From a virus (taxonomy: Duplodnaviria > Heunggongvirae > Uroviricota > Caudoviricetes), in the IMG/VR virus record IMGVR_UViG_2648501730_000022, positions 1-27,879 of that record: a DNA stretch of 27,879 nucleotides. The stretch is one strand, 5' to 3'. Shown here one piece after another: positions 1-27,879 of this stretch. The notes under the pieces are model-generated. The model did no database searches. It saw only the letters and a list, made by a program, of their open reading frames with translations, and was not told where the DNA came from. The position numbers were made by a program, and so were the translations under genes. Within the stretch, counting starts at the first letter, position 1. Every line of letters starts with the position of its first letter.

Positions 1-1983
1 TTACCTCTTTCTCAGGAAGTTTAGTCTCCAGGATTCCCGGGGCGGTTCAGTCACCTTGATAATGTATGCTTCAAACAGGTCACTAAACTTGTTAGTTTCA
101 CCGTTGATCTCAACATCTAATTGTTGCTGATTTTCCCATTCGATAATCAGATCATTACCTTCGAAAGTTCCTGGCGTGCTACCCTGATTTTTGATTCGAA
201 TAACCGGAGTCGGCAATTCATAGGTAACAGTAGGATTCTGGTTAATCAGTTCTACCCAATCGGATCGAGCGATGATACCGAAAGCACAAACTCGGTAATC
301 ATAAGAGCGATCTTTAGCCAGTGCATTGACACTGAAAATTTGCTGTGAAGTCTGACCGAGCTTAATCCAGTTAGGTGATCCGCTTACACGGTAATCAATC
401 TGGAAACCGTAGCGGTTAAAATCTTCCGGTGCATCCCATGTCAAAGTAACGTTCTTACCATAGATGGTTTCACCAGTTGCCTTAATTCTGAAATTAGTAG
501 GCTTCTGTACTGTCATTGAATCCGGTAAACCACTTGGTCTATTGTCTGGAGTTGCCGCATAGTTCAGGTCAGTATAAACTTGAGAATTATATTCTGTGGC
601 GGTGATAGTCATCATCCCAGCAATACCAGAATCAATCGAGCGATCAATTGCAGTAATACGCCATAAGGAATTATTCAGCTTCAATTCATCATAGGTTACG
701 CTGATAACGTCCCAAACTTCGGCAGTGAATGCGTCAGTAGTCATAAAGCTGATAACCTGAGTGATACGAGATTTATTTCGTTCTACACTCGCAAGTTTAT
801 CAATCTGGGCTTTAGACTTAACAAAACGATATTCAATATCTTTAGCGATAATTCGACCATCTTGACGAATAGTAGCATCGTTTTCAGCATCAGCCGGATA
901 ACGTAGCATTTGCTCTGAATAGTCAATTGATGGTTCTTGATACATCGCGTTAATGGTATTGAAATAACCGTTAGTGCCACCTGTTTTCAGTGATACCTTA
1001 CCCATCATGATATTGTCTTCATTGAAGGTATGCTTAACAATATCAGGAGCATCCAGTTTCAGGGTAATTCTTCCGAAGGATTCGAACATCACCCCGCCGA
1101 AAGTCTGCATAAGGCTAGTCAAGTTCTCTTTAAAGCTGGCGTTCGGATCACATGCACCGTTTGAATGTAGGTCCATCTGGCGTACTTGTTTACGTACTTT
1201 CAGGAATGAATCAACGTTGATGTTTTCAATTGGTACTGATAAACCATATTTTTCATTTGTTAGGTAGTGGAAAATCTGGTCCACGCCGTTAGTGCTAGCC
1301 TCAATAGCATTAGTTTCAAGGTTACGAATCTTTAAGCCCATAACATCGACTGCTACCTGGCTATTTGGCTGGAGAATATCAACACCAGCAGCAAGAGATT
1401 TGTCATCACGACGTAACACAATACACATGGTTGCAATACCATTGCCTTTGTAGTTGTCGTTCCAGTCTGATCCTAAATGACGTTTTGCCAGTGACAAAGC
1501 GGTGTTAGGATTCTTACCCGTGCGGAACTCAACTTCTAAGACTTTCCGGTATTCTTCTTTAATGTTGCCTTTGTCCAGTACACCATCACGGATCGTCATG
1601 TTCTTACCAACAAGAACATTTTTGTTATCGATAAACAGTGCTTTGTAATGGTCGATTTCACCCTCGGCAATTGCGAAGATTTGCACTAACTTATTGTTTT
1701 CTTGCTTGGAAATTGCCTTATAAACGCAGATTGCACCCGTGCGGGTAGTACCAAAAAGAACGGGTAATACTGTCTTAGGATCGTTTGATGTTCCTAGTGT
1801 CACCGCATTATCCGGGCTTTGTACTTTCGGTGTTTTTGGTGCGCCTACAGTGGAAGCGATCAAGGTCATTGCACCAGCAGCCATACCGATAGCGACTGCG
1901 GTCATAACCGAAAATGTTGCGGCTGCCGCCATCCCCGCCGAAGCACCAGCAATAACCGCGCCTACCAATACTTCAAATCCCAT
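1..1983 (-). CDS. Tail tip / central fibre protein, lambda J N-terminal-like with fibronectin-III-like segment (660 aa)
   Basis: Complete ORF, TAA stop at 1-3. Gly/Ala-rich hydrophobic N-terminus, then a segment resembling the lambda J N-terminal region (recalled motif, not aligned) and an FN3-like block (TLTWDAP...YDYRV). Last gene after the M/L/K-like genes; much shorter than lambda J. Confidence 0.55.
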   Translation of the reverse strand: MGFEVLVGAVIAGASAGMAAAATFSVMTAVAIGMAAGAMTLIASTVGAPKTPKVQSPDNAVTLGTSNDPKTVLPVLFGTTRTGAICVYKAISKQENNKLVQIFAIAEGEIDHYKALFIDNKNVLVGKNMTIRDGVLDKGNIKEEYRKVLEVEFRTGKNPNTALSLAKRHLGSDWNDNYKGNGIATMCIVLRRDDKSLAAGVDILQPNSQVAVDVMGLKIRNLETNAIEASTNGVDQIFHYLTNEKYGLSVPIENINVDSFLKVRKQVRQMDLHSNGACDPNASFKENLTSLMQTFGGVMFESFGRITLKLDAPDIVKHTFNEDNIMMGKVSLKTGGTNGYFNTINAMYQEPSIDYSEQMLRYPADAENDATIRQDGRIIAKDIEYRFVKSKAQIDKLASVERNKSRITQVISFMTTDAFTAEVWDVISVTYDELKLNNSLWRITAIDRSIDSGIAGMMTITATEYNSQVYTDLNYAATPDNRPSGLPDSMTVQKPTNFRIKATGETIYGKNVTLTWDAPEDFNRYGFQIDYRVSGSPNWIKLGQTSQQIFSVNALAKDRSYDYRVCAFGIIARSDWVELINQNPTVTYELPTPVIRIKNQGSTPGTFEGNDLIIEWENQQQLDVEINGETNKFSDLFEAYIIKVTEPPRESWRLNFLRKR

Positions 1984-2402
1984 TATTCACCCCCGAATCT
2001 ATAAACTTGTTCATAGTCAATGTCTGAAACAGGAATGGTCATCCAGATACCATCTTCTTCAACGAGGCCATAACCGGAATAATGAGGAACTACGGAATAA
2101 TAATTACGGTTTCCTAATTTGTGGGCTGTGACCAGTAAGTCGCCGTCCTGTAAATCATCAGTGACTAATTTGAAATGTTTCTTAATTGGTTGAAGGATAT
2201 TTGAATACCCGCTTAATTCTTTGCAGATTTTCAAGCCTTCTTCTTTAGTTGAATATTTTTTATAAAGAGAATTATATAGGTCAGTACCAGCGAGAATATC
2301 GATGATCTTACATGCAATTAGATTGCAATCATTCTCACCTTGAACGAACTCCTGACCTATTAAAGAATTGATGTAATCGGTGATAAGCCTAGTTTTTAGC
2401 AT
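1983..2402 (-). CDS. Tail assembly protein, lambda K-like (possible NlpC/P60-type Cys/His), 139 aa
   Basis: Track ORF trimmed to the internal ATG at 2400-2402, which has a GGAGG Shine-Dalgarno 8 nt upstream; the longer track ORF would overlap the upstream gene. Conserved Cys (ENDCNL) and His (VPHYSG); position matches lambda K. Confidence 0.4.
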   Translation of the reverse strand: MLKTRLITDYINSLIGQEFVQGENDCNLIACKIIDILAGTDLYNSLYKKYSTKEEGLKICKELSGYSNILQPIKKHFKLVTDDLQDGDLLVTAHKLGNRNYYSVVPHYSGYGLVEEDGIWMTIPVSDIDYEQVYRFGGE

Positions 2403-2448
2403 GTTGAATACCTCCATGCAGTTATTTACTAGGCTTAGGGAGAAGGGA

Positions 2449-3102
2449 TTATTTCTTAGAGCTAAACCATTTTGATTCTGAGTTCCACTTCCCGGCACGG
2501 GAGAAGAATAGATCGTTCTCGTTTCCAACATAGGATCGGTGGATACCATCAGAAGCATGACTACGAGCGTTTTTATCTAGAACTTCCCAGATACTATTAA
2601 GCTGAAATTCAGATTCGTTTTTACACTCATCATCTTCATGTTCGATGTTAATCCCGATGGAATCGACTACCCCACGGAAAACAGGGTAAGTGGTTTCAAC
2701 CTTGCCCGTGTTAGGGTTCAGGAAAACCATCTCGATTTTCACATCAGATTTATCGAATTGCTTGTTACGAATCAAGGTAATGTATTCCTCGCGAACGTTA
2801 GAAACAGTTACGTTGATCCCGTTGTTGTTGATCTCCTTCTCTTCGGTATTCGATGAGATTTGAAGAAAATCACCCGTTGCGAGATACGTAAAACCGTTAT
2901 AGTCCAAATCGAAATACCCATCTGTAAGCCGTAGAACGTCCCCTGACGCGGTGACTGCTTCGATAATGTGAAACATCGATCCAGTGGAGAAAAGTTGCGG
3001 TAGCGTCAATCTAGATACATTCTGCCCTGTCTGGTCGTTGTAGACCTCGATGAAGTCCAGATTGGTGCATAGTTTGCTGAATGATTCTTGAATAGTTGCC
3101 AT
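2449..3102 (-). CDS. Minor tail protein, lambda L-like position (217 aa)
   Basis: Start trimmed to ATG at 3100-3102, which overlaps the upstream TAA stop as TAATG (translational coupling). Assigned by gene order after the tape measure. Confidence 0.4.
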   Translation of the reverse strand: MATIQESFSKLCTNLDFIEVYNDQTGQNVSRLTLPQLFSTGSMFHIIEAVTASGDVLRLTDGYFDLDYNGFTYLATGDFLQISSNTEEKEINNNGINVTVSNVREEYITLIRNKQFDKSDVKIEMVFLNPNTGKVETTYPVFRGVVDSIGINIEHEDDECKNESEFQLNSIWEVLDKNARSHASDGIHRSYVGNENDLFFSRAGKWNSESKWFSSKK

Positions 3103-3662
3103 TATACATTCTCCACTAATTCGAATTTCATCTTGCCAATCTGGGCGATCTTCCAATCGATGTTTTCAGTTTTGAGAAGAAATTCGCCCTCTACGTTCTG
3201 ATACTTGATCACCTCACCCGCTAGGACGTTTTGGCGCAAGTTAGGGAAGAGTTTCATTTCACCACCTGATTTCACGTCTTCGGTGATCGTGTAGATTTTC
3301 TTGTGGTTCTCAAACTGGATGATAGTTCCCGCTTTCAGTGTTCCGGTGAAGTTGGAGAGTCTTACCTTGCGCCCACCGCGAGCAGTACCAGCAGCAGCCG
3401 TAACCATCTGGCGTACATCACCTGTATATTTTGAAAAGTAAGACAGTGGCACACTAAAAGGACGACCAAAAAGGTGACGTGCTACAAATTCTTTTACTTC
3501 GTTAATATCCTGAGCCATGTAATTCGCGGTAAATTCTGCTTCGTAAAAATGGATGCCAGTAAAGCGACGCTGGAACTTACCGGAGATAGATTGCGCCTTG
3601 AAGAAAGGTTGTTTTGATTTAAGAGTAAAATCTGTGATTTTAATATTCTTGGATTTGAACAT
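3102..3662 (-). CDS. Minor/distal tail protein (M/Dit-like position), 186 aa
   Basis: First ORF downstream of the tape measure gene; assigned by synteny only. Confidence 0.4.
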   Translation of the reverse strand: MFKSKNIKITDFTLKSKQPFFKAQSISGKFQRRFTGIHFYEAEFTANYMAQDINEVKEFVARHLFGRPFSVPLSYFSKYTGDVRQMVTAAAGTARGGRKVRLSNFTGTLKAGTIIQFENHKKIYTITEDVKSGGEMKLFPNLRQNVLAGEVIKYQNVEGEFLLKTENIDWKIAQIGKMKFELVENV

Positions 3663-3664
3663 AG

Positions 3665-3710
3665 AAAAGCCCCCATAGTTTTATGATTATTTATGACTAT
3701 GGGGGCTTTT
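3665..3710 (-). other. Perfect 14-bp inverted repeat hairpin (AAAAGCCCCCATAG / CTATGGGGGCTTTT) between tape measure stop and next gene start
   Basis: Arms at 3665-3678 and 3697-3710, loop about 18 nt. The 3' arm GGGGG overlaps the likely Shine-Dalgarno of the downstream gene; followed by a U-run on the minus strand. Confidence 0.6.
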
Positions 3711-3712
3711 AA

Positions 3713-6067
3713 TTACATCTTACGGCGTTGTGCGTCTTCTACCGCCTGAGCAACTAACTTAGCGTGACGTTTGATAGCATCCATGACCATCTTGTCTGAG
3801 CTATTAACGTTGCCGTTAATGTTCAAAGGTGCGTTAACTTCAATCGGCTGAGAGTTGCCACCGCCTGATTTTTGAGCAGCAAGGAAGTCTTTCAAATCAC
3901 CGTTAGTACGCTGATCAACTACTCGTTCACCCTTATCAAGCAACCATGTACCCTCACGAGGGATATTATCGATACCATCATGAGCCATACCGCTAACGTT
4001 AGTAGACTTGATGTTTGCGATGTTCCCCATGTTCTGAGAAACAGCCAATGCAGCAGCAGCGATCTTTTGTCCTGTGGTTACGTTGGTCGGATCGTTCCAT
4101 GCATCGGTAGCAGCCGTCCACATGTTCACCGTCGCTTGTCCAATGGAGAATGCTTTATGAGCATTGAAAGCCATCTGCATAGCTTTAGTGTTTTCCTGCC
4201 CGAAGAGAGTCATTGCAGCAGCAAAACCGCCATACATATCATCGGCTATTGACTGGCGAGCATCAGCATATTTCTTTTCAATTGCAGCCATCCGTTTTTG
4301 ATGGTTTTCATTGAGTTTTTCTAATGCAGCCATCCGTTTAGCTGGATCATTAATACCATCAATATTGAGTTTTTCGGTCTTATAATCTTGTTCAGCTTCC
4401 GATTTCTCTTGATCGATTGCATTAAATTTAGCAAACGGGTTATTTGAATCCTGATAGTCTAAGCTATTAGTCAATTGATTGGTTTTAAAACCATCCATTC
4501 CCTGTAACTGACTATCAATCTGAGAATAGTTTTGCTCGGTATCATTCACACGACGCATATATTCTTCGTAGGAGATAGCTTTACCATCAAGTAACCGTTT
4601 ATGGCTTTCTAGCTCGTTGTCCCTGATTTGTTGCAAAACTGTTAAGGCATTCAGAGCATCAATCGGATCAGCACCCAACATCATTTTATAGATGTTTTCT
4701 GCGTTCTGATCTAACAGTTGCTGACGTTTAGCGGCTGCGTCTTGCTGAGAGATTAAGCCCATATCTAAAGCAGTGTCTAAATCTTTCAAGCTGGCTTCTA
4801 ACTGCTTGTTTTGAGAAGCAATAGACGCGGCTGTCTGTCCTTGCAATTTAACATCAAGAGCATTCAGTCGCTTGATTGCATCCTCGCGTGCTTTCTGTGC
4901 TTTTTCTGCGGCTTCCTTAGCCTTTTTAGCTGCCTCTTCCGCTTTCTTCTTGGCTTCTTCTTGTTCTTTTTTCGATGGTCCGGTGACGCCTCCACCTTGA
5001 CCCGTTGGGGTAAATCCGGTATCCGATTTATTTCCAGTGATAGTAATTACCGGATCACCGTTTTTATCACGGGTAACGCCTTCACTATCCACCCAACGAT
5101 CAGGATAATTTGGTTTATTGTTGAAGCTGGCTTGTCCACCCGCTAGACCAGTAGAACTATAACCATGCTTGTTAATAAAACCACCGTTAGCCATAGCCAT
5201 ATTCTGGCGAGCTTTTTCAAACCTTTCATTAAAAGTCTTTAATGCGTTGAATAAAGCGGTCTTTTCCCAATCTTTATCAAACCAGTTGTAAAGATTATTC
5301 ATCCCTTCAACAACTGGATTTAGTGCATTTGCAGCCATACCCTTTAAGTTATCGGTAAGGGTATCCATATTTTTAGAGAATTTATTATATTCTTCGGCTG
5401 TGTCATTGGTGATTTTAACAGTTTGCTGATTAATGGCGTTTACAGCTTCCTGATAAGATCCGTATTTCTGCAATTCATCAGCCATATGACTTGAATCACT
5501 GGCTAACGATTCCATCATAAACTTAACATCAGCGATAGACGCACCAGCCTTGCGCATATCATAGAAGACCTTGATCGCCGCTTTCATCCCGCCTTGTGGA
5601 TCGTTCATAAACTCGGCATAATCTTTAATCTTCAAACCTACACTTTCTAGGTCGTCTTCAATACCGCCACCGTTACGCCATGCATCAGCCAGCTTATCTA
5701 AGGTGTCTTTGTTAATATCACCAAATTTCTCAACGGTTAAGCCAGTACCGGAGAATTGCTTCTCTAATTTCTGGAGTGTTTCGACGGTTAAACCAGTTGC
5801 TTTTGAAACTTCGCTGTATTCCTTTACATAATCACCGATGGCATTTGCAGCAGAAATAGCGCCAGCAGCCAAACCAACAAAACCACCAGCAGCCAAAGCA
5901 AGCGATCCACCAGTTCCGCGAAGGGTTCCACTTAAACTAGATAAACCACCAGACAAATCAAGATTCATTGCCCTTTCTGAAAGGTTATCAAGCATCTCTA
6001 TCGCCTGATTGGTACTTCTCCTTAGACCGTCATTATCTCCTTCTATTGTTACTATATGTCTTGTCAT
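3713..6067 (-). CDS. Tail tape measure protein (784 aa)
   Basis: Long, largely helical protein with Gly-rich hydrophobic segments and a Lys/Glu/Ala coiled-coil block (KKEQEEAKKKAEEAAKKAKEAAEKAQKA); sits directly after the chaperone pair, as in lambda G/GT/H. Confidence 0.85.
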   Translation of the reverse strand: MTRHIVTIEGDNDGLRRSTNQAIEMLDNLSERAMNLDLSGGLSSLSGTLRGTGGSLALAAGGFVGLAAGAISAANAIGDYVKEYSEVSKATGLTVETLQKLEKQFSGTGLTVEKFGDINKDTLDKLADAWRNGGGIEDDLESVGLKIKDYAEFMNDPQGGMKAAIKVFYDMRKAGASIADVKFMMESLASDSSHMADELQKYGSYQEAVNAINQQTVKITNDTAEEYNKFSKNMDTLTDNLKGMAANALNPVVEGMNNLYNWFDKDWEKTALFNALKTFNERFEKARQNMAMANGGFINKHGYSSTGLAGGQASFNNKPNYPDRWVDSEGVTRDKNGDPVITITGNKSDTGFTPTGQGGGVTGPSKKEQEEAKKKAEEAAKKAKEAAEKAQKAREDAIKRLNALDVKLQGQTAASIASQNKQLEASLKDLDTALDMGLISQQDAAAKRQQLLDQNAENIYKMMLGADPIDALNALTVLQQIRDNELESHKRLLDGKAISYEEYMRRVNDTEQNYSQIDSQLQGMDGFKTNQLTNSLDYQDSNNPFAKFNAIDQEKSEAEQDYKTEKLNIDGINDPAKRMAALEKLNENHQKRMAAIEKKYADARQSIADDMYGGFAAAMTLFGQENTKAMQMAFNAHKAFSIGQATVNMWTAATDAWNDPTNVTTGQKIAAAALAVSQNMGNIANIKSTNVSGMAHDGIDNIPREGTWLLDKGERVVDQRTNGDLKDFLAAQKSGGGNSQPIEVNAPLNINGNVNSSDKMVMDAIKRHAKLVAQAVEDAQRRKM

Positions 6068-6070
6068 AAA

Positions 6071-6445
6071 TTACCCCAATTGTCCGCTCTTGAGCTTTTG
6101 TAATAATGAAGCGTCGAAAAAACTATCAACCAAAGCAGCGTTACGTTCTTCCTCTTTCTTACGAGCAATTTCTTTTATTTCTTCTTGCGTTTTAAATTGC
6201 TTGTCGTCCTTAATCATTCGGAATTGGTTAACATTGATTTTATTCAACCATTCACGAGTCATGTTAGGAGATGTAACGTGCATGTAATACATCGACTGTG
6301 CATGTCGCGCATCTTGAAACAGGGGGCTTTGTGGTTCAAGATATGTATCGAATATATGCAACGCCCAAAATAGCGTAATTGGCATATTATCCATCTCATC
6401 TTTACTCAAGCCCCGACGCATCATTTGCCGAAAATAAAAATTCAA
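6071..6445 (-). CDS. Tail assembly chaperone, -1 frame segment (T-like); probably made only as a frameshift fusion with the upstream ORF
   Basis: The track 'M' is a TTG codon with no ATG or obvious Shine-Dalgarno. This frame is open back into the last codons of the upstream ORF and ends 3 nt before the tape measure start. Confidence 0.45.
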   Translation of the reverse strand: MNFYFRQMMRRGLSKDEMDNMPITLFWALHIFDTYLEPQSPLFQDARHAQSMYYMHVTSPNMTREWLNKINVNQFRMIKDDKQFKTQEEIKEIARKKEEERNAALVDSFFDASLLQKLKSGQLG

Positions 6446-6453
6446 GAGCGGGT

Positions 6454-6762
6454 TTACTTTACCTCGTTTTCAATTACCGCCGCATCTTTCATCAATGATG
6501 CTTGAGCAACTAAGCCGATTAATTCGCTGCGGACGCTAGTATACAATGCCTTAACTTGTTCAATAGATTCAAATACTGGCTTACCGTCTTCATCTTCAAT
6601 ACAACGAAGAATAGAGCGTTCATCACGGTCTTTTTTATCAGTATTGAAAACATGTTCATTAAATTCTTGTACCGACATAGGGCGAGCATAGAACGTAAAT
6701 CCTCCGAGGGTTAAAGATTCACGTTTCGGAGAAAGAGCTTTCAGCATTTCATTCAGATTCAT
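6454..6762 (-). CDS. Tail assembly chaperone (G-like), 102 aa
   Basis: Small acidic protein immediately upstream of the tape measure region; ends ...GUA AAG UAA with the -1 frame open downstream. Confidence 0.55.
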   Translation of the reverse strand: MNLNEMLKALSPKRESLTLGGFTFYARPMSVQEFNEHVFNTDKKDRDERSILRCIEDEDGKPVFESIEQVKALYTSVRSELIGLVAQASLMKDAAVIENEVK

Positions 6763-6807
6763 TATTGTTTCCTCATTAATAGTGATTACGCTGTATTTAT
6801 TTAGAAT

Positions 6808-7314
6808 TTAAGAGATTTTCAAAGTCTGCTTAGTGCCAGTCTTCTTAATGTTATTGAGTAAAGCAGCCGGAGGATTGCTTAACCAATAGTAATGAAAACC
6901 GCTTTGCATACTGTTATAAGGAACAGTGACAGCAGCACCACCCAAATTAACGGTTATATTCCCCGCTCTACCGTTCTGGAGATATACAGCCATAGTAGGA
7001 GTACCGCCATTGAATTGACCAACGATAACGCCAATCAGACGCCCTACGCCCACGTTTTCGGGGTTCTCCATAGATCCTTTACCGCGCATGTCAGTTACTG
7101 GATAGTTTGAAGCAGTTACACCCCAGTTATTACCCAATGAAGTAGACCACGCAGCAGTAGCTACAACCGTATCCATACCACGACCACACATCGCACTCAT
7201 GTTAGCTGGGCGACTAACCTTTAATGCGTTCATTGCTGCGCTCATCCATCGTTGACCAGTTACAGAAACAGCAGATGACCCGACCCAGCCAGGCTTATTA
7301 ACGACATTCGCCAT
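6808..7314 (-). CDS. Hypothetical tail-associated protein (168 aa)
   Basis: ORF between the tail tube gene and the chaperones; Gly/Asn-rich beta-type composition; no recognisable motif. Confidence 0.35.
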   Translation of the reverse strand: MANVVNKPGWVGSSAVSVTGQRWMSAAMNALKVSRPANMSAMCGRGMDTVVATAAWSTSLGNNWGVTASNYPVTDMRGKGSMENPENVGVGRLIGVIVGQFNGGTPTMAVYLQNGRAGNITVNLGGAAVTVPYNSMQSGFHYYWLSNPPAALLNNIKKTGTKQTLKIS

Positions 7315-7329
7315 TTTGATTACTCCAAT

Positions 7330-7356
7330 AAAAAAGCCCCACCATTAAGGCAGGGC
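7330..7356 (-). terminator. Rho-independent terminator after the tail tube gene
   Basis: Minus-strand RNA GCCCUGCC-UUAAU-GGUGGGGC followed by U6 (plus-strand A-run 7330-7335). Near-identical to the terminator after the capsid gene. Confidence 0.7.
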
Positions 7357-7362
7357 TTATAA

Positions 7363-7482
7363 TTAATCTTTAGCCTTGCGGCTTCGTTTAGCTGTGGCTT
7401 TCGCCGTAACTTCTTCTACTTCTGGAATCACCACCGCTTCATGTTCCGGCTGTGGTTCCGGTTCGGGAAGTTCTTCGTTAGT
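7363..7482 (-). other. In-frame post-TGA extension of the tail tube gene (39 sense codons + TAA)
   Basis: Reading on past TGA at 7483-7485 gives TNEELPEPEPQPEHEAVVIPEVEEVTAKATAKRSRKAKD then TAA at 7363-7365; homologous to the extension after the capsid gene. Confidence 0.5.
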
Positions 7483-7956
7483 TCATCCGGCAGTGAAGAT
7501 TTGCTGTTTCAGCGGAGCACCATCCACCGCGAAGGTAAACTCTTTGGTTACAACTTCTTCATCGCCACCGTTCATAGCAACTTTAGAAATGAAGCCGTTG
7601 AAAGCGGTGCGAATACCAGTCTGTTTTGCTGCGTCAACGTAATATTCTACTTTAATCTGAATACGAGTACCGTCTTCGGCAGCTTTGATCAGTTTTTCAT
7701 GTACCGCATCGCCTGGGATGTAGTTAACGGTCAGAGTCAGATCAGGAACGTTCAGCTTCCCTACCAGTTTACGGTTATACTGAGAAGAGAAGGATTTAAC
7801 TTCTACAGTACCGCGCTCGATACCAGTTTCAGGAAAACCAGCACACTCTTTAATTTCTTCGTAGCTTTCGTGGTCGAGAGCGGTATTAGTGGTGTCCGCG
7901 TGATAGAACAGACTTACCAGACCACCAGTAAAAATATCTTTGAATTGCTGAGACAT
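7483..7956 (-). CDS. Putative major tail tube protein (157 aa)
   Basis: Short protein upstream of the chaperones and tape measure, followed by a strong terminator. ATG at 7954-7956 preceded by a GGGG Shine-Dalgarno. Homologous to the N-terminal ~160 aa of the 277-aa protein at 11595-12428 (shared DIFTG, FP.T, LTL, KA.ED motifs). Confidence 0.5.
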   Translation of the reverse strand: MSQQFKDIFTGGLVSLFYHADTTNTALDHESYEEIKECAGFPETGIERGTVEVKSFSSQYNRKLVGKLNVPDLTLTVNYIPGDAVHEKLIKAAEDGTRIQIKVEYYVDAAKQTGIRTAFNGFISKVAMNGGDEEVVTKEFTFAVDGAPLKQQIFTAG

Positions 7957-7986
7957 AGAATTACCCCTTAATTAAAATTGTTATTA

Positions 7987-8005
7987 CGGGGGAACTAGTC
8001 CCCCG
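7987..8005 (-). other. Hairpin CGGGGGA-ACTAG-TCCCCCG between fibre and tail tube genes
   Basis: 7-bp perfect stem; the same stem sequence recurs at 25555-25573. Confidence 0.5.
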
Positions 8006-8012
8006 ACTTTTA

Positions 8013-11000
8013 TTATTTAGTTGCTTTCAGTTCGGCAATTTCTTTCTGTAATGCTTCGATCTGGGCTTTATATTTGGCGTCCATTTCCTGCATAGCTTTG
8101 ATGATTAAAGCATTGACAGCAGAGTTAGAAATAGTCTTGATTGCTTCTGGATTTTCTGGATCTTCGGTGGATTGAATACCTACTGCTTCCGGCAATACTT
8201 CTTCCAGATCCTGAGCAATAATACCTACTTCGCGTTTAATCACACTACGGTCTTTAAGAGATTTAACTTTATCGTAGGTGTAGACTTTCAGTGAGTTTAC
8301 TTTCTCTAATGCGCCGTCCTGTAATTCTTCCTTGTTAATCTTCAAACGGGAGTCAGAGCGAATGTAAACATCGTTAAACGAACCGTTACGACCTGCGGTA
8401 AAGTCACCAGCAGCGTTAAAGTCAAAGTTAGTATCATGAACATGGAGACGAACAAGAGCGTTACCGATAGTACCGTCAGGAACGTGCACACCCATTGCTG
8501 CAATGTGATATTTACCCCAATGCGTCGCTTTCCATACGTTATGTGCCGAGTTGGTGGATTGAGGACACCCAACCATAAGACCAGCAGCACGGTCACGCCA
8601 GCTAGCCCAACTACCGCCAGCAACTTCACCACGAATCAGGCCATTACCGCCACCGGTTACAGTACCAGATTCCAACTGGATCATCTTATCCGCAAGTTTC
8701 CACGTCTGGGCTTGTTTCTGACCACGGAAGCGAATAACACCAGCATCATCGGAATACATCAAACCTAGTTCTAAGCCATTCGGATCTCTAAACCACAAAT
8801 GCTTATTACCAGTGCGCTTAAATTCAATATCAGCACCGTTAAGCGTGATATTACCGCCAGTGTGAATTGCTTGAGGCTTAACAGTACCGTTGATGGCAAA
8901 CTCAATTGCCGTAGTACCCGGACCGCCCGGACGTTGGGTATACCAATGCCAACCGCTTTCATCAGCACATTCAAATACTTGTTTACGAGCATCAGCGCCC
9001 CATGCACGAATATTGAAACTAGAAGTAGCTGTACCCTTACCCCAGCGAATCAGACCAGCAGATTCCAAATCACCGAAGAATTTAGTTTTAATCGCACCAG
9101 TTGCTAAAGTACGTTCAGTGGTGAAGTGAGCACCTTTACTATCTTCAAGCTGTATAACGTTATCACGAGCGTTATTGCTATCGCCCCAATGACTCAAACG
9201 GAAATAGTCGCGGGATTGTCCAGCACCAGCATCAAATGTTAAATATTGGCCTTTAATGTATGTGTTTCCAGCAAAACGAGCAGCACGACTTGCACGTTCT
9301 AAGACTAATGCACCTTCGTTACCATCACCACCCAAAGTAACATTACCGCTACCCAGATTGTAAATGAATGGACGATAGCCGTTCCAACCACCAAATTTAT
9401 CATTTTCGGCAGTAGACAGAAGATATACGTTTTGACCATCATTACGCCAGAATGCACCATAGTTACCGTAAATCATACGGAATGCATCACTGTTAGCAGC
9501 TACATATTGACCATTGGTGTATACAATTTTGGTAGCACCTGTGCTTAAAGATACTTGACCACTTGCTTCTAATTTAACAAAGTTTTTACCTTCGTCACTA
9601 TACCATTGAAAATCGTTAGTATCTGTAGAACCAAAACCAAACCAGCCTTGACGTTTATTAGCCCCGTCTCGCTGATCCATATATTCAAAATAGTTACTAC
9701 GACCAGTAGGACGCCACATACGAATCGCGTTATTGCCTTGCAGATGAAGTCTATCGACAAATAAACCATCACTACCAACAATTTTTAATACTTCTTTTTG
9801 GTCGGTGGAACCAGTAGCCAAACGATACACATCACCTTGAACAGTTTCATGCCATATTGTTTCCGCCGCACGACTGCGGAATTTACGCATATATTTTTTA
9901 TTGTTGTCTGGTACGTTATTAAGGCTCACAATATCATAGGTTGCTTGTGAGTTATTATCAAACATCAACGTTCCGGCTTTGTTTTCGGTGTTGAACATCG
10001 TAATAACACGAGCATCGGTAACACCAACAGAAGGTTTAACGAGAGTTAATTCAGGAACATCATGTACTGTCAGAGTAACGCCATCAGTTTTACCGTATTC
10101 GACAATAACGTTATCGGTGTAACGACCGTAGTTAACGTAGATATCGTAGTTATCACCGGAAGTATTAACCGCAAATACTTGATGAACGTTCAGAGCATTT
10201 CGACGATAAGCAGCAATACTAACGCCTTTCGGGTTATTGTTACCGGAACGGATGACAATTTCTACAAAGTCAACCTGATCATAAGAGTTAACGTTATAAC
10301 CATTACCACCGAAGATACGAAGCATTACCATTCGACCATTCTGTGGGATCGTAGCGGTTGCGATCTTGAAGTATCCACGAGTAGCATCACCAGAAGGAAC
10401 GGTCATTCTAACGTTCTTGATGAACATCTGATCAACTTCGGCTTTACTATACACACCCAATTCAGTCGGAGTCGGCTTATCACCTTCGTGATACATGCGG
10501 TAGCTGAATCGCTTATTACCATCTTTATCAAAGCCATAGGTTTTAACTTGAGATGAGCTAGACCCATAGTGGAACTCAAAACCGCGACCGTGTGCTTTAC
10601 CGCCAGAATGAGGAATGTTAAGGATTAAGTTACCCCAACCTTCGGCATTGTTTGGACGGAATGCACCAAAATAATCAAGGTTACGAGCACCAGCATCATC
10701 AAAATAGTTAGCTGTTTTGGTTAACAGATAGCCGTGATGGTAAGTGTTGGTATTCTTCTTGATGTAAGCAGCATCGGCACTACCTTCAATAGAATCAATT
10801 CGCTGGTTAGCTGCGGCAATTGCGGCATCAGTAGAAGATTTATTCTGGTCTACCTTGTTGTTAATTGCTGTATGGTTGCTATTAACTGTCCCCGTAAGAT
10901 TGGTGATCTTCGTGTCGGCATCGCGTTTATTATTTGCTACGGTCGTTTCTATGGCTGATTTATTTGCTGAGACAGTATTCGTTAAGTTAGTAACGTTGGT

Positions 11001-11513
11001 ATTAGTCTGATCAACTCGTGCATTAATATCTGTCTTGTTCTTGTTAATTGTTGCGTTGATAGTATCGCGGGTTGAAGTAATAGTCTGATTCAGTTCAGTC
11101 TTAGCAGCCGCCAGAGCGTTAGCCGCTTCGGTTTTATTGTTACCTACTGTGGTAGTCAAAGCATCAATTCGTTTGTTGGCTGCGGTGTCGCCAGCAGTGA
11201 TTGAAGCATTGAGAGCATCACGGGTAGAAGTGATAGTCTGATTCAGTTCAGCTTTAGCACTAGCCAGATTATTAGCGGCTTCTTGTTTGTTGGAAGCAAT
11301 AACACGGTCAGTGCTAGTTTTGTTATTGTCTACTTTCGTATTCAGTTCAGCGTGTTTTTCTGGAGAAACACTAATTTGGACTACGTTATTATTTTTGTCT
11401 TTGGTGTAAATCACATGATCCGCCAACTGTAAGGCGATTTCACCCTGTGATAATTGTTCCGGCGTTGGTTTTTTACCCGCCGTCTGTGTGCGTTTAAATT
11501 GGATTGATTGCAT
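8013..11513 (-). CDS. Long side tail fibre (1166 aa) with C-terminal intramolecular chaperone / peptidase S74-like domain
   Basis: ATG at 11511-11513 with GAGGTGA Shine-Dalgarno. Internal ~52-aa repeats near the N-terminus; a central motif (DESGWHWYTQR) recalled as P2 gpH / lambda Stf-like; C-terminal ~110 aa (SDSRLKINKEEL...VGIIAQDLEEVLPEAV...) matches the self-cleaving chaperone of T5 pb1 and K1F endosialidase. Confidence 0.75.
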   Translation of the reverse strand: MQSIQFKRTQTAGKKPTPEQLSQGEIALQLADHVIYTKDKNNNVVQISVSPEKHAELNTKVDNNKTSTDRVIASNKQEAANNLASAKAELNQTITSTRDALNASITAGDTAANKRIDALTTTVGNNKTEAANALAAAKTELNQTITSTRDTINATINKNKTDINARVDQTNTNVTNLTNTVSANKSAIETTVANNKRDADTKITNLTGTVNSNHTAINNKVDQNKSSTDAAIAAANQRIDSIEGSADAAYIKKNTNTYHHGYLLTKTANYFDDAGARNLDYFGAFRPNNAEGWGNLILNIPHSGGKAHGRGFEFHYGSSSSQVKTYGFDKDGNKRFSYRMYHEGDKPTPTELGVYSKAEVDQMFIKNVRMTVPSGDATRGYFKIATATIPQNGRMVMLRIFGGNGYNVNSYDQVDFVEIVIRSGNNNPKGVSIAAYRRNALNVHQVFAVNTSGDNYDIYVNYGRYTDNVIVEYGKTDGVTLTVHDVPELTLVKPSVGVTDARVITMFNTENKAGTLMFDNNSQATYDIVSLNNVPDNNKKYMRKFRSRAAETIWHETVQGDVYRLATGSTDQKEVLKIVGSDGLFVDRLHLQGNNAIRMWRPTGRSNYFEYMDQRDGANKRQGWFGFGSTDTNDFQWYSDEGKNFVKLEASGQVSLSTGATKIVYTNGQYVAANSDAFRMIYGNYGAFWRNDGQNVYLLSTAENDKFGGWNGYRPFIYNLGSGNVTLGGDGNEGALVLERASRAARFAGNTYIKGQYLTFDAGAGQSRDYFRLSHWGDSNNARDNVIQLEDSKGAHFTTERTLATGAIKTKFFGDLESAGLIRWGKGTATSSFNIRAWGADARKQVFECADESGWHWYTQRPGGPGTTAIEFAINGTVKPQAIHTGGNITLNGADIEFKRTGNKHLWFRDPNGLELGLMYSDDAGVIRFRGQKQAQTWKLADKMIQLESGTVTGGGNGLIRGEVAGGSWASWRDRAAGLMVGCPQSTNSAHNVWKATHWGKYHIAAMGVHVPDGTIGNALVRLHVHDTNFDFNAAGDFTAGRNGSFNDVYIRSDSRLKINKEELQDGALEKVNSLKVYTYDKVKSLKDRSVIKREVGIIAQDLEEVLPEAVGIQSTEDPENPEAIKTISNSAVNALIIKAMQEMDAKYKAQIEALQKEIAELKATK
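11051..11300 (-). repeat. Tandem in-frame ~156-nt repeats inside the fibre gene
   Basis: Two near-identical blocks (...AGTCTGATTCAGTTCAG...) encoding repeats of the form A.AK.ELNQTITSTRD.INA.I; further diverged copies upstream. Confidence 0.6.
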
Positions 11514-11544
11514 CTAGAATCACCTCACTATAAAACAGGAATAA

Positions 11545-11562
11545 GGGAGGCGTTAACCTCCC
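11545..11562 (-). terminator. Hairpin GGGAGG-CGTTAA-CCTCCC between the 277-aa gene and the fibre gene (attenuator-like)
   Basis: 6-bp GC stem followed by a U-rich tract on the minus strand, upstream of the fibre Shine-Dalgarno. Confidence 0.4.
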
Positions 11563-11594
11563 AACGTTCATGTTTTATTTAGGTAGGAGAATCC

Positions 11595-12428
11595 TTAGTA
11601 TTCGCCGAAATCGATCCGGTCAGTCTTAGCCACTGCGCCAATTTCGCTAGGTGTCGGTTTCTCATTGGTGGAATATACCTTGATCCATTCAGAACGACCG
11701 TTTTCCTGAATATTTCGGACACGTAAACGCGGTGCGCCAGAAGTATTACAGGTTAATTGCCATGCGCCATGCTCATTAGCTTGAAGGTGAATTAATGCTG
11801 TGTCGGTTGAATATGGATTACCGCTAGCAGTTCCCTTGTAAGTTACGAAACGGTTTCCGGCTAATGCCTCGCTGTCAATCGGACCCGTGAATGGATTTAC
11901 ACCAGCACCCAAACCAAAATCACCCTGACGTAAGATCCGGCCTTCGGTAGCAATACCCCTTGCCAAAATCCCGCCATCTGGTTCAAGTTTAAATTCCAGT
12001 GTTACAGCTTTGTTATCACTACCACGGGTTTTATGTGATGTGACGTAAGCATCGAATATACAAAAGTACCCTGTGTTAGCAGCACTATAGCCAGAGTTCA
12101 CAACATAGAACATACGGAAGCGTAAAGGTGTTTTATCCTCTACCGCTTTCATCAACATTGCTTGATGTTCATCGTCAAGAACACGGTTTAATGTGAGTGT
12201 TGTCGGTTCCAGTCTACGATAACCAGCAAGTTTCCCCGTAGCGTCCTGATCGTACTCTTCCAGAGTTTCTATCTCTGTGGATTCGGTTAGCGTAGGGAAT
12301 GCTGCGATGTTCTCCATAGAACTAAAGCTAGGATCGAAAAAGTCGACCTGATTGTCTATCTGGTTAGAGATCGACACTTCAACATGTGATCCAGTGAAAA
12401 TATCTAAGTTATCTTGTGTAATATTCAT
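11595..12428 (-). CDS. Tail-tube-like paralog with extra ~115-aa C-terminal domain (277 aa)
   Basis: N-terminal ~160 aa homologous to the 157-aa tail tube protein; unique C-terminal domain. Confidence 0.45.
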   Translation of the reverse strand: MNITQDNLDIFTGSHVEVSISNQIDNQVDFFDPSFSSMENIAAFPTLTESTEIETLEEYDQDATGKLAGYRRLEPTTLTLNRVLDDEHQAMLMKAVEDKTPLRFRMFYVVNSGYSAANTGYFCIFDAYVTSHKTRGSDNKAVTLEFKLEPDGGILARGIATEGRILRQGDFGLGAGVNPFTGPIDSEALAGNRFVTYKGTASGNPYSTDTALIHLQANEHGAWQLTCNTSGAPRLRVRNIQENGRSEWIKVYSTNEKPTPSEIGAVAKTDRIDFGEY

Positions 12429-12437
12429 TATTACCCC

Positions 12438-12860
12438 TTAAAAACGCGCTAGATAAGAAAATTTAAGGCTAAGTGTCCCAACGATACCCCCATCACTAGA
12501 ATCATCGTCATAATCGGTATTAGAAGCTACTGGAGTGATATCTGAAATAGAGAAGCCCAAATCTTTAAATCGTGGGTTATCCGGCTGAATCTGGATTATC
12601 TGGCAAATACCCTCATGGATTTTTGTTTCATGAATCTGAGAATATAATTGCATTTCGATAACGCATTCAGCTTGCATTGCATTACCACCACGAACACGCG
12701 TATAAGTTTCATTCATGCCAGTAATCCAACAAACCACGTCATCACTAAAGCCTTGCTGAGTTTGTTCTACGTTTAAAGCCAGACCTAAATCTTGTTCGAT
12801 AATATCTTGCAAGGCGCGTTTGATTTTCAGTCTCGGCATATTATTAACGGTAGCGAGCAT
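12438..12860 (-). CDS. Head-tail connector / tail completion protein (140 aa)
   Basis: Assigned by position between capsid and tail genes; overlaps the upstream gene by 17 nt. Confidence 0.3.
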   Translation of the reverse strand: MLATVNNMPRLKIKRALQDIIEQDLGLALNVEQTQQGFSDDVVCWITGMNETYTRVRGGNAMQAECVIEMQLYSQIHETKIHEGICQIIQIQPDNPRFKDLGFSISDITPVASNTDYDDDSSDGGIVGTLSLKFSYLARF

Positions 12861-13134
12861 GTGTACCCCCTGCTAAAGTGATAAAGCAATCACAAGTATT
12901 GTCACCATTGCGCTTAACGTATTGAACTTTGAAACGCTGGTTTTCTACTGTGACAATATCACCTTGCTTTAAGTCTCCCTCACGACAGAATAGAAATTCG
13001 GTTTCTGTCATTACACCTGATTCGTCGGTAGTAGTAATTTCATGGTAAGCACGAATTGATTTACCACCTTCCACCGAAAATACAGGAGCACTTTTAAACA
13101 TTCGATTTAATTGTGATTCTGATAATTTGAACAT
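12844..13134 (-). CDS. Head-tail adaptor / head completion protein (96 aa)
   Basis: Small ORF immediately after the capsid terminator; assigned by synteny. Confidence 0.3.
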   Translation of the reverse strand: MFKLSESQLNRMFKSAPVFSVEGGKSIRAYHEITTTDESGVMTETEFLFCREGDLKQGDIVTVENQRFKVQYVKRNGDNTCDCFITLAGGTHARYR

Positions 13135-13164
13135 AGTTACCCCCTTTATGGAGTATTTACATAC

Positions 13165-13190
13165 AAAAAAGCCCCACCGTTAGGCAGGGC
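13165..13190 (-). terminator. Rho-independent terminator after the capsid gene
   Basis: Minus-strand RNA GCCCUGCC-UAAC-GGUGGGGC followed by U6 (plus-strand A-run 13165-13170). Confidence 0.7.
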
Positions 13191-13196
13191 TAATTA

Positions 13197-13325
13197 TTAT
13201 TCTTTAGTTTTACGTTGTTTTTTAACTGTGGCTTTCGCCGTAACCGTCTGAGATTCTTCTTCCTGAGATGGAATCAGATTTTCTTCCCCCAAATCGGGGG
13301 AAGGTTCAGATGGTTCTACGTTAGT
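13197..13325 (-). other. In-frame post-TGA extension of the capsid gene (42 sense codons + TAATAA)
   Basis: Reading on past TGA at 13326-13328 gives TNVEPSEPSPDLGEENLIPSQEEESQTVTAKATVKKQRKTKE then TAA TAA (13194-13199). Confidence 0.5.
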
Positions 13326-15332
13326 TCATTCAGCGGAGATGTGAAGAACTTTCAGAGCTTCCGGCTGAACTACGGTGAAGTCCAGGTCTACCCAGATACG
13401 CGGAACGATAGCAGACTGTGCGCGGTAAGTGGTGTCGTCCATATCCAGTTCCAGACCACCCCATTCACCGATCATGATACCGGAGAAGTCACCCAGAACG
13501 ATGTGGTCTGCCGGAATAACGCCAGAAGTAACTACATCGTAACCAGCCAGTTTGCCGTTTTCGATGATATAACCGGAAACGCCGTTATCTTTCAGGGTAG
13601 ATTCCAGTTCAGCAGCAGTTGCACCGCTCATTGCAAACTTGATGGACTGTGCCGGAACGCCAGCGTCGGTCAGTGCTGCAATTTCTTTCAGGAAGTCTTT
13701 GTAGCTAAAAGCGGCTTTCTTAGTAACGCGACCACCGTCTACCAGTTGCTTAACCAGACCTTTCGGACCGCGCTCGTTGTCTTTGTCAGACAGAATCAGT
13801 TGTTCCAGTTTGATCCGAACAGATTTGTTAATGTGATCAGTGATCAGGGTAGCAATATTCGGAACAGTTTTCAGAGACTGACGGCTGATCGGGTTGCCAC
13901 CAGCAAAAGTTTTCGGAGCCATTTTCACGTTTTCAAAGCTAGCCTTCGATTCGGGGGCACTTCCATTTTCATCAACAAAACCAAAGGCTTCGACGCTGGA
14001 AGCAGTCATTTTTGGTACTGCAATCGGGCTATTCAGACCAGACAGAACAGTCACACCCAGACGACCCAGAACAGACTGTGGAAGCAGCATTTCTACATAG
14101 GATTCGGTCAGCAGTTTTTCGTCGGTTACAGCGGTCAGAGTAGCTTTGGTGTTACCTTCGGAAGCAGCACGCAGAGCAGCAGCCGGAACGAATACAGAGC
14201 CACCGCGAGCAGCACGACCACGCTGCATTGCAGCACCAGCAGCCATAGCGGAATATTCAGCTTCGTTAGCGCCGAGCACGTCGCCATCTACCAGGGAGCG
14301 GATTACGTTATTAAGATCGAAAGTTTTTTCCATGATTTGTTCCTTATTAATTTGTTCGTTATTACGTTGAGCATTGGTAATGTTATTTAGTGCCTTAGTG
14401 CGGAATGCTTCCGGCGTCATATCTTTAACTGCCAATGCGCGTTCTAATTCTTCGTCGTTAATATTTAACTCACGAGCGATTGCTCGGATTTCTTCTTCGT
14501 CTTCTTCGGAACGTTCAGCCACTTCTTCGATTTTTTCTTCTTCAACCGGAGCGGCTTCACGTTCTTCTTTTACTTCTTCTGTTTCCCGAACAGTTGAACT
14601 ATCATCATCAACACTTTCAGGATGTTTAGCGTCTTTTCCGTCTTCGAGATTTTCATCTTCTTTATTCTCTTCAACTTGGCGCTCTTGAGTTTCTTCTACT
14701 TCCGGTTCTTTATTTTCTTCTACCGGAGTTTCTTCAACCTGAGCGGGTTCTTGTTCTTCTTTGATTTCTTCGATTTGTTCTTTAGTCATATCGCGTTTAG
14801 CCTCCAAATTAACTGTGATAGTATTTAGAGAGCGATTCAGACCCACGGTGTCGTCTGCGGGAACAGACACCCATGAAACCTCGTGAGGAATCCATTTAGT
14901 AACAATCAATTGTCCTTTGGTGTAGTCGATGTGATATTCTTTAATGTCATAACCGACAGAAATTTTTTCCATCGTACCTTCAATGACTTTATTACGAATA
15001 TCATTAGCCAAAGTGCCATGCTTAGAGAATTTAACCAGAGCACGACCTACGTTATCCGCATCGATTCGAGCGTTACAAACGACACCAATATGATTATCGA
15101 AATTATGATTGAACAGCAACGGAGCGTTATTATTCAGACGAGACAGATCAACCGCTTCCGGTGTATGTACCAGAATTTCATCTAATACCACCATTTCTTG
15201 ATTTTGCTCATCCCAGAATTGGCGCTGATAAGGCTGTTCACTGGAGAAAGCAATTTCAAATTCGTATTGATCATTCTGCCCTTCGTTAATAACTCCACCG
15301 TAACCGTTAAGATCGCGGCGAAATTTAAGCAT
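13326..15332 (-). CDS. Fused prohead protease (HK97/S78-like) / scaffold-like acidic coiled coil / major capsid protein (668 aa)
   Basis: N-terminal ~170 aa carry a His (HNFDNHIG) and the ExSxVxxPA signature (HEVSWVSVPADD) typical of HK97-family prohead proteases; residues ~180-300 are Glu/Lys-rich and helical; the C-terminal ~350 aa look like an HK97-fold capsid domain. Confidence 0.7.
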   Translation of the reverse strand: MLKFRRDLNGYGGVINEGQNDQYEFEIAFSSEQPYQRQFWDEQNQEMVVLDEILVHTPEAVDLSRLNNNAPLLFNHNFDNHIGVVCNARIDADNVGRALVKFSKHGTLANDIRNKVIEGTMEKISVGYDIKEYHIDYTKGQLIVTKWIPHEVSWVSVPADDTVGLNRSLNTITVNLEAKRDMTKEQIEEIKEEQEPAQVEETPVEENKEPEVEETQERQVEENKEDENLEDGKDAKHPESVDDDSSTVRETEEVKEEREAAPVEEEKIEEVAERSEEDEEEIRAIARELNINDEELERALAVKDMTPEAFRTKALNNITNAQRNNEQINKEQIMEKTFDLNNVIRSLVDGDVLGANEAEYSAMAAGAAMQRGRAARGGSVFVPAAALRAASEGNTKATLTAVTDEKLLTESYVEMLLPQSVLGRLGVTVLSGLNSPIAVPKMTASSVEAFGFVDENGSAPESKASFENVKMAPKTFAGGNPISRQSLKTVPNIATLITDHINKSVRIKLEQLILSDKDNERGPKGLVKQLVDGGRVTKKAAFSYKDFLKEIAALTDAGVPAQSIKFAMSGATAAELESTLKDNGVSGYIIENGKLAGYDVVTSGVIPADHIVLGDFSGIMIGEWGGLELDMDDTTYRAQSAIVPRIWVDLDFTVVQPEALKVLHISAE

Positions 15333-15352
15333 TTAATCACCTTTAATTAATT

Positions 15353-15369
15353 GGGGGCATTGCGCCCCC
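15353..15369 (-). other. Hairpin GGGGGC-ATTGC-GCCCCC between portal and capsid genes
   Basis: 6-bp G/C stem in the 45-nt intergenic gap. Confidence 0.45.
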
Positions 15370-15377
15370 GTTGGTTA

Positions 15378-16889
15378 TTAGGGATCGGTTTGAGAAGGGT
15401 TATCCTTGCTCTCACCATCAACGATAATATTTAGTGCGCTCTTTTCGGCTTGAATCTCTGAGAATACTTTTTCAGGATCATCACCACGTTCTAATATAAC
15501 GGCAGTACGTGATTTAAGTCCGTTATCAATTAAAGCAATCTCGGCGCTTACGTCTTTAAATGGATCGACGGATTCAAAACGAGGACGAATAATAGTAGTG
15601 TTCTCGATAATATGCGGAATTGCAGTAATACGAATCGGAACAATACCACGCGCAGAATAATGGCGTAGATATGCTTCAAAAATTGGCAATACCACTGTTT
15701 CAATCAATTTGTTTTGCAGTGCTTTAACGCGCGTTCTTTGAAGTAATTCGCCGTAGCGTGCGGCGCTGTAATTTATTTGGCTAGTATCGCCAGTTAAGCC
15801 CTGATTGAACACGCCAAGACCCATCGCTATACTCGTGAACATTCCATCATTGAAGCTGTTAAAGTCATCGCCGCTTTGCGTGGATTGAATACTCTTGATC
15901 GTTGCCCCTTCCGGTAATTCCTGAATAGTACCTGGCGCGAAATCGTGAATAACTTCCGGCGCTTGATATTGTTCATCATCTTCACCAGTATCAAAATCGT
16001 CACCAGAATCTTTCGGACGCTCGATGAACGCCATGCTACAACTTGAAATTCGTTTATGTACCAGTACAGCTTCGCGGAATGCGTCTTGATGTGCGATATC
16101 CTTAATCACTGGCAGGAAGTCAGTCACACCACGCAGAGATTCAGCCGCAAGTGGTTGATAATAATGACATACTTGCGAAGCATCTACGCGATAGTTATCA
16201 CCTGTGTAAGTCTGAGTCAGTAGGTTGATTTTACGAAACCAAAATGCAACAGGGCGCATTGTTTCTACGTCATACTCGATCCCCTGATAGATAGCGCGTT
16301 CTTTGCTTACTTCACGGTTGAGCGTCCAGTCGCACTTATCAGCAGACAGGATAGAAACATTTAACTCATTGTTTTCTTTGGTTAAAACTATGAAGCACTC
16401 ACCACCCATAACGCGCTCACGTTCAGCCATTACCAGCAATTCACGGAAGTTAAAGCGACCGTTACGAGAGAAGCGTTTAGCATTCTGCGCCCACTTCCAG
16501 AAAGCATTCTCGATCTGCTTATTCAGTGCGCTATCAAGTTTTCCATTTGATTTAACAACTGACGGCTTCGGATCTAGGCCAGTACCTACCACCATATCGG
16601 TGATGTATTGCGTGTAGCGACTGCCTACGGAGGTGTTTAAGGCCAGAGTACGACCCTGATCATAAAGGCGCTTACCATTCGATTTGAGAGCCTTATTGAA
16701 GGTTCCTGTGATAGTATCTTGTTGAAGCGATCCATCAATGCGATCACCAACCAGACCTAAACTTCGAGTAGCCAGAGATTTCTGGAATTTTTCTACTTGT
16801 TTGTCGATAAAGATTTTTTGTTGTTGCTGGCGGTGATTAGTTTTAACTGGAGTTTCTACCGCCTTTTTGCGTCGAAAAAGATTAAACAT
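15378..16889 (-). CDS. Portal protein, lambda gpB-like (503 aa)
   Basis: ~500 aa protein between the gpW-like and capsid genes; GGGG Shine-Dalgarno 6 nt before the ATG; acidic C-terminal region. Confidence 0.8.
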   Translation of the reverse strand: MFNLFRRKKAVETPVKTNHRQQQQKIFIDKQVEKFQKSLATRSLGLVGDRIDGSLQQDTITGTFNKALKSNGKRLYDQGRTLALNTSVGSRYTQYITDMVVGTGLDPKPSVVKSNGKLDSALNKQIENAFWKWAQNAKRFSRNGRFNFRELLVMAERERVMGGECFIVLTKENNELNVSILSADKCDWTLNREVSKERAIYQGIEYDVETMRPVAFWFRKINLLTQTYTGDNYRVDASQVCHYYQPLAAESLRGVTDFLPVIKDIAHQDAFREAVLVHKRISSCSMAFIERPKDSGDDFDTGEDDEQYQAPEVIHDFAPGTIQELPEGATIKSIQSTQSGDDFNSFNDGMFTSIAMGLGVFNQGLTGDTSQINYSAARYGELLQRTRVKALQNKLIETVVLPIFEAYLRHYSARGIVPIRITAIPHIIENTTIIRPRFESVDPFKDVSAEIALIDNGLKSRTAVILERGDDPEKVFSEIQAEKSALNIIVDGESKDNPSQTDP

Positions 16890-16899
16890 GATTTACCCC

Positions 16900-17394
16900 T
16901 TATCGCGTAAGACGTAATTTGATATTTTTAATCGGACTAATTCCCTGTTTACGTCGTTCGGCTTGAATTAATTTAGATAACTGACGTTCATAATCAGTCT
17001 TTAATTGCTGGAGAACAGCCAATGACTCATAGGCGAAAGTATTCCCTTTCACTGTCATTTGAGATAATGCGGCTTCGTCCCCAGATAAACGGGCGAAAAT
17101 AACTTGCTCGATTAAGGCGATAGTTTCCCGCAGATATTCTTTTTTGGATTGTTTGGCGAATACTGGCAAAACAGTTAATTCCTGCATTGATACCAGTTCT
17201 TCTTCCAAAGTTATTACGATGGTATATTTACCTTCGGCAAAATCTAAGGTTTTAATCTCATGATTAGCCGGAGAATCATCAACCTGATAGATAATACCTT
17301 TATTATTTCCTACCTGAATTGTTACACCCTCTTCATTCGCCAGCGTGACTTTTTCGCCTTTACGAATTACTAAGGGAATTAGTTCTAAACTCAT
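16900..17394 (-). CDS. Head-tail joining protein with gpW-like C-terminal half (164 aa)
   Basis: C-terminal ~70 aa follow the lambda gpW pattern (recalled, not aligned); sits between large terminase and portal as in lambda A-W-B. Confidence 0.45.
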   Translation of the reverse strand: MSLELIPLVIRKGEKVTLANEEGVTIQVGNNKGIIYQVDDSPANHEIKTLDFAEGKYTIVITLEEELVSMQELTVLPVFAKQSKKEYLRETIALIEQVIFARLSGDEAALSQMTVKGNTFAYESLAVLQQLKTDYERQLSKLIQAERRKQGISPIKNIKLRLTR

Positions 17395-17442
17395 AATTAC
17401 CCCTTATTTAATTGTTATTGGATTAACAATATTTAGGAGTAA

Positions 17443-17461
17443 GCCGCCCCGAAGGACGGCG
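17443..17461 (-). other. Hairpin with UUCG tetraloop downstream of the large terminase stop
   Basis: Minus-strand RNA CGCCGUCC-UUCG-GGGCGGC (one G-U pair); no U-run, so more likely a stabiliser or pause site than a terminator. Confidence 0.4.
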
Positions 17462-17466
17462 AGTTA

Positions 17467-19371
17467 TTAGAACGATGTTACCCAGCTACGGCCTCTATTT
17501 GGGCGTCTGGCGATGTTTTTACGTTGTGGTCGTGTGATTGGCTTATTTTCTTCGATTTGCTCGTCAGATTGCGATTTAGGAGCTTCTACGGGTTCTTCTG
17601 GTTCGCGGTTCAAACTATCTTTGATGGCTTCGAGTTTTTCCCATGACATTTTATTGAGTACATGGCGAGAAGCAGCATAGGAATAAGCCAGGCAGTCGAG
17701 AGCCTCGTTTCGTTGCTGACCAACTTTTACCCAACGTGTGGTATTACCCTGCCGTTTCAACTGTTCAGATAACAATTGTTCGCAGTAGTCATCAGGAACG
17801 TCACCAATCTGGAAGACCGTATGAGGATCGCTGTCTCTCAAGTTCCGGTTAATCATTTCACGGATCATCGTCTTAAGGTTGTTTACGCCCAGAATTTTAA
17901 GAGTAAAACCACCCGTTCTTGTGTCCTTGACCGGAAGGATTGGAGCATCAACATTGCTTGCCCCTTTAATGGCGCATAGGTTTTGCCACCTAGTGCAGAA
18001 GCGATAGATCACGTTTGTAGCTCGTCCGTTCGATGAGTCCACGAAAGCAGATAGCATCGGGATTCGTTGACCTGATCGGGTATAGAATTTAGCTTTCAGG
18101 AAGTTGTAAAGCTGGTCATATGCTGGCGATTCGTGGCGTTCGCAGTTCACATCATAGAATGATCGGTGATCAACTACGCATATCCCCTTACGAGAGATAC
18201 CCAGCAAGGTAGATTCCAGACGGTCTTTTTGCTGGTCAACTCCACCTACCAGAGCCAGAACATCATCAGGAATATTATCTAAGCTAATGTCAGTTTTCAG
18301 CGTTTCCAGTTCGTCGGCTGTGCGGTCTTCGTTAAGATCATCGAAGGTTTCACCGAGCACCACATTATAGAACGTTGCCAGTGACATATTCGCGTAGCTA
18401 TCAGCAAAGTCCACCACACACGCACGGATAGAACTAAACGGAGACATAAGGCGGTTAGCATGAAAACCGATTACTTCCGCATTTGGTTCGGTGGCGACCC
18501 ATTCTCCCTGAGCAACAGCACGGAGGCGATCTGGTTCTGACCAATCAGTTTCACATGACGGGCAACGGTAAACGGCTGTGTCTGGATTCGGCAGTGATTT
18601 ACCATTGATTACATGCCAATCAAAGAATACTCTACTCCATTCCATTACGTGTTTGTGTCCGCAATGCTGGCAAACGACGTGGTATTTTCTTTTATCCGAG
18701 AGTTCCCATTGTTGGTTTATCGCCCCATCCCGCGAAGTTGGAGTAGAAGCAATTACGATCCTTGCATCATCACCGAAAGTGGTTGCGCGTTGTTCCGCTA
18801 GCTGGATCGGGTTCCCTTCGTCTGACTCATCAGCCGCATCAACTTCATCCAGAATAATCAAAGGCAGTGTCTTACCGCGCAAGTGTGATGGACTGTTCAG
18901 CGACATGAAATACATGAATGATCCGTTACGAAGCTGAATAATCGATGAGTTGTTAACGGCATTGCGATCTGATTTGTCGGTGATCATCGCCTTTAATTCT
19001 GGGGTTGCCTCTAATACTGGCTTCACCTTACCCGCAATCCATGAGTTCAATTCTCGAACGTTCGCTTGCAAAACACCGATATTAGTAGGGTTACTGGCGA
19101 TCCTGTGAAAGATAATACCGTTTAGCACAAGAGTTTTACCCAACTGTGCCGAGCACTTTAGCACAATTTTTCGCCTATCTTCGGTGATCGCGTCCATCAT
19201 TCCACGTTGGAAGGGATGCAACTTAATTAGAGATCCGGCTTTAACACCATCGGTTGCAACTACATTAGCCTCTACCCATTCGCTAGGTTTCATCGTTTTA
19301 GGTGGGCGAATTGCCGCAGAGATATTTTTAAGAATCTTTTTTAATTTGGCCTTATTAGAAATCAGTTTCAT
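17467..19371 (-). CDS. Terminase large subunit, lambda GpA-like (634 aa)
   Basis: Walker A motif (KCSAQLGKT) near the N-terminus; Cys-rich segment (CQHCGHKH...CPSCETDW); size and position match lambda gpA (641 aa). Confidence 0.9.
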   Translation of the reverse strand: MKLISNKAKLKKILKNISAAIRPPKTMKPSEWVEANVVATDGVKAGSLIKLHPFQRGMMDAITEDRRKIVLKCSAQLGKTLVLNGIIFHRIASNPTNIGVLQANVRELNSWIAGKVKPVLEATPELKAMITDKSDRNAVNNSSIIQLRNGSFMYFMSLNSPSHLRGKTLPLIILDEVDAADESDEGNPIQLAEQRATTFGDDARIVIASTPTSRDGAINQQWELSDKRKYHVVCQHCGHKHVMEWSRVFFDWHVINGKSLPNPDTAVYRCPSCETDWSEPDRLRAVAQGEWVATEPNAEVIGFHANRLMSPFSSIRACVVDFADSYANMSLATFYNVVLGETFDDLNEDRTADELETLKTDISLDNIPDDVLALVGGVDQQKDRLESTLLGISRKGICVVDHRSFYDVNCERHESPAYDQLYNFLKAKFYTRSGQRIPMLSAFVDSSNGRATNVIYRFCTRWQNLCAIKGASNVDAPILPVKDTRTGGFTLKILGVNNLKTMIREMINRNLRDSDPHTVFQIGDVPDDYCEQLLSEQLKRQGNTTRWVKVGQQRNEALDCLAYSYAASRHVLNKMSWEKLEAIKDSLNREPEEPVEAPKSQSDEQIEENKPITRPQRKNIARRPNRGRSWVTSF

Positions 19372-19458
19372 GTAATTACCCTCATTACGAAATATGAAGG
19401 TATTTATTAAATTGTTGATATTTTGATAAATACGGGTATTAAGATTTAAGGGGGGTGT

Positions 19459-20064
19459 ATGCTAATTAATCAGCAAGAAAGAGATGAATTAGAATTAGCC
19501 TTGTCTTGTTGTACCGATCATGAATATCGTTTGCCAGTTAAGCACCATCACAAGAAGACTGATTACACTACATCCGGTTTTAGTCGCGAAGAAGCGAAGC
19601 AAATTTTAATCGAGTTGTATCGCGATCATGGGTATACAGATATCCATAACTTCTTTAAGAAGCACCGAACATCACAGACAGAGTTTCAGCGAGTCCGTGA
19701 ATGGTTTGATTTTGATATCAAGCGTTATTATCGAGTGGATGACGGTCCAATCTATCGGTTGCAGTGGAAGCCGATCAGGGAAGTGCTTAAACAGAAGAGA
19801 TTGAATCATGCCATTACACGCTATCGTAACGTGGCTTTCAAGAAAGGCTATGGTGATACAAGGGAATTGTTTGTAGAACTCGCTAACGTGCGATATAGCC
19901 ATTATTACAGGAATCCTAAAGAGTTCTTCGAAGTGCTGCGCAAGGTTGATATAAGTCGGGGTACATACTATTCACGGTTGAAGAAGTACGGGATTAAGGC
20001 AGAGTTTTTTATGTCAGTTGACGATGGAGAACTTTTTCCGATAAAATGTAAGTCCTCTAAATAA
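19459..20064 (+). CDS. Hypothetical basic protein with C-terminal HTH-like motif (201 aa)
   Basis: GGGGGG Shine-Dalgarno before the ATG; divergent from the terminase gene across an 87-bp gap; C-terminal SRGTYYSRLKKYGI resembles the 59-aa protein at 23335-23514. Confidence 0.5.
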   Translation: MLINQQERDELELALSCCTDHEYRLPVKHHHKKTDYTTSGFSREEAKQILIELYRDHGYTDIHNFFKKHRTSQTEFQRVREWFDFDIKRYYRVDDGPIYRLQWKPIREVLKQKRLNHAITRYRNVAFKKGYGDTRELFVELANVRYSHYYRNPKEFFEVLRKVDISRGTYYSRLKKYGIKAEFFMSVDDGELFPIKCKSSK

Positions 20065-20098
20065 AGGTGAACATTCACTTTAATTTGGAGAAATGACT

Positions 20099-20323
20099 AT
20101 GACTACTAAAGCTACTCGCGGTCGTCCTGCCCGTTTTAATCGTGAACAACTGGCAGAGATTGTAAAAGCGTACTATCAAGCACCGAAAGGTAAAGAGAAC
20201 AAAGAACGGGTATTAAATGAGCATGGCTTATCTATAGCCCAGCTATACAAATCCCTACATAAAGTTGATTTGAAATTCTTTGTTCAGGTTGACGGTGAAA
20301 TGGTAGAAGCAACAGGAAATTGA
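20099..20323 (+). CDS. Small DNA-binding protein with RGRP (AT-hook-like) N-terminus and HTH, 74 aa
   Basis: Start moved to the second ATG (20099), which has a GGAG Shine-Dalgarno ~8 nt upstream. Paralog of the 23335-23514 product (shared RP.(R/K)F.RE..(A/V)(E/D)I.K). Confidence 0.5.
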   Translation: MTTKATRGRPARFNREQLAEIVKAYYQAPKGKENKERVLNEHGLSIAQLYKSLHKVDLKFFVQVDGEMVEATGN

Positions 20324-20331
20324 TTCTCTAG

Positions 20332-20358
20332 GCCAATCCTTCGGGGTTGGCTTTTTTT
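20332..20358 (+). terminator. Rho-independent terminator with UUCG tetraloop
   Basis: GCCAAUCC-UUCG-GGGUUGGC followed by U7, 9 nt after the TGA stop. Confidence 0.75.
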
Positions 20359-20372
20359 ATACCTACAGATAC

Positions 20373-20397
20373 AAAAAAGCCCCTGAAATTCAGGGGC
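20373..20397 (-). terminator. Rho-independent terminator of the Rha operon
   Basis: Minus-strand stem GCCCCUGA / UCAGGGGC followed by U6 (plus-strand A-run 20373-20378), just below the Rha stop. Confidence 0.7.
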
Positions 20398-20405
20398 AAA
20401 AATTA

Positions 20406-21203
20406 TTACAGTCCGAAGTGTTCTAGCGATCCAACATTCTGACGAATCATGATAGTCGCTTTATTCTGAATCATGATCGTGTTATTCGGTTTAGGCAGTG
20501 TCAAAGCTGCTTTTTGTTCTTCTTCAAGAACACCCAATTCAACCAGCACCGGAAGCACATCAACAGTGAAAGAAAGTTGATAGTGAGCGTTCATGCTGCA
20601 AAACGGTATCGCGGAATCATTAGCAACATACCCACACGGCTTGTTATTTTCATCATAGACGCGCTCAATGTATCCGGCAGTACGTAAGGCCGTCAGTGCT
20701 TCTTTAACCTTCGTAGCGCCCTTTTTAGCACCTAACAGACGCGTCATTGAATGGCTATCTACGGATTTGCGATGATGTAGAGTAATCAGTTGCTTGTTCT
20801 CGCGAGTTTTCTTTAACGCCAGTTCGATCCAGTCGGTTTCTTCAAAGTCTGCATACGGGTTAACGGCTAAACGTTCCTGACGCAGTTTTTCATTTTCTTC
20901 TTTCAGTCGTTTCCATTCCTGAATAACAATCATTCGACGTTTAACATCGTAACCAGTAACAAGAGTCAGCGTCATTTCTTCGTCAAGGTGATATTCGGTT
21001 TGTTCGCGTCCATATTGGTCAAAATAGATACGCTGAGATTTCAGCGCATCTAATTCAAGTGCTTTAAACATCTTAACAATATCAGCTTTAACGTTTTTGT
21101 GTTCTTTTCCGGTAAATTCAGCGATCTGACGAGAAGACATGGTCAGTGGTTTGGTGTTATCAACAACCAGAGACACGGAAGCAGTTTTAACAGCAGTATT
21201 CAT
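20406..21203 (-). CDS. Phage regulatory protein Rha family (antirepressor-like), 265 aa
   Basis: N-terminal LTMSSRQIAEFTGKEHKNVKADI matches the Rha-domain signature; AAGGGGGA Shine-Dalgarno before the ATG. Confidence 0.75.
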   Translation of the reverse strand: MNTAVKTASVSLVVDNTKPLTMSSRQIAEFTGKEHKNVKADIVKMFKALELDALKSQRIYFDQYGREQTEYHLDEEMTLTLVTGYDVKRRMIVIQEWKRLKEENEKLRQERLAVNPYADFEETDWIELALKKTRENKQLITLHHRKSVDSHSMTRLLGAKKGATKVKEALTALRTAGYIERVYDENNKPCGYVANDSAIPFCSMNAHYQLSFTVDVLPVLVELGVLEEEQKAALTLPKPNNTIMIQNKATIMIRQNVGSLEHFGL

Positions 21204-21287
21204 AGTAAAAATCCCCCTTAACGGTTTAGTGATTTAATCCTCCCTGTTCCGGCATCACCACCGGAACAATTTTATTTATAAGAAGTT

Positions 21288-21440
21288 TTATCTCGTTTTG
21301 TATTCAGCCAGGCAGCGATCAATTTCTTCTTGAATCTGGCGCTGGCGTTCGTGGTAATCAACCATCGAGAAATTCAGGTTTGGTGTCCACGGCTTGCGGT
21401 TCGGGTTTTTACGTCCATCAATTTTCTTAGTAGTATTCAT
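21288..21440 (-). CDS. Small basic protein (50 aa); not in the ORF track
   Basis: ATG (rc of 21438-21440) with AGAGGA Shine-Dalgarno ~9 nt upstream; translation MNTTKKIDGRKNPNRKPWTPNLNFSMVDYHERQRQIQEEIDRCLAEYKTR; TAA at 21288-21290. Confidence 0.35.
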   Translation of the reverse strand: MNTTKKIDGRKNPNRKPWTPNLNFSMVDYHERQRQIQEEIDRCLAEYKTR

Positions 21441-21562
21441 AGTTCACATCCTCTTTACAAACCTAGGTCAAATCAGTTCAAAGTTGTCAAGTGCGATAAT
21501 CATAAAAAAGTCTGAAAATTTTGCCAATACCCCTTGACAAGATGCCAAAGGGTTGACCTAAC

Positions 21563-22030
21563 TTACAGCATATCTAAGCCTTCATCGTAACCGTAGAAGC
21601 CACCGTGAGAAGAAAAAGCGATTGGTGCGTAGTCATCATCATCTTCGTCTTCTTCATCGCGTTCTGGTGCTTTCTGAGCGGTTTCTTTGCCGTAGTTAAA
21701 CATTGCTTCATCCAGTTCTTGAAGAGTAAAGAAGCTACCCAGATCAACATCACCGGAACGGACTTCGAAAGGAAGGTATTCGCTAACGATGATCGCTGGA
21801 ATATTCTGGTACTTTAAGCGGCCTTCATCGGTGAAGACGTTAACAACAATGGTCGGCTTCTTATTACGGCAAAACGCATACCATACACTAGAGAAATGAG
21901 ATTCATCAGAGTTGAAAAGAATGTTGTAACCACGTTCAACAAAGATCTTCATTAACTTGTCATTGTGGAAGCTATCAGCATCAAAACCTAACAGGATGAA
22001 AGGAGTAGTGGTAGTCATTTTATGGTTCAT
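21563..22030 (-). CDS. Hypothetical protein with strongly acidic C-terminal tail (155 aa)
   Basis: AGAGGA Shine-Dalgarno before the ATG; C-terminal ERDEEDEDDDDYAPIAF...; first gene leftward from the long intergenic region. Confidence 0.5.
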   Translation of the reverse strand: MNHKMTTTTPFILLGFDADSFHNDKLMKIFVERGYNILFNSDESHFSSVWYAFCRNKKPTIVVNVFTDEGRLKYQNIPAIIVSEYLPFEVRSGDVDLGSFFTLQELDEAMFNYGKETAQKAPERDEEDEDDDDYAPIAFSSHGGFYGYDEGLDML

Positions 22031-22645
22031 AGTGGAAATCCTCTAAAAGAAAGCGAATCAATCTAATATTATTTATAAAGAGAAAATTCTTGTTATTATG
22101 AAAAGAGTGATCTGGTAGAGTCCAAAACTGGTCTGTACTTGAAAGATGATTGGATTCAGTCGGGCTAAAGCCCCCCTTCATAGATTTGATTAAATCATCA
22201 TCAAAACGAAGAAGTATCTTTAGAATATAAGAATCTTTCTTTTGAAGAAATAATAATCAGGAAGCAATTTAGCAACCGAAGGTTGCAATCCCGAAGGGAT
22301 ACCAATACCTTTCTAGAAATTGATTGTTACTCACTTCGTTCGTTTACTAGAATCAGTTAGTAACTAGTATTAAATCCCTTTCTAAGAAAATCCTTTTAAA
22401 AGTGAGTGAACGCCGTAGGCGTGAACGTGAGCGAAGCGAACTATCAATCCCTTTCGAATCCTGCTTGCAGGTCTTAGAAGGTGTTGGTGGGCGCTACGCG
22501 CACGGCTACGCCGTATTCTTTTTGCGAGATCTTTCTTGAACGTAGTGAGAGAAAGCGAGCAAAAAGGAGAACGTTAGTTCGAATTTTATATTCTATGGTC
22601 TGTGGGGTATAATACCTTTCAAGGTCATACACTTACGTGATTGAA

Positions 22646-22764
22646 GTGTAGGGTTAGTGTAGGTGTGTAGGTTTCATAGTGTAGGTTTGAGGGTGTTATA
22701 GTGTAGGTTTACTGGCTAGTGTAGTGTAGGCCAATCCCTTTAAAGGGTAGGTGTGTAGTGTAGG
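22646..22764. repeat. Iteron-like direct-repeat array, 7 copies of GTGTAGG (mostly GTGTAGGTTT)
   Basis: Copies begin at 22646, 22657, 22665, 22679, 22701, 22724 and 22758, same orientation, irregular spacing; the 12-bp palindrome CCCTTTAAAGGG (22735-22746) sits inside the array. Confidence 0.7.
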
Positions 22765-22961
22765 TTTTCAATCAAAAATTTTGACAAAAAATTCTTGTAT
22801 ATTATTCAACCAAAAAACCACCAAAAATAGATGTAAATTCATGATTTAAAAGAAATTTTCAAAAGATCTCCGTGCCATATAAGGTTTAAAAGGTTGATAA
22901 TCATTATTTGCCATTTTCAAACAAAAATTTTGATACACCTTTCTCGCTTAGATCATGAATG

Positions 22962-22990
22962 TTGACATGTGTCAAGAACTATTTTATACT
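22962..22990 (+). promoter_or_regulatory. Near-consensus sigma70-type promoter with operator-like palindrome over the -35
   Basis: TTGACA (22962-22967), 17-nt spacer, TATACT (22985-22990); TTGACAtgTGTCAA is a 14-bp palindrome. Confidence 0.5.
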
Positions 22991-23128
22991 TTTTATCCTT
23001 GGTAGGGGTTGAAATTTTCCAAACAATCCCCATATAGATGATAAGCATGATTTTTCGTGTATAAATACAATGCATGAAAAATGATTGTTCACTTCTGAAA
23101 ATCCCTTGACTAACTGTTAATTCATACA

Positions 23129-23155
23129 GCACTGGTTAGATATGCAGTGCTTTTT
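23129..23155 (+). terminator. Intrinsic terminator ~140 nt downstream of the promoter
   Basis: GCACUG-(10-nt loop)-CAGUGC followed by U5. Confidence 0.5.
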
Positions 23156-23334
23156 CGGTCGAATATTGTACGAATTGATTAATTATTAATCTTCTCTTTA
23201 GCAATTCGTGCTCCCACTGATCGGATATACAGTTGTTTTACAGAGTTTTTGAAAATCATTTTTATAAATAGAATTGTTCAGAGCGAAAAGCTCTTTTTTA
23301 AGGAATTATTAATCCACATGTGAGGAATCGATTT

Positions 23335-23514
23335 ATGGCTAGACCTGTTAAATTTACTCGTGAAATGATTGTTGATATTGCTAAACGGTTTTACAGCGAC
23401 ACTGAGCGAGGCGGGGAAAACTTCTTTAAGAAGGAAGGGATTGATAGAAGCGGATTCTATAAGCTAATGAAGAAATACGAAATTCAGGTAAAGATTAACG
23501 TTCAAGTTTGTTAA
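23335..23514 (+). CDS. Small HTH protein, paralog of the 20099-20323 product (59 aa)
   Basis: ATG at 23335 has a GAGGAA Shine-Dalgarno 7 nt upstream (the track start is a GTG with none); MARPVKFTREMIVDIAKRFY... aligns with the other paralog. Confidence 0.5.
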   Translation: MARPVKFTREMIVDIAKRFYSDTERGGENFFKKEGIDRSGFYKLMKKYEIQVKINVQVC

Positions 23515-23630
23515 TCCACTTTCACTGAGAATTATATGATGGCTTTAAAAATAAAAAGCCTCCCTTGTTGCAGCAAAGGAGACTTGAAATGAACAATTAA
23601 AACTAACACAGCATTCAGGAGTATTTATAA

Positions 23631-24656
23631 ATGAAAAATTCTAAGCGCATCACCTTCAACCTATTCATCAAATCCAACGGCAAACTGAACATTACCGTTA
23701 TGGAAGGTAAAGCAAGCAAACAAGACAAATCCTTTGAAGTAGTATCCGGTAAGACTCTGACCGAAATGCGTCAGAATGCTGGCATCAAAGACGGTGCTGA
23801 ATGGCAGATCACTAACCGTTTCGACAAACGTCACGTTAAACCTACACTGGTAGAAGGTGAATCCGTTTATTGCTTCGCTCGTGCTGTTAAAGCCGATGAA
23901 ACTTACTATCTCGCTGTTATTAAAACTGCTTCCGGCTTCCGTGCTGTAATGCATCACAAGAGCAAGCGTAACGAATACGGCGTAGAGACCCAGGAAGTTG
24001 CAAAACGCTTCCGTACTGTTGCTACTGAATCCACTGTAAAGGATGTTTCTGGTACTGTTAACACCGCTAAAGGCGGTTCCTTCTACAACCACGCATTACA
24101 GGTTACTTCCTCCTTCTTCTGCAAAAAAGAAGCACAGAAAGAAGTTGCTCCGGTAGTAGTTGAAGAAGTTAAAGAAGAAGTTGCAGTGGTTGAATCTTCC
24201 GAAGTTGAAGCACTGAAAGCACGCATTGCTGAACTGGAAGCTGAAAACGCATCTCTGAAAGCTGAACTGGCAGCGCAGGAAACCACTTTCGAAGTAGCAG
24301 CGGTTGAAGTTGAAGCAGTTGAAGAAAAATCCATTGATGAAGAACTGGAAGAACTCCTTAACTATCGCTGGGGTAACGGTGAAAAAGTAGGACAGGAAGA
24401 ACAGAAAGAAGCTGATCCGGTAGTAGTTCCGGTTGAAGAAAAATCCGCACCTGTTACTAACTTTGAATCCCTGCGCAATAACTTTATGGCTAAATTCAAA
24501 ACCACTTGGGAAGATACCGAAGAAGAACAAGAAGAGATTGAAGTAAACGAAGACGAGATCCGCGAAGCACAGATGGCACTGCATGACGCTATCTATGACA
24601 CCAACTACAGCGCCTACGCCTACGCCTACGCCTACGCCTACGCCTACGCAGCTTAA
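23631..24656 (+). CDS. Strongly codon-optimised acidic protein with (AY)6-AA C-terminus (341 aa), function unknown
   Basis: AGGAG Shine-Dalgarno 9 nt before the ATG; codon use is almost exclusively CTG/CGT/GGT/AAA/GAA/ACC/TTC, unlike neighbouring genes; central Glu/Val-rich coiled coil; ends ...SAYAYAYAYAYAYAA. Confidence 0.7.
   Translation: MKNSKRITFNLFIKSNGKLNITVMEGKASKQDKSFEVVSGKTLTEMRQNAGIKDGAEWQITNRFDKRHVKPTLVEGESVYCFARAVKADETYYLAVIKTASGFRAVMHHKSKRNEYGVETQEVAKRFRTVATESTVKDVSGTVNTAKGGSFYNHALQVTSSFFCKKEAQKEVAPVVVEEVKEEVAVVESSEVEALKARIAELEAENASLKAELAAQETTFEVAAVEVEAVEEKSIDEELEELLNYRWGNGEKVGQEEQKEADPVVVPVEEKSAPVTNFESLRNNFMAKFKTTWEDTEEEQEEIEVNEDEIREAQMALHDAIYDTNYSAYAYAYAYAYAYAA
24612..24647 (+). 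repeat. Hexanucleotide microsatellite (GCCTAC)x6 encoding the (AY)6 tail
   Basis: Six perfect tandem GCCTAC units in frame at the 3' end of the 341-aa gene. Confidence 0.9.
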
Positions 24657-24671
24657 TAGAGAGGTAATTCT

Positions 24672-24914
24672 ATGATTAATCAAAACAAAGAATTTCTTGG
24701 TAATCTGATGTTAGAAATTACCAAAATGAAAGAAAGAATGGTAGCGATGGAATCAGAGATTAAAACTCTTAAAGCTGATAATAAGGCGTTGAGAAAGTCC
24801 TTAAAACTGATTGATGAGACTAATGCGGTTATGATGGATCAGGTGTTTCCTGAGTGGCGAAATGAAACTAAACCTACACAACATAAGAAACCTACACTTC
24901 GAATTGTTGCATAA
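24672..24914 (+). CDS. Small coiled-coil protein (80 aa)
   Basis: AGAGG Shine-Dalgarno before the ATG; starts 16 nt after the upstream stop; helical K/E-rich sequence. Confidence 0.5.
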   Translation: MINQNKEFLGNLMLEITKMKERMVAMESEIKTLKADNKALRKSLKLIDETNAVMMDQVFPEWRNETKPTQHKKPTLRIVA

Positions 24915-24936
24915 AAAAGGGACTCCGAAGAGTCCC
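24913..24936 (-). terminator. Hairpin terminator with UUCG tetraloop (minus-strand U-run; may also stop the plus-strand operon)
   Basis: Minus-strand RNA GGGACUC-UUCG-GAGUCCC followed by U6. Confidence 0.6.
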
Positions 24937-25013
24937 TAGTAAGTTTAGGTTAGGTTTGCACAACAAAGATGAGGTTATAATGAACATAATGCTACATTAT
25001 TCTTTAAAGCCAG

Positions 25014-25037
25014 AAAAATAACCGCCCCGAAGGGCGG
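25014..25037 (-). terminator. Rho-independent terminator with UUCG tetraloop
   Basis: Minus-strand RNA CCGCCC-UUCG-GGGCGG followed by a U-rich run (UUAUUUUU). Confidence 0.6.
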
Positions 25038-25195
25038 GAGGATTAATACTCAATCTATACTTGTTATGTTTTTGTGTTGTATAGATCACTGACTATGAAA
25101 ACACTGTACTGGAGTGTGTTTTATGGCTTTTAATCGGGAATCCTCAAAGAAGATCCCCTGTTAATAACCATAAGGAGAAAAGGCAGATTACACTA

Positions 25196-25369
25196 TTATT
25201 TAGTATCCTTTTTACAGCAACTAAAAAGAATAAACAGGATTAAGCATACCCAGCCGTAAGGCGTACCGATTAGAAATTTGAAAAACACCACCAGCGATAT
25301 AAAAATCAATTTAATGCCAGCGACGATAGTCAAAAACAGCAGAGTAGCAAAGTAGACAAAAAGATCCAT
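25196..25369 (-). CDS. Small hydrophobic membrane peptide, two predicted TM segments (57 aa); not in the ORF track
   Basis: ATG with AGAGGA Shine-Dalgarno ~8 nt upstream; translation MDLFVYFATLLFLTIVAGIKLIFISLVVFFKFLIGTPYGWVCLILFILFSCCKKDTK. Confidence 0.4.
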   Translation of the reverse strand: MDLFVYFATLLFLTIVAGIKLIFISLVVFFKFLIGTPYGWVCLILFILFSCCKKDTK

Positions 25370-25422
25370 AGATAATCCTCTTTGAAAACGACCATCATCT
25401 ATAGTTCAATTCATCGATTTAA

Positions 25423-25524
25423 TTAATGATACTTGAAAGCGTTACACACAGTAGAAATGCCAATGTGAGCAAGTGAATATACGATAGTTAATCCTACAGC
25501 CAGATAAATCAAAAATTCAACCAT
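25423..25524 (-). CDS. Small hydrophobic peptide, one predicted TM segment (33 aa); not in the ORF track
   Basis: ATG with GAGGA Shine-Dalgarno upstream; translation MVEFLIYLAVGLTIVYSLAHIGISTVCNAFKYH. Confidence 0.3.
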   Translation of the reverse strand: MVEFLIYLAVGLTIVYSLAHIGISTVCNAFKYH

Positions 25525-25554
25525 AGGTAAATCCTCAAATAAGAAAAAGGTTAG

Positions 25555-25573
25555 CGGGGGATGTTCTCCCCCG
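25555..25573 (-). other. Hairpin CGGGGGA-TGTTC-TCCCCCG between the 184-aa gene and the peptide genes
   Basis: Same 7-bp stem as the hairpin at 7987-8005; followed on the minus strand by a U-rich tract. Confidence 0.5.
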
Positions 25574-25624
25574 TAGACGTTGACCAGCTCAACATCCTTC
25601 ACGTATATGTTTAGTATCTAATTT

Positions 25625-26179
25625 TTAAGACACATCAAATTCATCGTCTTCTTCTGGTTCTTGTTCCGGTTCATCCATTAATGCTAATTCTTCTTCCTCG
25701 TCTTCTCCCAAATCTGCATTTTCGAACAAGTCCCCTACTTCATTTAAACGACGTTCGATGATCTCCCTTAGCTTATTCTTCAATGTTTTCTGATCAGTGG
25801 CGGATTCTAAAATTTCTAGGGCATCGATCGTACAAATCTGCAAAATAGTCTGTTTCACTTTCCCGCAGTATTCCGCTAGTTCCTGTTCTACATAACCGAC
25901 AGGAATCAGGAGATTCATTTTTTCCTGGTTCTCTCGTTCGGCTGCATCTGCCAAAGCACGTTCACGGCGTAATTTCTCTACGTCGATTTGTTCTTTGATA
26001 GAAGTTTGTTTAAGCGGGTTGATAATATTTTTCAAGACCCATTCTGTTCCTTCTTTGGCTGGCACGCGGCGGGTATTGGTGTTAAATGGCAATCCCCTTT
26101 CTAACCATCGCTTACCGCCACCATTCAATGTATAGCCATATAAACGGGAAATTTCTGTAAGGGTTAATTCTTCTTTCAT
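25625..26179 (-). CDS. DNA-binding protein, possibly terminase small subunit (lambda Nu1-like), 184 aa
   Basis: N-terminal HTH-like LTLTEISRLYGY, then GGGKRWLERGLP and EKLRRERA, recalled as resembling Nu1 (181 aa); acidic C-terminal tail. Confidence 0.4.
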   Translation of the reverse strand: MKEELTLTEISRLYGYTLNGGGKRWLERGLPFNTNTRRVPAKEGTEWVLKNIINPLKQTSIKEQIDVEKLRRERALADAAERENQEKMNLLIPVGYVEQELAEYCGKVKQTILQICTIDALEILESATDQKTLKNKLREIIERRLNEVGDLFENADLGEDEEEELALMDEPEQEPEEDDEFDVS

Positions 26180-26537
26180 TGGTTATCCTCCATTAAATTT
26201 GCGTAATTTTATTTATTGGTTTTACGCACAATCTAAGCGCCTAAATCGCATTCTAACGAAGGGAAAGATCCAGTAATGGTAAGGGTTAGGAAGTGGGTTA
26301 ATAGTCGCGTAGCGACCGCGCCATAAGTGAAGTGATCACGTTTTAGAATCTCACACGCACATCAAATACCAGGGTGCCGAAAACTCCCTTTATTTCATCC
26401 ATGGAACAGTACCTTTTTAATTTGTCAAGTATTAATTTCTTAATTTAATTACTAAATCTCACCCCAATAATTGAAAAAATATCAAAAATCAATAAAGTAA
26501 GCATCTAAAAGTCAGTCCATACCAAAAGAGGTATAAA

Positions 26538-27305
26538 ATGAAAAACATTATCGCTGCTATCATGCTTTCTGCTACTGCTTTCGGTGCTGATGCTGCGTCC
26601 TTTGATTGCACTAAGGCTACTACCAAATCAGAGAAGTTTATTTGTGCTAATGAGTCAATCTCCGCACTGGATTCTAAACTTCATGAAGTATATGTTAAGG
26701 CTGTTAAGATTAATCCGTCTCTTAAACAAGAGCAACGTAACTGGAATAAAACTGTTCGTGACACAATGATCAATATCGGGCAGATTCAGCCACTGGAGGC
26801 TGTATACAACGCTCAAATCCAAAACTTGATGAATGTATTATCTAAAGAAGAAACCGCGTCAGGGAGCGTTTCAGAGACTTCTGCGAAGGTTGAAGAAGAA
26901 CAACCGAAACAGGAAGAAAAAGTGGTGGAAGAACCGAAGGTTGAAGATAAACCAAAAGGATTTACCGGAGACATGACATTGCAATGCGATGTTCACTATA
27001 GCTGGGAAATCCAAGACGGGGTAGAAACAAAAGCAGTTAAAGACATTGGCTATCCTCGTTATAACTCTGGTGAACTTAAACTTAAAGTAAAAGACGGGGA
27101 AATTATTGAATTTGTGTATCGTGATAATTATGACGCGCATAAAGCAAAGACAAAAACAGTGACGCATCAGAATGGCGCAATGCAATATGAAGGCCAAGTG
27201 GATAACAAAAAATATTATGTGTGGCGTGATAATCAAGATATGATTCGCTTAGAAGTACATAAAAAATATTCAAGAACATACATTGACCAGTACGGGTGCA
27301 AATAA
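26538..27305 (+). CDS. Secreted protein with LprI / DUF1311-like N-terminal domain (255 aa)
   Basis: Signal peptide MKNIIAAIMLSATAFGADA; then FDCTKATTKSEKFICANESISALDSKLHEVY...QRNWNK, the DUF1311 pattern; AGAGG Shine-Dalgarno before the ATG. Confidence 0.6.
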   Translation: MKNIIAAIMLSATAFGADAASFDCTKATTKSEKFICANESISALDSKLHEVYVKAVKINPSLKQEQRNWNKTVRDTMINIGQIQPLEAVYNAQIQNLMNVLSKEETASGSVSETSAKVEEEQPKQEEKVVEEPKVEDKPKGFTGDMTLQCDVHYSWEIQDGVETKAVKDIGYPRYNSGELKLKVKDGEIIEFVYRDNYDAHKAKTKTVTHQNGAMQYEGQVDNKKYYVWRDNQDMIRLEVHKKYSRTYIDQYGCK

Positions 27306-27528
27306 TTATGAAATTCAATAACATGAAGATCACAAAAGATTGGTGGGATGCGATGAAAGCTAACCACCAGAACGATATTAATTAAGTAACATTTTAGATA
27401 TACAGCACCCAGCTAACAGATCACCTTTTATGGATTTCATTATAACCCTTTTGATCTGGAAACTATGTTAATTAGTTGATTTCTAAGCCTTGTCCTTGTG
27501 ATGGGGCTTTTTATTGCAAAATTTTTAG

Positions 27529-27879
27529 TTATTTGGGGTTGACTACATTCGGGTTGCCAATTCGCCTGGCTAACTCTTGCTGAGTGATTTCTGACTGTAA
27601 AAAAGCATTTAACAGCAATACCTTAGAGGCGACGCTCAAAGGTACTTCAATAAAATGATCGTGACTATTTAATGGCGAAGGTAACGGGATAAGCTCGTTA
27701 TCTTCAAAATAAAAATCAAATGCGGTCAGTAAAGCATCTTTTGCCGCTTCCATCGCTTCAGCGACAGTTTCGCCCTGGGTCAACGCTTCAGGGATATCCA
27801 CAAAAGAAACCATATAACCGCCTTCCGGCGCGGGTGTAAGAGTGACGGGATAACGCATAATTTCGACTGTCTCTCGCAT
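27529..27879 (-). CDS. hicB: HicB antitoxin N-terminal domain with C-terminal HTH truncated; probable host gene interrupted at the prophage junction
   Basis: MRETVEIMRYPVTLTPAPEGGYMVSFVDIPEALTQGETVAEAMEAAKDAL... is a HicB N-terminal domain and matches my recollection of E. coli HicB. The ORF stops at ...QQELARRIG-NPNVVNPK*, inside the first helix of the expected Xre-type HTH. The ATG is at the window edge. Confidence 0.65.
   Translation of the reverse strand: MRETVEIMRYPVTLTPAPEGGYMVSFVDIPEALTQGETVAEAMEAAKDALLTAFDFYFEDNELIPLPSPLNSHDHFIEVPLSVASKVLLLNAFLQSEITQQELARRIGNPNVVNPK

Follow-up and report, generated by a model that had tools for sequence, protein, structure and literature searches.

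A predicted -1 frameshift joining the G-like and T-like tail assembly chaperone reading frames of an Escherichia coli prophage

A -1 frameshift at the tetramer A_AAG, situated just before the stop codon of a G-like tail assembly chaperone gene, very probably leads to the production of both G and a GT fusion protein in the manner of phage lambda, judging from the sequence of the region and that of its relatives. The window in which it was found (the whole stretch of DNA analysed, 27,879 nucleotides of IMG/VR record IMGVR_UViG_2648501730_000022) carries the structural genes of an E. coli prophage of the siphovirus type. A preliminary description of this DNA had proposed a programmed -1 frameshift joining the two chaperone ORFs ahead of the tape measure gene, and this proposal is supported by conservation, by selection and by the predicted fold of G.

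Organization of the G and T reading frames

The G-like ORF, the T-like ORF and the tape measure gene are all located on the minus strand, the order on this strand being tail tube (7956..7483), gp38-like adhesin (7314..6808), G (6762..6454), T frame (6469..6071) and tape measure protein (6067..3713) (Table 1). Two small consecutive ORFs, G and T, therefore lie between the tail tube and tape measure genes, as in the lambda-type pair. The tail tube gene, which also matches Pfam Phage_TTP_11/12 and bears the RefSeq name 'phage tail tube protein', occupies the position of lambda V, with the gp38-like gene (6808-7314) between it and G. The tape measure gene is directly downstream of T, with 3 nt separating the stop codon of the -1 frame (TAA, 6073-6071) from the tape measure ATG (6067).

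Table 1. Features of the G/T region and its flanking tail genes, with positions given as those of the window
Feature	Position	Strand	Description and basis
Tail tube protein gene	7483..7956	-	157 aa; PHROG phrog_158 major tail protein, E=3e-21
G start ATG; Shine-Dalgarno (SD) GAGGA	6762-6760; 6774-6770	-	Sequence
G-like tail assembly chaperone ORF	6762..6454	-	102 aa, 11.6 kDa; ORF list and sequence
Slip site, tetramer A_AAG (6460-6457) in degenerate heptamer G_GTA_AAG	6457..6463	-	Sequence and conservation
G stop TAA	6456-6454	-	Directly 3' of slip codon; possible 'shifty stop' stimulator
T-like segment, read in -1 frame after slip	6071..6457	-	128 codons; translation
Candidate independent T starts	TTG 6445-6443; ATG ATG 6424-6419	-	Judged not to be the true N-terminus
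Tape measure protein gene	3713..6067	-	784 aa; PHROG phrog_13674 tail length tape measure protein, E=4e-71

G was found to end in GAG (6465-6463) GTA (6462-6460) AAG (6459-6457) TAA (6456-6454), and the downstream ORF to lie in the -1 frame and to be open over the last five codons of G, both as originally described. A TGA (6472-6470) closes this frame upstream, so that it is open from 6469 and overlaps G by 16 nt. Slippage at A_AAG would give the reading AAA GTA AAC CCG, in agreement with the earlier proposal, and the T-like segment would run from GTA (6457-6455) to a GGG codon followed by the TAA of the -1 frame, making up the C-terminal half of the fusion. The sizes first given (a fusion of about 225 aa and 25 kDa and a G product of about 11 kDa) required correction, the values being 230 aa and 26.9 kDa for the predicted fusion and 11.6 kDa for G.

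G matches the tail assembly chaperone family phrog_344 of PHROG (E=1.8e-7). Against Pfam Phage_TAC_13 it scores 22.4 bits, under the gathering cut-off of 28.8, with seven of the nine family members matching. An AlphaFold model of G was obtained at moderate confidence (pLDDT 77), and its best PDB match by Foldseek was the HK97 tail assembly chaperone 2OB9 (E=1.4e-3, probability 1.00, TM 0.55-0.58, 22% identity), the next PDB match having an E-value of about 2; the named viral structures matched by the model are tail assembly chaperones (TACs). A profile search of PDB sequences gave no match, and hence none to 2OB9 at the sequence level. The identification of G as a tail assembly chaperone is thus supported by its sequence family and by its modelled fold. 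The T of the window itself has no match in Pfam. Five of the nine family members match Phage_tail_T (PF06223, lambda gpT) weakly, with E-values down to 4.3e-4, and an hhalign comparison with lambda GT gave a weak match over the T motif (E=0.031); the link between T and lambda gpT suggested by these sequence matches is a weak one.

Conservation of the slip site and coding in the -1 frame

The lineages compared comprised prophages of E. coli, Salmonella, Proteus and Edwardsiella, phage DCP80 and IMG/VR contigs. Among the lineages examined, all those without a homopolymer run have T in the -1 frame relative to G, and NNA_AAG occurs in frame at the homologous E/x-K position in all of the -1-frame relatives examined (once as NNA_AAA). 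The variants found were G_GAA_AAG, A_GAA_AAG, A_GTA_AAG, U_UUA_AAG, A_AAA_AAG, T_GTA_AAG, G_GCA_AAG and one G_GTA_AAA; two of the relatives carry textbook heptamers at this position (U_UUA_AAG in DCP80 and A_AAA_AAG in L038), and A_AAA takes the place of A_AAG in the close relative L055. The predicted fusions of the relatives are all 226-234 aa in length, and among the lineages sharing the -1 frame and A_AAG the fusion proteins are merely 32-44% identical. Comparison with relatives, a check put forward in the preliminary description, has therefore found both the frame relation and the tetramer conserved in divergent lineages. At closer range, 28 distinct sequences show no variation at the junction GTAATTGAAAACGAGGTAAAGTAAACCCGCT, and the slip site lies inside an unvarying block of 31 nt; of the 30-nt segments sampled along G-T, the junction alone lacks a variable site in these sequences.

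When the region was compared by megablast with 50,697 phage records no match was obtained, and DCP80 was the only phage detectable at the protein level, its -1 frame being homologous to T (tblastn E=1e-9) in an alignment that begins upstream of any start codon. With the 230-aa fusion as query, a word-indexed protein search returned no match, while one with G alone did return matches, and a scan of species-representative genomes found one locus only, of the L033 type.

A canonical X_XXY_YYZ heptamer is absent from the overlap in the window, as G_GUA_AAG is canonical in its A-site half (A_AAG) only; a shift would place tRNA-Val on GGU, mismatched at the central base. A minimal Z_ZZN site, at which a single tRNA can re-pair cognately after a -1 shift, is present as A_AAG, on which tRNA-Lys can re-pair from AAG (6459-6457) to AAA (6460-6458). 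This is the sole good re-pairing site within the 16-nt overlap and the sole conserved cognate one. In-frame NNA_AAG makes up 0.31% of the dicodons in the genes of this window, which corresponds to a chance of about 1.6% of finding it within a five-codon overlap. The base 5' of the P-site codon is the same as the first base of that codon in most lineages (G_GUA, G_GAA three times, U_UUA and A_AAA, the exceptions being A_GAA, A_GUA and T_GUA), and we offer as a suggestion only that G at 6463 may aid partial re-pairing of the P-site tRNA-Val. The slip signal is thus unusually minimal, while the mechanism itself is ordinary and well known in phages.

The -1 frame is already open at a second site, GAA_AAC (6471-6466), where tRNA-Asn could slip from AAC to AAA to give ...VIE(N)-RGKVNPLL..., and the two closest clades show no variation in GAAAAC. 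However, this site is missing in close relatives that keep the arrangement, being GAG CAA in the Proteus lineage L052 and GAA GAA in the Salmonella and E. coli lineages L053, L055 and L057, and it is missing in all distant relatives. The -1 frame of L052, moreover, opens just two codons before A_AAG, and motifs ending in AAC are far less shift-prone in E. coli than those ending in AAG (PMC5009743). Slippage at GAA_AAC instead of A_AAG is on these grounds most improbable.

Evidence for translation of the -1 frame comes from the region ahead of its start codons. The -1 frame has 11 codons from the slip site up to its first ATG, and third positions vary in 10 of them among 15 haplotypes, with N, P, L, F, Y, R and Q remaining invariant despite six-fold codon switches for Leu and Arg. 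This substitution pattern indicates that these codons are under purifying selection, and selection acting upstream of any usable start codon implies that the -1 frame is translated there. At greater distances, F109 and R112 are invariant across nine divergent fusions, both of them preceding the first ATG codons (M114 and M115). In three lineages (L032, L037 and L039) there is no ATG, GTG or TTG before codons 32-39, and the first start codon lies downstream of the entire conserved F..R...R.G motif.

These observations bear on whether T could instead be an independent gene, started at ATG 6424 or 6421 or at TTG 6445, perhaps by termination-reinitiation, with no fusion being made. Such starts would be conveniently placed, as the ATG ATG pair is 30 nt and the TTG 9 nt past the G stop codon, and a separate protein of about 116-117 aa is annotated by gene callers and RefSeq. 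It was further considered that slip tetramers lacking a stimulator perform very poorly in E. coli reporters, barely exceeding background at about 0.15% (PMC4066793). The earlier statement that the downstream ORF lacks an ATG is correct for its 5' end only, since the ATG ATG pair sits 7-8 codons beyond the TTG and is used as the T start by gene callers, as are ATGs further on. Likewise, the TTG listed as its start does exist but is not conserved, relatives having CTG, TTA or CTA instead, and in L059 GCG CTT stands in place of the ATG pair. No SD sequence was found within 20 nt of the internal ATGs or before any candidate T start, although a GAGG sits 16 nt before the TTG; initiation at an internal ATG with an SD sequence, which would have counted against a frameshift, is thus not what was found, and the ATGs lie downstream of conserved coding sequence. 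Gene callers choose differing T starts in near-identical sequences, giving proteins of 117, 116, 104 or 63 aa. Independent initiation also leaves unexplained the constrained codons N-P-L-L-x-F-Y-x-R-Q upstream of the ATGs, the want of a start codon before the invariant motif in the three lineages above, and the constant -1 relation and slip motif, neither of which is needed by independent genes. We therefore regard an independently initiated T as quite unlikely, and the frameshift at A_AAG as the better reading.

The exceptions to the -1 relation are L034 and L036 only, which carry an A10 run at the homologous position and have T in the +1 frame. In these two, slippage by the polymerase is plausible, and transcriptional slippage adding or removing a base, in place of a ribosomal shift, was accordingly considered for the window. 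Polymerase slippage requires long homopolymers (PMC5009743), whereas the window junction GTAAAGTAAAC has A3 runs only, which are far too short, and for this locus the explanation has hardly any probability.

Nor is there much to suggest that the two ORFs are a former single gene of 230 aa split by a frameshift mutation or a sequencing error. Decay is seen at a few loci, with a truncated G in L008 and a truncated T in L031. Against it, the assembly collection records the exact G protein in 1935 blocks, 50 of 5426 complete E. coli genomes contain the locus, and the split is kept across genera with proteins down to 32% identity. T falls into 20 representative clusters in 1.84 billion proteins, and matches covering most of T are all 130 aa or shorter; no natural in-frame G-T fusion, and no intact single-ORF version, was found among these representatives. 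A decayed or mis-sequenced gene thus has a negligible likelihood, and the lack of natural in-frame fusions among the representatives fits a need for both products.

Stimulators and the proposed mechanism

Most members of the close subfamily have the stop codon next to the slip codon, an arrangement also found independently in L033/L042. In the Edwardsiella lineage L054 it is replaced by AAA, and in L035, L038 and DCP80 the stop is not adjacent. As the slip site is kept in these relatives without an adjacent stop, the stop is not essential to the family. No RNA structure was apparent downstream in the window, where the 87 nt from the G stop codon folded no better than shuffled sequences (z=+0.67), and in all nine lineages the first 60 nt after the slip site likewise folded no better than shuffles. 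Over 100 nt after the slip site, z-scores of about -2 to -3 were obtained for L032, L035 and L039, and no consistent stimulatory RNA structure was found across the nine lineages. An SD-like GAGGU was also considered as a stimulator and was rejected, as only 1 nt separates it from the slip codon and it is unconserved (GATG in L058 and GCGG in L060/61).

In the mechanism we propose, most ribosomes would produce the 102-aa chaperone and terminate at TAA (6456-6454), with a minority slipping one base back at (G_GU)A_AAG. The single tRNA-Lys of E. coli (anticodon mnm5s2UUU), paired with AAG, would re-pair with AAA, after which GTA AAC CCG and onwards would be read in the -1 frame. A single tRNA-Lys does decode both AAA and AAG in E. 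coli (PMC5009743), and A_AAG is the most shift-prone -1 tetramer in this host (PMC4066793). The resulting product would be a 230-aa fusion, ...IENEVK-VNPLLNFYFRQMM..., with the chaperone as its N-terminal half and a gpT-like domain as its C-terminal half. By analogy with lambda, the tape measure protein would be coated by the G parts and would have the tail tube protein recruited to it by the rare GT molecules, the GT:G ratio being fixed at a low value by the efficiency of frameshifting; both halves are presumed from this analogy to act as in lambda. We infer that the fusion is actually made, along with its ratio to G and the exact state of the ribosome at the slip.

The preliminary description had specified a slip in the P site over UAA. 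The slip at A_AAG is supported, and the stop is inessential in relatives; when it slips, tRNA-Lys may occupy either the P site, with the stop codon next to be decoded, or the A site, and both are candidate sub-mechanisms. One doubtful but specific version is that (G_GU)A_AAG_UAA is a compact, structure-free cassette in which the adjacent stop is the sole stimulator and the P-site tRNA-Lys slips while awaiting release factor. If this were true, the GT:G ratio would be tied to release-factor activity and to modification of the host tRNA-Lys. For infection by lambda, frameshifting has been connected with tRNA modification (PMC3296357).

Significance and comparison with known frameshift systems

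The prophage family is common in the Enterobacteriaceae, and the locus was previously unannotated for frameshifting. In current annotations the chaperone genes are named 'hypothetical protein' or, wrongly, 'cytochrome', the T starts are arbitrary and no slippage is indicated; the correct gene model is predicted to be the G product together with the 230-aa GT fusion. The understanding of tail assembly is unchanged by this finding. It does add to the natural examples of -1 frameshifting a probable and well-conserved case in which the NNA_AAG site is minimal, no RNA stimulator can be detected and the stop codon is often adjacent; this should be useful for those frameshift predictors whose training has relied mainly on canonical heptamers. 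The family also provides a natural mutational series (AAG to AAA, TAA to AAA, GAG to GAT or GCG, GTA to GCA, and a duplication of GTA), including a lineage in which an A10 run and a +1 frame replace the slip site, and this series could define the minimal requirements for programmed -1 frameshifting (-1 PRF) in E. coli.

At the level of structure, the closest known protein is the HK97 TAC (PDB 2OB9), the best match of the modelled G, although no sequence-level match to it is detectable and the model has a pLDDT of 77. With regard to stimulation, the window differs from -1 PRF of the dnaX and IS3 type in having neither a downstream structure nor a well-spaced, conserved SD-like element, the stimulatory SD of dnaX being 10 nt upstream of its slip site. 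'Shifty stop' sites, at which slippage of the P-site tRNA is promoted by an A-site stop codon that is slow to be decoded, were reportedly described by Weiss et al. in 1987, and +1 examples are known in prfB and antizyme. The window clade resembles such sites in that its slippery codon is followed directly by the stop, as is independently the case in L033/L042. The direction here is however -1 and not +1 as in prfB and antizyme, the stop is dispensable in L054, L035, L038 and DCP80, and the SD-like GAGGU is unconserved.

Sites of the NNA_AAG type are used for -1 frameshifting by the IS1222 transposase (G_CGA_AAG) and occur in Bacillus subtilis cdd (A_CGA_AAG), and the efficiency of these 'hexanucleotide' sites depends on the 5' codon (PMC5009743). 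They share with the window a single tRNA-Lys re-pairing from AAG to AAA and an upstream codon that contributes only its third-base A. They differ in their 5' codon, which is CGA as against GUA here (GAA, GCA, UUA or AAA in relatives), and in their biological role, and no stimulator was found here.

The closest system is the G/GT pair of phage lambda, for which -1 PRF at G_GGA_AAG was reportedly demonstrated by Levin, Hendrix and Casjens in 1993; the arrangement is said to be conserved across long-tailed dsDNA phages (Xu, Hendrix and Duda, 2004). Lambda G and GT are made at a ratio of about 30:1 (PMC5009743). The two systems have in common a pair of ORFs between the tail tube and tape measure genes, a second ORF in the -1 frame without initiation signals, a slip site ending in A_AAG that is decoded by the single tRNA-Lys of E. 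coli, no obvious RNA stimulator, and a G with a TAC fold (predicted, in the window). The T half of the family gives a weak Phage_tail_T signal, and its motif F/W-R-x-M-L-x-G-L/M-S aligns to lambda T. The proteins of the window are shorter (102 and 230 aa against 140 and 279 aa in lambda) and have no significant pairwise sequence similarity to those of lambda. The window has G_GUA_AAG in place of G_GGA_AAG, with imperfect P-site re-pairing, its stop codon directly follows the slip codon where lambda has five more codons, its overlap is merely 16 nt, and a gp38-like adhesin gene lies between its tube gene and G.

The G/T junction and translation of the -1 frame

On the minus strand of the window, the upstream tail assembly chaperone gene (G; this name and that of the downstream gene, T, follow lambda) ends GAG GTA AAG TAA and shares 16 nt, approximately five codons, with the T frame. 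This agrees with the preliminary description, in which a -1-frame ORF overlapped the last five codons of the upstream ORF and was entered at A_AAG; if tRNA-Lys slipped back from AAG (6459-6457) to AAA (6460-6458), reading would continue with GTA AAC CCG CTC TTG. The predicted products, a fusion (GT) of 230 aa and 26.9 kDa and a short product of 11.6 kDa, are slightly larger than first estimated (~225 aa/~25 kDa and ~11 kDa).

Features of the window bearing on the G/T junction and its setting
Feature	Position	Strand	Remarks
HicB-like antitoxin fragment	27529-27879	minus	
Small terminase candidate	25625-26179		
Ant-type anti-repressor	20406-21203	minus	
Large terminase	17467-19371		
Major head protein, 668 aa	13326-15332	minus	N-terminal half also matches 'major head and protease' PHROG
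Tube-like protein, 277 aa	11595-12428	minus	phrog_158 match
T4 gp34/37-like long tail fibre, 1166 aa	8013-11513	minus	Peptidase_S74 chaperone domain
Second tube protein, 157 aa	7483-7956	minus	phrog_158 match
gp38-like adhesin	6808-7314	minus	adjoins G on upstream side
G ORF, 102 aa	ATG at 6762, TAA 6456-6454	minus	GAGGA at 6774-6770 ahead of ATG
T (-1) frame, 132 codons	open from 6469 to TAA 6073-6071	minus	closed upstream by TGA 6472-6470
Tape measure gene, 784 aa	start 6067	minus	

The relatives compared comprise 40 IMG/VR contigs reached through the tape measure protein, loci reached through G homologs, phage DCP80 and one MAG. Among 28 distinct G-T sequences from the two closest clades, a 31-nt stretch around the junction shows no variation, and no other 30-nt window sampled along G-T was invariant. 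In 15 haplotypes from five genera, 11 -1-frame codons separate the slip from the first ATG; 10 of them vary at the third position, and synonymous switches (TTG/CTG/TTA/CTA, CGG/CGA/CGC/AGG/AGA, AAC/AAT, TTT/TTC, TAT/TAC, CAA/CAG) leave N, P, L, F, Y, R and Q unchanged. In nine divergent fusions F109 and R112 are also invariant, both lying N-terminal to the first ATG codons (M114 and M115), directly after which come R116 and G118.

An independent start of T, or reinitiation, could be sought at the ATG ATG at 6424-6419; T had been described as lacking an ATG, and although this pair exists, both codons lie downstream of the conserved -1-frame coding. Starts are called inconsistently in near-identical sequences, at this pair or at ATGs further 3' (117, 116, 104 or 63 aa), and are not kept: TTG 6445 is replaced by CTG, TTA or CTA in relatives, the ATG pair reads GCG CTT in L059, and in L032, L037 and L039 no ATG, GTG or TTG occurs before codons 32-39, well beyond the conserved motif. 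G and the tape measure gene are each preceded by a Shine-Dalgarno sequence, and none was found at any candidate T start, the ATG pair included. Independent initiation is contradicted by these observations and therefore cannot account for the conserved N-terminal residues of T; the sequences can be read consistently only if ribosomes enter T from G through a -1 shift.

Conservation of the probable slip site in relatives

The overlap is conserved in relatives. In every lineage without a homopolymer run T lies in the -1 frame relative to G, and an in-frame NNA_AAG (NNA_AAA in L055) is found inside the overlap at a constant alignment position, E/x-K immediately ahead of the junction. The predicted fusions are 226-234 aa throughout, with 32-44% identity outside the closest clade.

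Slip sites at the 3' end of G by lineage
Lineage	Site
Window clade, Proteus, Salmonella	G_GTA_AAG_TAA
L058	T_GTA_AAG_TAA
L059	G_GCA_AAG_TAA
L060/61	G_GTA_AAG_TAA; codon ahead of GTA, GAG to GCG
L055	G_GTA_AAA_TAA
Edwardsiella L054	G_GTA_AAG_AAA...; stop lost
L033/L042	G_GAA_AAG_TAA
L032, L037	G_GAA_AAG + 1 codon + TAA
L039/L041	A_GAA_AAG + 1 codon + TAA
L035	A_GTA_AAG + 12 codons
L038	A_AAA_AAG, canonical
DCP80	U_UUA_AAG, canonical

In-frame NNA_AAG makes up only 0.31% of dicodon positions in genes of the window itself, giving a chance of ~1.6% for the 5-codon overlap and a joint chance over eight lineages of ~3e-13 if these were independent, a figure that exaggerates the significance since the lineages are related. 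The sequence around the slip site is heavily diverged despite this kinship. The conserved frame, the slip motif and the constrained -1-frame codons support the frameshift as originally interpreted. The arrangement is so widespread and consistent that a pseudogene or an error in sequencing is excluded. Slippage at GAA_AAC (6471-6466) instead is possible in the window, but this site is missing from close relatives.

Natural variants of the slip cassette include a GTA duplication giving GTA AAG TAG TAA ACC (L026, ~3609), TAA to AAA, which lengthens G by 4 codons (L054, ~1806-1821; likewise the 106-aa proteins P0035, P0045 and P0049), AAG to AAA (L055, ~1803-1809), GAG to GAT (L058), GTA to GCA (L059) and GAG to GCG (L060, L061). 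The G frame of L008 is open for just 54 codons and the T frame of L031 for just 34; both are probably decayed prophage copies.

In two distant relatives (L034, 3604-3640; L036, 3592-3632) G ends GAA AAA AAA AAT AAG AAG TGA, with an A10 run, and a T-like ORF follows in the +1 frame, the junction falling at the E-K homologous to that of the other lineages. Here a homopolymer seems to have taken over from the -1 site, which would imply either a ribosomal slip (+1/-2) or transcriptional slippage. Transcriptional slippage is plausible there; in the window, with A3 runs only, it is implausible.

Mechanism of the proposed slip

The tetramer A_AAG is the universal element of the slip site. In E. coli, where one tRNA-Lys reads both AAA and AAG, no other tetramer shifts nearly as readily (PMC4066793); IS1222 makes use of an NNA_AAG site and B. 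subtilis cdd contains one, and the efficiency of such sites varies with the 5' codon (PMC5009743). As first proposed, tRNA-Lys would slip in the P site while UAA awaits release factor. The window subfamily has UAA adjoining AAG, as does L033 independently, but L054, L035, L038 and DCP80 do not, so the adjacent stop is at most a stimulator. Alternatively, A-site or tandem slippage could occur during translocation, tRNA-Val re-pairing in part (positions 1 and 3) on GGU. Bearing on this second model, in most lineages the base ahead of the P-site codon is identical to the first base of that codon, and it is still G in L060/61 despite GAG to GCG; the rule is broken in L058, L035 and L039.

No downstream RNA structure was found, and an SD-like GAGGU was rejected as a stimulator, being too near the slip site and not conserved. 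Frameshift efficiency at the window's site may be low, because tetramers without a stimulator gave near-background values in reporter assays (PMC4066793). By analogy with lambda, where the G/GT ratio is ~30:1 (PMC5009743), low efficiency would be compatible with chaperone logic.

Gene identity, prophage setting and comparison with lambda

G matches the tail assembly chaperone PHROG 344 (E=1.8e-7), and Pfam Phage_TAC_13 is matched by 7 of 9 family members, the window's G falling below the curated cut-off. An AlphaFold model of G built from 30 homologs (pLDDT 77) had one meaningful PDB match, the HK97 tail assembly chaperone 2OB9 (E=1.4e-3, probability 1.00, TM 0.55-0.58; second-ranked match E~2), and those viral models it matches that carry a name are tail assembly chaperones. 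T belongs to a small family (20 representative clusters among 1.84 billion proteins). Every match spanning most of T is at most 130 aa, and therefore no natural in-frame G-T fusion exists among the proteins searched. Homology to lambda gpT is hinted at by weak matches (best E=4.3e-4) of 5 of 9 family members to the lambda gpT family of Pfam, Phage_tail_T, and by a profile alignment of the conserved T motif F-R-x-M-M-R-x-G-L-S with lambda W-R-A-M-L-A-G-M-S (E=0.031), the alignment being no more than suggestive.

The window is a structural module from a prophage of siphovirus type, and its minus strand encodes terminase, portal, a protease fused to the major head protein, tube-like proteins, a long tail fibre resembling that of T4 together with a gp38-like adhesin, G, T, the tape measure protein and a distal tail protein resembling pb9. 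The matches of 13326-15332 suggest a fused prohead protease-capsid gene. The receptor-binding genes sit inside the tube/chaperone block (6808-12428, minus strand), the small terminase candidate is ~6 kb distant from the large terminase, and the anti-repressor and antitoxin fragment lie either side of the packaging genes.

The G-T region occurs in 50 of 5426 complete E. coli genomes, with both ORFs labelled 'hypothetical protein', and the identical G protein is recorded in 1935 blocks of the assembly collection. G homologs with 59-90% identity occur in Salmonella, Proteus and Edwardsiella, usually named 'cytochrome', a name carried in NCBI/RefSeq by P0022-P0048 from these genera and E. coli; given the fold and PHROG match, this looks like a propagated misannotation. 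Of the phage genomes on deposit, only one proved to be a relative: E. coli phage DCP80 (PQ671644.1, 8000-22000), a 141-kb record classed as Straboviridae/Tevenvirinae/Gaprivervirus in which a siphovirus-type tube, G, T and tape measure module lies at 13.2-16.9 kb with every gene 'hypothetical'. The record is odd in either taxonomy or assembly.

The kind of mechanism is already well known, and the window's G/GT is currently unannotated and partly mis-annotated; the main value lies in correcting the gene model of this prophage family, which is common in enterobacteria, together with a natural series of slip-site variants usable to study minimal -1 frameshift signals. That the window's G/T would work like lambda G/GT is supported by the comparative sequence data: the defining genomic features of that class are present, except for the canonical heptamer, in place of which a minimal NNA_AAG site abuts the stop codon.

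Follow-up and report, generated by a model that had tools for sequence, protein, structure and literature searches.

The question raised by this locus is whether the TGA at the end of the major tail tube gene of a temperate E. coli siphophage simply closes that gene, or whether a minority of ribosomes pass it to make an extended virion protein. The gene lies on the minus strand (7486..7956) of the window, i.e. the whole stretch of 27,879 nucleotides that was analysed, and encodes 157 residues ending in ...QQIFTAG. Its product matches PHROG 158, 'major tail protein' (E 3e-21), and is a borderline match to the Pfam family Phage_TTP_11 (28.3 bits, with a cut-off of 28.4); a Foldseek search with its AlphaFold model retrieves the structures 8k36 and 7t2e of the lambda tail tube (E about 1e-6), as well as 2k4q. 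By sequence and predicted fold, the product is assigned as a lambda-like tail tube protein, equivalent to the N-domain of gpV.

The stop codon of the tube gene (7483..7485, minus strand), a putative leaky one, is preceded by GGA and followed by A (TGA-ACT). The same frame then stays open for 39 codons, TNEELPEPEPQPEHEAVVIPEVEEVTAKATAKRSRKAKD (7366..7482, minus), which lead from an acidic Pro-rich linker through a VTAKAT core to a basic tail, before it is closed by a TAA (7363..7365, minus) lying 4-6 nt upstream of the stem of an intrinsic terminator. The terminator (7330..7358, minus), AAGCCCTGCC-TTAAT-GGTGGGGCTT plus a T-run, has 10 pairs, 6 of them GC, and comprises the stem arms GCCCTGCC (7356-7349) and GGTGGGGC (7343-7336) around the loop TTAAT, with the T-run at 7335-7330; it ranks first among the terminator-like sites found on the minus strand in a scan of the window. 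The VTAKAT core is encoded by a 19-mer, GTTACGGCGAAAGCCACAG (7392..7410, minus), that contains a GGC-GAAA-GCC mini hairpin.

A homologous module follows the capsid gene (13329..15332, minus), the 668-residue product of which ends in ...HISAE. This ORF holds two Pfam domains, Peptidase_S78 (E 1e-9) and Phage_capsid (E 4e-26), with PF04586 spanning residues 40-162 and PF05065 residues 410-664, and its product matches PHROG 617, 'major head protein' (E 2e-94), as befits an HK97-type major capsid protein fused to an S78 prohead protease. Its putative leaky stop is likewise TGA-ACT (13326..13328, minus) and is followed by a 42-codon in-frame extension, TNVEPSEPSPDLGEENLIPSQEEESQTVTAKATVKKQRKTKE (13200..13325, minus), a double stop, TAA TAA (13194..13199, minus), and an intrinsic terminator, AGCCCTGCC-TAAC-GGTGGGGCT plus a T-run (13165..13191, minus), which reads GCCCTGCC-TAAC-GGTGGGGC-TTTTTT over 13190-13165, has the same arms as the tube terminator and ranks second in the window scan. 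The second copy of the 19-mer GTTACGGCGAAAGCCACAG lies within the capsid extension (13226..13244, minus). The tube and capsid modules can be aligned from the TGA through the T-run and are identical in TGAACTAACG, in the 19-nt core and in both terminator arms. The original prediction, made from the bare sequence of this window, had described a TGA, 39 in-frame codons, a TAA and a near-copy of the capsid terminator behind the tube gene, and the sequence reads exactly so.

A single open frame of 39 or 42 codons is unremarkable (P = 0.18 and 0.07, respectively, in mononucleotide shuffles); since such a frame is not rare by itself, its significance comes from comparative data. The comparison set comprised 57 copies from relatives (26 tube and 31 capsid), representing 32 distinct DNA versions. 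In all 57 the stop is TGA followed by A, never a sense codon, TAA or TAG; the tube copies all have TGA-ACT (26/26) and the capsid copies TGA-A (31/31), and further copies outside this count also carry TGA-A. The codon preceding the TGA is GGA, GGT, GCT, TCT, GAA, GAG, GAC or GAT. The extensions are 36, 39 or 41 codons long in the tube genes and 28, 42, 43, 44 or 45 codons in the capsid genes, the frame being open in every one; all extensions (28-45 codons across both genes) have lengths divisible by three, and a hand count from the alignment implies at least 8 indel events, giving a chance probability of (1/3)^8 = 1.5e-4. Frame 0 is open in 32/32 versions, whereas frames +1 and +2 are closed in 32/32. 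Synonymous changes account for 37% of the minimal changes in frame 0; the figures for the two remaining frames are 23% and 22%, and neutrality predicts ~23%. The excess in frame 0 (binomial P = 0.002, Fisher P = 0.012) has no equivalent in the other frames.

The encoded peptide retains recognizable features as the DNA diverges. 'NEELPE' is kept across differences in its Leu (CTT/TTG) and Pro (CCC/CCG) codons, and the tail stays basic despite nucleotide divergence, as in KRSRKAKD, KKQRKTKE, KKERKTKAK, KKVGRPPKAK and KRGRKPKE. The cassette is found in frame behind three host genes, namely the tube gene and a pair of capsid alleles with only 39% identity to each other. In the structural block of the window 18 of the 20 genes end with TAA, the capsid and tube genes being the sole ones to end with TGA. 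Taken together, these observations argue that the extension changes over time in the manner of a coding sequence read in the upstream gene's frame, and the retention of the stop, never replaced by a sense codon, suggests that both products are needed. In the extension, synonymous and nonsynonymous changes stand at 12:16 in the tube gene and at 16:32 in the capsid gene, and amino-acid constraint on the peptide itself is weak. The original prediction had proposed that two unrelated virion proteins share a homologous post-stop peptide made by readthrough rather than lying in a chance open frame, and had staked this on the frame being conserved in relatives. The frame is kept in all of them, and the invariant TGA-A, the lengths in multiples of three, the confinement of the open frame and of the synonymous excess to frame 0, and the in-frame junctions on three host genes strongly support this core of the prediction.

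Carriers of the prophage include E. coli strains 14EC029, MEI003 and PSJ-22, and two sets of complete E. coli genomes, 52 and 22 in number, contain copies. The two cassettes are not equally widespread. The capsid cassette occurs in all E. coli members examined and the tube cassette in one tube-allele lineage only, and because of this limited range the tube cassette was probably copied from the capsid gene. The tube copy looks secondary. Tube alleles that are about 60% or about 73% identical lack the cassette, and in Salmonella prophages it is missing from both genes; these relatives manage without the extension, which is therefore dispensable for virion building. In a 16-mer scan of IMG/VR, the cassette was confined to these two gene ends, other matches being due to chance, and the peptide is present in no other protein among 1.84 billion representatives, bar one mis-called 33-aa ORF within the extension. 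A terminator-anchored metagenome scan produced mostly chance matches and one additional contig with both cassettes, and a scan of species-representative genome contigs produced no relatives. Among cultured phages there was no near-DNA match to the window; the closest proteins, at 38-43% amino-acid identity, are those of Escherichia phage DCP80, the homologues of both genes there having a TAA stop and no in-frame extension. The cassette usually moves along with its terminator.

On the basis of these sequence comparisons, we put the probability that the extended capsid and tube proteins are translated by UGA readthrough at roughly two in three. The portable 3' cassette of this temperate E. coli siphophage family would consist of TGA-A, 28-45 codons, TAA and an intrinsic terminator. 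The majority of ribosomes would terminate at the UGA, while a minority would insert Trp by means of near-cognate Trp-tRNA(Trp), through the ordinary UGA leak of E. coli. The candidate stops have the UGA-then-A context expected for this: UGA is the leakiest stop, with A at +4 especially favouring misreading by tRNA-Trp in E. coli, and UAA is the stop preferred by highly expressed genes (PMC5289835), while Trp-tRNA competes with RF2 at UGA (PMC10570021). With Trp at the stop, the predicted junctions are ...QQIFTAG-W-TNEELPEPEPQPEHEAVVIPEVEEVTAK in the tube and ...VLHISAE-W-TNVEPSEPSPDLGEENLIPSQEEESQTVTAK in the capsid protein; the readthrough products would gain a disordered tail with an acidic Pro-rich spacer, VTAKAT and a Lys/Arg-rich end, and the virion would contain a few tagged capsid and a few tagged tube subunits. 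No suppressor tRNA was found in the window, and the only tRNA call in a complete prophage copy is a dubious 91-nt 'tRNA-Glu' within a CDS. A readthrough-stimulating or SECIS-like structure common to all variants was sought and none was found: the hairpins, 15-22 nt past the stop, differ from one extension type to the next, and the fold of the tube extension is not significant (z = -0.8).

Among the alternatives, the one that survives best, although we consider it unlikely, is that the act of translation is selected rather than the peptide. A readthrough ribosome arriving at the TAA 4-6 nt before the terminator stem would cover its 5' arm and let RNA polymerase continue, such that the frequency of readthrough would set the step-down in expression to the low-copy downstream genes, among them head-tail connectors, gp38, TAC and TMP. 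Much of the evidence is compatible with this regulatory reading as well. The distance from extension stop to stem is indeed fixed and very short in both genes and in the relatives, the two strongest terminators on the strand follow the genes that need the greatest excess over their downstream neighbours, cassette and terminator normally travel together, and the frame is strictly kept though amino-acid constraint is weak. A spacer ORF, however, would need neither the acidic Pro-rich then Lys/Arg-rich pattern nor NEELPE and VTAKAT, all of which persist in diverged variants, and a pure spacer has no need of a synonymous excess in frame 0. Moreover, in E. coli E275a the tube extension precedes another terminator, and relatives that lack the extension have a normal TAA 9-19 nt from the terminator with downstream genes that are evidently expressed.

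The conservation of the 19-mer bears on a second alternative, in which this stretch acts, without translation, as an element of the 3' UTR (an RNA hairpin, a 3'-UTR-derived small RNA, an anchor for recombination or a site bound by a phage factor) and the open frame is incidental. The synonymous sites of GTTACGGCGAAAGCCACAG, the best-conserved part of the extension, are unchanged in almost all copies of both genes, with flanks that vary, and the changes that it does show are 0 synonymous and 4-6 nonsynonymous; this points to a constraint at the RNA or DNA level, beside or instead of coding. The core can be folded as AGUU-AC-GGC-GAAA-GCC-AC-AGCU, one variant having a compensatory change from C-G to A-U and another a U.G wobble, and a stable hairpin, CUUCCCCC-GAUUU-GGGGGAAG (13283..13303, minus; 22 nt past the UGA; fold z-score -3.1 to -3.6), lies within the long capsid extension but in neither the tube extension nor the short capsid variant. 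Against this alternative, the core hairpin does not differ from chance in shuffles (94.8% paired cells compared with 94.4%, and a single compensatory event), and an Rfam search of the window gave no match. Nor would such an element account for indels that are all multiples of three, a frame 0 that is open in every version with the other frames always closed, a synonymous excess in frame 0 alone, or a junction that keeps the frame of each of three upstream genes. Coding and an RNA element may occur together, but the latter alone cannot explain the frame data, and as the full explanation we consider it improbable.

Translation of the region does not by itself imply a fusion, and a separate small peptide made from an internal start is conceivable: one gene caller reports a 33-aa ORF, MGEENLIPPQEEESQTVKAKATAKKVGRPPKAK, from a TTG inside the capsid extension, and GTG GTG occurs in frame within the tube extension. 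These start codons are, however, not conserved, being absent from the short capsid and the 36-codon tube forms and with TCG in place of TTG in one variant; by eye, no Shine-Dalgarno sequence precedes the candidate starts, the TTG sits in a hairpin stem, and conservation starts at the first codon after the TGA (T/N-N-x-E-E/P), all of which make this reading very improbable. The view that the TGA arose by nonsense mutation, in a prophage gene now in decay and formerly with a constitutive C-terminal tail, finds some encouragement in the Edwardsiella-type relative L037, the tube protein of which has such a tail (...VIPEAVAAKEK), but is hardly credible given TGA in all 57 copies, in diverged alleles of two genes and in many strains, with no fused form found. 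Searches for a fused homologue, using a query of capsid, W and extension and using the extension alone against 1.84 billion representatives, returned none. The 198-aa protein P0001, which has W at the stop, was rejected as a true fusion and is a gene-calling artefact; its contig carries a genuine TGA, so the caller must have used a code in which TGA is Trp. Finally, although the UGA is in frame and E. coli has the Sec machinery, selenocysteine insertion can be set aside almost entirely, as there is no conserved hairpin at the SECIS position (about 11 nt past the UGA), the sequences there differing among the three extension types, and as the hairpins that are present begin 15-22 nt past the UGA, share no loop sequence and do not stay intact in all tube variants; Rfam gives no match.

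Comparison of the proposed UGA readthrough with known systems reveals parallels with several phages. One is the A1 protein of Q-beta (Qubevirus), where the gene for the major capsid protein is closed by a leaky UGA, beyond which the frame continues as an extension; the Q-beta coat stop has been described as leaky (PMC8880383). In the Q-beta-group genome NC_001890, the annotated readthrough site is UAC-UGA-ACU, i.e. the same UGA-ACU as here, followed by a Pro-rich flexible linker, and the record notes a readthrough of about 5%. The extended Q-beta protein makes up a small part of the virion, being produced at a few per cent; the corresponding form here is predicted from sequence. The two differ, Q-beta being an ssRNA levivirus with one such gene and a 196-aa extension that is a folded, essential domain, whereas the present phages are dsDNA temperate siphophages with two such genes, a disordered peptide of 28-45 aa that is dispensable in relatives, and a terminator within the cassette.

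Among dsDNA phages, C-terminal extension of a fraction of the capsid or tail protein by frameshifting is known in a few cases (PMC5009743). Listeria PSA, A118 and A500 and Lactobacillus A2 make long forms of both their major capsid and major tail proteins by frameshifting (PMC5009743) and so resemble the present phages in having recoding at the 3' ends of the capsid and tail tube genes of one phage, giving minor, C-terminally extended forms. They differ in that their ribosomes shift to the +1 or -1 frame at slippery or CCC_UGA sites and in that many of their extensions are Ig-like domains, as opposed to frame 0 and the same short peptide, without detectable fold, on both proteins. A frameshift extension of the PSA, A118 and A2 type was rejected for the present locus, as no variant has frame +1 or +2 open and CCC never precedes the TGA. 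T7 (gene 10A/10B) and T3 also add a recoded C-terminal extension to a small share of their HK97-fold capsid protein (PMC5009743), although these are podophages that use a -1 frameshift and have no matching extension of a tail protein. Ig-like modules recombine between capsid and tail proteins, sometimes behind a recoding site (PMC5009743), and are thus similar to the present cassette in that the same type of module is found on both. An Ig-like, FN3 or BIG2 fold was nonetheless rejected for the extension, which has 28-45 aa, no such Pfam match and, in AlphaFold models, pLDDT values of 40-54 and no secondary structure, with the tube extension predicted to be disordered. In lambda gpV an accessory C-terminal module follows a tube domain of ~156 residues, but is a constitutive, folded Ig domain, in contrast to a short charged peptide behind a stop codon.

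As to what the peptide might do, the tube domain stops where the external Ig-like domain of lambda gpV starts, so the tag would most likely project outward; it would then lie on the outside of the particle, putatively binding something polyanionic. A surface-binding role for the tail is a tentative proposal, which we would back at less than even odds, and surface display as the function of the peptide is a guess. The C terminus of T7 10B is exposed at the surface and is the basis of T7 display. One variant tail end, ..KKVGRPPKAK, looks like an AT-hook. With the AT-hook family PF02178, the variants ..KKVGRPPKAK and ..KKAGRPPKAKE score 14.2-14.7 bits (cut-off 17.4, E 0.03-0.04), and no match is obtained with KRSRKAKD and KKQRKTKE, the tails encoded in the window itself.

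A more far-reaching scheme, which we regard as doubtful, would make the cassette a transplantable readthrough tag for any abundant virion protein, placing polyanion-binding tails (for DNA, LPS or matrix) outside head and tail; the level of host UGA leak would set their numbers, the terminator, weakened by the readthrough ribosome, would set downstream stoichiometry, and the same 120-165 nt would hold, in the invariant 19-nt GNRA hairpin, a third signal that acts at the RNA level. The level of UGA leak has been reported to vary with growth phase, temperature and cAMP and, if UGA readthrough is indeed used, virion composition would be tied to the state of host translational fidelity.

A full-text literature search yielded no account of structural genes of dsDNA phages being subject to stop-codon readthrough, an absence that is not proof. 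If correct, the present proposal would be a case of conserved stop-codon readthrough in a dsDNA phage, acting on both of its most abundant virion proteins by way of one shared mobile cassette. Such a cassette would offer a compact natural system for studying what phages gain from having a few 'different' subunits in each particle, and could be put directly to use for low-copy display on an E. coli siphophage. Extensions of this type escape annotation pipelines; PGAP, for example, annotates the capsid and tube genes with gaps of 150-170 nt behind them and marks no recoding.

The tube ORF (7956..7486, - strand; 157 aa, ending ...QQIFTAG) encodes a lambda-like tail tube protein, as indicated by a match to PHROG 158 'major tail protein' (E 3e-21), a borderline match to Pfam Phage_TTP_11 (28.3 bits against a cut-off of 28.4) and a match of its AlphaFold model to the lambda gpV tube domain (E about 1e-6). 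The gene is in its canonical place, upstream of the tail assembly chaperone and tape-measure genes. By reading of the sequence, its first stop is TGA (7485-7483), followed in the same frame by 39 sense codons, TNEELPEPEPQPEHEAVVIPEVEEVTAKATAKRSRKAKD, and TAA (7365-7363); a terminator scan places a strong intrinsic terminator at 7358-7330, all on the - strand. The TGA, extension and TAA are as the original prediction described them, and its coordinates match the sequence. A T-even-type gp38-like adhesin gene (6808-7314, - strand; Pfam Gp38_N, PHROG 1121) is inserted between the tube gene and the chaperone genes, within a lambda-like siphophage tail module; in relatives with other tube alleles it is absent from that spot, three small ORFs following the fibre gene instead (L028, a relative's locus).

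The capsid gene (15332..13329, - strand), a 668-aa S78 protease/HK97-type capsid fusion ending ...HISAE, likewise stops at TGA (13328-13326), after which come an in-frame extension, TNVEPSEPSPDLGEENLIPSQEEESQTVTAKATVKKQRKTKE, then TAA TAA and a terminator. Pairwise comparison aligns the tube and capsid 3' modules from the TGA through the T-run, with TGAACTAACG, the 19-mer GTTACGGCGAAAGCCACAG and the terminator stem arms identical in both, which bears out the claim that the two genes carry homologous extensions and near-identical terminators.

One open frame of ~40 codons falls short of significance by itself (P = 0.18 and 0.07 against shuffles), so it is comparative data that must decide between chance and coding. 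We compared 26 tube copies and 31 capsid copies, comprising 32 distinct DNA versions. Every copy has TGA as its first stop, with A as the next base (TGA-ACT or TGA-AAT), and the extensions are 36, 39 or 41 codons long in the tube gene and 28, 42, 43, 44 or 45 in the capsid gene, i.e. every indel is a multiple of three. Frame 0, that of the upstream gene continued across the TGA, is open in 32/32 versions and both shifted frames contain stops in 32/32. Of the minimal changes, 37% are synonymous when read in frame 0, compared with 23% and 22% when the frame is shifted and a neutral expectation of about 23% (binomial P = 0.002; Fisher P = 0.012). The motif NEELPE, common to the tube and short capsid extensions, is encoded differently in the two (Leu CTT vs TTG, Pro CCC vs CCG), and the C-terminal segment is always Lys/Arg-rich despite wide nucleotide divergence. 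The junction is in frame with three different upstream genes, the tube gene and two capsid alleles that are only 39% identical, and in the window's structural block 18 of the 20 genes stop at TAA, TGA being confined to the capsid and tube genes. These comparisons lead us to conclude that the extension is evolving as protein-coding DNA, read in frame with the upstream gene through a stop that is kept deliberately. The comparative evidence thus strongly supports the proposal of readthrough coding rather than a chance open frame for both capsid and tube, including its expectation that the frame be conserved in relatives.

Regulatory coupling is a less likely rival reading, in which a readthrough ribosome that stops at the TAA of the extension would cover the 5' arm of the terminator and could let polymerase through. 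All copies place the stop of the extension just 4-6 nt from the terminator stem, and such coupling would account for strict frame-keeping alongside weak amino-acid constraint; however, it leaves the conserved composition, the motifs and the excess of synonymous change unaccounted for.

An RNA or DNA element may lie at the 19-mer (7392-7410 and 13226-13244, - strand), where it could coexist with coding. Synonymous sites in this island are invariant in nearly all copies of both genes, both flanks vary, and zero synonymous changes were seen. It can fold as a GNRA hairpin, AGUU-AC-GGC-GAAA-GCC-AC-AGCU, for which there is one natural compensatory change, C-G to A-U (GGC/GCC to GGA/TCC) in GGA-GAAA-TCC of E. 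coli STEC1575 (L111 and L003 being the loci given for the island), accompanied by two amino-acid changes, and one U.G wobble change (GGT-GAAA-GCC in L003). Nevertheless, pair counts for the hairpin are no different from those in shuffles, and an element of this kind cannot by itself account for the frame data; the island may act as an RNA signal or mark where crossover takes place in module shuffling. Elsewhere, the extension types differ in the hairpin that they carry at roughly the same position. The capsid extension contains a stable 8 bp hairpin, CUUCCCCC-GAUUU-GGGGGAAG (13283-13303, - strand; fold z-score -3.1 to -3.6), 22 nt after the UGA. In the short capsid variant the hairpin is CCGGAA-GAAA-UUCCGG, 15 nt after the UGA, and the tube extension has just a weak CCGG...CCGG pairing, which is disrupted in some variants. 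Specific tests speak against internal initiation of a separate peptide, selenocysteine at the UGA (no common SECIS-like hairpin) and a nonsense-mutated tail (TGA in all 57 copies; the 198-aa 'fused' tube protein P0001, from locus L041, is an artefact of TGA=Trp calling on an 842-nt metagenome contig).

With regard to mechanism, there are no tRNA genes or Rfam matches in the window and no suppressor tRNA in a whole prophage copy, and no hairpin at a SECIS-like or stimulator-like distance common to all variants was found. The most economical mechanism is normal misreading of UGA by the near-cognate Trp-tRNA(Trp), which competes with RF2 at this codon; leakage at UGA reportedly varies with temperature and cAMP (PMC10570021). 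Readthrough of a few per cent would give each particle a few tagged subunits of the capsid and a few of the tube, the number of which would, given such variation in leakage, track host physiology.

A parallel is Q-beta A1, which arises by UGA readthrough of a capsid gene, with equal stop context: in the coat gene of a Q-beta-group reference record, the six bases at the annotated readthrough site (about 5%) are likewise UGA-ACU, and a Pro-rich linker follows (PMC8880383). Frameshift-derived long capsid or major tail forms are known from Listeria PSA, A118 and A500, Lactobacillus A2 and T3/T7 (PMC5009743); their apparent purpose is the same, but the cassette falls outside that class because its extension is in frame, nor is the extension an Ig-like domain. 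In the literature searched, we found no dsDNA phage described as having conserved stop-codon readthrough in its structural genes.

The source of the window is a temperate phage of roughly 34 kb, a copy of which (about 34 kb) is present in E. coli 14EC029 (L042, NZ_CP024141.1 about 2587365-2621750). That copy is integrated in hicB, splitting this antitoxin gene, has a large serine recombinase gene at one end and carries an inserted IS3 element. Among 5426 complete E. coli genomes, 52 have the capsid cassette and 22 the tube cassette, and there are dozens of related contigs in IMG/VR. The capsid cassette is present in every E. coli family member examined, whereas the tube cassette is confined to tube alleles at least 83% identical to that of the window; alleles at about 73% or about 60% identity stop at TAA (or TAA TAA) immediately ahead of another terminator, and the capsid gene in those genomes retains TGA and the extension. 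Given this distribution, the simplest view is that the tube cassette was copied from that of the capsid gene, as a rule together with its terminator. Linker and tail types occur in several combinations, the tube-type tail KRGRKPKE is found on two capsid copies, and in strain E275a the tube extension precedes the other terminator type; these mixtures imply that the module has been shuffled by recombination, apparently with crossover around the invariant 19-mer.

Salmonella relatives (57-62% identity) have TAA stops and lack the extension in both genes, as does Escherichia phage DCP80, the only cultured relative. The cassette-free Salmonella prophages (L106-L109) have short constitutive basic tails (capsid ...KVEASKAK, tube ...PASGLRK), so that a basic C terminus on the two proteins may predate the readthrough cassette; Providencia has similar constitutive tails. 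In an Edwardsiella-type relative (L037 1754-1840; IMG/VR UViG 2823530352_000002) the capsid gene ends ...RLVKQG-TGA, an extension-like peptide, VIPTGREEVSVKSGRKPKTDN, is open across the stop in the -1 frame, the +1 frame likewise ends in a basic stretch, and the tube protein has a constitutive tail, ...PDAPLATYHMNVIPEAVAAKEK; this single sequence may be a frameshift-accessed counterpart of the cassette. In DCP80 (L001 6567-6700, PQ671644.1) the capsid TAA is followed by a hairpin, GGAGAGAGCAATCTCTCC, and a small ORF, MSLGAEALDAAPVKKSKSASG, containing the A-run GTTAAAAAAAGC; the capsid frame holds a basic peptide, ..LKKARARRVKSTD, interrupted by stops, and then a terminator. This region may represent a relative of the cassette that has degenerated or is expressed in another way. 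The DCP80 record is filed under Straboviridae despite its lambda-like siphophage structural module.

As to what the peptide might do, it consists of a spacer that is acidic and rich in proline and then a basic end, and the tube extension is predicted to be disordered (pLDDT 40-54, no secondary structure in the AlphaFold model). In the structure match it starts where the external Ig-like domain of lambda gpV starts, and by homology it should thus project outward from the tube. The C-terminal extension of T7 10B is exposed outward, and by analogy we assume the same of the capsid extension. Variants ending ..KKVGRPPKAK give a sub-threshold AT-hook match (E 0.03-0.04); the window's own two basic tails give none. 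The extension might be an 'adhesion' tag that binds polyanions weakly, which is a reasonable guess and nothing beyond that, and the display function originally proposed is speculative. The window also encodes a 277-aa paralogue of the tail tube protein (11598-12428, - strand; E 1e-14, 30% identity over 163 aa), lengthened by a C-terminal domain of about 115 aa. Its gene is directly upstream of that for a 1166-aa tail fibre, which has a gp34-like trimerisation domain as well as an S74 chaperone; the paralogue may form a ring like that of the tube, to which the side fibre is anchored.

In RefSeq/PGAP annotation the capsid and tube genes are followed by unannotated gaps of 150-170 nt, and P0050 is an artefactual 33-aa ORF called from a TTG within the capsid extension. 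Stop usage over the window's ORFs is extremely TAA-biased (22/25), the third TGA stop being that of an ORF at 20093-20323 (+ strand), with T as the next base.

Follow-up and report, generated by a model that had tools for sequence, protein, structure and literature searches.

In the 27,879-nt stretch of DNA analysed here (the window), which is an E. coli prophage, a gene encoding a 1166-aa tail fibre is flanked by genes for two paralogous proteins of 277 aa and 157 aa, both with a tail-tube fold. As a whole, the explanation that we regard as probable is that the 277-aa protein (anchor protein) is a low-copy paralog of the tail tube protein and anchors a gp37-type fibre through a joint of the gp36-gp37 type. 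The three ORFs were found on the minus strand at the coordinates claimed in an earlier sequence-only reading of this DNA (Table 1). The gene order was stopper, terminator, anchor, fibre, and tube, and the anchor gene started 9 nt past the tail terminator gene.

Table 1 Features of the tail-fibre locus, in window coordinates.
Feature	Coordinates	Strand	Basis
Terminator-like hairpin and T-run, 3′ of protease-capsid gene	13170..13191	-	9-bp stem
96-aa putative head-tail joining protein (gpFII/stopper-like)	12844..13134	-	Pfam Phage_attach and position
140-aa tail terminator, gpU-like	12438..12860	-	AF2 model and Foldseek
277-aa anchor protein	11595..12428	-	ORF
Anchor N-terminal tube-like domain (aa 1-160 of 277)	11949..12428	-	Paralogy, PHROG 158, AF2 fold
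Anchor C-terminal fibre-type domain with gp36-like tail	11595..11948	-	Alignment to RB49 gp36
Anchor-fibre intergenic region, containing hairpin 11562-11545	11514..11594	-	RNA fold
1166-aa fibre	8013..11513	-	Gp34_trimer, Peptidase_S74, PHROG 1699, gp37 alignments
Fibre-tube intergenic hairpin	7987..8005	-	7-bp GC stem
157-aa major tail tube protein	7483..7956	-	Phage_TTP_11, PHROG 158, PGAP name, Fop
In-frame 39-codon open extension past tube TGA stop	7363..7482	-	13 sequence variants
Terminator-like hairpin and T-run, 3′ of tube gene	7334..7358	-	10-bp stem
168-aa gp38-type (T2/RB49-type) tail-fibre adhesin	6808..7314	-	Pfam Gp38_N, PHROG 1121

BLASTP aligned the anchor protein with the 157-aa protein over 163 columns (30% identity, 56 bits, E = 1e-14). 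The match spanned residues 3-163 of the former and the whole of the latter, and residues 164-277 of the anchor protein are extra. The two proteins share N-terminal motifs (DIFTG…), and both matched PHROG 158 'major tail protein' (E = 1.3e-8 for the 277-aa protein and 3.1e-21 for the 157-aa protein). The AF2 model of the anchor N-terminal domain (pLDDT about 80-95) retained the full tube fold, including the long β-hairpin (strands 117-137 and 140-163). Its first matches in both PDB and BFVD were siphophage tube proteins (E about 3e-7), namely lambda gpV and those of 80alpha, YDC107, and monocin; Hcp also matched, at a lower rank. These results bear out the homologous domain of about 150 aa and the tube-protein fold that the sequence-only reading had proposed, and the similarity of the two paralogs is significant.

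The same model bears on the possibility that the tube-like domain sits outside the tube, on the tube, Dit, or tip complex and possibly as a trimer, or that the anchor protein is a non-virion factor for fibre assembly. A trimer would fit the fibre-type C-termini, expected to be trimeric from the case of gp36, better than a hexamer, and the segment 160-200 with GDFGxGAG, which is kept in both anchor subfamilies, could be a separate binding surface. However, the N-terminal domain keeps the full, confidently modelled tube fold with its long β-hairpin, its best structural matches are all ring-forming tube proteins, and it has been under purifying selection through the entire history of the lineage (dN/dS 0.00-0.15). 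In addition, its covalent fusion to complete fibres in a sister subfamily, described below, argues for a virion component. We therefore consider such an adaptor improbable.

The 140-aa protein encoded upstream of the anchor gene had no sequence match in Pfam, PHROG, or PDB. The top Foldseek PDB matches of its AF2 model (pLDDT 79) were tail terminators or caps (E = 7e-6 to 1e-3), comprising the NF5 and SaPI1 necks, lambda gpU (3fzb), T5 p142, T1, and the monocin cap. Since the terminator fold belongs to this separate protein, the anchor protein, which matches tube proteins, is an additional tube-like part. The flank described as head completion in the sequence-only reading is thus a tail terminator gene followed by a gene for a tail protein. 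The 96-aa protein, whose gene lies between the capsid gene and the terminator gene, matched Pfam Phage_attach (E = 4.4e-5) at 24.4 bits, just below the cut-off of 26 bits. This match and the gene position weakly suggest a head-tail joining protein of the gpFII/stopper type.

In a midpoint-rooted NJ tree, 80 anchor N-terminal domains and 81 tubes fell into two clades without any mixing, consistent with a single ancient duplication of the tube gene, as had been supposed. The layout was conserved in about 120 related Enterobacterales prophage loci of 28-36 kb. Some 70 syntenic loci encoded, directly upstream of the tube gene, a single polypeptide that combined the tube-like domain with an entire fibre (415-1217 aa). 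Because this sister subfamily carries the fused gene, the fibre is a detachable 3′ part of the anchor unit and was not inserted between the two copies, as the earlier reading had it. A tandem duplication of the tube gene, in which the upstream copy has the fibre as a separable 3′ part, explains the gene layout. Locus L013 was 100% identical to the window at the nucleotide level up to about position 11980, indicating that the anchor N-terminal domain belongs to the conserved tail chassis, and dS leapt from 0.04 to 1.0 at the anchor domain boundary. Recombination thus delimits the variable fibre cassette within the anchor gene, at the junction of its two domains. The arrangement was absent from 50,697 GenBank phage records, apart from one probably chimeric record.

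PGAP labels the anchor protein 'hypothetical protein', and functional annotation was found nowhere, which would fit a functionless duplicate, with the fibre N-terminus attached to another tail protein. Such decay is hardly credible and already contradicted by the conservation data. The ORF was intact and constant in length (275-281 aa) in E. coli, Shigella, Salmonella, Providencia, Edwardsiella, and Proteus, both of its domains were under purifying selection (dN/dS 0.00-0.28), and 80 distinct N-terminal domain sequences were each kept beside a tube gene. [quoted passage not shown]

The anchor C-terminal domain ends with …EKPTPSEIGAVAKTDRIDFGEY. In a small comparison, it aligned with residues 430-496 of RB49 gp36 (E = 7e-6, 33.5 bits), and the alignment reached the last residue of both proteins; a 482-aa relative (L3_482) matched the RB49 gp36 C-terminus at E = 4e-17. 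The C-terminal ends compared were …IDFGEY in the anchor, …IDFGTF in RB49 gp36, and …QDFGYY in T4 gp36. Relatives matched PHROG 16472, the family of RB49 gp36, over roughly its final 75-110 positions (E = 1e-13 to 7e-20), and the strong statistics come from these relatives, the window protein itself matching weakly (E = 0.009). The tail D-[FLA]-G-x-[FYE] was present in all 27 analysed loci, in each of which the gene after the anchor opened with an FKR…GE…IN..D motif, and it terminated 16 of the 17 split-type representatives. The AF2 model of this domain was poor (pLDDT below 50). The gp35-binding N-terminal part of gp36 is absent from the anchor, and only the C-terminal connector is common to both. 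Judging from these alignments, the C-terminal domain of the anchor and the gp36 C-terminus of T-even phages are homologous.

From N- to C-terminus, the 1166-aa protein has a gp37-type docking domain (aa 1 to ~55), a shaft of helical repeats (~55-245), a body resembling gp37, and an S74 intramolecular chaperone (aa 1053-1111, nt 8181-8357). Its N-terminus aligned with residues 4-66 of T4 gp37 (E = 2e-12) and residues 4-54 of RB49 gp37 (E = 1e-10). The fibre identity assumed from the beginning was confirmed by the Pfam domains Gp34_trimer (608-718) and Peptidase_S74 and by PHROG 1699 'long tail fiber distal subunit' (7e-137), and window positions 8109-10731 showed 74-87% DNA identity to gp37 of RB49-like Krischvirus phages. 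In Proteus, the fibre is split into proteins of 198 aa and 675 aa that are joined by the same tail and N-terminal domain motifs; the 198-aa shaft protein, which has both motifs and lies between the anchor and the distal fibre, makes a natural three-link chain. The 168-aa adhesin matched Pfam Gp38_N (E = 1.9e-15) and PHROG 1121 'tail fiber adhesin' (3.3e-33), and a 62-nt stretch of its gene was 85% identical to Krischvirus gp38. This gp38-type gene, located past the tube gene, is part of the fibre system; in loci L045-L049, a homologous adhesin gene sits between the fibre and tube genes. The gp36-like C-terminus of the anchor and the gp37-like N-terminus of the fibre point to the tube paralog as the most likely anchor of the fibre, and to this extent the anchoring role given to the longer paralog in the sequence-only reading holds.

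The 157-aa protein matched Phage_TTP_11 (E = 1.7e-6) at 28.3 bits against a cut-off of 28.4 bits and is labelled 'phage tail tube protein' by PGAP. In all relatives, the tube gene is directly ahead of the chaperone and tape-measure genes. Fop, computed with an assumed set of optimal codons, was 0.74 for the tube gene, 0.72 for the capsid gene, and 0.36-0.60 for the remaining genes; that of the anchor gene (0.53) was comparable to the values of the terminator and portal genes. Strong terminator-like hairpins were found only 3′ of the capsid and tube genes. The stem of the post-capsid hairpin contains 6 GC pairs and is followed by TTTTTT (-17.3 kcal/mol, z -2.35), and its sequence is nearly identical to that of the post-tube hairpin, which also has 6 GC pairs and TTTTTT (centroid fold -17 kcal/mol). 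Codon usage and these terminators suggest that the 157-aa protein is the abundant tube and the 277-aa protein a low-copy part. Past the tube stop, all 13 sequence variants keep the TGA and the reading frame without an internal stop, with indels of 3n and lengths of 36, 39, or 41 codons; the tube TGA may be read through into this extension.

Both hairpins noted earlier on the two sides of the fibre gene exist; the stronger, terminator-like ones adjoin the capsid and tube genes, not the fibre gene. That the two hairpins tune expression separately, as the sequence-only reading suggested, is conjectural. The RNA of the anchor-fibre intergenic region folded better than shuffles (-28.5 kcal/mol, z -5.0), and its hairpin, GGGAGGTTAACGCCTCCC, was exact in 35 loci and showed no covariation because the sequence is invariant. 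The fibre-tube hairpin was exact in 17 loci and lacks a T-run on the coding strand, and its fold was not better than shuffles (z -0.95).

Codon usage also bears on whether the anchor protein mixes with the 157-aa protein at many positions, so that the tail is decorated with fibres or stubs throughout, like the decorated tubes of lambda gpV or SPP1 gp17.1*. The common tube fold and the DIFTG… motifs make mixed stacking conceivable, and C-terminal decoration domains are frequent on tube proteins, a relative (L3_251) having an Ig-like C-terminal domain. However, Fop groups the anchor with low-copy proteins (0.53 vs 0.74), the anchor and tube clades are separate and only about 30% identical, suggesting specialised contacts, and a 1166-aa fibre on each ring is implausible both sterically and economically. 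Co-polymerization is thus very improbable.

The T4 joint is formed by binding of trimeric gp36 to the N-terminal region of gp37 (PMC3004832). In the anchoring that we favour, the tube-fold domain of the anchor protein would form a single ring, or a few rings, stacked in register with the tail tube, the bulk of which would be built from the 157-aa protein. The fibre would most likely dock on the anchor non-covalently, head to tail, through a gp36-gp37-type joint; its S74 chaperone would probably be cleaved off, and, in the manner of T2-type phages, the gp38-type adhesin would cap the fibre tip. Two fibres would be expected per ring if it had six subunits and their C-termini trimerised, and the hexamer-to-trimer mismatch must be accommodated in this model. 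The outcome would be a siphovirus tail with T-even-type distal half-fibres for first, reversible cell binding.

By analogy with T5 p140 and T4 gp54, the most likely position of the anchor ring is distal, adjoining the Dit ring, and to this position we give slightly less than half of the total probability. In T5, p140, the product of a duplicated tube gene, makes up a single ring, located between the tube and Dit, that bears the fibre collar; T4 gp54 is similar to it (PMC10038345). The Stf collar of Ur-lambda is located at the gpV/gpM junction (PMC12617516). The length of the fibre showed no correlation with that of the tape measure (rho 0.006, n = 59), which we counted toward the distal position. 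In the main alternative, which is unlikely in our view, the anchoring is the same and the anchor is the last ring under the tail terminator, with the fibres hanging from the neck as whiskers or, if long, folded along the tail. Siphophage gene order often mirrors virion order, and T5 p140, a distal ring, is encoded distal of the tube gene; if this holds here, the order terminator-anchor-tube, with the anchor gene so close to that of the terminator, would point to a ring on the proximal side. The terminator and the anchor N-terminal domain are also co-inherited, with 100% identity in L013. However, co-inheritance is confounded by linkage, tandem duplication already accounts for the adjacency, and all solved siphophage side-fibre anchors are distal. 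Furthermore, a paralog adding only past the last tube ring requires extra specificity, the lengths of fibre and tape measure do not scale together, and, by a rough estimate, a neck-attached fibre of this size would fall short of the tail tip. The neck or collar location proposed in the sequence-only reading is one of three possible locations and is not favoured; the nearest solved precedents (T5 p140 and the Ur-lambda Stf collar) are distal.

Side-fibre attachment through a tube paralog with a gp36-type connector was not found in the literature searched. Lambda gpV, with its Ig-like C-terminal domain, and SPP1 gp17.1* have a tube-fold domain with a C-terminal extension displayed outside the tail. 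In both phages, the major tube protein itself is decorated with a small monomeric Ig or FN3 domain, found either on every ring or on part of the subunits, whereas here a separate low-copy paralog would bear a trimeric fibre module. A possible parallel is type VI secretion Hcp with C-terminal effector domains, a specialised tube-ring paralog fused to functional cargo, in another system and with a toxin as the cargo. Like the anchor protein, T5 p140 stems from duplication of the tube gene, which its own gene adjoins; in T5, this one extra tube ring is the anchoring site of the side fibres (PMC10038345). T5 p140 itself has no decoration, and the collar that holds three L-shaped pb1 fibres is made by another protein, the Ig-like p132, as a dodecamer (PMC10038345). 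In contrast, here it is the tube paralog that bears the connector or the entire fibre, and a p132-like gene was not seen beside the anchor gene. In addition, p140 and pb6 are 9% identical, compared with 30% for the two paralogs here, and the p140 gene is distal of the tube gene whereas the anchor gene is proximal. Stf of Ur-lambda is likewise a trimeric siphophage side fibre with a gp37-like distal part that serves fast reversible adsorption (PMC12617516). It anchors itself, 12 N-terminal domains (β-sheet and helix) forming a collar at the gpV/gpM junction that holds four fibres; it has no tube-fold domain, and its gene lies past J at the end of the tail operon (PMC12617516). As in T-even gp36 (T4, RB49; PMC3004832), the anchor ends with KPTP…G-A-V…IDFG-x-aromatic, the next gene opens with the gp37 N-terminal domain (IQFKR…GE-AINL-D…), the connector gene precedes the gp37 gene, and a gp38-type adhesin is present. 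Unlike in T-even phages, gp34, gp35, and the N-terminal portion of gp36 are missing, the fibre contains an additional helical shaft (about 190 residues), and the connector is grafted onto a tube-fold domain, so that only the distal half-fibre would be used, on a non-contractile tail.

The window covers the late region of a prophage of ~35 kb in which the structural genes all lie on the - strand. E. coli chromosomes carry ~90% identical copies of this prophage, which in E. coli strain H2 (NZ_CP028733) interrupts hicB and is adjoined by a large serine recombinase gene. DNA encoding the 277-aa protein (hereafter the anchor) together with the neighbouring 140-aa protein was present in 54 of 5,426 complete E. 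coli genomes (~1%), and the RefSeq records that were examined annotate the anchor as 'hypothetical protein'. The capsid gene encodes a Peptidase_S78 prohead protease and an HK97-type capsid protein as a single 668-aa polypeptide with an acidic linker between them, a fusion retained across the whole lineage. Recognisable functions in the early region are almost confined to a Rha-family protein and an LprI-domain protein. An AT-rich stretch (GC ~0.36, ~1.1 kb, longest ORF at most 59 aa) between divergent early-region genes may be a regulatory or origin region; no Rfam family was detected in the window, this stretch included.

Features of the prophage late region and its surroundings in the window
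Feature	Position	Strand
LprI-domain protein	26538-27305	
AT-rich stretch	~22,180-23,320	
Rha-family protein	21203-20406	
gpA-type large terminase	19371-17467	-
164-aa protein	17394-16900	-
Lambda-type portal	16889-15378	-
Protease-capsid fusion	15332-13326	-
Hairpin and T-run after capsid gene	13191-13170	-
96-aa gpFII-like protein	13134-12844	-
140-aa protein (tail terminator fold)	12860-12438	-
277-aa anchor	12428-11595	-
1166-aa fibre	11513-8013	-
157-aa tube	7956-7483	-
Tube TGA and open frame after it	7363-7485	-
Hairpin and T-run after tube gene	7358-7334	-
168-aa gp38-like adhesin	7314-6808	-
Chaperone pair	6762-6071	-
Tape measure	6067-3713	-
Dit-like 186-aa protein	3662-3102	-
Two further tip proteins and J-like tip protein	downstream of Dit-like gene	-

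The sequence-only reading had taken the anchor and the 157-aa protein for two tube-like paralogs, and this was confirmed: BLASTP aligned them at 30% identity across the full shorter protein (E 1e-14), and both matched PHROG 158 'major tail protein' (the 157-aa protein at 3.1e-21 and the anchor N-domain at 1.3e-8). The 157-aa protein also matched Phage_TTP_11 (E 1.7e-6; 28.3 bits, 0.1 bit below the Pfam cut-off) and is named 'phage tail tube protein' by PGAP. Its gene lies directly upstream of the chaperone pair and tape measure gene in all relatives, with the gp38-like gene intervening in the clade of the window. The anchor had no Pfam match, and a PDB sequence search with it gave nothing useful. 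In an AlphaFold2 model built with 15 homologues as input, residues 13-162 were confident and residues 163-277 were poor (pLDDT below 50), the C-domain model being too poor for use. The top PDB matches of the confident part in Foldseek were siphophage tubes (80alpha, lambda gpV, YDC107, monocin, and SPP1; E ~3e-7), and siphophage tail-tube proteins were likewise the first matches among predicted viral structures. The anchor N-domain therefore combines the predicted tube fold (a beta-sandwich with a long hairpin) with sequence similarity to tube proteins. A neighbour-joining tree with midpoint rooting separated 80 anchor N-domains from 81 tubes in two clean clades, a topology that fits a single old duplication retained ever since. 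Right after the tube-fold domain, anchor residues 160-200 (~11,830-11,950) contain a motif, LRxGD[FY]G[VIL]G[AS]…, that is invariant or nearly so both in the split type (anchor and separate fibre gene) and in the fused type, where the tube-like domain and fibre form one polypeptide. In the window protein, the conserved residues are G169, D170, G172, G174, and G176. This segment may guide the polypeptide out of the ring and into the trimeric fibre.

The 140-aa protein showed no sequence-level match in Pfam or PHROG, and a PDB profile search gave nothing useful. Its structure model, built from a comparatively shallow alignment (pLDDT 79), matched lambda gpU, T5 p142, the T1 terminator, the monocin cap, and the SaPI1 and NF5 necks in Foldseek (E 7e-6 to 1e-3; TM ~0.5-0.6). 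Its gene lies between the head-tail joining and tube genes, as expected for a gpU-like terminator. Since the 140-aa protein has the terminator fold, the anchor is neither a terminator nor a head-completion protein. The first of these assignments, like that of a tail completion protein, was ruled out by the gpU fold of the neighbour and the tube matches of the anchor N-domain; the second, made in the sequence-only reading, is contradicted by the same tube matches and by the separate terminator adjoining it. On its modelled fold, the anchor is an additional tube-like protein whose gene lies between those of the terminator and the tube.

The fibre matched PHROG 1699 at 7e-137 and contains Gp34_trimer and Peptidase_S74 domains, and 8109-10731 showed 74-87% DNA identity to gp37 of RB49-like Krischvirus phages. 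It has the N-domain, body, and C-terminal intramolecular chaperone of gp37, and a partner Gp38_N adhesin gene is present. The fibre is thus assigned, by sequence, to the T-even-type distal long tail fibres (gp37, RB49/T2 type). Fibre residues ~55-245 form a helical, internally repeated shaft of ~190 residues that is not in RB49 gp37 (repeat examples, …AKAELNQTITSTRDALNASI… and …AKTELNQTITSTRDTINATI…).

In the clade of the window, the adhesin gene comes after both the tube gene and the terminator hairpin; in five related loci (L045-L049), it lies right after the fibre gene and before the tube gene. Between the fibre and tube genes, another E. coli clade (L028, L031, and others) carries ORFs of 101 and 111 aa in place of the adhesin. 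The idea that the tube gene splits a gp37-gp38 pair is weakened by the ~58 kb that separate gp37 and gp38 in the Krischvirus donors and by the position of gp38 before the tube gene in relatives.

The extreme C-terminus of the anchor, …VYSTNEKPTPSEIGAVAKTDRIDFGEY, corresponds to that of T-even gp36 (RB49 gp36, …YHEGNKPTPADVGAVPLNAVIDFGTF; T4 gp36, …SVQDFGYY). In a seven-protein BLASTP comparison, anchor residues 210-277 aligned with RB49 gp36 430-496 (E 7e-6), reaching both C-termini, and a 482-aa anchor relative (L3_482) matched RB49 gp36 at E 4e-17. Two gp36 families, PHROG 16472 (RB49-type) and PHROG 1425 (T4-type), were used for comparison. RB49 gp36 matches PHROG 16472 end to end; anchor relatives matched its last 75-110 positions at 7e-20, 8e-18, and 1e-13, and the window anchor at only 0.009. 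No anchor match was found to positions 1-~390 of either family, which include the gp36 N-terminal domain next to gp35 and the knee (MADLK.GST.GGS.IW…), and no gp35 or gp34 homologue was detected in the operon by Pfam or PHROG. With a tube-fold domain where gp36 has its own N-terminal part, the anchor is not a gp36 orthologue and has only the connector in common with it.

On the other side of the joint, the fibre starts with MQSIQFKRTQTAGKKPTPEQLSQGEIALQLADHVIYTKDKNNNVVQI, and its residues 1-63 aligned with residues 4-66 of T4 gp37 (E 2e-12) and with RB49 gp37 (E 1e-10). The 27 loci analysed, taken from IMG/VR, GenBank, and assemblies, all encode an anchor that terminates in D-[FLA]-G-x-[FYE], followed by a gene whose product begins with FKR…G.KP…GE..IN..D..I. 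The anchor-fibre pair is thus predicted to reproduce the gp36-gp37 joint, with identical gene order. The proposal that the longer paralog is the fibre anchor is supported by this gp36-like C-terminus together with the gp37-like N-terminus of the fibre. Proteus has a split fibre: a shaft protein of 198 aa with a gp37-type N-domain ends in …MDFGTF, and next comes a protein of 675 aa that likewise begins with the N-domain. This arrangement is probably a natural three-link chain in which the same plug and socket are used twice. The Proteus 198-aa protein is the counterpart of the window's fibre shaft, and in the window, two chain links seem to have been fused in frame into one fibre.

Both anchor domains are under purifying selection (dN/dS 0.00-0.28), as is the tube. 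DNA identity between the window and a related locus (L013) was 100% from 12579 to ~11980, 72-89% in the anchor C-domain, and 50-88% in the fibre gene, and returned above 90% near the fibre 3' end; dS rose from 0.04 in the anchor N-domain to 1.0 in the C-domain. The drop in identity and the jump in dS indicate that the exchangeable cassette begins within the anchor gene, where its two domains meet. The tube-fold domain is thus part of the tail chassis, and the connector moves together with its fibre. At this boundary, T-even myoviruses and temperate siphoviruses would naturally swap their receptor-binding modules.

The frequency of E. coli optimal codons (Fop) was 0.74 for the tube and 0.72 for the capsid, and 0.36-0.60 for all other genes; the anchor value of 0.53 equals those of the terminator and portal. 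Strong hairpins with T-runs occur after the capsid and tube genes only, and the two are nearly identical (AGCCCTGCC…GGTGGGGCT followed by the T-run). These paired transcription terminators look like attenuators setting high- and low-expression blocks of the late operon. In relatives, the short paralog carries an Ig-like C-terminal domain, which is typical of major tube proteins. Codon bias, the terminators, and this domain together argue for the 157-aa protein as the abundant tube subunit and for the anchor as a low-copy part; a low copy number fits one ring.

Hairpins on both sides of the fibre gene, put forward earlier as tuning its expression, are present. The 81-nt anchor-fibre spacer folds far better than its shuffles (z -5.0), and its core hairpin does not vary across 35 loci; with an invariant core, RNAalifold detected no covariation in the spacer. 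The spacer structure might mask the fibre Shine-Dalgarno sequence and so couple fibre translation to anchor translation: this sequence was predicted to be paired at 0.72-1.0, against 0.63-0.80 with shuffled 5' arms, and three of seven variants, that of the window not among them, lay above the controls. The hairpin 3' of the fibre gene has an energy at chance level (z -0.95), and its sequence is kept in 17 loci.

The tube gene ends in TGA, after which the frame stays open for 39 codons (TNEELPEPEPQPEHEAVVIPEVEEVTAKATAKRSRKAKD) up to a TAA and the terminator hairpin. All 13 variants in related loci keep the TGA and the frame without an internal stop (36, 39, or 41 codons); in other clades the tube gene ends in TAA followed by the terminator. 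UGA read-through may yield a minor, C-terminally extended tube subunit, with an effect comparable to that of SPP1 gp17.1*.

Proteins of 275-281 aa that are closely homologous to the anchor are present in E. coli, Shigella, Salmonella, Providencia, Edwardsiella, and Proteus. When 1.84 billion representatives were searched with a profile, 301 relatives were identified. The same C-terminal tail was carried by 16 of the 17 closest (342-1209 aa, plus one 117-aa fragment), and more than 100 further clusters comprised proteins of 400-1560 aa that combine the tube-like domain with an entire fibre in one chain, often with a terminal S74 chaperone. The fused type is syntenic with the window at 69 IMG/VR loci and in four genomes (Pluralibacter, Scandinavium, Buttiauxella, and Phytobacter), with the order terminase, portal, capsid, tube-domain::fibre, tube, chaperones, tape measure, Dit-like, and tip. 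Searches of genome contigs confirmed no locus with the split-type alignment and four with the fused-type alignment. The suggestion that the fibre was inserted between tube copies found no support. Neither the tube-domain-fibre fusion nor this hicB prophage was found described in open-access text.

Among 50,697 GenBank phage records searched by tblastn with three family N-domains, DCP80 alone has a family member. This record (PQ671644.1, 'Escherichia phage DCP80', locus L001) is classified as a T4-like Gaprivervirus of 141 kb; its positions 1-22,437 hold this siphovirus-type module of ~22 kb, which runs from the terminase to the tail tip, and T4-like genes, among them that of endonuclease VII, come next. 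The record probably arose by chimeric assembly of an induced prophage with a T-even phage, in which case it offers a hint that prophages of this kind are packaged.

We propose that the anchor N-domain would form a ring within the tube and that the C-domains would trimerise like gp36, so that one hexamer would carry two fibres. The fibre would dock through its own N-domain, its S74 domain would be cleaved off, and gp38 would cap its tip. With the anchor joined in one polypeptide to either the fibre or a T-even connector, fibre number and position would be set by a single ring. As to where this ring sits, the sequence-only reading suggested a neck or collar, an option that the gene order terminator-anchor-tube keeps in play; however, tandem duplication alone explains that adjacency, and the neck location is not supported. 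The solved precedents are distal. In T5, p140, a tube-gene duplicate, forms one ring between the tube and Dit, and the p132 collar around it holds the fibres; T4 gp54 forms a similar extra ring (PMC10038345). The Stf collar of Ur-lambda lies at the gpV/gpM junction (PMC12617516). Fibre length showed no relation to tape-measure length (rho 0.006), which is weak evidence on ring position. Based on these precedents and the lengths, a distal anchor ring is favoured.

Taken together, it is a serious possibility, if not quite a probable one, that a large, uncultured lineage of 28-36-kb Enterobacterales prophages builds its side fibres into the tube wall, an attachment principle that no solved virion has shown so far. 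A dedicated tube paralog would be covalently continuous with the fibre (fused type) or would bear a T-even gp36 connector (split type), converting a six-fold ring into two three-fold fibres, and gp37/gp38 host-range cassettes of T-even type would be directly exchangeable between myoviruses and the tails of siphoviruses, with a defined breakpoint lying within the anchor gene. The gp36-gp37 joint would then be a portable plug and socket that works outside T-even phages, and a socket placeable on an unrelated scaffold would be useful for host-range engineering of siphophages or tailocins. The arrangement is thus relevant to phage structure as well as to such engineering, and a function is proposed for a protein hitherto annotated as hypothetical.

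According to the T5 study, anchoring in other siphophages must differ (PMC10038345). Like the anchor, p140 is a tube-gene duplicate encoded next to the tube gene, but the anchor gene lies on the opposite side of it. Moreover, p140 is undecorated and wrapped by the p132 collar, whereas the anchor is decorated; no p132 homologue was present among the Pfam and PHROG matches of the genes neighbouring the anchor. To our knowledge, the fixing of siphophage side fibres has been solved only for T5-like phages (p140 ring and p132 collar) and Ur-lambda (self-made Stf collar). Side-fibre anchoring by an extra tube-like ring is a known principle, of which the present arrangement is a variant without a description in the open-access literature, and the locus suggests a third solution to side-fibre anchoring beside those of T5 and Ur-lambda.

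Follow-up and report, generated by a model that had tools for sequence, protein, structure and literature searches.

A gp37-Type Tail Fibre with a C-Terminal Peptidase_S74 Chaperone and a Predicted gp38-Type Cap in a Siphovirus-Like Enterobacterial Prophage

Introduction

The L-shaped side fibre pb1 of the siphovirus T5 (PDB 4UW7/4UW8) matures by cleavage of its Thr1263–Ser1264 bond, a reaction in which Ser1264 is activated by Lys1269 and leaves with the chaperone, and which is blocked by the S1264A substitution; cleavage directly unmasks the receptor-binding tip, and a chaperone that is retained blocks tip function (PMC4690869). In phage S16 the last 113 residues of gp37 are autocleaved at DLNVS^SDRRIKK, exposing the surface on which gp38 docks, and in T2-like phages the cleavage site reads DVYIR^SDGRLKI (PMC7917993). 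Gp37 of RB49 (Krischvirus, Straboviridae) also bears a self-cleaving chaperone, and gp38 attaches after its removal (PMC9569957). The K1F endosialidase (PDB 3GW6) and the GA-1/phi29 neck appendage (3GUD), tailspikes or appendages with enzymatic β-helices, are founding members of the Peptidase_S74 family. In the Sepvirinae, short-tailed, Stx-converting temperate E. coli phages that include Shigella phage 75/02 (gp55/gp56) and P13374, an S74-bearing fibre (NDVQIR|SDKRNK) is found with a 170-residue adhesin of the Gp38_N-only type.

Here, we describe a tail-fibre locus of an E. coli-type prophage in the window, by which we mean the whole analysed stretch of 27,879 nucleotides (IMG/VR record IMGVR_UViG_2648501730_000022, Caudoviricetes). 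We consider it quite probable that the locus as a whole specifies a gp37-type fibre that is processed by cleavage of its S74 chaperone, capped by a gp38-type adhesin and anchored by a gp36-like domain.

Results and Discussion

The tail-fibre gene (open reading frame call, 8013–11513, minus strand) encodes a protein of 1166 residues and 128.1 kDa that is a homologue of the gp37-type distal subunit of long tail fibres, matching phrog_1699 ("long tail fiber protein distal subunit") with an E-value of 7e-137 and RB49 gp37 with 71.6% amino acid identity across residues 262–1163 (902 residues, BLASTP). At the nucleotide level identity to Krischvirus gene 37 is about 80%, and the two Pfam domains found in the fibre, Gp34_trimer (aa 608–718) and Peptidase_S74 (aa 1053–1111), are both present in RB49 gp37. 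The PGAP name in public data is "tail fiber domain-containing protein", and no NCBIfam model matches either the fibre or the adhesin described below. The first-pass annotation had likened the fibre C-terminus to T5 pb1 and the K1F endosialidase, a likeness that holds for Pfam family and fold, but the sequence comparisons point to gp37 of the RB49-like T-even phages, rather than to T5 or K1F, as the closest relative. By the same comparisons the protein is classed as a T-even-type (RB49/T2/S16-class) gp37 distal fibre on a siphovirus-like, low-GC enterobacterial prophage. It differs from its RB49 counterpart in having about 210 additional residues of coiled coil (aa 52–261) and in belonging to a temperate, siphovirus-like prophage, and from the T2/S16/RB49 class at large in lacking the gp34-gp35-gp36 mount on a myovirus baseplate.

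The N-terminal domain of the fibre (11361–11513, minus strand; aa 1–51, MQSIQFKRT...GEIALQLADHVIYTKD) is homologous to the gp36-binding N-terminus of gp37, with 37% identity to residues 4–54 of RB49 gp37 (E 3.6e-9, BLASTP) and a match to positions 6–51 of phrog_1699. At the other end, the last 63 residues of the predicted mature fibre (8358–8546, minus strand; aa 990–1052), which we predict to form an interdigitated tip with the adhesin docking surface, are 81% identical to RB49 gp37 with a dN/dS of 0.10. The docking role is predicted by reading across from S16 gp37-gp38 (PMC6851490, PMC7917993), and the AF2 monomer model of this tip, encoded 5′ of the chaperone, is poor and of moderate confidence only. 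The fibre gene as a whole is under purifying selection, with dN/dS 0.2–0.3 between relatives.

The last 114 residues of the fibre are a Peptidase_S74 intramolecular chaperone of the kind ordinary for such fibres (8016–8357, minus strand; Ser1053–Lys1166, 12.7 kDa), with autoproteolytic release predicted. The stretch in which such a domain had been proposed, 8013–8400, corresponds to residues 1038–1166 plus the stop codon; the proposed length of about 110 residues agrees with the 114 counted from Ser1053 to the end, and the sequence strings quoted in support are all present, SDSRLKINKEEL starting at residue 1053 and being followed by YTYDK and VGIIAQDLEEVLPEAVG. The HMM search that had been suggested as a check returns Pfam PF13884 (Peptidase_S74) over aa 1053–1111 (8181–8357, minus strand; profile positions 1–57 of 58) (E 8.5e-14; 52.0 bits, curated gathering cutoff 22), far above what chance would give, and public data already carry this match, precomputed, for the identical protein. 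The S-D-S-R-L-K motif (8340–8357, minus strand) supplies a serine at the first position of the domain (Ser1053, codon 8355–8357) and a lysine five residues on (Lys1058, codon 8340–8342), and across 17 aligned homologues, with identities down to 40%, none of its S, D, R, L and K residues varies. Purifying selection acts on the chaperone domain as well, with dN/dS values of 0.18–0.24 against two prophage relatives and RB49.

The fold of the domain agrees with this assignment. With an AF2 model (pLDDT 84–94) as Foldseek query, the ten best matches are all solved intramolecular chaperones (7DC3, 3GUD, 3GW6), the best being MyRF ICA (7DC3; TM-score 0.61 normalised to target, E 6e-5), and the TM-scores are modest (0.5–0.6 normalised to target) because the AF2 model is a monomer. 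A long C-terminal α-helix (8019–8126, minus strand; aa 1130–1165, model residues 191–226, pLDDT 86–94), expected to form a trimeric coiled coil, aligns with the helices that end S16 gp37 and MyRF ICA; the latter shares the logic of trimerisation-dependent self-cleavage but belongs to a eukaryotic membrane-bound transcription factor unrelated to virion assembly. For 3GW6 and 3GUD the Foldseek probability is 0.72–1.0, and the SDERHK with which the GA-1 chaperone chain (3GUD) starts is aligned to SDSRLK, but the sequence similarity to K1F and GA-1 is limited to the first ~55 residues of the domain. A PDB profile search with the chaperone returned S16 gp37 (E 6e-15), a tail fibre in 8JOV, MyRF ICA and the GA-1 chaperone, and a direct PDB sequence search with the C-terminal 168 residues returned only S16 gp37 at E<0.01. 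T5 and K1F chains were recovered from the PDB neither by sequence nor with the profile, and the chaperone is linked to them by a common Pfam model, a weak BLASTP alignment and the fold. T5 pb1 has the same Ser/Lys(+5) dyad, but the identity is 26% over 72 residues only, and the T5 chaperone is 133 residues long with long β-hairpin tentacles.

As to the site of cleavage, position 1 of the Peptidase_S74 profile falls on T5 pb1 Ser1264 and on fibre Ser1053, and BLASTP pairs TSDARLK of T5 with RSDSRLK of the fibre, which makes Ser1053 and Lys1058 the counterparts of Ser1264 and Lys1269. The Pfam match, this alignment, the PDB profile matches and Foldseek together bear out an S74-type chaperone with its nucleophile in an S-D-x-R-L-K motif, as had been proposed. 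The fibre sequence DVYIR SDSRLKI is near-identical to the published T2-like site, and with RB49 the likeness extends over ...NDVYIR|SD(A/S)RLKINKEE. Like the window fibre, S16 gp37 (6F45_A, matched with E 6e-15) has a C-terminal chaperone of 113–114 residues, with the site, predicted in our case, before the Ser of S-D-x-R-x-K (PMC7917993, PMC6851490); the tip sequences before the site differ, and P1 is Arg in the window fibre and Ser in S16. We predict the scissile bond to be Arg1052|Ser1053, with Ser1053 as nucleophile and Lys1058 as general base. The mature fibre should then end ...NDVYIR at Arg1052; an end at ...YIRSD, as given in the first-pass annotation, has to be moved, since the T5, S16 and T2-like sites put it two residues earlier. 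Because P1 is Arg, a tryptic digest alone would be unable to map the cleavage site.

An inactive S74-like domain that stays attached to the virion fibre, as a structural element or distal knob, strikes us as very improbable, for the whole SDxRLK motif, including its Ser/Lys dyad, is invariant, DVYIR|SDSRLKI is near-identical to T2-like sites reported as cleaved (PMC7917993), in T5 tip function is blocked by a chaperone left on (PMC4690869), and here such a chaperone would occlude the gp38 socket. Cleavage and its exact bond, as well as the adhesin capping and the anchoring discussed below, are what we infer from T5, K1F, S16 and RB49.

The second gene downstream of that for the fibre, overlooked in the first-pass annotation, encodes a gp38-type tail-fibre adhesin (6808–7314, minus strand; 168 residues, 17.6 kDa). 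Its product matches phrog_1121 ("tail fiber adhesin", E 3.3e-33) and carries a Gp38_N attachment domain (7189–7305, minus strand; aa 4–42; Pfam PF21721, E 1.9e-15, 57 bits, cutoff 25) that also matches the attachment domain of S16 gp38 (6F45_D, E 1.2e-4) and is near-identical to that of RB49, with 71% identity to RB49 gp38 over aa 7–48. In tblastn the adhesin is 44% identical, over its full length, to "receptor recognizing protein Gp38" of the Stx phages, which is also the PGAP name of its orthologue in E. coli VTB96775v. The PF05268/polyglycine-sandwich domain, for which RB49 gp38 scores 242 bits, was not found by Pfam in the adhesin (168 residues vs 258 in RB49), which is therefore not a canonical T2/S16 gp38; its C-terminal domain is of the Stx-phage short type and unrelated to the PGII sandwich of S16. 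Two of the three docking tryptophans of S16 gp38 are present (W10 and W23), the third position being Asn in the adhesin, Tyr in RB49 and Trp in S16.

The tube gene stands between the fibre and adhesin genes, and the order fibre, tube, Gp38 is kept in diverged E. coli relatives, with the adhesin gene intact in all E. coli relatives that were examined. In RB49, genes 37 and 38 likewise lie apart (PMC9569957), by about 106 kb, so adjacency of the two genes is not required. In Stx phage 75/02, by contrast, the Gp38_N-only adhesin gene comes directly after that of the S74-bearing fibre, which is collagen-like, 494 residues long and unrelated to gp37 upstream of its chaperone. In favour of a pairing, a Proteus relative has a fibre without chaperone and also lacks the adhesin gene. 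Against it, a Salmonella relative has a chaperone-bearing fibre with three small unknown ORFs in place of a Gp38_N gene, so that chaperone and gp38 are not obligatorily coupled. A search for covariation between tip and adhesin N-domain gave no signal: in VTB96775v the last 63 residues of the tip are only 33% identical and the adhesin is almost unchanged.

Most likely, by analogy with these systems, removal of the chaperone exposes a docking site for the 168-residue adhesin as a small receptor-binding cap. Because in the closest relatives cleavage lets a gp38-type adhesin dock, the mature fibre C-terminus is probably an adhesin socket rather than a receptor-binding tip. If the fibre instead worked as T5 pb1 does, its own cleaved C-terminus would bind the receptor, and the Gp38_N protein would be a remnant or serve another structure. 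T5, in which cleavage unmasks the tip directly (PMC4690869), is the precedent, and the non-adjoining adhesin gene, the Salmonella relative that does without a Gp38_N gene and the missing third docking Trp can be read in the same sense. We nevertheless regard this as improbable, given that the fibre is a gp37 homologue with a tip 81% identical to that of RB49 gp37, that RB49 gp38 and the adhesin N-domain share 71% identity and the W/W/non-W pattern, that the separation of genes 37 and 38 in RB49 deprives distance of its force, and that the adhesin gene is kept intact in the E. coli relatives. T5, whose unmasked tip binds O-antigen directly, has no gp38-type cap.

The gene between fibre and adhesin (7483–7956, minus strand) encodes a 157-residue tail tube protein that matches phrog_158 ("major tail protein", E 3e-21) and scores 28.3 bits with Pfam Phage_TTP_11, just below the cutoff of 28.4; it is followed by a terminator-like hairpin at 7358–7334. 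A 7-bp G+C-rich hairpin (7987–8005, no strand assigned) in the 56 nt that separate the fibre stop codon from the start of the tube gene was considered as a further terminator and rejected, as it has no proper U-run on the coding (minus) strand and a folding z-score of only −1.5.

Immediately upstream of the fibre gene lies the gene of a 277-residue protein, the predicted fibre anchor (11595–12428, minus strand), which combines a tail-tube-fold N-domain with a gp36-like C-terminal domain ending in ...KPTPSEIGAVAKTDRIDFGEY (...IDFGEY). This combination of tube fold and gp36-like end is a more unusual feature than the chaperone. The N-domain matches phrog_158 over aa 10–154, the protein is 30% identical to the 157-residue tube protein (E 1e-14), and AF2 modelling with Foldseek identifies lambda gpV (E 7e-8); T5, too, encodes a second tube-like protein, its "baseplate tube" protein. 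The C-terminus matches RB49 gp36 in tblastn (E 7e-4) and in hhalign (probability 88%, E 3e-6), aligns with positions 396–495 of 496 in phrog_16472 and has a terminal IDFG(T/E)(F/Y) motif in common with RB49 gp36. A PDB sequence search with this C-terminal domain gave nothing significant, and its AF2 model is of low confidence (pLDDT 30–50). Probably, then, judging from these matches, the 277-residue protein serves as anchor for the fibre, in the manner of gp36 with gp37. Homologues of gp34 and gp35, as present in the RB49-like phages, were not found in the window; of gp36 there is the C-terminal domain only, fused to the tube-fold protein.

Tentatively, as a reading that we find plausible but hold at slightly short of probable, the whole T-even distal half-fibre, comprising gp36-type joint, gp37 shaft, chaperone and gp38-type cap, may have been moved to a tail of the non-contractile type. 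The gp36 joint would in that case have been fused to the tube-fold protein, which would form a specialised ring as socket for the fibre N-domain (IQFKRT...TKD). The joint from (I/M)DFG(T/E)(F/Y)-COOH to an IQFKRT N-domain recurs in RB49 gp36/gp37 and, in the Proteus relative, where the fibre is split, between its two pieces, a recurrence that suggests a portable head-to-tail connector code.

On the account that we favour, assembly would proceed as follows. The C-terminal coiled-coil helix and the α/β body of the chaperone would bring three chains into register, the α/β body templating the folding of the interdigitated β-helical tip. In the correctly folded trimer, Ser1053, activated by Lys1058, would attack the Arg1052–Ser1053 bond in each chain, and the 12.7-kDa chaperone would depart to leave a mature 115-kDa fibre ending ...GSFNDVYIR. 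One 168-residue gp38-type adhesin (6808–7314) would then cap the exposed base of the tip, docking via its helical Gp38_N domain and itself presenting the receptor-binding surface, while at the other end the gp37-like N-domain of the fibre would probably plug onto the gp36-like C-terminus of the 277-residue tube-fold protein.

The tail genes in the window are of siphovirus type (tube, tape measure, Dit and J-like tip), and no sheath gene was found there. The prophage may be defective in this genome, with this copy never assembled into virions, because its tail-tip gene is interrupted by an element of the IS3 family; an end of that family occupies window positions 1–49, and the match to intact prophages begins at position 45. 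The interruption, together with a segment (26532–27368) whose identity of about 95% to Krischviruses shows recent exchange, could be taken to mean that the fibre gene is a non-functional relic, a piece of Krischvirus-like gene 37 in a decaying prophage, its processing without biological role. We give this very little credence. The fibre ORF is intact, and 142 blocks of the collection contain the identical protein; an intact 1258-residue tail-tip gene stands alongside it in four of the five loci retrieved (L003–L005, L007), L003 being the GCA_016843425.1 locus; the dN/dS across the whole gene speaks against decay; and anchor, fibre, tube and adhesin genes are syntenic across E. coli relatives, as are anchor and fibre across those in Salmonella and Proteus. 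GC content, too, is uniform at about 42% over the prophage, with 42.6% in the fibre gene and 41% in RB49 gp37; considered as an acquisition marker, it gave no contrast, and no direction of transfer was inferred from it.

The S74 domain had also been offered as the explanation for the lack of a separate fibre-assembly chaperone gene. A Tfa-type or gp57A-like chaperone was indeed not found by PHROGs or Pfam among the scanned ORFs of the window, which ends inside the tail-tip gene, and tblastn with an approximate T4 gp57A sequence gave no match in the window; T5 pb1 is likewise the side fibre of a siphovirus without a separate fibre chaperone. The explanatory half of the claim is less secure. S16 gp37, which has an intramolecular chaperone, reportedly needs the general chaperone gp57A (Marti 2013 and Denyes 2017 are named for this), so an S74 domain alone is no proof of chaperone independence.

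Conclusions

The chaperone finding in itself is of small significance, the domain annotation being correct and already made by public pipelines. It does fix the predicted C-terminus of the mature fibre at Arg1052, and constructs for host-range engineering or receptor binding must include the chaperone and probably the 168-residue adhesin too. The wider locus is of moderate interest, as a complete gp37/gp38-type module, with about 80% nucleotide identity, occurs both in Krischviruses, which are virulent, and in a temperate prophage lineage that is widespread. The fusion of tube protein and gp36-like domain is pointed to as the adaptor enabling this transfer across morphotypes, and the recurring joint sequences suggest that a connector code of this kind would let fibre segments chain and swap across myoviruses and siphoviruses.

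Results and Discussion

The fibre gene (8013–11513, minus strand) is a single ORF encoding 1166 residues, in which the stretch 8013–8400, singled out in the first-pass annotation as an S74-type self-cleaving chaperone, corresponds to residues 1038–1166 and the stop codon. The strings quoted there are all found in the fibre sequence, and a Pfam-A search bears out the domain itself, well past chance: Peptidase_S74 (PF13884, "Chaperone of endosialidase") matches residues 1053–1111 (E 8.5e-14, profile positions 1–57 of 58), scoring 52.0 bits where the gathering score is 22. The match starts at the motif SDSRLK (residues 1053–1058; Ser codon 8355–8357, Lys codon 8340–8342), and 114 residues lie between Ser1053 and the C-terminal end, inclusive, in line with the approximately 110 residues proposed. 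Pfam further places Gp34_trimer at residues 608–718, and PHROGs classes the protein as phrog_1699, "long tail fiber protein distal subunit" (E 7e-137).

Of 29 homologues found in the database for the C-terminal 227 residues of the fibre, 28 have a precomputed PF13884 match; in an alignment of 17 of these, with identities down to 40%, the motif residues S, D, R, L and K never vary. The profile built from this alignment matched, in the PDB, S16 gp37 (6F45_A, E 5.8e-15), the 8JOV tail fibre, the MyRF ICA domain (7DC3) and the released GA-1 neck-appendage chaperone (3GUD), the chain of which starts with SDERHK, aligned with fibre SDSRLK. The AF2 model, with pLDDT 84–94 across the chaperone, comprises an alpha/beta body and a 35-residue terminal helix, and every one of its best 10 Foldseek matches in the PDB is an intramolecular chaperone (7DC3, 3GUD and 3GW6). 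With respect to the catalytic residue, Ser1264 of T5 pb1 occupies position 1 of the Pfam profile, and BLASTP pairs ...TSDARLK... of T5 with ...RSDSRLK... of the fibre. The chaperone segment has a dN/dS of 0.18–0.24 against two prophage relatives and RB49. Conservation, solved relatives, fold, catalytic residue and selection thus agree in supporting an intramolecular chaperone at the fibre C-terminus, one of a known kind already caught by automated annotation.

In T5, the S1264A mutation stops processing, the cleaved bonds being Thr1263–Ser1264; the serine, activated by Lys1269, departs with the chaperone (PMC4690869). S16 releases its final 113 residues at DLNVS^SDRRIKK, and the aligned site in T2-like Yersinia phages is DVYIR^SDGRLKI (PMC7917993). 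The fibre reads DVYIR SDSRLKI at this position and, by analogy with these three sites, the scissile bond is predicted to be Arg1052|Ser1053. Cleavage there would leave a 1052-residue fibre of 115.4 kDa with ...GSFNDVYIR at its end and release a 12.7-kDa chaperone with SDSRLK at its start. The first-pass reading of an S74-type chaperone with predicted autoproteolysis at SDxRLK is supported in its core, but the mature end first proposed, ...YIRSD, is two residues longer than the one predicted from the T5, S16 and T2-like sites, ...YIR.

The earlier comparison with T5 pb1 and K1F endosialidase holds for the class of chaperone, but the closest family of the fibre is the RB49/T2/S16-class gp37. Over roughly 2.5 kb, the gene shares about 80% nucleotide identity with gene 37 of RB49-like Krischviruses; residues 262–1163 are 71.6% identical to residues 71–977 of RB49 gp37, and residues 1–51 are 37% identical to its N-terminus. 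RB49 gp37 has both Pfam domains of the fibre, which differs from it by an inserted coiled coil of about 210 residues (residues 52–261; 10728–11360, minus strand). Within the insert lies a direct repeat, EAANNLASAKAELNQTITSTRDALNASI and EAANALAAAKTELNQTITSTRDTINATI, and the counterpart of the insert in a Proteus relative is a separate protein. The public collection records an identical fibre protein in 142 of its blocks.

The remainder of the window is not that of a T-even phage: it encodes a large terminase, portal, S78-protease::capsid fusion, head–tail proteins, tube, chaperones, tape measure, Dit and J-like tip, with no sheath gene in the window, and is about 90% identical to E. coli chromosomal prophages. 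The fusion of major capsid protein and S78 prohead protease (13326–15332, minus strand; 668 residues, PF04586 and PF05065) is kept in all relatives examined. Nucleotides 1–49 match, at 100% identity, the end of an IS3-family element (IS1203 by annotation) in Stx phages, and the match to intact prophages begins at position 45, and because of this the J-like tail-tip ORF (1–1983, minus strand) is cut after 660 residues, compared with 1258 in relatives. This could reflect either disruption of the prophage in this genome or merely a sequence that ends at the IS. A second, more recent segment common to this locus and RB49-like phages is the LprI-family ("lysozyme inhibitor") region at 26532–27368 (plus strand), about 95% identical in nucleotides to hypothetical genes of the Krischviruses JSE, JK32 and Brandy. 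G+C-rich hairpins lie on both sides of the fibre gene (7334–7358, 7987–8005 and 11545–11562). That at 7358–7334 (minus strand) is strong and terminator-like, with a U-run, and stands 3′ of the gene for a 157-residue tube protein, just upstream of the adhesin start, where it may set the tube:adhesin expression ratio.

The proposal that no separate fibre-assembly chaperone gene follows fits our scan: of the ORFs scanned in the window, which ends inside the tail-tip gene, none is recognisably Tfa-type or gp57A-like. Two caveats attach to this argument, namely that gene 38 was historically a "fibre assembly" gene, and that S16 gp37, although it has an intramolecular chaperone, is reported to be aided in its production by gp57A.

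The partner missed by the first-pass annotation is a gp38-type adhesin of 168 residues (6808–7314, minus strand), encoded two genes downstream of the fibre, between the tube and tape-measure chaperone genes. Residues 4–42 match Pfam Gp38_N (57 bits, cutoff 25), residues 7–48 are 71% identical to RB49 gp38, and the protein matches phrog_1121, "tail fiber adhesin" (E 3.3e-33), and S16 gp38 (6F45_D, E 1.2e-4); the polyglycine GP38 domain is absent from its C-terminal two-thirds. That part instead resembles the 170-residue "Gp38" of Stx-converting Sepvirinae, which is 44% identical to the adhesin over the full length; there, the gene directly follows that of a collagen-like fibre, also S74-ended (NDVQIR|SDKRNK). 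Fibre and adhesin genes need not be adjacent, since about 106 kb separates gene 37 from gene 38 in RB49. The order fibre–tube–Gp38 is kept in diverged E. coli relatives, in one of which PGAP names the orthologue "receptor recognizing protein Gp38". An E. coli database protein, P0021 (303 residues), unites Gp38_N, the GP38 polyglycine region, a gp37 tip and the Peptidase_S74 chaperone in one ORF; it has the look of a gp38::gp37-C-terminus hybrid, but may instead be an artefact of recombination or assembly.

Efimov et al. describe a self-cleaving chaperone in RB49 gp37, as in most gp37 proteins of T-even phages, and a gp38 adhesin that attaches once the chaperone is gone (PMC9569957); in S16, the N-terminal helical bundle of gp38 docks on the interdigitated domain of gp37, at its base (PMC6851490, PMC7917993). 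Here, the adhesin probably caps the processed fibre tip, and chaperone removal would most likely license its docking, a coupling that we infer and that is not universal in the lineage. The Salmonella Telelkebir relative (L012) has a 995-residue chaperone-bearing fibre and no Gp38_N gene; in its place are three paralogous ORFs of about 100 residues (L012 11928–12918; N-termini AYWVSAEI, AGWISERL and AFWTSSAI), which may encode alternative tip proteins. In the Proteus mirabilis relative (L013), the fibre is without chaperone and the adhesin gene is also absent.

Directly upstream of the fibre gene lies that of a candidate fibre anchor of 277 residues (11595–12428, minus strand), so that the fibre gene is flanked by two tube-protein paralogues. 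Anchor residues 13–163 adopt a tail-tube fold, with a phrog_158 match, 30% identity to the 157-residue tube protein and, from the AF2 model, a Foldseek match to lambda gpV (E 7e-8). Its final 95–100 residues or so can be aligned over their whole length, up to the last residues, with the C-terminus of RB49 gp36 (tblastn E 7e-4; hhalign probability 88%, E 3e-6) and match phrog_16472 at positions 396–495 of 496; the anchor ends ...KPTPSEIGAVAKTDRIDFGEY (with final ...IDFGEY) and RB49 gp36 ...KPTPADVGAVPLNAVIDFGTF. The Proteus fibre is split (L013 8882–11516) into a 198-residue proximal piece, with an IQFKRT N-domain, a coiled coil and the end ...LIMDFGTF, and a 675-residue distal piece that starts anew with an IQFKRT-type N-domain and has no S74 chaperone. 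In all three cases (anchor, RB49 gp36 and Proteus proximal piece), the product of the next gene starts with an IQFKRT...GE(I/L)...TK(D/N) N-domain. In T4, the gp37 N-terminus is bound by the gp36 C-terminus (PMC9603124). The anchor is likely a tube-fold ring protein with a gp36-type socket for a gp37-type fibre, a reading that we keep to the sequence level because the model of the C-domain is of low confidence. The anchor belongs to an unannotated family, without a Pfam match, that is conserved across E. coli, Salmonella, Providencia, Edwardsiella and Proteus.

The split Proteus fibre suggests a reusable head-to-tail joint, together with co-loss of chaperone and adhesin. The most novel element of the locus is the putative tube::gp36-like anchor, together with the IDFG(T/E)(F/Y)/IQFKRT joint that recurs.

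Follow-up and report, generated by a model that had tools for sequence, protein, structure and literature searches.

The major capsid gene and the tail tube gene of this tailed dsDNA prophage of E. coli both end in TGA, and behind each stop the reading frame continues into a short tail, which is closed by two in-frame stops ahead of a terminator. The window, as we use the word here, is the whole stretch of DNA analysed (27,879 nucleotides). By comparing related copies, we showed that this module is strictly conserved, is exchanged in a modular way and evolves like coding sequence. The best reading of these results is a selected UGA readthrough that gives extended capsid and tube subunits. We favor it by a modest margin, given that the support is comparative, no experiment stands behind it, and translation of the tails is inferred. 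Their stoichiometry, their outward display and any function they may have are likewise inferred.

The capsid gene occupies 15332..13326 of the minus strand and ends in TGA. Its 668-aa product is a fusion of a prohead protease (S78), an acidic scaffold linker and an HK97-type major capsid protein; Pfam assigned Peptidase_S78 (PF04586) and Phage_capsid (PF05065) to it, and PHROGs matched the capsid protein to phrog_617, major head protein. The ORF closes with ...HISAE and then TGA at 13328..13326, and this stop, together with an invariant A at +4, lies in the leaky-stop hexanucleotide TGAACT (13323..13328, minus strand). Past the TGA, 42 sense codons follow in frame 0 (TNVEPSEPSPDLGEENLIPSQEEESQTVTAKATVKKQRKTKE, 13325..13200). 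The first 27 codons (13245..13325, minus strand) form an acidic, Pro/Glu-rich stalk, TNVEPSEPSPDLGEENLIPSQEEESQT, with a net charge of -8, and the remaining 15 codons (13200..13244, minus strand) form a basic tip, VTAKATVKKQRKTKE, with a net charge of +5. The tip opens with a conserved 19-nt block, GTTACGGCGAAAGCCACAG, at 13244..13226. Tandem in-frame stops, TAA TAA (13194..13199, minus strand), close the extension, and every capsid copy closes it with TAATAA (or TGATAA). A rho-independent terminator, AGCCCUGCC-UAAC-GGUGGGGCU plus a U-run, is located on the capsid side at 13164..13191 of the minus strand; its hairpin (13191..13170, followed by a T-run) begins 3 nt past the tandem stops.

The tail tube gene (7956..7483, minus strand) encodes a 157-aa protein resembling the N-terminal domain of lambda gpV. 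It matched Phage_TTP_11/12 slightly under the Pfam cut-offs, and its PHROGs match was phrog_158, major tail protein (profile positions 15-157 of 376). The ORF ends ...IFTAG and then TGA (7485..7483), again within TGAACT. The tube extension, TNEELPEPEPQPEHEAVVIPEVEEVTAKATAKRSRKAKD, contains 39 sense codons (7366..7482, minus strand) and consists of an acidic Pro/Glu stalk, TNEELPEPEPQPEHEAVVIPEVEE (-9), and a basic tip, VTAKATAKRSRKAKD (+5), with the conserved 19-nt block at 7410..7392. It is closed by TAA TTA TAA, which holds two in-frame stops (7357..7365, minus strand), and is followed by a rho-independent terminator homologous to that of the capsid gene (7326..7358, minus strand). The first-pass annotation had described the TGA end, the 42-codon in-frame tail, the TAA TAA, the terminator and the like arrangement at the tube gene, and all of these claims held. 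It had also stated that the other late genes end in TAA. This held as well, since 18 of the 20 listed minus-strand genes end in TAA and TGA is used for the capsid and tube genes only.

The capsid and tube copies have in common the sequence TGAACTAACG, the 19-nt block and a near-identical terminator (repeat families D3 and D16), and the middle of the extension is unalignable between them. In a scan of positions 1-20000 of the window, the two best terminator-like sites of the minus strand were 13191..13170 and 7358..7334. Both met the criterion for an intrinsic terminator, a G+C-rich hairpin followed by a U-run, and both were the dominant stems in folds. The spacing was identical in the two copies, the GCCC of the stem being 9 nt away from the stop's first base. 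This identity, together with the unusually strong constraint on the terminator and spacer, fits a control of the terminator coupled to translation. In this alternative, a readthrough ribosome would halt 6 nt before the stem and mask its 5' arm, RNA polymerase would run on, downstream expression would be tied to the readthrough rate, and the peptide would be secondary. We consider it very unlikely. The leading ribosome alone could act, and readthrough would bring it there in no more than a few per cent of cases, so that the effect, we infer, would not exceed the ordinary leak of the terminator. In addition, the conserved charge architecture of the peptide is left unexplained, and in one related locus (L104) the tube extension has stayed in frame despite a different terminator.

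We collected about 100 related copies, representing 71 unique contexts, from 54-55 E. coli genomes, at least 32 IMG/VR prophages and about 27 metagenome contigs. The TGA was in frame with the 19-nt block in 71 of 71 unique contexts. The stop was always TGA-A, either TGAACT or TGAAAT (about 70 unique copies), and most copies have UGAACU. Among 53 unique homologous fragments, all 42 with an extension carried TGAACT or TGAAAT, and TGA-A and the extension co-occurred without exception. The capsid homologues at 86-96% identity all have the TGA and the extension, as does a second capsid lineage at just 40% identity; for this lineage, the junction of homology coincides precisely with the stop codon. 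In about 40% of these prophages, the tail tube gene carries the module in addition to the major capsid gene. Tube allele A has the TGA and the extension, whereas tube allele B (about 59% identity) ends in TAA-T without an extension. Capsid relatives at 33-38% identity (Atlantibacter, Leclercia, Yersinia and Phytobacter) also end in TAA and have no extension. The tail is not essential for this virion type, because tube allele B and the distant capsids do without it. Around the 19-nt block, the stalk and tip types reassort. Scans with this block and with the motif at the 5' start of the extension placed the module behind the capsid and tube genes of this prophage family only; the remaining matches were due to chance. 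Megablast against isolated phages gave no close relative, and searching a phage collection with the module gave a single 39-nt match, by chance. The nearest capsid from an isolated phage, that of phage DCP80 (40% identity), ends in TAA and has no module.

All 34 unique IMG/VR variants were free of stops in frame 0 of the extension and contained stops in each of the two remaining sense frames. Metagenome copies (about 27) and three additional E. coli genomes showed the same pattern. In a frame-agnostic census of the 71 unique contexts, the distance from the TGA to the block was 36, 57, 66, 75, 81 or 84 nt, always a multiple of 3. The copies encode 45 distinct peptides, which fall into 12 length classes of 27-45 codons and without exception keep the frame; the neighboring non-coding spacer of the same loci carries indels of 1-2 nt and is 65-68 nt long. 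Frame-breaking indels or in-frame stops in homologues with otherwise conserved nucleotides had been named at the outset as the finding that would refute readthrough. None occurred in the approximately 100 copies, and the reading was not refuted. These counts need to be weighed with care. Because the homology junction lies exactly at the stop and the copies are related and recombine, fewer of the frame tests are independent; the copies are linked by descent and recombination, and the independent tests may amount to about 10 events, not 70. It is also possible that indels in multiples of 3 are mechanically favored in GAA- and CCN-rich sequence.

The codon usage of the extension was like that of the late genes of the phage in frame 0 only. 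The codon adaptation index (CAI) was 0.75, 0.69 and 0.70 in frame 0 vs. 0.39-0.51 in the other frames, with 0.71 for the portal gene and 0.78 for the capsid gene, and random synonymous recoding attained the observed CAI in 0.05-0.5% of trials. An open frame of this length arose by chance in 13-25% of dinucleotide shuffles (product 0.005 over three sequence families). Open-frame length taken alone is weak evidence, whereas the comparative data are not weak. The codon-level dN/dS check called for by the first-pass annotation gave a mixed outcome. For the tube copy it was supportive: the pN/pS was 0.44 in frame 0 vs. 1.1-1.3 in the other frames and thus discriminated between them. For the capsid copy, the value (0.62-0.75) was no lower than in the other frames and is uninformative. 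The interpretation of the arrangement as readthrough is supported by comparative, not experimental, data.

We considered whether the region could instead be an untranslated 3' UTR module. In this case, the roughly 130 nt from stop to terminator would serve as a stabilizer or processing site of the mRNA 3' end, a small RNA with the 19-nt block as its seed, or a recombination joint, and the frame would be kept through descent and triplet-like repeats. Several observations speak for it. All variants of the 19-nt block are non-synonymous, and synonymous changes are absent. The block can form a GNRA mini-hairpin (GGC-GAAA-GCC, 10 nt) that survives one wobble (C-to-U) and one compensatory double change (C-G to A-U), so the block may possibly be constrained at the nucleotide level. 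The mosaic junction at the stop codon and the reassortment of stalks and tips around the block also fit this alternative, as do the strong hairpins in the capsid copies. One of these, CUUCCCCC-GAUUU-GGGGGAAG (13283..13303, minus strand), lies within the capsid stalk, 22 nt past the UGA. It folds better than shuffled sequences (z = -3.0), is limited to the long capsid forms, and has an unchanged stem among the long variants. An A-rich tract followed by a terminator is, moreover, known to resemble the 3' ends of Hfq-type small RNAs.

Other observations speak against the 3' UTR module, and we regard the alternative as unlikely. Outside the block, the region is the least conserved intergenic part, with a pairwise difference of 9.2% in the extension vs. 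0.8% in the terminator and RBS spacer (almost invariant in relatives up to 13135). The extension is the variable part of the region and therefore not a conserved RNA element. The capsid and tube middles do not align, a consensus RNA structure sought in 14 tube variants yielded nothing beyond mini-hairpins of 3-4 bp, the tube segment folded no better than shuffles (z = -0.6), and Rfam gave no family match at E <= 1. The region thus falls outside the structured RNAs, with a possible exception in the 10-nt mini-hairpin alone, which has one compensatory change. Furthermore, the 3' UTR module does not explain why frame 0 is open and the other two frames closed in all variants, why only indels in multiples of 3 occur beside a spacer with indels of 1-2 nt, or why late-gene codon usage is specific to frame 0. 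It also leaves unexplained the AAA-to-CGA changes, which keep the charge and destroy the A-richness.

The hairpin downstream of the UGA in the capsid copies could also point to another decoding of the UGA, as selenocysteine, by a phage-encoded suppressor tRNA or through a reassigned code. E. coli has the selenocysteine machinery. This alternative is all but excluded. No hairpin is common to all copies: the tube copy lacks one altogether, the hairpin of the short capsid form is another one and has a GAAA loop, and the spacing differs between forms (9-22 nt). A SelB-binding hairpin kept at one short spacing past the UGA, as SECIS-directed insertion would require, is not shared by the capsid-long, capsid-short and tube copies, and again there was no Rfam match. 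With regard to suppression or reassignment, no tRNA gene was found in the window and no tRNA with a UCA anticodon in 30 related loci, and TGA is present solely as the terminal codon of the capsid and tube genes.

Returning to the readthrough reading, we examined the character of the predicted peptide. The stalk has a charge of -3 to -9 with 41-58% E/D/P, and the tip a charge of +5 to +7, in every variant listed. At conserved basic positions, the changes included K-to-R exchanges (AAA to CGA) as well as the synonymous pairs CGT/CGC and AAA/AAG. The physico-chemical architecture is kept despite the turnover of the sequence. A peptide fused to its gene without a stop was absent from 5.8 billion clusters and 1.84 billion representatives. 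There is no stop-less fusion among the available records, and therefore the stop was never lost there. The same protein searches revealed no homologues of the peptide within other proteins. The module is absent from protein databases because gene callers stop at TGA. The sole database match, P0001, was a miscalled 33-aa ORF with a TTG start inside another copy. An independent small gene inside the extension was considered and rejected, there being no conserved start and P0001 being a miscall. The antisense ORFs that lie over the extensions, 7441..7971(+) and 13215..14390(+), were also rejected; the length over which they stay open varies (111-205 codons), and their translations look like shadow frames of codon-biased genes.

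Pfam and PHROGs showed no domain in the extension. Tips of the GRPPKAK type, and only these, scored 13.2-14.2 bits (E 0.04-0.09) against Pfam AT_hook (PF02178), for which the gathering score is 17.4. AT-hook membership was rejected with this sub-threshold score. The tips KKVGRPPKAK and KRGRKAKN resemble AT-hooks, which are DNA-binding motifs of the minor groove, in that a Lys/Arg cluster surrounds a GRP or RGR core, whereas the capsid tip of the window, KKQRKTKE, and its tube tip, KRSRKAKD, lack such a core. DNA binding by the AT-hook-like tips is possible, and no binding data exist.

A further rival of the readthrough reading is a tolerated leak, in which basal readthrough of the UGA yields a tail without function, and the downstream sequence is only kept harmless (short, soluble, disordered and firmly terminated) so that assembly of the lattice is not poisoned. 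The low-complexity stalk with its weak purifying selection (pN/pS 0.56-0.75), the very free length of the extension, the tandem stops that close it, and the tube allele B and distant capsids that have no tail all agree with it. A tolerated leak, however, predicts common changes from TGA to TAA, the stop of 18 of the 20 genes, yet TGA-A is present in every copy. Nor does it account for a tip held at +5 to +7 through K/R exchanges and the reassortment of tip types, for the recruitment of one module to two unrelated genes and to the capsid lineage at 40% identity, or for a codon usage that equals that of bona fide late genes. We consider this explanation unlikely as well.

The readthrough reading can be put as a sequence of putative steps. 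The module would be a portable unit of UGA, hidden coding tail, double stop and terminator, joined to the 3' side of the major capsid gene and, in about 40% of these prophages, of the tube gene as well. The majority of ribosomes would stop at the UGA and release a subunit of normal length. A minority, probably at the per-cent level, would read the UGA with a near-cognate tRNA, for which Trp-tRNA is expected in E. coli, translate 27-45 codons in frame 0, and end at the strong tandem UAA. The predicted product is a capsid or tube subunit bearing a disordered, acidic, Pro-rich stalk and a tip of 5-7 net positive charges; in some variants the tip contains an AT-hook-like motif, GRP or RGR. Since a virion is built from hundreds of capsid and tube subunits, a handful of tails would be present on every particle. 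The C-termini are presumed to face outward, following the example of other HK97-fold shells and lambda-type tubes. As to function, our guess is that the tails adhere weakly, by electrostatic attraction, to polyanionic surfaces or to nucleic acid.

Published data offer some scale for these steps. In Qβ, ribosomes pass the coat/A1 stop, with its hexanucleotide UGAACU, at a rate of 3-5% (PMC13517186). Reporter assays in E. coli K-12 give a UGA readthrough of about 2% at 37 C, rising to about 4% at 25 C, with Trp-tRNA competing with RF2 (PMC10570021). RF2 is more efficient in natural E. coli isolates than in K-12, and therefore the readthrough may be below 1%. With respect to display, the C-terminal domains of gpV, pb6 and gp17.1* protrude outside the tube (PMC8718954), and by profile comparison the tube protein equals the gpV N-domain. 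In the HK97-fold shells of encapsulins, the C-terminus is exposed and used for external display (PMC8229669).

A bolder reading can also be proposed, for which we see slightly more reason for doubt than for belief. It takes the module as a portable 'readthrough display cassette' composed of UGA-A, acidic stalk, cationic tip, double stop and terminator. This cassette would have been grafted by recombination onto unrelated structural genes, with its stalk and tip parts reshuffled, and, through the UGA leakiness of the host, would supply both head and tail with a small number of copies of a single peptide that is adhesive or binds nucleic acid.

If the readthrough reading is true, tailed phages too would set subunit stoichiometry through the host's intrinsic UGA leakiness, and an easily engineered E. 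coli system for context-dependent UGA readthrough would be available, based on exchanges among TGA, TAA and TGG in an inducible prophage. The results suggest that abundant structural genes elsewhere may be worth screening for a 3' arrangement of 'TGA + open frame + double stop', and the stalk-and-tip design suggests a low-copy display scaffold for capsid and tail. To our knowledge, and in the literature searched, there is no earlier report of a tailed dsDNA phage whose virion proteins undergo programmed stop-codon readthrough, or of the same recoded peptide on both capsid and tube. Recoding that extends subunits in tailed phages is known only through frameshifting, and readthrough for this purpose is textbook knowledge only for the ssRNA phage Qβ.

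Qβ (Qubevirus) is similar in that a leaky UGA ends the major coat gene in the identical UGAACU context (PMC13517186). Host near-cognate tRNA reads this stop at a few per cent and places a minor, C-terminally extended coat subunit in every virion (PMC13517186). The Qβ-type criteria met here are a leaky stop in a readthrough-prone context at both genes and in-frame, coding-like evolution. There are also differences. Qβ is an ssRNA levivirus, whereas the present module belongs to a tailed dsDNA prophage with an HK97-fold capsid. The A1 extension of Qβ is a folded domain of about 200 aa, whereas the extension here is a disordered peptide of 27-45 aa; here the tail tube also receives the same tail, and translation is inferred. 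No sequence homology to Qβ coat/A1 was found: the capsid is of the HK97-type Phage_capsid family, and the peptide has no relatives in the 5.8 billion clusters and 1.84 billion representatives. The resemblance is by analogy and concerns the mechanism only.

Long capsid or tail forms made by frameshifting are described in the Listeria phages PSA, A118 and A500 and the Lactobacillus phage A2, and also for SPP1 gp17.1* and T3/T7 10B (PMC5009743, PMC8718954). Their extensions are displayed outside and are thought to have moved between genes by recombination (PMC5009743, PMC8718954). The likeness would be that the two most abundant structural genes are recoded at their 3' ends to give a fixed minority of extended subunits; in our case the arrangement is present on both genes, and the two products of each gene are inferred. 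These phages use a +1 or -1 shift at slippery sites, whereas here the tail lies in the zero frame behind a stop. Access by frameshifting does not apply here, the +1 and +2 frames containing stops in 34 of 34 unique variants. Their extensions are mostly folded Ig-like or FN3 domains (that of T7 is not Ig-like), whereas here a short charged peptide has no domain match, and the capsid and tube have the same peptide module together with its terminator. By analogy, the module may be viewed as the readthrough counterpart of the frameshift-made long proteins of PSA, A2 and T7.

All genes in the capsid-tube part of the window lie on the minus strand. The capsid gene (15332..13326, -) encodes a 668-aa fusion of prohead protease, acidic scaffold and HK97-type capsid (Pfam Peptidase_S78 and Phage_capsid; phrog_617) and ends ...HISAE-TGA (TGA at 13328..13326, -). 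Behind this stop, 42 sense codons in frame 0 (13325..13200, -) run up to TAA TAA, and the stem of a strong intrinsic terminator (13191..13170, -) starts 3 nt further on. The tail tube gene (7956..7483, -; 157 aa, lambda-type TTP) ends ...IFTAG-TGA and is followed by 39 sense codons, TAA TTA TAA and a terminator homologous to the capsid one. Common to both copies are TGAACTAACG, a 19-nt block (GTTACGGCGAAAGCCACAG) and the terminator. TAA ends 18 of the 20 minus-strand genes listed; TGA ends the capsid and tube genes only. The first-pass annotation had claimed a capsid TGA followed by 42 in-frame codons and TAA TAA, the same arrangement behind the tube gene, sequence common to the two tails, and TAA at the end of the other late genes. 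The re-read layout and the stop census agree with each claim, so that description was accurate in all details. We refer to UGA-A, extension, tandem stops and terminator together as the module.

Tail-fibre genes are interleaved with core morphogenesis genes (8013-11513 and 6808-7314, -). Between the head-tail joining genes and the tube gene sits a gene for 1166 aa, whose product has a T4 gp34 trimerisation domain and an S74 intramolecular chaperone; the tube gene is in turn separated from the tail assembly chaperone by a gene for a protein whose N-domain is of the gp38-adhesin type. The two chaperone genes (6762..6454 and 6445..6071, -) overlap in the usual way, with the -1 frame open from 6469. 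A candidate shift site, A_AAG (6454-6472, -; GGTAAAGTAA), immediately precedes the TAA stop and, judged from sequence alone, may give this operon a second recoding site, this one of a conventional kind. Antisense ORFs at 7441-7971 (+) and 13215-14390 (+) start within each extension and extend over the tube gene and over a portion of the capsid gene, respectively. We rejected them as genes: over the tube gene, relatives have open lengths anywhere between 111 and 205 codons, and the translations resemble shadow frames of codon-biased genes.

The window is an E. coli prophage; its family occurs in 55 of the 5,426 complete genomes of this species, and no close relative was found among 50,697 deposited phage genomes. 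The module alone occurred at 75 places in 54 genomes, every one chromosomal, and in those genomes nothing was annotated over it past the capsid CDS end. The comparison set included 32 IMG/VR loci gathered via capsid homology and 39 stretches gathered via the 19-nt block. Metagenomes gave 51 stretches via a degenerate form of the block, roughly half being true copies, and five distant capsid relatives belonging to other genera and three divergent E. coli copies were added. TGA and an in-frame extension were found in every capsid homologue of 86-96% identity, and also in a second capsid lineage with an identity of only 40%. Both features were likewise constant in tube allele A (>=83% identity); tube allele B (~59% identity) ended TAA-T without an extension. 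Capsids 33-38% identical (Atlantibacter, Leclercia, Yersinia, Phytobacter) ended in TAA and also had no extension. One related locus, L001, has a different tail module, with three small genes ahead of tube allele B. Escherichia phage DCP80 (L128; PQ671644, a 141-kb Straboviridae record) carries at 5.8-7.8 kb an HK97-type protease-capsid fusion 40% identical to that of the window, with a TAA end and no module. Such a fusion is odd for a T4-like genome and could reflect a mixed assembly or an acquired gene.

The reading frame was preserved throughout. First, frame 0 of the extension contained no stop in 34 unique IMG/VR variants, and both other sense frames contained stops in 34/34. Second, a frame-agnostic census of 71 unique contexts gave TGA-to-block distances of 36, 57, 66, 75, 81 and 84 nt, all multiples of three. 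The 45 distinct extension peptides fell into 12 length classes (27-45 codons). As a control, the 65-nt non-coding spacer of the same loci (stops, terminator, ribosome-binding site) showed 1- and 2-nt indels (lengths 65, 66, 67 and 68 nt). Finally, stalk and tip types reassorted, in frame each time; the GRPPKAK tip was paired with 27-, 18- and 11-codon stalks, and at locus L104 a tube extension was joined to a different terminator. Frame-breaking indels or in-frame stops amid conserved nucleotides, which the first-pass annotation had named as refuting, had no example among the collected copies. Taken alone, an open frame this long is nothing unusual, as 13-25% of shuffled sequences are open too.

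Part of this conservation is due to descent. For the capsid lineage of 40% identity, homology with the window ends at 15336 and restarts at 13332, just ahead of TGA, continuing at ~93% through the extension, terminator and next genes. This swap of the whole capsid gene as a cassette (13332-15336, -) was seen in four loci (L038, L054, L058, L096), the replacement being only 40% identical in protein and the junctions falling exactly at the start codon region and just before TGA. The module thus travels with the downstream block, its 5' edge being the stop codon, and is therefore joinable to different genes. It follows that TGA and frame are conserved partly by descent, and that the independent indel or recombination events number about ten, not seventy.

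Codon usage in frame 0 was late-gene-like. The CAI was 0.75 (capsid long form), 0.69 (tube) and 0.70 (capsid short form), against 0.39-0.51 in shifted frames; for reference, capsid scored 0.78, portal 0.71 and tape measure 0.705. When the same peptides were recoded at random with synonymous codons, the observed CAI was attained in only 0.05-0.5% of trials. Every variant listed had a stalk of net charge -3 to -9 (41-58% Glu/Asp/Pro) and a tip starting V-T-A-K-A-T (net charge +5 to +7). The first-pass claim that the middle differs in nucleotides yet keeps frame and Glu/Pro-rich composition held. The scaffold linker between the protease and capsid domains (14491-14780, -; families D2 and D4 of the repeat list) has an extremely high Glu content and contains direct repeats, and it is similar in composition to the stalk. 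In the tip, conserved Arg codons alternated between CGT and CGC and Lys codons between AAA and AAG, and one Lys became Arg via AAA to CGA, a conservative exchange at the protein level but a radical one in an A-rich RNA. The weak spot of the coding case is dN/dS. Codon-level constraint, proposed as a check by the first-pass annotation, was only partly borne out: the tube copy discriminated between frames (0.44 vs 1.1-1.3), and the capsid copy did not (0.62-0.75, other frames no worse). Neighbouring genes gave 0.27-0.29.

We considered whether the extension is a conserved RNA element rather than coding, which we regard as unlikely. In 24 loci carrying the long capsid form, sequences differed pairwise by 9.2% of nucleotides in the extension, by 11% over the final 300 nt of the capsid gene, by 6.4% in the gene that follows and by 0.8% in terminator plus spacer. 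The extension is therefore variable, and it is the terminator that is constrained. No nucleotide alignment was possible for the middle of the capsid and tube copies. For 14 tube variants, RNAalifold gave only 3-4 bp mini-hairpins and one long-range 6-bp helix, the tube segment folded no better than shuffles (z = -0.6 and -0.4), and Rfam had no match at E <= 1. In favour of an RNA element, the 19-nt block (13226-13244 and 7392-7410, -) showed zero synonymous changes in ~70 unique copies, its six variants all being non-synonymous. Its core, GGC-GAAA-GCC, can form a GNRA mini-hairpin, and the GTG variant retains pairing as U.G. In L130 (E. coli CFSAN061761), both stem sides were changed (GGA-GAAA-UCC) and one codon was lost, in frame. 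The block could be a recombination joint or an RNA feature within a translated tail. Separately, the 65-nt stretch 13135-13199 (-), comprising the tandem stops, terminator and RBS of the next gene, differed by 0.8% over 24 loci, flanking coding DNA by 6-11%; this constraint is far above that of any neighbouring sequence.

We favour UGA readthrough yielding tailed capsid and tube subunits as the likely explanation; it is supported by comparative evidence, and translation has not been demonstrated. The first stop was TGA followed by A in every copy (TGAACT 41, TGAAAT 12; n=53 unique fragments, leaving out the TAA-ending tube allele B). UGAACU is identical to the stop hexanucleotide of the Qβ coat gene, where 3-5% readthrough yields the A1 protein (PMC13517186). 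In E. coli K-12 reporters, UGA is read through at a rate of ~2% at 37 C and 4% at 25 C, with Trp-tRNA competing with RF2 (PMC10570021). Neither an encoded suppressor tRNA (window and related loci) nor a SECIS-like hairpin common to the copies was found. An ARAGORN 91-nt 'tRNA' antisense in the 140-aa gene of 14/30 related loci (L003 9658-9748, L007 9622-9712, 12 others) is most likely a false positive and no UGA suppressor. Its site corresponds to about 12620-12710 (+) of the window, which has no call, and its anticodon varies (TTC, TTG, TTT). The long capsid form has a strong hairpin, CUUCCCCC-GAUUU-GGGGGAAG (13283-13303, -), 22 nt past UGA; the short form (L007, L011 and others) has CCGGAA-GAAA-UUCCGG 9-15 nt past UGA; the tube copy is without such a strong hairpin. 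These hairpins might tune readthrough of the capsid gene only.

In the proposed mechanism, UGA would terminate most ribosomes, and a minority in the per-cent range would insert a near-cognate amino acid (Trp expected) and add the tail. A virion would have capsid and tube subunits in the hundreds, as estimated for a ~35-38 kb prophage from related contig sizes, so that several tails per particle would result. The tube protein corresponds to the lambda gpV N-domain (1-156), and PHROG relatives carry extra C-terminal domains. By analogy, the tails probably point outwards, since the C-terminal domains of gpV, T5 pb6 and SPP1 gp17.1* protrude outside the tube (PMC8718954) and the C-terminus of HK97-fold encapsulin shells is exposed and exploited for external display (PMC8229669). 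A cationic tip on an acidic tether may bind weakly and electrostatically to polyanions (LPS, capsule, mucin, DNA); this is suggested by charge without binding data, and an AT-hook match in some tips was sub-threshold. E. coli offers an easy test of the readthrough reading.

We searched 5.8 billion protein clusters with a profile of 18 tail peptides, and 1.84 billion representatives exhaustively with phmmer and the peptide of the window; each search hit nothing but a 33-aa miscalled ORF within another copy. Therefore, no sequenced relative shows the tail fused through loss of the stop, and protein databases do not contain the peptide. The literature searched held no case of stop-codon readthrough in tailed-phage capsid or tail genes. 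Qβ A1 is alike in the proposed mechanism, but Qβ shares no homology with the prophage proteins and the module is no member of its group. Nor does the module belong with the long capsid and tail proteins made by frameshifting (Listeria PSA, A118 and A500; Lactobacillus A2; SPP1 gp17.1*; T3/T7 10B), as its shifted frames are closed, so that there is no frameshift, and it lacks an Ig-like domain; the biology, however, is similar (PMC5009743, PMC8718954).

Follow-up and report, generated by a model that had tools for sequence, protein, structure and literature searches.

HK97 encodes its prohead protease (gp4) and its capsid protein with the delta-domain scaffold (gp5) in two genes. Fusions of both are already described: the NCBIfam entry NF045541 is defined as 'prohead protease/major capsid protein fusion protein', and actinophage genes are annotated in the literature as 'major capsid and protease fusion protein'. 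Roseophage vB_DshS-R4C (R4C; gp6), RcCronus, phiHAP-1, VP882, FoX/Murka, Mano and Bas97 each possess a three-part single ORF of 600-685 aa directly 3' of a lambda-family portal gene, annotated in Murka as 'major capsid protein and protease'. The tripartite capsid gene of Gifsy-2 from Salmonella (T=7) reportedly joins a protease, a central scaffold-like region and the capsid (ascribed to Effantin et al. 2010). Besides, nested genes are known from lambda (C/Nu3), HSV-1 (UL26/UL26.5), HFTV1 (gp17/gp17.5) and OsHV-1, where a long form carries the protease, a short in-frame form starts at the protease end, and initiation sets the ratio of the two; in HFTV1, the nested start was shown by Ribo-seq. 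A further case, from a paper on Type I CBASS, was discarded, being a protease-scaffold rather than a capsid fusion.

A protease, a scaffold-like segment and a capsid domain in one frame

Here, we analysed a stretch of 27,879 nucleotides (the window) containing the head-maturation genes of a temperate siphophage of ~35 kb that resides in E. coli as a prophage; strains MEI003 (NZ_CP071263) and 14EC029 (NZ_CP024141) are examples of such lysogens. Its layout of portal, hairpin, protease, capsid and terminator is that of HK97, yet a single ORF (13326..15332, minus strand; ATG to TGA, 668 codons, 73.8 kDa precursor) takes the place of the two HK97 genes. The first-pass annotation had proposed that protease, scaffold-like and capsid domains share this one frame, and all three were indeed recovered in it. 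The strand of the ORF was absent from that annotation.

An identical 668-aa protein is encoded on 106 contigs, the independent near-identical variants listed (n=120) all measure 665-670 aa, and the coding sequence is intact in all six complete E. coli genomes and in 31 of 32 IMG/VR alleles, that is, in 37 of the 38 alleles fetched. Consequently, the fusion gene is genuine and no artefact. An assembly or sequencing error that masked a stop or frameshift and made two genes look like one, which had been named beforehand as one way in which the fusion reading could fail, finds a foothold in just one IMG/VR allele (L053, broken at codon 393); it is already refuted by the allele survey and its probability is negligible, the more so as the same architecture recurs in many isolated phages and in 516 clusters (50% identity; E<=1e-30).

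The protein aligns end to end with PHROG 617 (major head protein; E 1.7e-94, residues 20-663 against profile positions 23-621 of 626) and also matches PHROG 4523, 'major head and protease protein', PHROGs being a collection without curated cutoffs. Matches in IMG/VR number at least 574. With NF045541 it obtains 129 bits where the cutoff is 525, over residues 21-334 only, and because of this shortfall we read it as the same architecture in a different lineage. Its identity to the R4C-group phages is only 27-32%, and the nearest relative with a phage record, DCP80, reaches 43%. The architecture is known, common and already named, as well as ancient and widespread, and the unusualness implied by the first-pass annotation is not borne out by the cluster and IMG/VR counts, by NF045541, by the literature annotation and by the Gifsy-2 gene. 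Taken alone, the fusion changes nothing in what is known. The Gifsy-2 protease is said to be ClpP-like, not S78, and a lambda gpD-like decoration protein to be used there; in our case, the N-terminal protease is of the S78 type, and Pfam and PHROG searches returned neither a ClpP/S14/S49 match in the fusion protein nor a decoration gene in the window.

Domains and predicted processing

Four segments follow one another. The protease occupies about residues 20-169, and a tether that is acidic and predicted to be disordered spans 170-270; a scaffold-like segment of helices (271-393) then leads to the capsid domain, which runs to residue 668. The boundaries of domains and disorder come from an alignment-based structure model (pLDDT 81, above 90 in the protease region), which delivered the per-domain prediction suggested earlier; a single-sequence AlphaFold2 model was unusable (pLDDT 35).

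The S78 (HK97 gp4-type) prohead protease domain (14826..15275, minus strand) matches Peptidase_S78 (PF04586) over residues 40-162 with 39.3 bits (cutoff 21), as the first-pass annotation had expected of an HMM search. His76 (15105-15107), Ser125 (14958-14960) and Glu151 (14880-14882; all minus strand) are each present in 100% of 149 relatives at ~30% identity and align to H65, S114 and E141 of HK97 gp4, of which we take H65 and S114 to be the catalytic residues (Duda et al. 2013). In light of this invariance and alignment, the protease looks active, with S125 within ISVGY as the likely nucleophile. The two motifs quoted previously, H76 in HNFDNHIG and E151-x-S-x-V-x-x-P-A, are present, while the likely nucleophile had gone unnamed. 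Might the domain instead have decayed into an inactive remnant whose sole role is now that of additional scaffold, maturation being left to a host or another phage protease? The stricter equivalog TIGR01543 stays below its curated cutoff (34.5 versus 59 bits) and hhalign gives a probability of just 39% for the match to HK97 gp4. Nevertheless, we consider such decay very improbable in view of the three fully conserved residues, their alignment with the gp4 catalytic pair and the Pfam score above the gathering threshold, and those ORFs of the window that were scanned (Pfam, PHROG) yielded no second protease gene. PDB sequence searches with the fusion protein and the family profile matched no protease chain; in the fold searches, where the herpesvirus assemblin-like fold would be the expected counterpart of an S78 protease, capsid matches filled the lists of solved structures.

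Next comes the tether proper (residues 182-270; 14523..14789, minus strand), which is acidic (43% Asp+Glu, pI 4.1) and predicted to be disordered, and whose length varies widely among members of the fusion family. The 'acidic coiled-coil linker' of the first-pass annotation is therefore correct as to acidity, whereas the helical, scaffold-like part is the following segment. HK97 gp4 ends in a 75-residue C-terminal targeting tail that the fusion lacks, and the 89-aa acidic tether stands in its place. The putative scaffold-like (delta-like) domain (residues 271-388; 14169..14522, minus strand) is modelled as helices with a pLDDT of 80-96. It bears no detectable sequence similarity to the HK97 delta domain and ends at the conserved R388.

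The C-terminal domain matches Phage_capsid (PF05065) over residues 410-664 with 92.5 bits (cutoff 24.2), and the family profile matches HK97 gp5 (1OHG) at 1e-11 (hhalign E 1.5e-8). The HK97 fold (N-arm, E-loop, P and A domains) is recovered as well, in keeping with the capsid fold proposed at the outset, so HK97 and the fusion share both protease family and capsid fold. R388, found in 135 of the 149 relatives, lies 11 residues N-terminal of a GG-x-LV motif and corresponds to K103/S104 in the gp5 sequence. HK97 likewise loses its helical N-terminal scaffold at a basic residue ~10 residues before an (A/G)G-x-L motif, and by analogy we predict maturation cleavage at R388/A389. The predicted mature capsid protein (A389-E668; 13329..14168, minus strand) would comprise 280 aa (29.7 kDa), compared with 282 aa in HK97. 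As for R4C, the virion model of gp6 (PDB 8GTA) holds only residues 362-629, the C-terminal 268 of a 629-aa fusion, and removal of the N-terminal two thirds is hence to be expected here as well, in line with the processing envisaged originally. The 361 N-terminal residues missing from the R4C chain also lend indirect support to a putative proteolytic activity on the precursor. Neither the paper on the R4C structure nor one on marine phage proteomics mentions protease or cleavage. HK97-type chainmail is unlikely in this phage because Lys169, which forms the isopeptide crosslink with Asn356 in HK97, has Ala459 as its aligned counterpart.

A candidate internal start at the protease boundary

The annotated ATG is preceded at 6 nt by a Shine-Dalgarno (SD)-like AAGGTG (15338..15343, minus strand; duplex -4.3 kcal/mol). 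Further 5', a GC-rich hairpin (15352..15370, strand not assigned) occupies the interval between portal stop and fusion-gene start, where HK97 has a putative terminator. Within the gene, a stronger SD, GGAGG (14801..14805, minus strand; -9.3 kcal/mol), lies 11 nt 5' of an in-frame ATG (M182; 14787..14789, minus strand), the candidate start of a 487-aa (53.1 kDa) tether-scaffold-capsid product without protease. This SD reads GGAGG in 26 and GGGGG in five of 32 IMG/VR alleles, and GGAGG in five and GGGGG in two of the alleles from the window and the six complete genomes.

A comparable site recurs far beyond E. coli. Of 15 diverse phage fusion genes, 14 have such an ATG, in frame and with an SD-like site, 14-43 residues past the PAD motif. 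The median SD energy in the 14 genes tested is -5.95 kcal/mol, whereas 190 internal ATGs elsewhere in the genes have a median of -2.2 kcal/mol (p=1e-5). The effect was replicated on 43 non-redundant IMG/VR genes, 39 of which have the boundary ATG (median -5.8 versus -2.1 kcal/mol, MWU p=3e-12; 59% versus 7% in the top decile). The signal persists against a local background of +-90 nt, where 21 of the 39 sites rank no higher than the 10th percentile (binomial p=1e-11) and the M182 site of the window ranks at 0.6%. Moreover, mRNA structure is locally weak at boundary ATGs (p=3e-18), Met is 1.8-fold enriched at +16 to +30 with Thr, Ser, Glu or Pro typically as the next residue, and in one clade the boundary Met begins a conserved block, M-x-EKILRDA. 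The boundary ATG is absent in four of the 43 relatives, and that of cyanophage S-LBS1 has no SD. From these data, we regard it as modestly probable that a conserved internal ribosome binding site and ATG make this a nested gene, yielding a protease-less 487-aa scaffold-capsid precursor. Another internal candidate, M334 (AAGGA, 7-nt spacing), was rejected, since DCP80 has Leu at this position and the SD is no better than average.

The opposing view is that only the full-length 668-aa protein is made from the fusion, so that each capsid subunit brings its own protease (1:1, with about 415 copies in a T=7 procapsid) and processes itself. The boundary ATG and SD would then be an unused relic of the start that the capsid gene once had, or would simply follow from the composition of the linker. 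One ORF whose annotated start has a usable SD is most simply read in this way, and the 11 nt from GGAGG to ATG182 are a long spacing by E. coli standards. Besides, purine-rich codons in the linker downstream alone favour SD-like motifs and weak mRNA structure, an influence that the +-90-nt control covers only in part. The load would also be physically possible: 415 x 44.1 kDa amounts to 18.3 MDa, or about 50-66% of a cavity with a radius of 200-220 A, which we assume from HK97 proheads. However, it would amount to about 2.5-3 times the internal mass of HK97 proheads, and a relic should decay at 25-45% protein identity, yet the ATG is kept in 39 of 43 genes, 54-59% of the kept ATGs have a top-decile SD although codons and amino acids differ by lineage, and the internal SD outmatches that of the annotated start. 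Full-length synthesis alone is accordingly a possibility that we rate as real, if on the doubtful side. Within E. coli, the sequence around M182 hardly differs between alleles, which neither supports nor refutes selection on the site. In a synonymous-site comparison, diversity is low throughout codons 181-270 and dN >= dS, a pattern uninformative on selection that is probably due to the history of recombination and to a relaxed linker.

The 1:1 co-incorporation of protease and capsid deduced by the first-pass annotation therefore does not follow, since the conserved in-frame ATG and SD suggest a second, protease-less product that would set the ratio. Altogether, we lean, with some reserve, towards a fused HK97-type protease, scaffold and capsid module that assembles through its capsid domain, processes itself near R388/A389 and has a nested start at M182. 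In this module, a gp4-like protease gene and a gp5-like scaffold-plus-capsid gene are joined in one frame; precursors would polymerise via their capsid domains, forming a T=7 procapsid that encloses the N-terminal parts, the acidic tether replacing the gp4 targeting tail for packaging. The crowded protease domains might then digest tether, scaffold and themselves, and a cut near R388/A389 would leave the 280-aa shell protein of about 30 kDa. With initiation at M182 supplying the protease-less precursor, initiation would set the protease:capsid ratio, which thus need not be 1:1, resembling lambda C/Nu3, HSV-1 UL26/UL26.5 and HFTV1 gp17/gp17.5. In those systems and in OsHV-1 the capsid protein has a separate gene, whereas the short form of the fusion would carry the capsid domain; and in place of the Ribo-seq of HFTV1, it is sequence statistics that suggest internal initiation here. 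If true, the internal start would answer how such fusions avoid one protease per shell subunit, and the nested-gene solution of lambda, herpesviruses and an archaeal virus would work with the capsid in the same frame.

A candidate readthrough tail on the capsid protein

Past the TGA, the frame stays open for 42 codons (13200..13325, minus strand), first acidic and then basic in character, up to a TAA TAA at 13194-13199. In all 38 intact alleles the TGA is followed by A and the frame remains open for 28-45 codons, so at the level of sequence both elements of a readthrough site, a conserved, putatively leaky stop and a conserved open in-frame extension, are in place. The extensions (28, 42, 43, 44 or 45 codons) contain no stop in frame 0 and one to seven stops in each other frame. 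No independent start codon common to all post-stop variants was found. Their variable sites distribute over the codon positions as 7/17/20, which is not clearly coding-like, and the extension is absent from distant relatives, including the R4C-group phages. We hence treat it as a candidate readthrough tail, with a predicted junction of ...VLHISAE-W-TNVEPSEPSPDLGEENLIPSQEEESQTVTAK (Trp or another residue at the UGA).

C-terminally extended capsid proteins reportedly arise by -1 frameshift in T7 (10A/10B), by +1 frameshift in Listeria phage PSA (Cps) and by UGA readthrough in Qbeta (A1), and a minor extended capsid species from the same gene would parallel these cases. To our knowledge, no dsDNA phage capsid gene has been shown to use UGA readthrough, a text search of the literature for such a case found none, and a tail of this kind would, as far as we know, be a new case of recoding. 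It could also offer a natural site for capsid display. More tentatively still, and rather unlikely in our eyes, the one capsid gene might be a translational program with up to four primary products, in which the choice between the annotated ATG and ATG182 decides on protease carriage and UGA readthrough adds a 28-45-residue acidic-then-basic tail to some subunits, the nested start being a general and previously unremarked trait of the S78-capsid fusion family. Such a program would carry the principle known from C/Nu3 of lambda and UL26/UL26.5 of herpesviruses over to genes in which the capsid protein is itself encoded.

All extensions end in TAA TAA. In the window, an intrinsic terminator follows 3' of the capsid gene (13170..13191, minus strand), with a 9-bp stem containing six GC pairs and then a T-run; a terminator is annotated at this position, 3' of the capsid gene, in HK97, Mano and Mica as well.

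A catalogued fusion gene in a siphophage-type head module

The fusion gene is a 668-codon ORF that runs from ATG to TGA on the minus strand (window 13326-15332). Pfam searches placed Peptidase_S78 on residues 40-162 (39.3 bits, cutoff 21) and Phage_capsid on residues 410-664 (92.5 bits, cutoff 24.2), bearing out the first-pass annotation of a protease and a capsid protein in one reading frame. The protein also matched PHROG 617 from end to end (E 1.7e-94), as well as PHROG 4523 ('major head and protease protein'). The same annotation had considered that a sequencing error or frameshift might have created the fusion, yet the CDS is a single unbroken frame in six of six complete genomes and in 31 of 32 IMG/VR alleles. 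Besides, 106 contigs carry the identical protein, near-identical E. coli/Shigella variants measure 665-670 aa in all 120 cases among the matches listed, and 56 of 5,426 complete E. coli genomes carry the locus in the chromosome. The sole broken frame (L053, IMGVR_UViG_2877285697_000006; stop after codon 393) stems either from a decaying prophage or from a sequencing error. IMG/VR contigs with the gene are mostly 33-38 kb long, similar to HK97 (39.7 kb) and roseophage vB_DshS-R4C (R4C; 36.3 kb).

The fusion architecture was already known. Among 1.84 billion cluster representatives searched, 6,693 matched at E<=0.001 (516 at E<=1e-30), the top 150 being nearly all 560-760 aa long with both domains covered, and at least 574 matches came from IMG/VR. 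Isolated phages with the one-ORF layout include phiHAP-1, VP882, R4C, RcCronus, the FoX phages, Murka, Mano, Persinger, Bas97 and ECO1230-10, and annotations in the literature routinely use 'Major capsid and protease fusion protein'. An earlier published case, the 'tripartite capsid gene' of Gifsy-2, reportedly has a ClpP-like protease. An NCBIfam model, 'prohead protease/major capsid protein fusion protein', exists as well; the window protein scores below its cutoff, which places it in a different lineage. Given these matches, named models and phages, the gene belongs, as an unexceptional member, to a large protease-scaffold-capsid family. We see its interest in the mode of translation rather than in the fusion, namely in a probable nested start that would govern the protease dose and in a tail possibly added by readthrough.

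The gene is flanked by a lambda-family portal gene (15378-16889), a small gpW-like head-tail joining gene (16900-17394) and a large terminase gene of the lambda gpA type (17467-19371), with head-tail and tail genes downstream; this gene content identifies the region as the head module of a siphophage-type prophage. A GC-rich hairpin (15352-15370) separates portal and fusion gene, and a strong intrinsic terminator (13170-13191) directly follows the capsid gene. Putative terminators are annotated at both corresponding positions in HK97, and Mano and Mica likewise have one 3' of the capsid gene. A small-terminase-like ORF lies ~6 kb from the large terminase gene, the stretch between them holding an anti-repressor-like gene along with unannotated ORFs of either strand, and a HicB-like antitoxin fragment is found at the window edge (positions noted for these features: 25625-26179, 20406-21203 and 27529-27879, all minus strand).

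Protease, tether and capsid processing

Across 149 family representatives at ~30% identity, H76, S125 and E151 are each 100% conserved and E52, G83 and D160 reach 99%, the mark of a protease under catalytic constraint. A profile alignment to HK97 gp4 (modest, E 3e-4) puts H76, S125 and E151 on gp4 H65, S114 and E141. H65 and S114 are the reported catalytic pair of gp4 (Duda et al. 2013). The title of PDB entry 3QPR describes a prohead holding inactive protease. With S125 on S114, the predicted nucleophile is S125 in ISVGY and not the serine of the ExSxVxxPA signature cited initially. HK97 gp4 continues for 75 residues beyond its PAN motif, a C-terminal tail that is absent from the fusion, where an acidic tether starts 22 residues past the PAD motif. 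In our reading, this covalent tether would bring the protease into the procapsid in place of a non-covalent targeting step.

An AlphaFold2 model (58 diverse homologs, mean pLDDT 81) was confident for residues 20-169 (beta-rich protease), 271-393 (helices) and 409-668 (capsid), while residues 1-19, 170-270 and 394-408 were predicted to be disordered. Residues 182-270 are 43% Asp+Glu (pI 4.1) and vary more in length than any other segment in the family. What was proposed as an 'acidic coiled-coil linker' thus falls into two parts, a disordered acidic tether and, C-terminal to it, a helical scaffold-like domain. Among seven E. coli alleles, tether codons 181-270 (window 14523-14789) show a synonymous diversity of 0.007-0.019 per codon versus 0.1-0.3 in flanking blocks, and non-synonymous differences outnumber synonymous ones; possible explanations are a recombination block that spread recently, a loosening of constraint, or a combination of the two.

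The family profile matched HK97 gp5 (1e-11; hhalign E 1.5e-8). An HK97-type chainmail would be unlikely in this capsid, because the crosslinking Lys169 of HK97 aligns to an alanine (codon 459, window 13956-13958). No gene for a decoration protein turned up in the vicinity of the capsid gene. The R4C virion capsid protein (PDB 8GTA) corresponds exactly to residues 362-629 of the 629-aa R4C fusion ORF, so that the ordered shell holds only the C-terminal 268 residues. The R4C model begins at a GG-x-LV motif, upstream of which the family consensus reads RGFFVP-DVLR-DLTVGT--AGG-LV; R388, 11 residues before the motif, is present in 135 of 149 sequences. The HK97 delta domain ends at K103 (...TFNK/SLGSDADSAGSLIQP), 10 residues before AGSL. 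By this analogy, we predict maturation cleavage at R388/A389, although the actual site could lie anywhere in 389-399. The resulting mature protein would comprise 280 aa (29.7 kDa), compared to 282 aa in HK97.

A candidate nested start at the protease boundary

The first-pass annotation had further proposed 1:1 co-incorporation of protease and capsid, against which a conserved ATG with a Shine-Dalgarno (SD) site at the domain boundary argues. M182 (ATG at window 14787-14789, minus strand), 22 residues past PAD, is preceded at 11 nt by a GGAGG whose pairing energy with the anti-SD (-9.3 kcal/mol) falls in the 0.6th percentile of all in-frame windows of the gene and surpasses that of the annotated start (-4.3 kcal/mol). 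The E. coli alleles are too alike here to be informative on this site. Escherichia phage DCP80, at 43% identity, also has a Met with AAGGA at the aligned position. In the 149 representatives, Met is 1.8-fold enriched at +16 to +30 after PAD (91 observed, ~51 expected) and the next residue is mostly Thr, Ser, Glu or Pro, a pattern shared with genuine N-termini; one clade has this Met at the head of a conserved M-x-EKILRDA block.

Of 15 diverse phage genes, 14 have an ATG with an SD-like site at the boundary; the median was -5.95 kcal/mol in the 14 genes tested, versus -2.2 for the 190 remaining in-frame ATGs inside the genes (Mann-Whitney p=1e-5; permutation p<=1e-4). This was replicated in 43 independent IMG/VR fusion genes (mutual identity <60%): 39 have the ATG, the medians were -5.8 versus -2.1 kcal/mol (544 controls; p=3e-12), and 59% of boundary ATGs versus 7% of controls ranked in the top SD decile. 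The signal held against the local +-90-nt background (median local percentile 8.9; 21/39 at or below the 10th; binomial p=1e-11). mRNA structure is weak at boundary ATGs (median MFE -6.2 versus -14.5 kcal/mol, p=3e-18), yet this comparison is confounded by the purine-rich linker.

The ATG might be a relic of an ancestral capsid-gene start, but such a relic should not persist at this divergence and in new codon contexts, which favours a nested gene. A strict 1:1 protease load is physically possible but heavy, as its 18.3 MDa would fill 50-66% of a cavity of assumed 200-220 A radius. On these sequence features, and with the long 11-nt spacing before M182 as a caveat, we lean, by a modest degree, towards a nested gene encoding a 73.8-kDa protease-tether-scaffold-capsid protein and a 53.1-kDa tether-scaffold-capsid protein initiated at M182. 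Nested in-frame starts are established in lambda C/Nu3 and HSV-1 UL26/UL26.5, and ribosome profiling has shown one in gp17/gp17.5 of the archaeal virus HFTV1; the principle is also seen in OsHV-1.

Post-stop extension and tail fibre genes

Past the TGA (13326-13328), the reading frame continues without a stop through 42 further codons (TNVEPSEPSPDLGEENLIPSQEEESQTVTAKATVKKQRKTKE; window 13200-13325, minus strand) and closes with TAA TAA just upstream of the terminator. Every one of the 38 intact alleles has TGA as its stop and an A directly after it; the extensions are 28, 42, 43, 44 or 45 codons long, draw on alternative sequence modules and always end at the same TAA TAA, with zero stops in frame 0 versus 1-7 in each other frame. 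No start codon shared by all variants was found. Some relatives have a similar Ala/Thr/Lys-rich tail fused directly to the capsid protein end. Counting against translation, variable sites fall 7/17/20 by codon position, without clear third-position bias, and distant relatives lack the extension. Translation via programmed UGA readthrough or another route is a candidate to which we assign slightly less than an even chance; a text search yielded no phage whose major capsid gene is reported to use UGA readthrough.

Elsewhere in the window, a 1166-aa tail fibre (8013-11513, minus strand) matches T4-type 'long tail fiber distal subunit' families and a 168-aa ORF (6808-7314, minus strand) a gp38-like 'tail fiber adhesin'. 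The fibre genes lie between the major tail protein and tail chaperone/tape-measure genes, and parts of the window (including about 26.9-27.3 kb) share ~80-84% DNA identity with RB49-like (Krischvirus) virulent phages. These resemblances suggest that receptor-binding modules have passed between T4-like phages and a temperate siphophage. The 141-kb DCP80 record (L001, PQ671644.1), classified as T4-like Gaprivervirus, could be an assembly chimera or else a mosaic of an unusual kind: its positions 1-15786 carry a lambda-type terminase, a small gene, a portal and a 666-aa fusion, all annotated as hypothetical and syntenic with the window.

Follow-up and report, generated by a model that had tools for sequence, protein, structure and literature searches.

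The arm-plus-HTH architecture is typical of recombinases and transposases, and the helix-turn-helix (HTH) domains nearest to those described here are of the transposase-OrfA, Fis/NtrC and Hin types, with the C-terminal DNA-binding domains (HTH_7) of Hin and of the Tn3-gamma-delta resolvase among the closest. We analyzed a 27,879-nucleotide stretch of a Caudoviricetes genome (IMG/VR record IMGVR_UViG_2648501730_000022, hereafter the window) from an uncharacterised E. coli prophage, which encodes three proteins of 201, 74 and 59 aa that, judging from their sequences, belong to a new, previously unclassified HTH sequence family. The original prediction had given the correct coordinates and sequences for the three open reading frames, all on the plus strand (Table 1), and the same three genes are annotated by RefSeq in strain C325.

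Table 1. Features of the HTH genes and of the adjoining control regions (positions in the window)
Feature	Position	Strand	Evidence or remarks
201-aa protein gene	19459..20064	+	ORF list; basic, two tandem HTH modules
Module 1 of the 201-aa protein (aa ~40-100)	19576..19758	+	hhalign and module HMM, domain score 88.5 bits
Module 2 of the 201-aa protein (aa ~134-195), with the SRGTYYSRLKKYGI motif	19858..20043	+	BLASTP, hhalign, module HMM 107 bits
74-aa protein gene	20099..20323	+	ORF; arm T-R-G-R-P-A-R-F, then HTH
59-aa protein gene	23335..23514	+	ORF; MARPVKFTRE arm and HTH
TerL/201 divergent intergenic region, 87 bp	19372..19458	.	four loci side by side; TerL on the minus strand
Intergenic terminators, convergent intrinsic	20330..20397		201>74 end: + 20330-20353; end of the Rha-like operon: - 20397-20379
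Noncoding control region, 1.3 kb	22031..23334	.	
Iteron cluster	22646..22766	+	7 GTGTAGG cores; central copies 22-bp spaced
341-aa protein gene	23631..24656	+	not an HTH paralog

The 74-aa and 59-aa proteins had been predicted to align over most of their length, and formal alignment showed the similarity to be well above chance (BLASTP E=1e-7 with 32% identity over 60 aa; Smith-Waterman z=11.3, with 0 of 2000 shuffles scoring as well; hhalign of the family profiles, E=3.9e-9). The HTH-like motif proposed for the C-terminus of the 201-aa protein was recovered as well: both SRGTYYSRLKKYGI and DRSGFYKLMKKYEI were found, and residues 134-187 matched the 59-aa protein (BLASTP E=5e-7, Smith-Waterman z=9.6, hhalign E=1.7e-9). 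Furthermore, the 201-aa protein holds a second, N-terminal copy (aa ~40-100), which aligned with the 59-aa family at hhalign E=1e-9/7.9e-9 and with the C-terminal copy at 1.5e-5. Thus, the paralogy that had been proposed for three modules extends to four, all of which are paralogous by sequence comparison. A scan with the module HMM found no fifth copy in the prophage. The copies arose through duplication inside this prophage lineage.

Structure prediction pointed to a possible HTH fold. For the 74-aa protein, AlphaFold (AF2) predicted a tri-helical HTH (helices 15-27, 32-41 and 46-55) and a beta-hairpin (60-71), and the same unit was predicted twice in the 201-aa protein, with core pLDDT values of ~80-90 in both models. 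The 201-aa model also contains an N-terminal helix (aa 3-16), and its segments before and between the modules were of low confidence. All three proteins are basic, with pI values of 9.5 (201-aa), 9.6 (74-aa) and 9.6 (59-aa). The module is best pictured, if these models are right, as a single lineage-specific basic DNA-binding unit of ~60 residues, in which a tri-helical HTH would be followed by a beta-hairpin; because the 201-aa chain contains two such modules, one molecule could recognize a pair of neighbouring half-sites.

The N-terminal arms differ between the proteins. An RGRP N-terminus, originally proposed as common to all three, turned out to be confined to the 74-aa family, where the arm reads T-R-G-R-P-x-R-F with R7, G8, P10 and R12 invariant. 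Residues 1-10 of the 74-aa protein have pLDDT <50, and the arm is predicted to be disordered. A candidate AT-hook, taken as an R-G-R-P core within a basic unstructured segment, is seen in the 74-aa family and is absent from the 59-aa family and from both modules of the 201-aa protein. In the 59-aa family the invariant arm is MARPVKFTRE, with M-A-R-P-V-K-F in place of RGRP, and neither of the 201-aa modules carries such an arm. In the reading we favour, a flexible basic N-terminal arm stands in front of the module in two of the families, RGRP in one (74-aa) and ARPVK in the other (59-aa).

Searches of Pfam, PHROG, NCBIfam and PADLOC returned no family above threshold for the three proteins; the PADLOC-DB models of anti-phage defence did not match them at E<=0.1, and the module profile, run against PDB sequences, matched at chance level only. 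The best weak Pfam match of the module is HTH_Tnp_1 (PF01527), the HTH of IS3/IS1-type OrfA proteins, whose alignment extends from the arm across helix 3 (profile positions 2-42) and which shares the pattern RGRPxxF-x-x-E-hydrophobic helix. The 74-aa protein scored 14.1-14.2 bits (E~0.05) against a gathering cut-off of 24.1 bits, and 7 of the 41 module sequences matched weakly (best E=0.017). An exhaustive profile search led to multi-repeat proteins, the individual repeats of which pass the Pfam models HTH_23, HTH_28, HTH_Tnp_1 and HTH_7. Prominent structural neighbours include PDB 2jn6 and a phage 'transposase', and the top BFVD neighbour carries the annotation 'transposase'. On the strength of the HTH_Tnp_1 match and of this annotation, the modules might be taken for domesticated or decaying fragments of OrfA-type IS transposases, or for spurious ORFs, functionless in the phage. 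We consider this highly improbable, because the dN/dS ratios (0.07-0.11 for the 201-aa, 0.16-0.17 for the 74-aa and 0.12 for the 59-aa protein) indicate strong purifying selection on all three genes, the ORFs are intact, with ribosome-binding sites and in a fixed position, in 33/33 loci across genera, and the vicinity contains neither a transposase catalytic gene nor inverted repeats.

The trio was present in each of the 33 related prophage loci examined (E. coli, Proteus and unidentified hosts), and the three proteins were found in ~1% of complete E. coli genomes (58/5426). Homologues of the 201-aa protein formed 37 clusters, with identity down to 51%. Scans with the 59-aa family, of which the genome scan covered one genome per species, recovered nothing beyond this prophage family and HTH_8 domains of the NtrC type. 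Cultured phages (INPHARED) and plasmids (PLSDB) gave no match, either by megablast of the region or by tblastn of the 59-, 201- and 341-aa proteins, of P0081 and of the 204-aa protein of L008.

The three genes are divided between two operons. The 59-aa gene is the first of the operon 59 > 341 > 80, whereas 201>74 constitutes an operon of its own, whose start lies back-to-back with that of the terminase/late operon. The original proposal that the paralogs flank the regulatory region is loose: the 59-aa gene adjoins the 1.3-kb noncoding region, but three genes on the minus strand (Rha-like, 50 aa and 155 aa) intervene between that region and the 201/74 operon. The noncoding region comprises a structured GC-hairpin segment, AATCCCTTTC-type motifs, the iterons and an AT-rich stretch; a strong sigma-70-like promoter at 22962-22990 is followed by a 345-nt leader in which two terminator-like hairpins occur. 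Two variant loci, L012 and L021, have the 201>74 operon placed immediately between iterons and 59-aa gene, an arrangement that links the three genes to a single control region. A search of positions 19000-27879 against Rfam at permissive thresholds found nothing.

The paralogs had been suggested to form a competing or partner DNA-binding system for the iteron region; an initiator with an inhibitor, or handcuffing proteins, would be examples of such a system. The 59-aa gene is indeed located ~570 bp downstream of the iterons, the 201-like gene of L012 begins directly after an iteron cluster, and all paralogs are predicted to bind DNA. We nevertheless regard this role as very improbable, because the iterons covary with another protein. 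Across 31 related loci, the iteron type (GTGTAGGTT, TTCAGGGGCA, CTAGGGAT and others) covaried perfectly with the allele of the downstream 341-aa protein: the type found in the window accompanied 16/16 loci with GTGTAGGTT and 0/15 other loci, and the 341-aa alleles, each associated with different iterons, are 21-25% identical. No such covariation with the iterons was observed for the 59-, 74- or 201-aa proteins. The two alleles of the 59-aa protein, A and B (55% identical to each other), each occurred with both main iteron types, so that all four combinations exist; an identical 59-aa protein (WP_021515494.1) was found with GTGTAGGTT and with TTCAGGGGCA iterons, as was an identical 74-aa protein, and from one iteron type to another the 74-aa and 201-aa sequences stay almost unchanged. 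The 341-aa protein, for which family-library searches gave no matches, is thus probably the iteron reader and a candidate origin-binding initiator. Inverted copies of the iteron are located at 23841, 24873 and 24891.

Operators were sought by allele linkage. The nucleotides that separate A from B are confined to the 59-aa gene and its ribosome-binding site (23307-23517) and therefore reveal no linked DNA site. As guesses, we list a TTGACAnnTGTCAA palindrome at the -35 element of the 22962 promoter, TTGATAttTTGATA in the TerL/201 spacer and the AATCCCTTTC motifs as candidate sites. Parts of the 87-bp TerL/201 region, which contains the direct repeat TTGATAttTTGATA, are alike by eye in E. coli and Proteus, and this region may control both the 201/74 operon and the late genes.

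Models of the Cro/CI type (Pfam HTH_3 and relatives) matched neither the three proteins nor the other scanned ORFs of the prophage, and no CI/Cro-type or other Pfam HTH was detected among the scanned proteins of the ~35-kb element. The scanned set covered the regulatory-region genes, TerL, a head-tail joining protein, the neighbours of the recombinase gene and several ORFs on the lysis side; for most tail and head genes, the assessment used RefSeq product names only. The other predicted DNA binders of the prophage are only Rha, TerS, the recombinase and the 341-aa protein. The missing-repressor argument proceeds by elimination, and RNA-based immunity or another ORFan could serve instead.

From gene position and the lack of another candidate, we infer regulatory roles for the modules, which would bind DNA, and we lean toward the view that the four duplicated modules are the phage's own transcription regulators, acting in autoregulation of the cassette headed by the 59-aa gene and in an early/late or lysogeny decision. 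The 59-aa protein would most likely act on the cassette promoter or leader, as a Cro-like or Cop-like autoregulator. For the 201-aa and 74-aa proteins, the most likely role would be to determine the early/late or lysogeny decision by acting at the 87-bp divergent region, at conserved motifs of the 1.3-kb control region, or at both. It is possible, if rather unlikely, that the modules are instead accessory DNA-transaction factors, with the 59-aa protein involved in origin remodelling or loading, the 201/74 pair in cos/packaging recognition, or the modules in serine integrase directionality. The architecture shared with recombinases and transposases would suit such functions, as would the proximity of the 201/74 operon to TerL, with TerS displaced 6 kb away, and the joint travel of a 59-type HTH and its cassette of iterons and 341-aa-like gene to a lytic T4-like phage. 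However, a small terminase (phrog_57) is already encoded, the 59-aa allele varies independently of the iteron/341 type, and the HTH alleles remain unchanged where the integration site switches from hicB to ycdX; on the last ground, we rejected the HTHs as RDFs tied to the integrase type. The RDFs described for large serine integrases work by protein-protein contacts and are not known to use an HTH.

The portable cassette comprises the noncoding region, the iterons, a 59-type HTH, a 341-aa-like protein and an 80-aa coiled coil, and a homologous cassette, with the 59-type HTH at its head, is present in a T4-like phage contig. A lysogeny function is not needed there, which we count in favour of transcription regulation as the function of the modules. 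A scan of viral contigs with the T4-like 204-aa protein found nothing. P0095 in L011 was considered as a further cassette and rejected, its upstream region being apparently coding and its match weak (E=3.6e-4). More speculatively, and with low confidence, this prophage lineage, without a cultured relative and without recognizable CI/Cro, may run its whole lysis-lysogeny and early-late programme on one HTH module duplicated four times. The 59-aa protein would then be the resident regulator of a self-contained, mobile origin cassette, with exchangeable iterons and a 341-aa reader to match them, that is exchanged among temperate siphophages and lytic T4-like phages. In our judgement, the cassette is a more intriguing lead than the HTH family, whose role would be ordinary regulation.

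The analysis gives a likely role and fold to three hypothetical proteins, defines a new family of HTH sequences whose duplication history is clear and assigns the iterons to their matching protein. If the regulatory roles are true, the locus offers a compact model of how a phage assembles a regulatory circuit from copies of one DNA-binding module. Because a T4-like phage has the cassette too, this could be one of the rare documented instances in which a portable origin/initiator unit has passed between temperate and virulent phages.

Among known systems, no sequence relationship links the modules to Cro, Cox/Apl or Ner, or to the tandem-HTH proteins MarA, CENP-B and the paired domain. In comparison with OrfA systems, the genes described here have neither a transposase partner nor an IS context. 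HTH_8 (PF02954; cut-off 22 bits) matched 0/41 members at E<=1, and the distant relative P0095 scored 19.3 bits. The 59-aa protein is 39% identical over 44 aa, helix 1 included, to the HTH_8 domain of an NtrC-family sigma-54 activator, a match that was chosen by pattern scan and whose E-value is therefore not database-wide. The helix-3 signature of the modules, GI(D/S)R(S/G)x(F/Y)Yx(L/R)(M/L)KKY(E/G)I, resembles the Fis sequence 'GINRGTLRKKLKKYGMN'; hhalign aligned Fis with the module over 18 columns at a probability of only 28%, and Fis-type domains differ from the modules in having neither arm nor hairpin. The predicted disordered N-terminal arm of the 74-aa protein, with its RGRP core, is alike to the minor-groove arm of Hin and to the AT-hook, and by analogy with Hin, the arms of the 74-aa and 59-aa proteins would sit in the minor groove beside the site read by helix 3.

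The three ORFs proposed to encode related small HTH modules, those of a 201-aa, a 74-aa and a 59-aa protein, lie at the coordinates claimed, and RefSeq calls the same genes. In BLASTP comparisons, the 59-aa protein matched the 74-aa protein (E=1e-7, 32% identity over 60 residues) and two stretches of the 201-aa protein, residues 134-187 (E=5e-7) and residues 41-88 (E=0.004). The homologues gathered for the three families formed 6, 25 and 37 clusters, every one of them from E. coli, Salmonella or Proteus; the families were aligned (A1-A3), compared profile against profile and merged into a combined alignment, A4. The 59-aa profile matched those of the 74-aa protein (E=3.9e-9) and of the N-terminal module 1 (E=1e-9 to 7.9e-9) and C-terminal module 2 (E=1.7e-9) of the 201-aa protein. 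Modules 1 and 2 matched each other (E=1.5e-5) and the 74-aa family (E=3.6e-5 and 1.9e-4, respectively). When only the window sequences were set against shuffles, the result was z=11.3 for the 59-aa versus the 74-aa protein and z=9.6 for the 59-aa protein versus module 2, the observed score being equalled by 0 of 2000 shuffles in both comparisons. Thus, the similarity of the 59-aa protein, the 74-aa protein and the 201-aa C-terminus is significant by BLASTP, profiles and shuffles alike, and the paralogy is real. The number of modules, originally given as three, is four: judging from its sequence, the 201-aa protein arose by tandem duplication of the module within one chain. A module HMM run against the whole prophage found no fifth copy.

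An Arg-Glu pair at the start of helix 1 is nearly invariant in all four modules of A4. By contrast, the RGRP N-terminus that had been ascribed to all of them is found, as T-R-G-R-P-x-R-F, only in the 74-aa family; the arm of the 59-aa family is an invariant M-A-R-P-V-K-F-T-R-E, and both 201-aa modules are without an arm. Structure prediction, which had been suggested as a check, gave three helices and a beta-hairpin for the 74-aa protein and two such predicted units for the 201-aa protein. In the AlphaFold2 model of the former, computed from the combined alignment (pLDDT 76 for the whole chain and about 78-88 for its core), residues 1-10 form a disordered arm, followed by helices 15-27, 32-41 and 46-55 and the hairpin 60-71; in that of the latter, the units span residues 43-100 and 135-195 and are joined by a low-confidence linker. 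All three genes have dN/dS of 0.07-0.17, whether E. coli is compared with E. coli or with Proteus, and every protein, as well as each module taken separately, has a pI of 9.0-9.6.

Coordinates and order of features in the window and in the cassette of the T4-like contig L008
Locus	Feature	Position	Strand	Remark
Window	Counterpart of Gp38-type gene	6808-7314
Window	Tail fibre gene	8013-11513
Window	TerL (gpA type)	17467-19371	-
Window	201-aa gene	19459-20064	+	after TerL
Window	74-aa gene	20099-20323	+	convergent terminators next
Window	Rha-like gene terminator hairpin	20379-20397
Window	Rha/Ant-like and 50-aa genes		-	between terminators and noncoding region
Window	155-aa gene	21563-22030	-	same interval
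Window	Noncoding region	22031-23334		1.3 kb
Window	Folded segment	22230-22640
Window	Two adjacent tetraloop hairpins	22270-22300	-
Window	AAT(A/C)CCTTTC	22304, 22373, 22389, 22446, 22611, 22733, 23100	+
Window	Iteron cluster (GTGTAGG, 7 copies in 22646-22764)	22646-22766	+
Window	Cassette promoter	22962-22990
Window	Leader hairpins	about 23128-23160 and 23280-23300
Window	59-aa gene	23335-23514	+	after noncoding region
Window	Hairpin reading as intrinsic terminator	23556-23585	-	between 59-aa and 341-aa genes
Window	341-aa gene	23631-24656	+
Window	Inverted GTGTAGG	23841, 24873, 24891
Window	Hexanucleotide repeat	24598-24651
Window	80-aa gene		+	after 341-aa gene
Window	Two small membrane ORFs		-
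Window	Small terminase (phrog_57)	25625-26179	-
Window	LprI-family gene, then truncated hicB			after small terminase
L008	Noncoding DNA with GC hairpins			about 560 nt
L008	AGCGATTAC iterons			22-bp spacing
L008	Sigma-70-like promoter			read by eye from sequence
L008	HTH gene (P0081), then hairpin
L008	204-aa protein gene			homolog of 341-aa N-terminal part, E=3e-10
L008	80-aa coiled-coil protein gene

The host element is a prophage of ~35 kb inserted in hicB (13607-48892 of locus L002), with a large serine recombinase at its far end; a variant prophage, L005, is integrated at ycdX. The region 19400-23399 is carried by 58 of 5426 complete E. coli genomes, and base-by-base comparison showed window 14001-24600 to be identical to E. 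coli strain C325, the two diverging beyond that span in the short hexanucleotide repeat. Translated, this repeat gives the 341-aa protein a C-terminal (Tyr-Ala)n stretch, with 6 units in the window, 11 in C325 and 2 in L002-L004. Neither the region nor its proteins matched cultured phages or plasmids in collections, and the closest TerL match has 44% identity, with no close cultured relative. The small terminase (phrog_57, E=6e-11; Nu1/DUF1441-like in the divergent lineage L012) is separated from the large one by ~6 kb, an unusual layout in which the interval contains the entire early/regulatory region. The 155-aa gene, first in the leftward operon, encodes a strongly acidic tail (EDEDDDDY...DEGLDML), and its slot differs in length among related prophages; an anti-defence or DNA-mimic role is conceivable for the product. 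In the prophage proteins scanned, no Cro/CI-type or other recognised regulator domain was detected, the Rha-like protein excepted, and no replication enzyme was recognised in these proteins or in RefSeq product names. The regulator scan covered the regulatory-region genes, TerL, a head-tail joining protein, recombinase-adjacent genes and several ORFs on the lysis side; for most of the tail and head genes, the assessment relied on RefSeq product names alone.

The trio of 201-, 74- and 59-aa genes was present in 33 of 33 prophage loci (five RefSeq E. coli, 26 IMG/VR contigs, one Proteus contig and L012), most commonly in the window's order. In L012 and L021, TerL follows immediately on the Rha-like gene, and the 201-like gene, there broken by an in-frame TGA, and a 71-aa RGRK-arm homolog lie directly between an iteron cluster and the 59-type gene, an arrangement which associates the whole trio with a single control region. 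Within L012 (5527-6351 and 10543-12174), a single in-frame TGA splits the 201-like gene, and a defence-like reverse transcriptase-TIR gene adjoins the small terminase.

The paralogs had been proposed to act as a partner or competing DNA-binding system around the iteron-bearing control region. The central GTGTAGG copies of the window, upstream of the 59>341>80 operon, are spaced by 22 bp, the inverted copies lie inside that operon and at its 3' end, and the motif occurs just once elsewhere in the 27.9 kb. At the equivalent position, other loci carry TTCAGGGGCA repeats with 21-22 bp spacing, and Proteus carries CTAGGGAT repeats. The window-type 341-aa protein was found in 16/16 GTGTAGGTT loci (93-100% identity in those aligned directly) and in 0/15 others (21-25% in those aligned directly), iteron type tracking the allele without exception across the 31 loci. 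One identical 59-aa protein accompanies both GTGTAGGTT and TTCAGGGGCA iterons, as does the 55% identical allele B, and the 74- and 201-aa proteins keep 89-99% identity across iteron types. Thus, it is to the 341-aa protein that the iterons belong, and the proposal is unsupported, since iteron type does not covary with the HTH alleles. The evidence suggests an origin plus initiator, in which the 341-aa protein would combine a reader domain at its N-terminus with an acidic/coiled-coil linker, an architecture loosely resembling that of lambda O. The terminator hairpin of the Rha-like gene (window 20379-20397; L005 5489-5499) contains TTCAGGGGCAA, the exact unit of the alternative iteron type, whichever iterons the phage carries.

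The same architecture, comprising noncoding region, iterons, 59-type HTH gene, 341-aa-like gene and 80-aa coiled coil, is found in window 22180-24914 and in 4894-6625 of a 168-kb T4-like contig (ena:ERZ27275837:k141_13924, L008). Its distant 59-type protein, P0081 (64 aa, MARPVKFTRE...), lies between two conserved T4-type genes, gp2 and a gene adjoining the dNMP kinase gene, probably gp3 given its position and a weak tail-tube Pfam match. The 59-aa gene is therefore one component of a self-contained module that functions in a lytic phage as well, and this argues for a job internal to the cassette. The cassette has the look of a portable unit passed between temperate and virulent phages. Iterons have a precedent in T4-type genomes, T4 oriE, where their role is unsettled (PMC3016281). 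The window's tail fibre gene has ~80% DNA identity to gp37 (long tail fibre distal subunit) of RB49-like T-even phages, which adds to the evidence for exchange of this siphophage lineage with T4-like phages; the Gp38 counterpart is assigned by position to an L002 gene annotated by RefSeq as a Gp38-type receptor-recognising protein.

A single strong promoter-like site precedes the 59-aa operon, 345 nt 5' of the start codon; the cassette promoter is sigma-70-like, with an 11/12 consensus match and its -35 inside TTGACAnnTGTCAA. The 345-nt leader is conserved, and its two terminator-like hairpins hint at attenuation or antitermination control. Nucleotide positions that track the two 59-aa alleles, A and B, were confined to 23307-23517, the gene and its RBS, and no operator emerged. 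As plus-strand RNA, the noncoding segment 22230-22640 folds much better than its shuffles (z=-5.0, against -2.85 for the minus strand, on which two C(UUCG)G tetraloop hairpins would form); it had no Rfam match, and possible identities are a primer/R-loop RNA and a long 5' UTR. The 10-nt motif AAT(A/C)CCTTTC, often followed by TAGAA, recurs in a single orientation along the control region, lies at junctions of mosaic (swapped) segments and is kept in the Proteus relative (L006 10880-11620) despite different iterons; its role may be that of a protein-binding site or of a recombination boundary. The strong hairpin between the 59-aa and 341-aa genes, which reads as a minus-strand terminator, has counterparts in Proteus (L006) and in the T4-like cassette and may be where an antisense RNA covering the 5' part of the 341-aa gene ends.

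We consider it highly probable that the proteins are paralogous HTH DNA binders; that they are the phage's transcription regulators is an evenly balanced proposition. Helix 3 of each module would read DNA, the basic arm of the 74- and 59-aa proteins would add minor-groove contacts, for which Hin provides a comparison, and the 201-aa protein, as a single chain, would engage two sites. On grounds of position, co-occurrence and elimination, the 59-aa protein would most likely regulate the cassette promoter or the leader, and the 201/74 operon would most likely act at the 87-bp spacer common with TerL, parts of which are conserved in Proteus too, and/or at AATCCCTTTC-type control-region motifs.

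When 1.8 billion representatives were searched exhaustively with the profile, 32 proteins emerged; outside the three families, they include proteins 300-980 aa long in which 5-8 repeats matched. These repeats pass Pfam HTH_23, HTH_28, HTH_Tnp_1 and HTH_7; single repeats score just 5-22 bits, so that significance arises from summing them. The HTH_8 (Fis-type) domain of an NtrC-family activator, retrieved through a pattern scan, is 39% identical to the 59-aa protein over 44 residues, helix 1 included. No A4 member reached Pfam thresholds, the commonest weak matches being UPF0175 (8/41) and HTH_Tnp_1 (7/41), and the module is thus filed as an unclassified HTH family. What is new is the sequence family; the kind of protein is very familiar, its job is probably ordinary and the prophage is uncharacterised. 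Interest is raised somewhat by the internal duplication, the lack of a canonical repressor and the iteron/initiator cassette common to a T4-like phage. We place the module near the transposase-OrfA, resolvase and Fis-type domains, as a member of none of them.

Follow-up and report, generated by a model that had tools for sequence, protein, structure and literature searches.

An iteron-like repeat array matched in type by the N-terminal domain of an ORFan protein in a family of E. coli prophages

Introduction

Iteron plasmids, as exemplified by P1 RepA, R6K pi, pSC101 RepA, F RepE and RK2 TrfA, carry 5-10 direct repeats phased at ~22 bp that lie upstream of the gene for the protein that binds them and adjoin an AT-rich region, and their Rep proteins autoregulate through inverted copies. 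DnaA boxes are not universal at iteron origins, and lambda ori is without them. The lambdoid O protein combines an N-terminal domain that is specific for ori with a C-terminal domain that is specific for its partner, and P2, 186 and lambda all place their replication genes after a small HTH gene in a rightward unit. Repeated sites are also bound in large numbers by the repressor of phage Mu, a protein built from an N-terminal DNA-binding domain, a leucine zipper and a C terminus sensitive to ClpXP, and the parC/ParR system of R1 has a direct-repeat array upstream of the operon encoding its binder. Lambda ori itself consists of iterons and an AT-rich tract and is bound by O (PMC7466680).

Here we describe an array of GTGTAGG direct repeats in an E. 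coli prophage together with p341, the product of a gene to its right. Throughout, the window is the whole stretch of DNA analysed, 27,879 nucleotides. The locus resembles the iteron plasmids in the number and ~22-bp phasing of its repeats, in their place upstream of the gene for the presumed binder and in the AT-rich region beside them, but differs from them in belonging to an integrated prophage, in showing no Rep_3 or winged-helix signature and in having no DnaA box (TTWTNCACA) in the whole window. We found that the array is real and functional-looking and that the label iteron is apt. What is new is an apparent five-way specificity match between the array and a domain of an ORFan protein, and the array/p341 pair most plausibly represents a variation on the iteron/initiator theme, found in prophages without known replication genes.

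Results

A prophage family without recognisable replication genes

The window covers most of a ~35-kb E. coli prophage and is 100% identical to strain C325 over positions 21500-24000. Relatives at 82-97% identity are present in 58 of 5,426 complete E. coli genomes, and none of the complete E. coli genomes searched holds two copies of the family. An intact copy in the O55:H7 strain DEC5A sits inside hicB, with other copies at ycdX. From one end, the DEC5A element encodes three small proteins, a large serine recombinase, the lysis functions, the tail, the head and a large terminase of the gpA type, all in leftward genes. Beyond them lie 6 kb of genes with no known role, followed by the small terminase gene and one that is LprI-like. 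The region was found in none of the 50,697 records of phage isolates, the best phage match of the capsid is only 43% identical, contig scans of species-representative genomes gave no relatives, and a literature search for this prophage found nothing. Some part of the window also matches Stx phages at 99% identity or more.

No replication or repressor gene was found in the 35-kb element, either in its RefSeq annotation or in searches of every non-structural protein against Pfam, PHROG, NCBIfam and PADLOC, and no gene for a helicase, a loader or a primase is present. Neither the window nor the full DEC5A prophage contains a partition NTPase (ParA, ParM or TubZ).

The GTGTAGG array and its sequence context

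The seven GTGTAGG direct repeats listed in the earlier note all lie exactly where it placed them, all on the + strand (22646, 22657, 22665, 22679, 22701, 22724 and 22758, within 119 bp), and are joined by three degenerate + strand copies with one mismatch each (22719, 22745 and 22753). Counting both strands of the 27.9-kb window, the heptamer occurs 11 times against 1.65 expected, with 11 or more copies in 0 of 100 shuffles; copies of the 9-mer GTGTAGGTT number 8 where 0.11 would be expected. Tandem Repeats Finder assigned the array a 22-bp period; its main frame (22657/22679/22701/22724/22745) advances by 21-23 bp, or ~two helical turns (Table 1). The placement of the array inside a ~1.3-kb AT-rich gap between divergent genes was likewise confirmed, the gap extending over 1304 bp (22031-23334) at 30-43% GC. 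No ORF of at least 40 aa crosses the array, which is non-coding, and a small ORF was ruled out as its explanation. Folded as a single strand, the array is no better structured than chance (z = -0.27). G-quadruplex formation was rejected as a general property of the array, type A having no G4-capable runs and the array strand being unstructured.

The 12-bp palindrome that had been described as embedded in the array did not withstand comparison. The sequence CCCTTTAAAGGG lies at 22736-22747, one position away from the 22735-22746 first reported, and reads AAAGCG in DEC5A, AAAGTG in other relatives and TTTCATGTG in locus L018, a lack of conservation on which a functional dyad was rejected. The site is the fifth copy, within the iteron array, of a second + strand direct repeat, AATMCCTTTH (22304, 22373, 22446, 22611 and 22733), whose observed count was reached in 0 of 100 shuffles. 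Outside the array, GTGTAGGTT recurs in four copies, all inverted (5635, 23839, 24871 and 24889), and these outlying copies are absent from L045, the most divergent locus to carry GTGTAGG.

Table 1. Positions of the array, its neighbours and its replacements in related loci. Coordinates are those of the window.
Feature	Position	Strand	Remarks
PeSL-like cassette, stem-loop and promoter-like	22158..22262	+	oriented towards array
Hairpin-rich stretch between PeSL-like cassette and array	22236..22525	+	long imperfect hairpin 22418-22512
AATMCCTTTH, second direct-repeat family	22304..22742	+	five copies, last one inside array
Iteron array	22641..22767	+	7 exact and 3 degenerate GTGTAGG; extended consensus (T)TAGTGTAGGTTT; main spacing 21-23 bp
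AT-rich tract, ~78% AT, directly right of array	22765..22870	.	conserved in all array types
Near-consensus sigma-70 promoter TTGACA-17-TATACT (11/12)	22962..22990	+	candidate promoter of p59-p341 unit
p59, 59-aa HTH-like protein, first gene of rightward unit	23335..23514	+	three alleles, independent of array
p341 N-terminal domain, codons 1-170	23631..24140	+	covaries with array type; presumed iteron-binding domain
Outlying inverted GTGTAGGTT copy inside p341 gene	23839..23847	-	
p341 remainder: coiled coil, acidic Pro/Val-rich linker, C-terminal domain	24141..24656	+	C-domain assorts independently of array
p80, 80-aa coiled-coil protein, downstream of p341	24672..24914	+	possible p341 partner
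Outlying inverted GTGTAGGTT pair (24871, 24889), 3' end of p80	24871..24897	-	one copy only in most relatives
Replacement array TTAGTGCAGG			loci L020 (Salmonella contig), L021
Replacement array TTTCAGGGGCAAAA			loci PEC41, L011, L013, L028-L035
Replacement array GGAATCTTGGGGATTT			loci STEC1575, L022-L027
Replacement array CGGGGA, ~13-16 copies			locus L014

Five array types occupy the same position in related prophages

The GTGTAGG array, with its spacing preserved, was found in 22 related E. coli and metagenome loci that amount to 14 distinct sequences. Among GTGTAGG-type loci, the columns of the heptamer core vary less than the spacers (0.041 versus 0.079, p ~0.02), and two array variants have deletions of 14 and 22 bp that correspond to the loss of repeat units. 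In L045 the first six heptamers are intact and the spacers altered. The flanks of sister prophages align with those of the window, and the array between them is swapped for another same-orientation direct-repeat array that is G-rich on the + strand. The concern that the repeats might prove absent or unconserved in related prophages was thus not borne out; they are either kept or give way to a different array in the same place.

Five array types were found at this one position, built on GTGTAGG, GTGCAGG, a GGGGCAA-type repeat, a CTTGGGG-type repeat and CGGGGA. The modal spacing in all five is 20-23 bp or 11 bp, and G exceeds C on the + strand in five of five (skew 0.14-0.50). Promoter-like sites are absent from the arrays of four of the five types (A', B and C among them), and those of the array in the window are not conserved in its relatives. 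Two loci show further arrangements of the repeats: in L045 an inverted pair, CCCTACAC...TAGTGTAGG, flanks a TATAAATA box in an operator-like manner, and in L021 an additional copy lies next to the promoter. A sigma-54 motif was discarded as a candidate feature, occurring only in L020 and L021 and being absent from the window.

The p341 N-terminal domain tracks the array type

We compared every neighbouring protein across loci, and the array type with the p341 N-domain over ~45 loci in all. p341 is a 341-aa ORFan (23631-24656, + strand) whose gene lies 870 bp to the right of the array and is the second of the rightward unit, after p59. The two are inherited together even though recombination has taken place between them: in all of the ~45 loci, without exception, the first ~170 aa of p341 correspond to the type of array present, the independent covariation events being fewer than the loci, which derive in part from clonal E. 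coli lineages. The 22-locus comparison gave a match in 8 of 8 type A, 8 of 8 type B and 6 of 6 type C loci. The whole of p341 is 96-100% identical in the first eight type A loci compared, and the N-domain is 99% identical in eight more. Divergence between the N-domains is graded, from 78% identity in L045, which still carries GTGTAGG, to 43-48% in loci with GTGCAGG and to sequences that could not be aligned in loci with unrelated repeats.

The array type is not followed by p59, its 76-aa HTH paralog p76, Rha, p155, TerS, the downstream gene or even the C-terminal domain of p341. The three alleles of p59, encoded between the array and p341, occur in all combinations, the allele of the window being found with array types A, B and C; this independent assortment indicates that p59 is not the specificity determinant of the array. 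Within type A, identity ranges over 53-89% for Rha, 66-97% for p76 and 59-88% for p155. TerS is 77-98% identical regardless of array type (type B stands at 92%, for instance, and one type A locus at 78%), which speaks against the array as a terminase recognition site (cosB/pac). Two different p341 C-domains occur in type B, where the downstream gene is present or absent, and types B and C share a C-terminal domain at 86% identity, yet have different N-domains and arrays.

The binders proposed in the earlier note, namely the small HTH paralogs at 23335-23514 and 20099-20323 and Rha, are not supported by this comparison, as their alleles assort independently of array type and the p341 N-domain tracks it. 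That recombination has repeatedly split the surroundings, and never the array from the N-domain, argues strongly, if indirectly, for binding of the repeats by the N-domain, and on these grounds we consider such binding highly probable.

p341 matches no known initiator or repressor family

The layout of the p341 family is fixed: the N-domain is followed by a coiled coil, then by an acidic linker rich in Pro and Val, and last by a C-domain that varies, and nearly all members end in -AA. In the window the tail YAYAYA...AA is encoded by a (CGCCTA)6.5 microsatellite (24611-24649). The -AA end may recall ssrA-like ClpX signals. Downstream, the place of p80 is taken in other types by unrelated proteins of 113-333 aa or by no gene, and all versions end in (P)TLR(L/I/V)VA; p80 is a possible partner of p341.

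Searches of Pfam, PHROG, NCBIfam and PADLOC gave no match to the p341 family, nor was any known repressor domain (HTH_3, S24 peptidase and the like) matched, and PADLOC gave no indication of a defence system. A profile search of the PDB with p341 returned no sequence match. Only 6 relatives came to light when 1.84 billion representative proteins were searched exhaustively, and the homologues from word-indexed and exhaustive searches are only hypothetical proteins of E. coli, Shigella and Salmonella. tblastn of p341 against phages and plasmids found no characterised relative, and no match was found in 72,556 plasmids. p341 was rejected as an HUH rolling-circle initiator, its MxHxSRR motif not being conserved in types B and C.

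An AlphaFold (AF2) model of the N-domain from nine sequences is beta-rich with two helices, at moderate confidence (pLDDT 65.5, pTM 0.69); a single-sequence model of p341 (pLDDT 44) was too poor to use. Compared with the PDB and with viral models, the N-domain model gave no significant fold match, its weak and non-significant matches including the purine-strand binder PUR-alpha and the RNA binder HutP. p341 resembles neither the Rep nor the O families, nor does it resemble a known DNA-binding fold, and its membership in a known initiator or repressor family fails at every level tested.

The DNA on either side of the array

The tract to the right of the array begins with the near-palindrome ATCAAAAATTTTGA, contains TTCAAnCAAAAA repeats and, unlike the array, is conserved in sequence in all array types, which makes it a candidate unwinding element and/or a candidate site for a factor common to all types. 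The tract, 78% AT at 22760-22860, adjoins the array but is not uniquely unstable, because AT-richness extends over the entire 1.3-kb gap; the 40-mers of lowest stability are found at other places. Farther right, ~200 bp from the array, is a strong promoter whose -35 hexamer falls within the palindrome TTGACA-NN-TGTCAA. This palindrome was found in 37 loci of all array types and is a candidate type-independent operator; its being common to all types suggests an immunity operator separate from the array. In the other direction, the leftward gene starts ~550 bp from the array.

Left of the array, positions 22177-22262 are 76-82% identical to the intergenic PeSL promoter regions of RB49, phi1 and JSE and have a GGGC...GCCC stem-loop ahead of them. 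In RB49-type phages a PeSL cassette consists of a stem-loop and a strong early promoter (PMC2839356); the cassette described here, in contrast, lies in a temperate siphovirus-like prophage, and the likeness concerns DNA next to the array rather than the array. In PEC41 and STEC1575 the cassette stem-loop recurs where the replaced segment begins on its left side, and this second copy could be a recombination joint for cassette exchange. The hairpin-rich stretch that follows folds far better than its shuffles (z = -4.2), and its long hairpin ends in a U tract, giving it a terminator-like form (22502-22524). Nothing relevant was found in Rfam, either with gathering thresholds or, for the gap, with a cut-off of E<=1, and the window contains no tRNA genes.

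Discussion

The array, the conserved AT-rich tract and p341 may well form the prophage's replication-origin/initiator module, built along the lines of lambda ori/O and of iteron plasmids. This reading is favoured by the phased direct repeats beside a conserved AT-rich tract, by the location of specificity in the N-domain of a modular protein with an exchangeable C-domain, by the position of the p341 gene after a small HTH gene in the rightward unit, and by the fact that the phage is otherwise without anything to start replication. Each of the first three has its counterpart at lambdoid ori/O, where same-orientation repeats adjoin an AT-rich tract, repeat specificity covaries with the N-domain of a protein whose C-domain assorts independently, and the gene is part of the early rightward unit; several specificities among otherwise similar temperate phages are a further common trait. 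The differences are that the array lies 870 bp upstream of the p341 gene whereas that of lambda lies inside the gene, that the repeats have cores of 7-12 bp rather than being 19-bp dyad-containing iterons, and that p341 has neither sequence nor fold similarity to O (no Pfam Phage_rep_O) and is accompanied by no P-like loader.

The earlier note had regarded this architecture as typical of a replication origin, a partition site or a multi-site operator. The iteron anatomy stands and an origin is the best single reading; for partition no NTPase partner is present, and a multi-site operator remains a live rival. Likewise, the statement that no replication initiator gene is visible is true by homology, but p341 is a candidate by position and covariation.

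Under the origin/initiator reading, the p341 N-domain would recognise the GTGTAGG array as its cognate multi-site DNA target, and p341 would oligomerise via its coiled coil, occupying 5-10 same-orientation sites phased at ~two helical turns. The resulting nucleoprotein complex would form on one face of the DNA and would destabilise the adjoining AT-rich tract (22765-22870), and the exchangeable C-domain, possibly with the small downstream protein, would recruit host replication proteins. Going further, one might tentatively propose that the p341 family is an unrecognised, fast-diversifying class of initiators, with a beta-rich N-domain unrelated to that of the winged-helix Rep and O proteins, which would bind DNA sequence-specifically, would be the sole phage-encoded replication function of a prophage family devoid of known replication genes and would make up at least five natural, mutually orthogonal origin/initiator pairs, possibly reading the G-rich strand; we regard this extended proposal as less likely than not.

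Counting against an origin are the missing similarity of p341 to Rep and O families, the absence of a DnaA box and of genes for a helicase, a loader or a primase, and a tract that does not stand out in instability from the rest of the gap. At least five specificities among otherwise ~90%-identical prophages, moreover, look more like diversification of the immunity type than like typical origin variation. The array could accordingly be a multi-site operator or a set of upstream sites, with p341 serving as a repressor of the immunity type, controlling its own gene or activating the early units to the right or the left, a reading that we consider rather unlikely overall but the strongest of the alternatives. 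Many specificities among close relatives are typical of immunity regions, no other repressor is recognisable in the prophage, and the array lies between divergent transcription units. p341 resembles the Mu repressor in its presumed N-terminal DNA-binding domain, its coiled coil and a C-terminal tail, -AA in nearly all members, that is possibly a ClpXP signal, and the many repeated sites in an intergenic control region resemble the Mu operators. However, Mu operators overlap the early and repressor promoters whereas the array avoids promoters, being separated by ~200 bp from the strong promoter downstream of it and by ~550 bp from the start of the leftward gene and having no promoter-like site in four of five types; the Mu repressor gene is divergent from the early operon whereas p341 is encoded inside the rightward unit; and the two proteins have no sequence similarity. 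The near-consensus promoter has a palindrome of its own in all types, which fits a type-independent repressor, and the p341 gene belongs to the presumptive lytic transcription unit, where two terminator-like hairpins precede it. The sites, moreover, are direct repeats at 22-bp phasing and not dyads. The inverted pair around the TATAAATA box in L045 and the extra copy by the promoter in L021 speak for a regulator, but Rep proteins of iteron plasmids also act on inverted copies at their promoters, so the L045 pair fits the origin and regulator readings alike.

It is improbable that the array acts as a single strand or as RNA, whether as a G-rich RNA or R-loop that primes replication or as ssDNA or RNA bound by p341, which would then recognise single strands sequence-specifically. 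The excess of G on the + strand in all five types is in keeping with such a role, but this shared G-richness is explicable by common descent of homologous binding domains, and the fold matches to PUR-alpha and HutP are far below significance. In the window, promoter-like sites (one at 22585-22613, another in the PeSL-like cassette) do point towards the array, but the -10 of the proximal one is lost in most type A relatives (TATAAT changing to GTGAAAT or TCAAAT), every type has a terminator-like hairpin ahead of its array, and no stable structure is formed by the array strand.

Still less probable is a centromere-like, titration or handcuffing site, in which the array would be an analogue of parC/parS or a sink for p341 like P1 incA. 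The direct-repeat array upstream of its binder's operon parallels R1, and the outlying inverted copies 1.1-2.2 kb away recall incA, but these copies are missing in L045, the element encodes no partition NTPase anywhere, and an integrated prophage with a serine recombinase does not need partition. Binding of the array by the small HTH paralogs or Rha, or its use as a small-terminase packaging site, is very unlikely, since the proximity of these genes and the HTH-like or Rha domains of their products are set against p59 alleles that occur with several array types, the wide identity ranges of Rha and p76 within type A alone and a TerS identity that is independent of type.

The covariation table makes an anonymous repeat a directly testable protein-DNA pair. 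Even if p341 were a regulator, it would represent a new protein-DNA recognition family with a ready specificity code. If the origin/initiator reading is true, p341 would contribute a new DNA-binding domain that comes in five or more natural specificities and whose target motifs are known, and the pairs would offer orthogonal origin/initiator, or operator/regulator, combinations for engineering. Of the complete E. coli genomes, ~1% carry a member of the prophage family, O55:H7 and ETEC strains among them, and the phage collection searched, of 50,697 records, contains no isolate of it. An origin/initiator role for the array and p341 would explain the apparent lack of a replication module in these prophages, and would mean that prophages of this family, in E. 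coli, Shigella and Salmonella, depend for their replication on an origin-binding protein missed by homology and fold methods.

A candidate common operator and HTH-like proteins

To the right of the GTGTAGG array, we found a near-consensus promoter whose −35 hexamer is contained in the palindrome TTGACA-NN-TGTCAA. This palindrome is found in 37 fetched loci, with every array type represented, making it a candidate common operator, one that perhaps serves the conserved 201-aa protein (window 19459-20064). The 201-aa protein contains an HTH-like module twice in tandem and is 88-99% conserved over all array types, and the same module makes up the 76-aa (window 20099-20323) and 59-aa (window 23335-23514) proteins. 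Between this strong promoter and the gene for the 59-aa protein, the 340-nt leader carries two terminator-like hairpins, suggesting control by attenuation or antitermination, or production of a short leader RNA. The first leftward gene encodes a 155-aa protein that has no family match and whose strongly acidic tail, (E/D)-rich...DYAPI..FYGYDEGLDML, is reminiscent of SSB-type C-terminal tails or DNA mimics.

Sequence features of the prophage and its relatives (window positions unless a related locus, L0xx, is named)
Feature	Position	Strand	Remark
Stem-loop GGGCTAAAGCCC and AT-rich promoter-like stretch	22158-22262		76-82% identity to PeSL cassettes
Long imperfect hairpin, then U tract	22418-22512		
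AATMCCTTTH direct repeats	22304, 22373, 22446, 22611, 22733	+	
Promoter TTGACA-17-TATACT	22962-22990		near-consensus
Two terminator-like hairpins	23127-23156 and 23280-23300		in leader
GTGTAGGTT, inverted, outside array	5635, 23839, 24871, 24889	-	+ strand reads AAACCTACAC
155-aa protein gene	21563-22030	-	
(CGCCTA)6.5 microsatellite	24611-24649		codes for p341 tail YAYAYAYAYAYAA
Gene after p341	24672-24914; L008 6738-7079; L009 6793-7653; L014 2861-3862 (- strand); L020 6070-6930		
Sigma-54-like motif TGGCAC-N5-TTGC	L020 4229-4246; L021 4286-4301		~130 bp right of TTAGTGCAGG arrays

Further repeats in and around the gap

A second direct-repeat family, AATMCCTTTH, has five copies within the gap compared to 0.75 expected for the whole window, and relatives with other array types carry similar copies. 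The 9-mer GTGTAGGTT occurs in four outlying inverted copies besides the array, compared to an expectation of 0.11 in the whole window. Three of these four fall within the genes for p341, a 341-aa ORFan, and p80, an 80-aa coiled-coil protein, and the outlying copies are not retained in L045, a more distant relative of the GTGTAGG type. The sigma-54-like motif is absent from the window; its carriers, the Salmonella contig L020 and locus L021, are the two most distant relatives.

Variation in p341 and the gene downstream

The microsatellite that encodes the p341 tail has 6.5 copies in the window versus 2.5 (YAYAA) in most relatives. Nearly all p341-family members terminate in -AA regardless of their C-domain (RKAA, RRAA, LKAA, DFAA). 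The gene downstream of p341 is either absent or encodes a product of 80, 113, 286 or 333 aa; the N-terminal parts of these products are unrelated, and all versions share the conserved C-terminal peptide (P)TLR(L/I/V)VA.

The whole element and its links to RB49-type phages

The whole element (L002, L003) is a ~35-kb prophage inserted in hicB. It encodes a large serine recombinase and a terminase of the gpA type, with 6 kb separating the genes for the small and large terminase subunits. Among its genes, none is recognisable as a replication, repressor or Cro-type gene, and a collection of 50,697 phage records contained no related sequenced isolate.

The stem-loop and promoter-like stretch left of the array match PeSL sequences, which are intergenic cassettes of T4-like phages (RB49, phi1, JSE-type) present in 2-3 copies per phage genome. 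In PEC41 and STEC1575, relatives with other repeat arrays at the same position, the swapped segment has a second CAGTCGGGC(T)AAAGCCCTCC stem-loop at its left edge, which may be the recombination joint. The non-coding stretch at window 22236-22525 is hairpin-rich (RNA folding −86.8 kcal/mol, z = −4.2, 0/200 shuffles), with a long imperfect hairpin and numerous mini-hairpins bearing GAA, GTA and TAC triloops. It has no Rfam match and might represent a ~290-nt structured RNA transcribed from the PeSL-like promoter.

Elsewhere in the window, the tail-fibre gene (8013-11513) shows ~77-82% nucleotide identity to gp37, the gene for the distal long tail fibre in RB49-like T4-type phages. This is the second indication that those phages and the prophage family have exchanged DNA.
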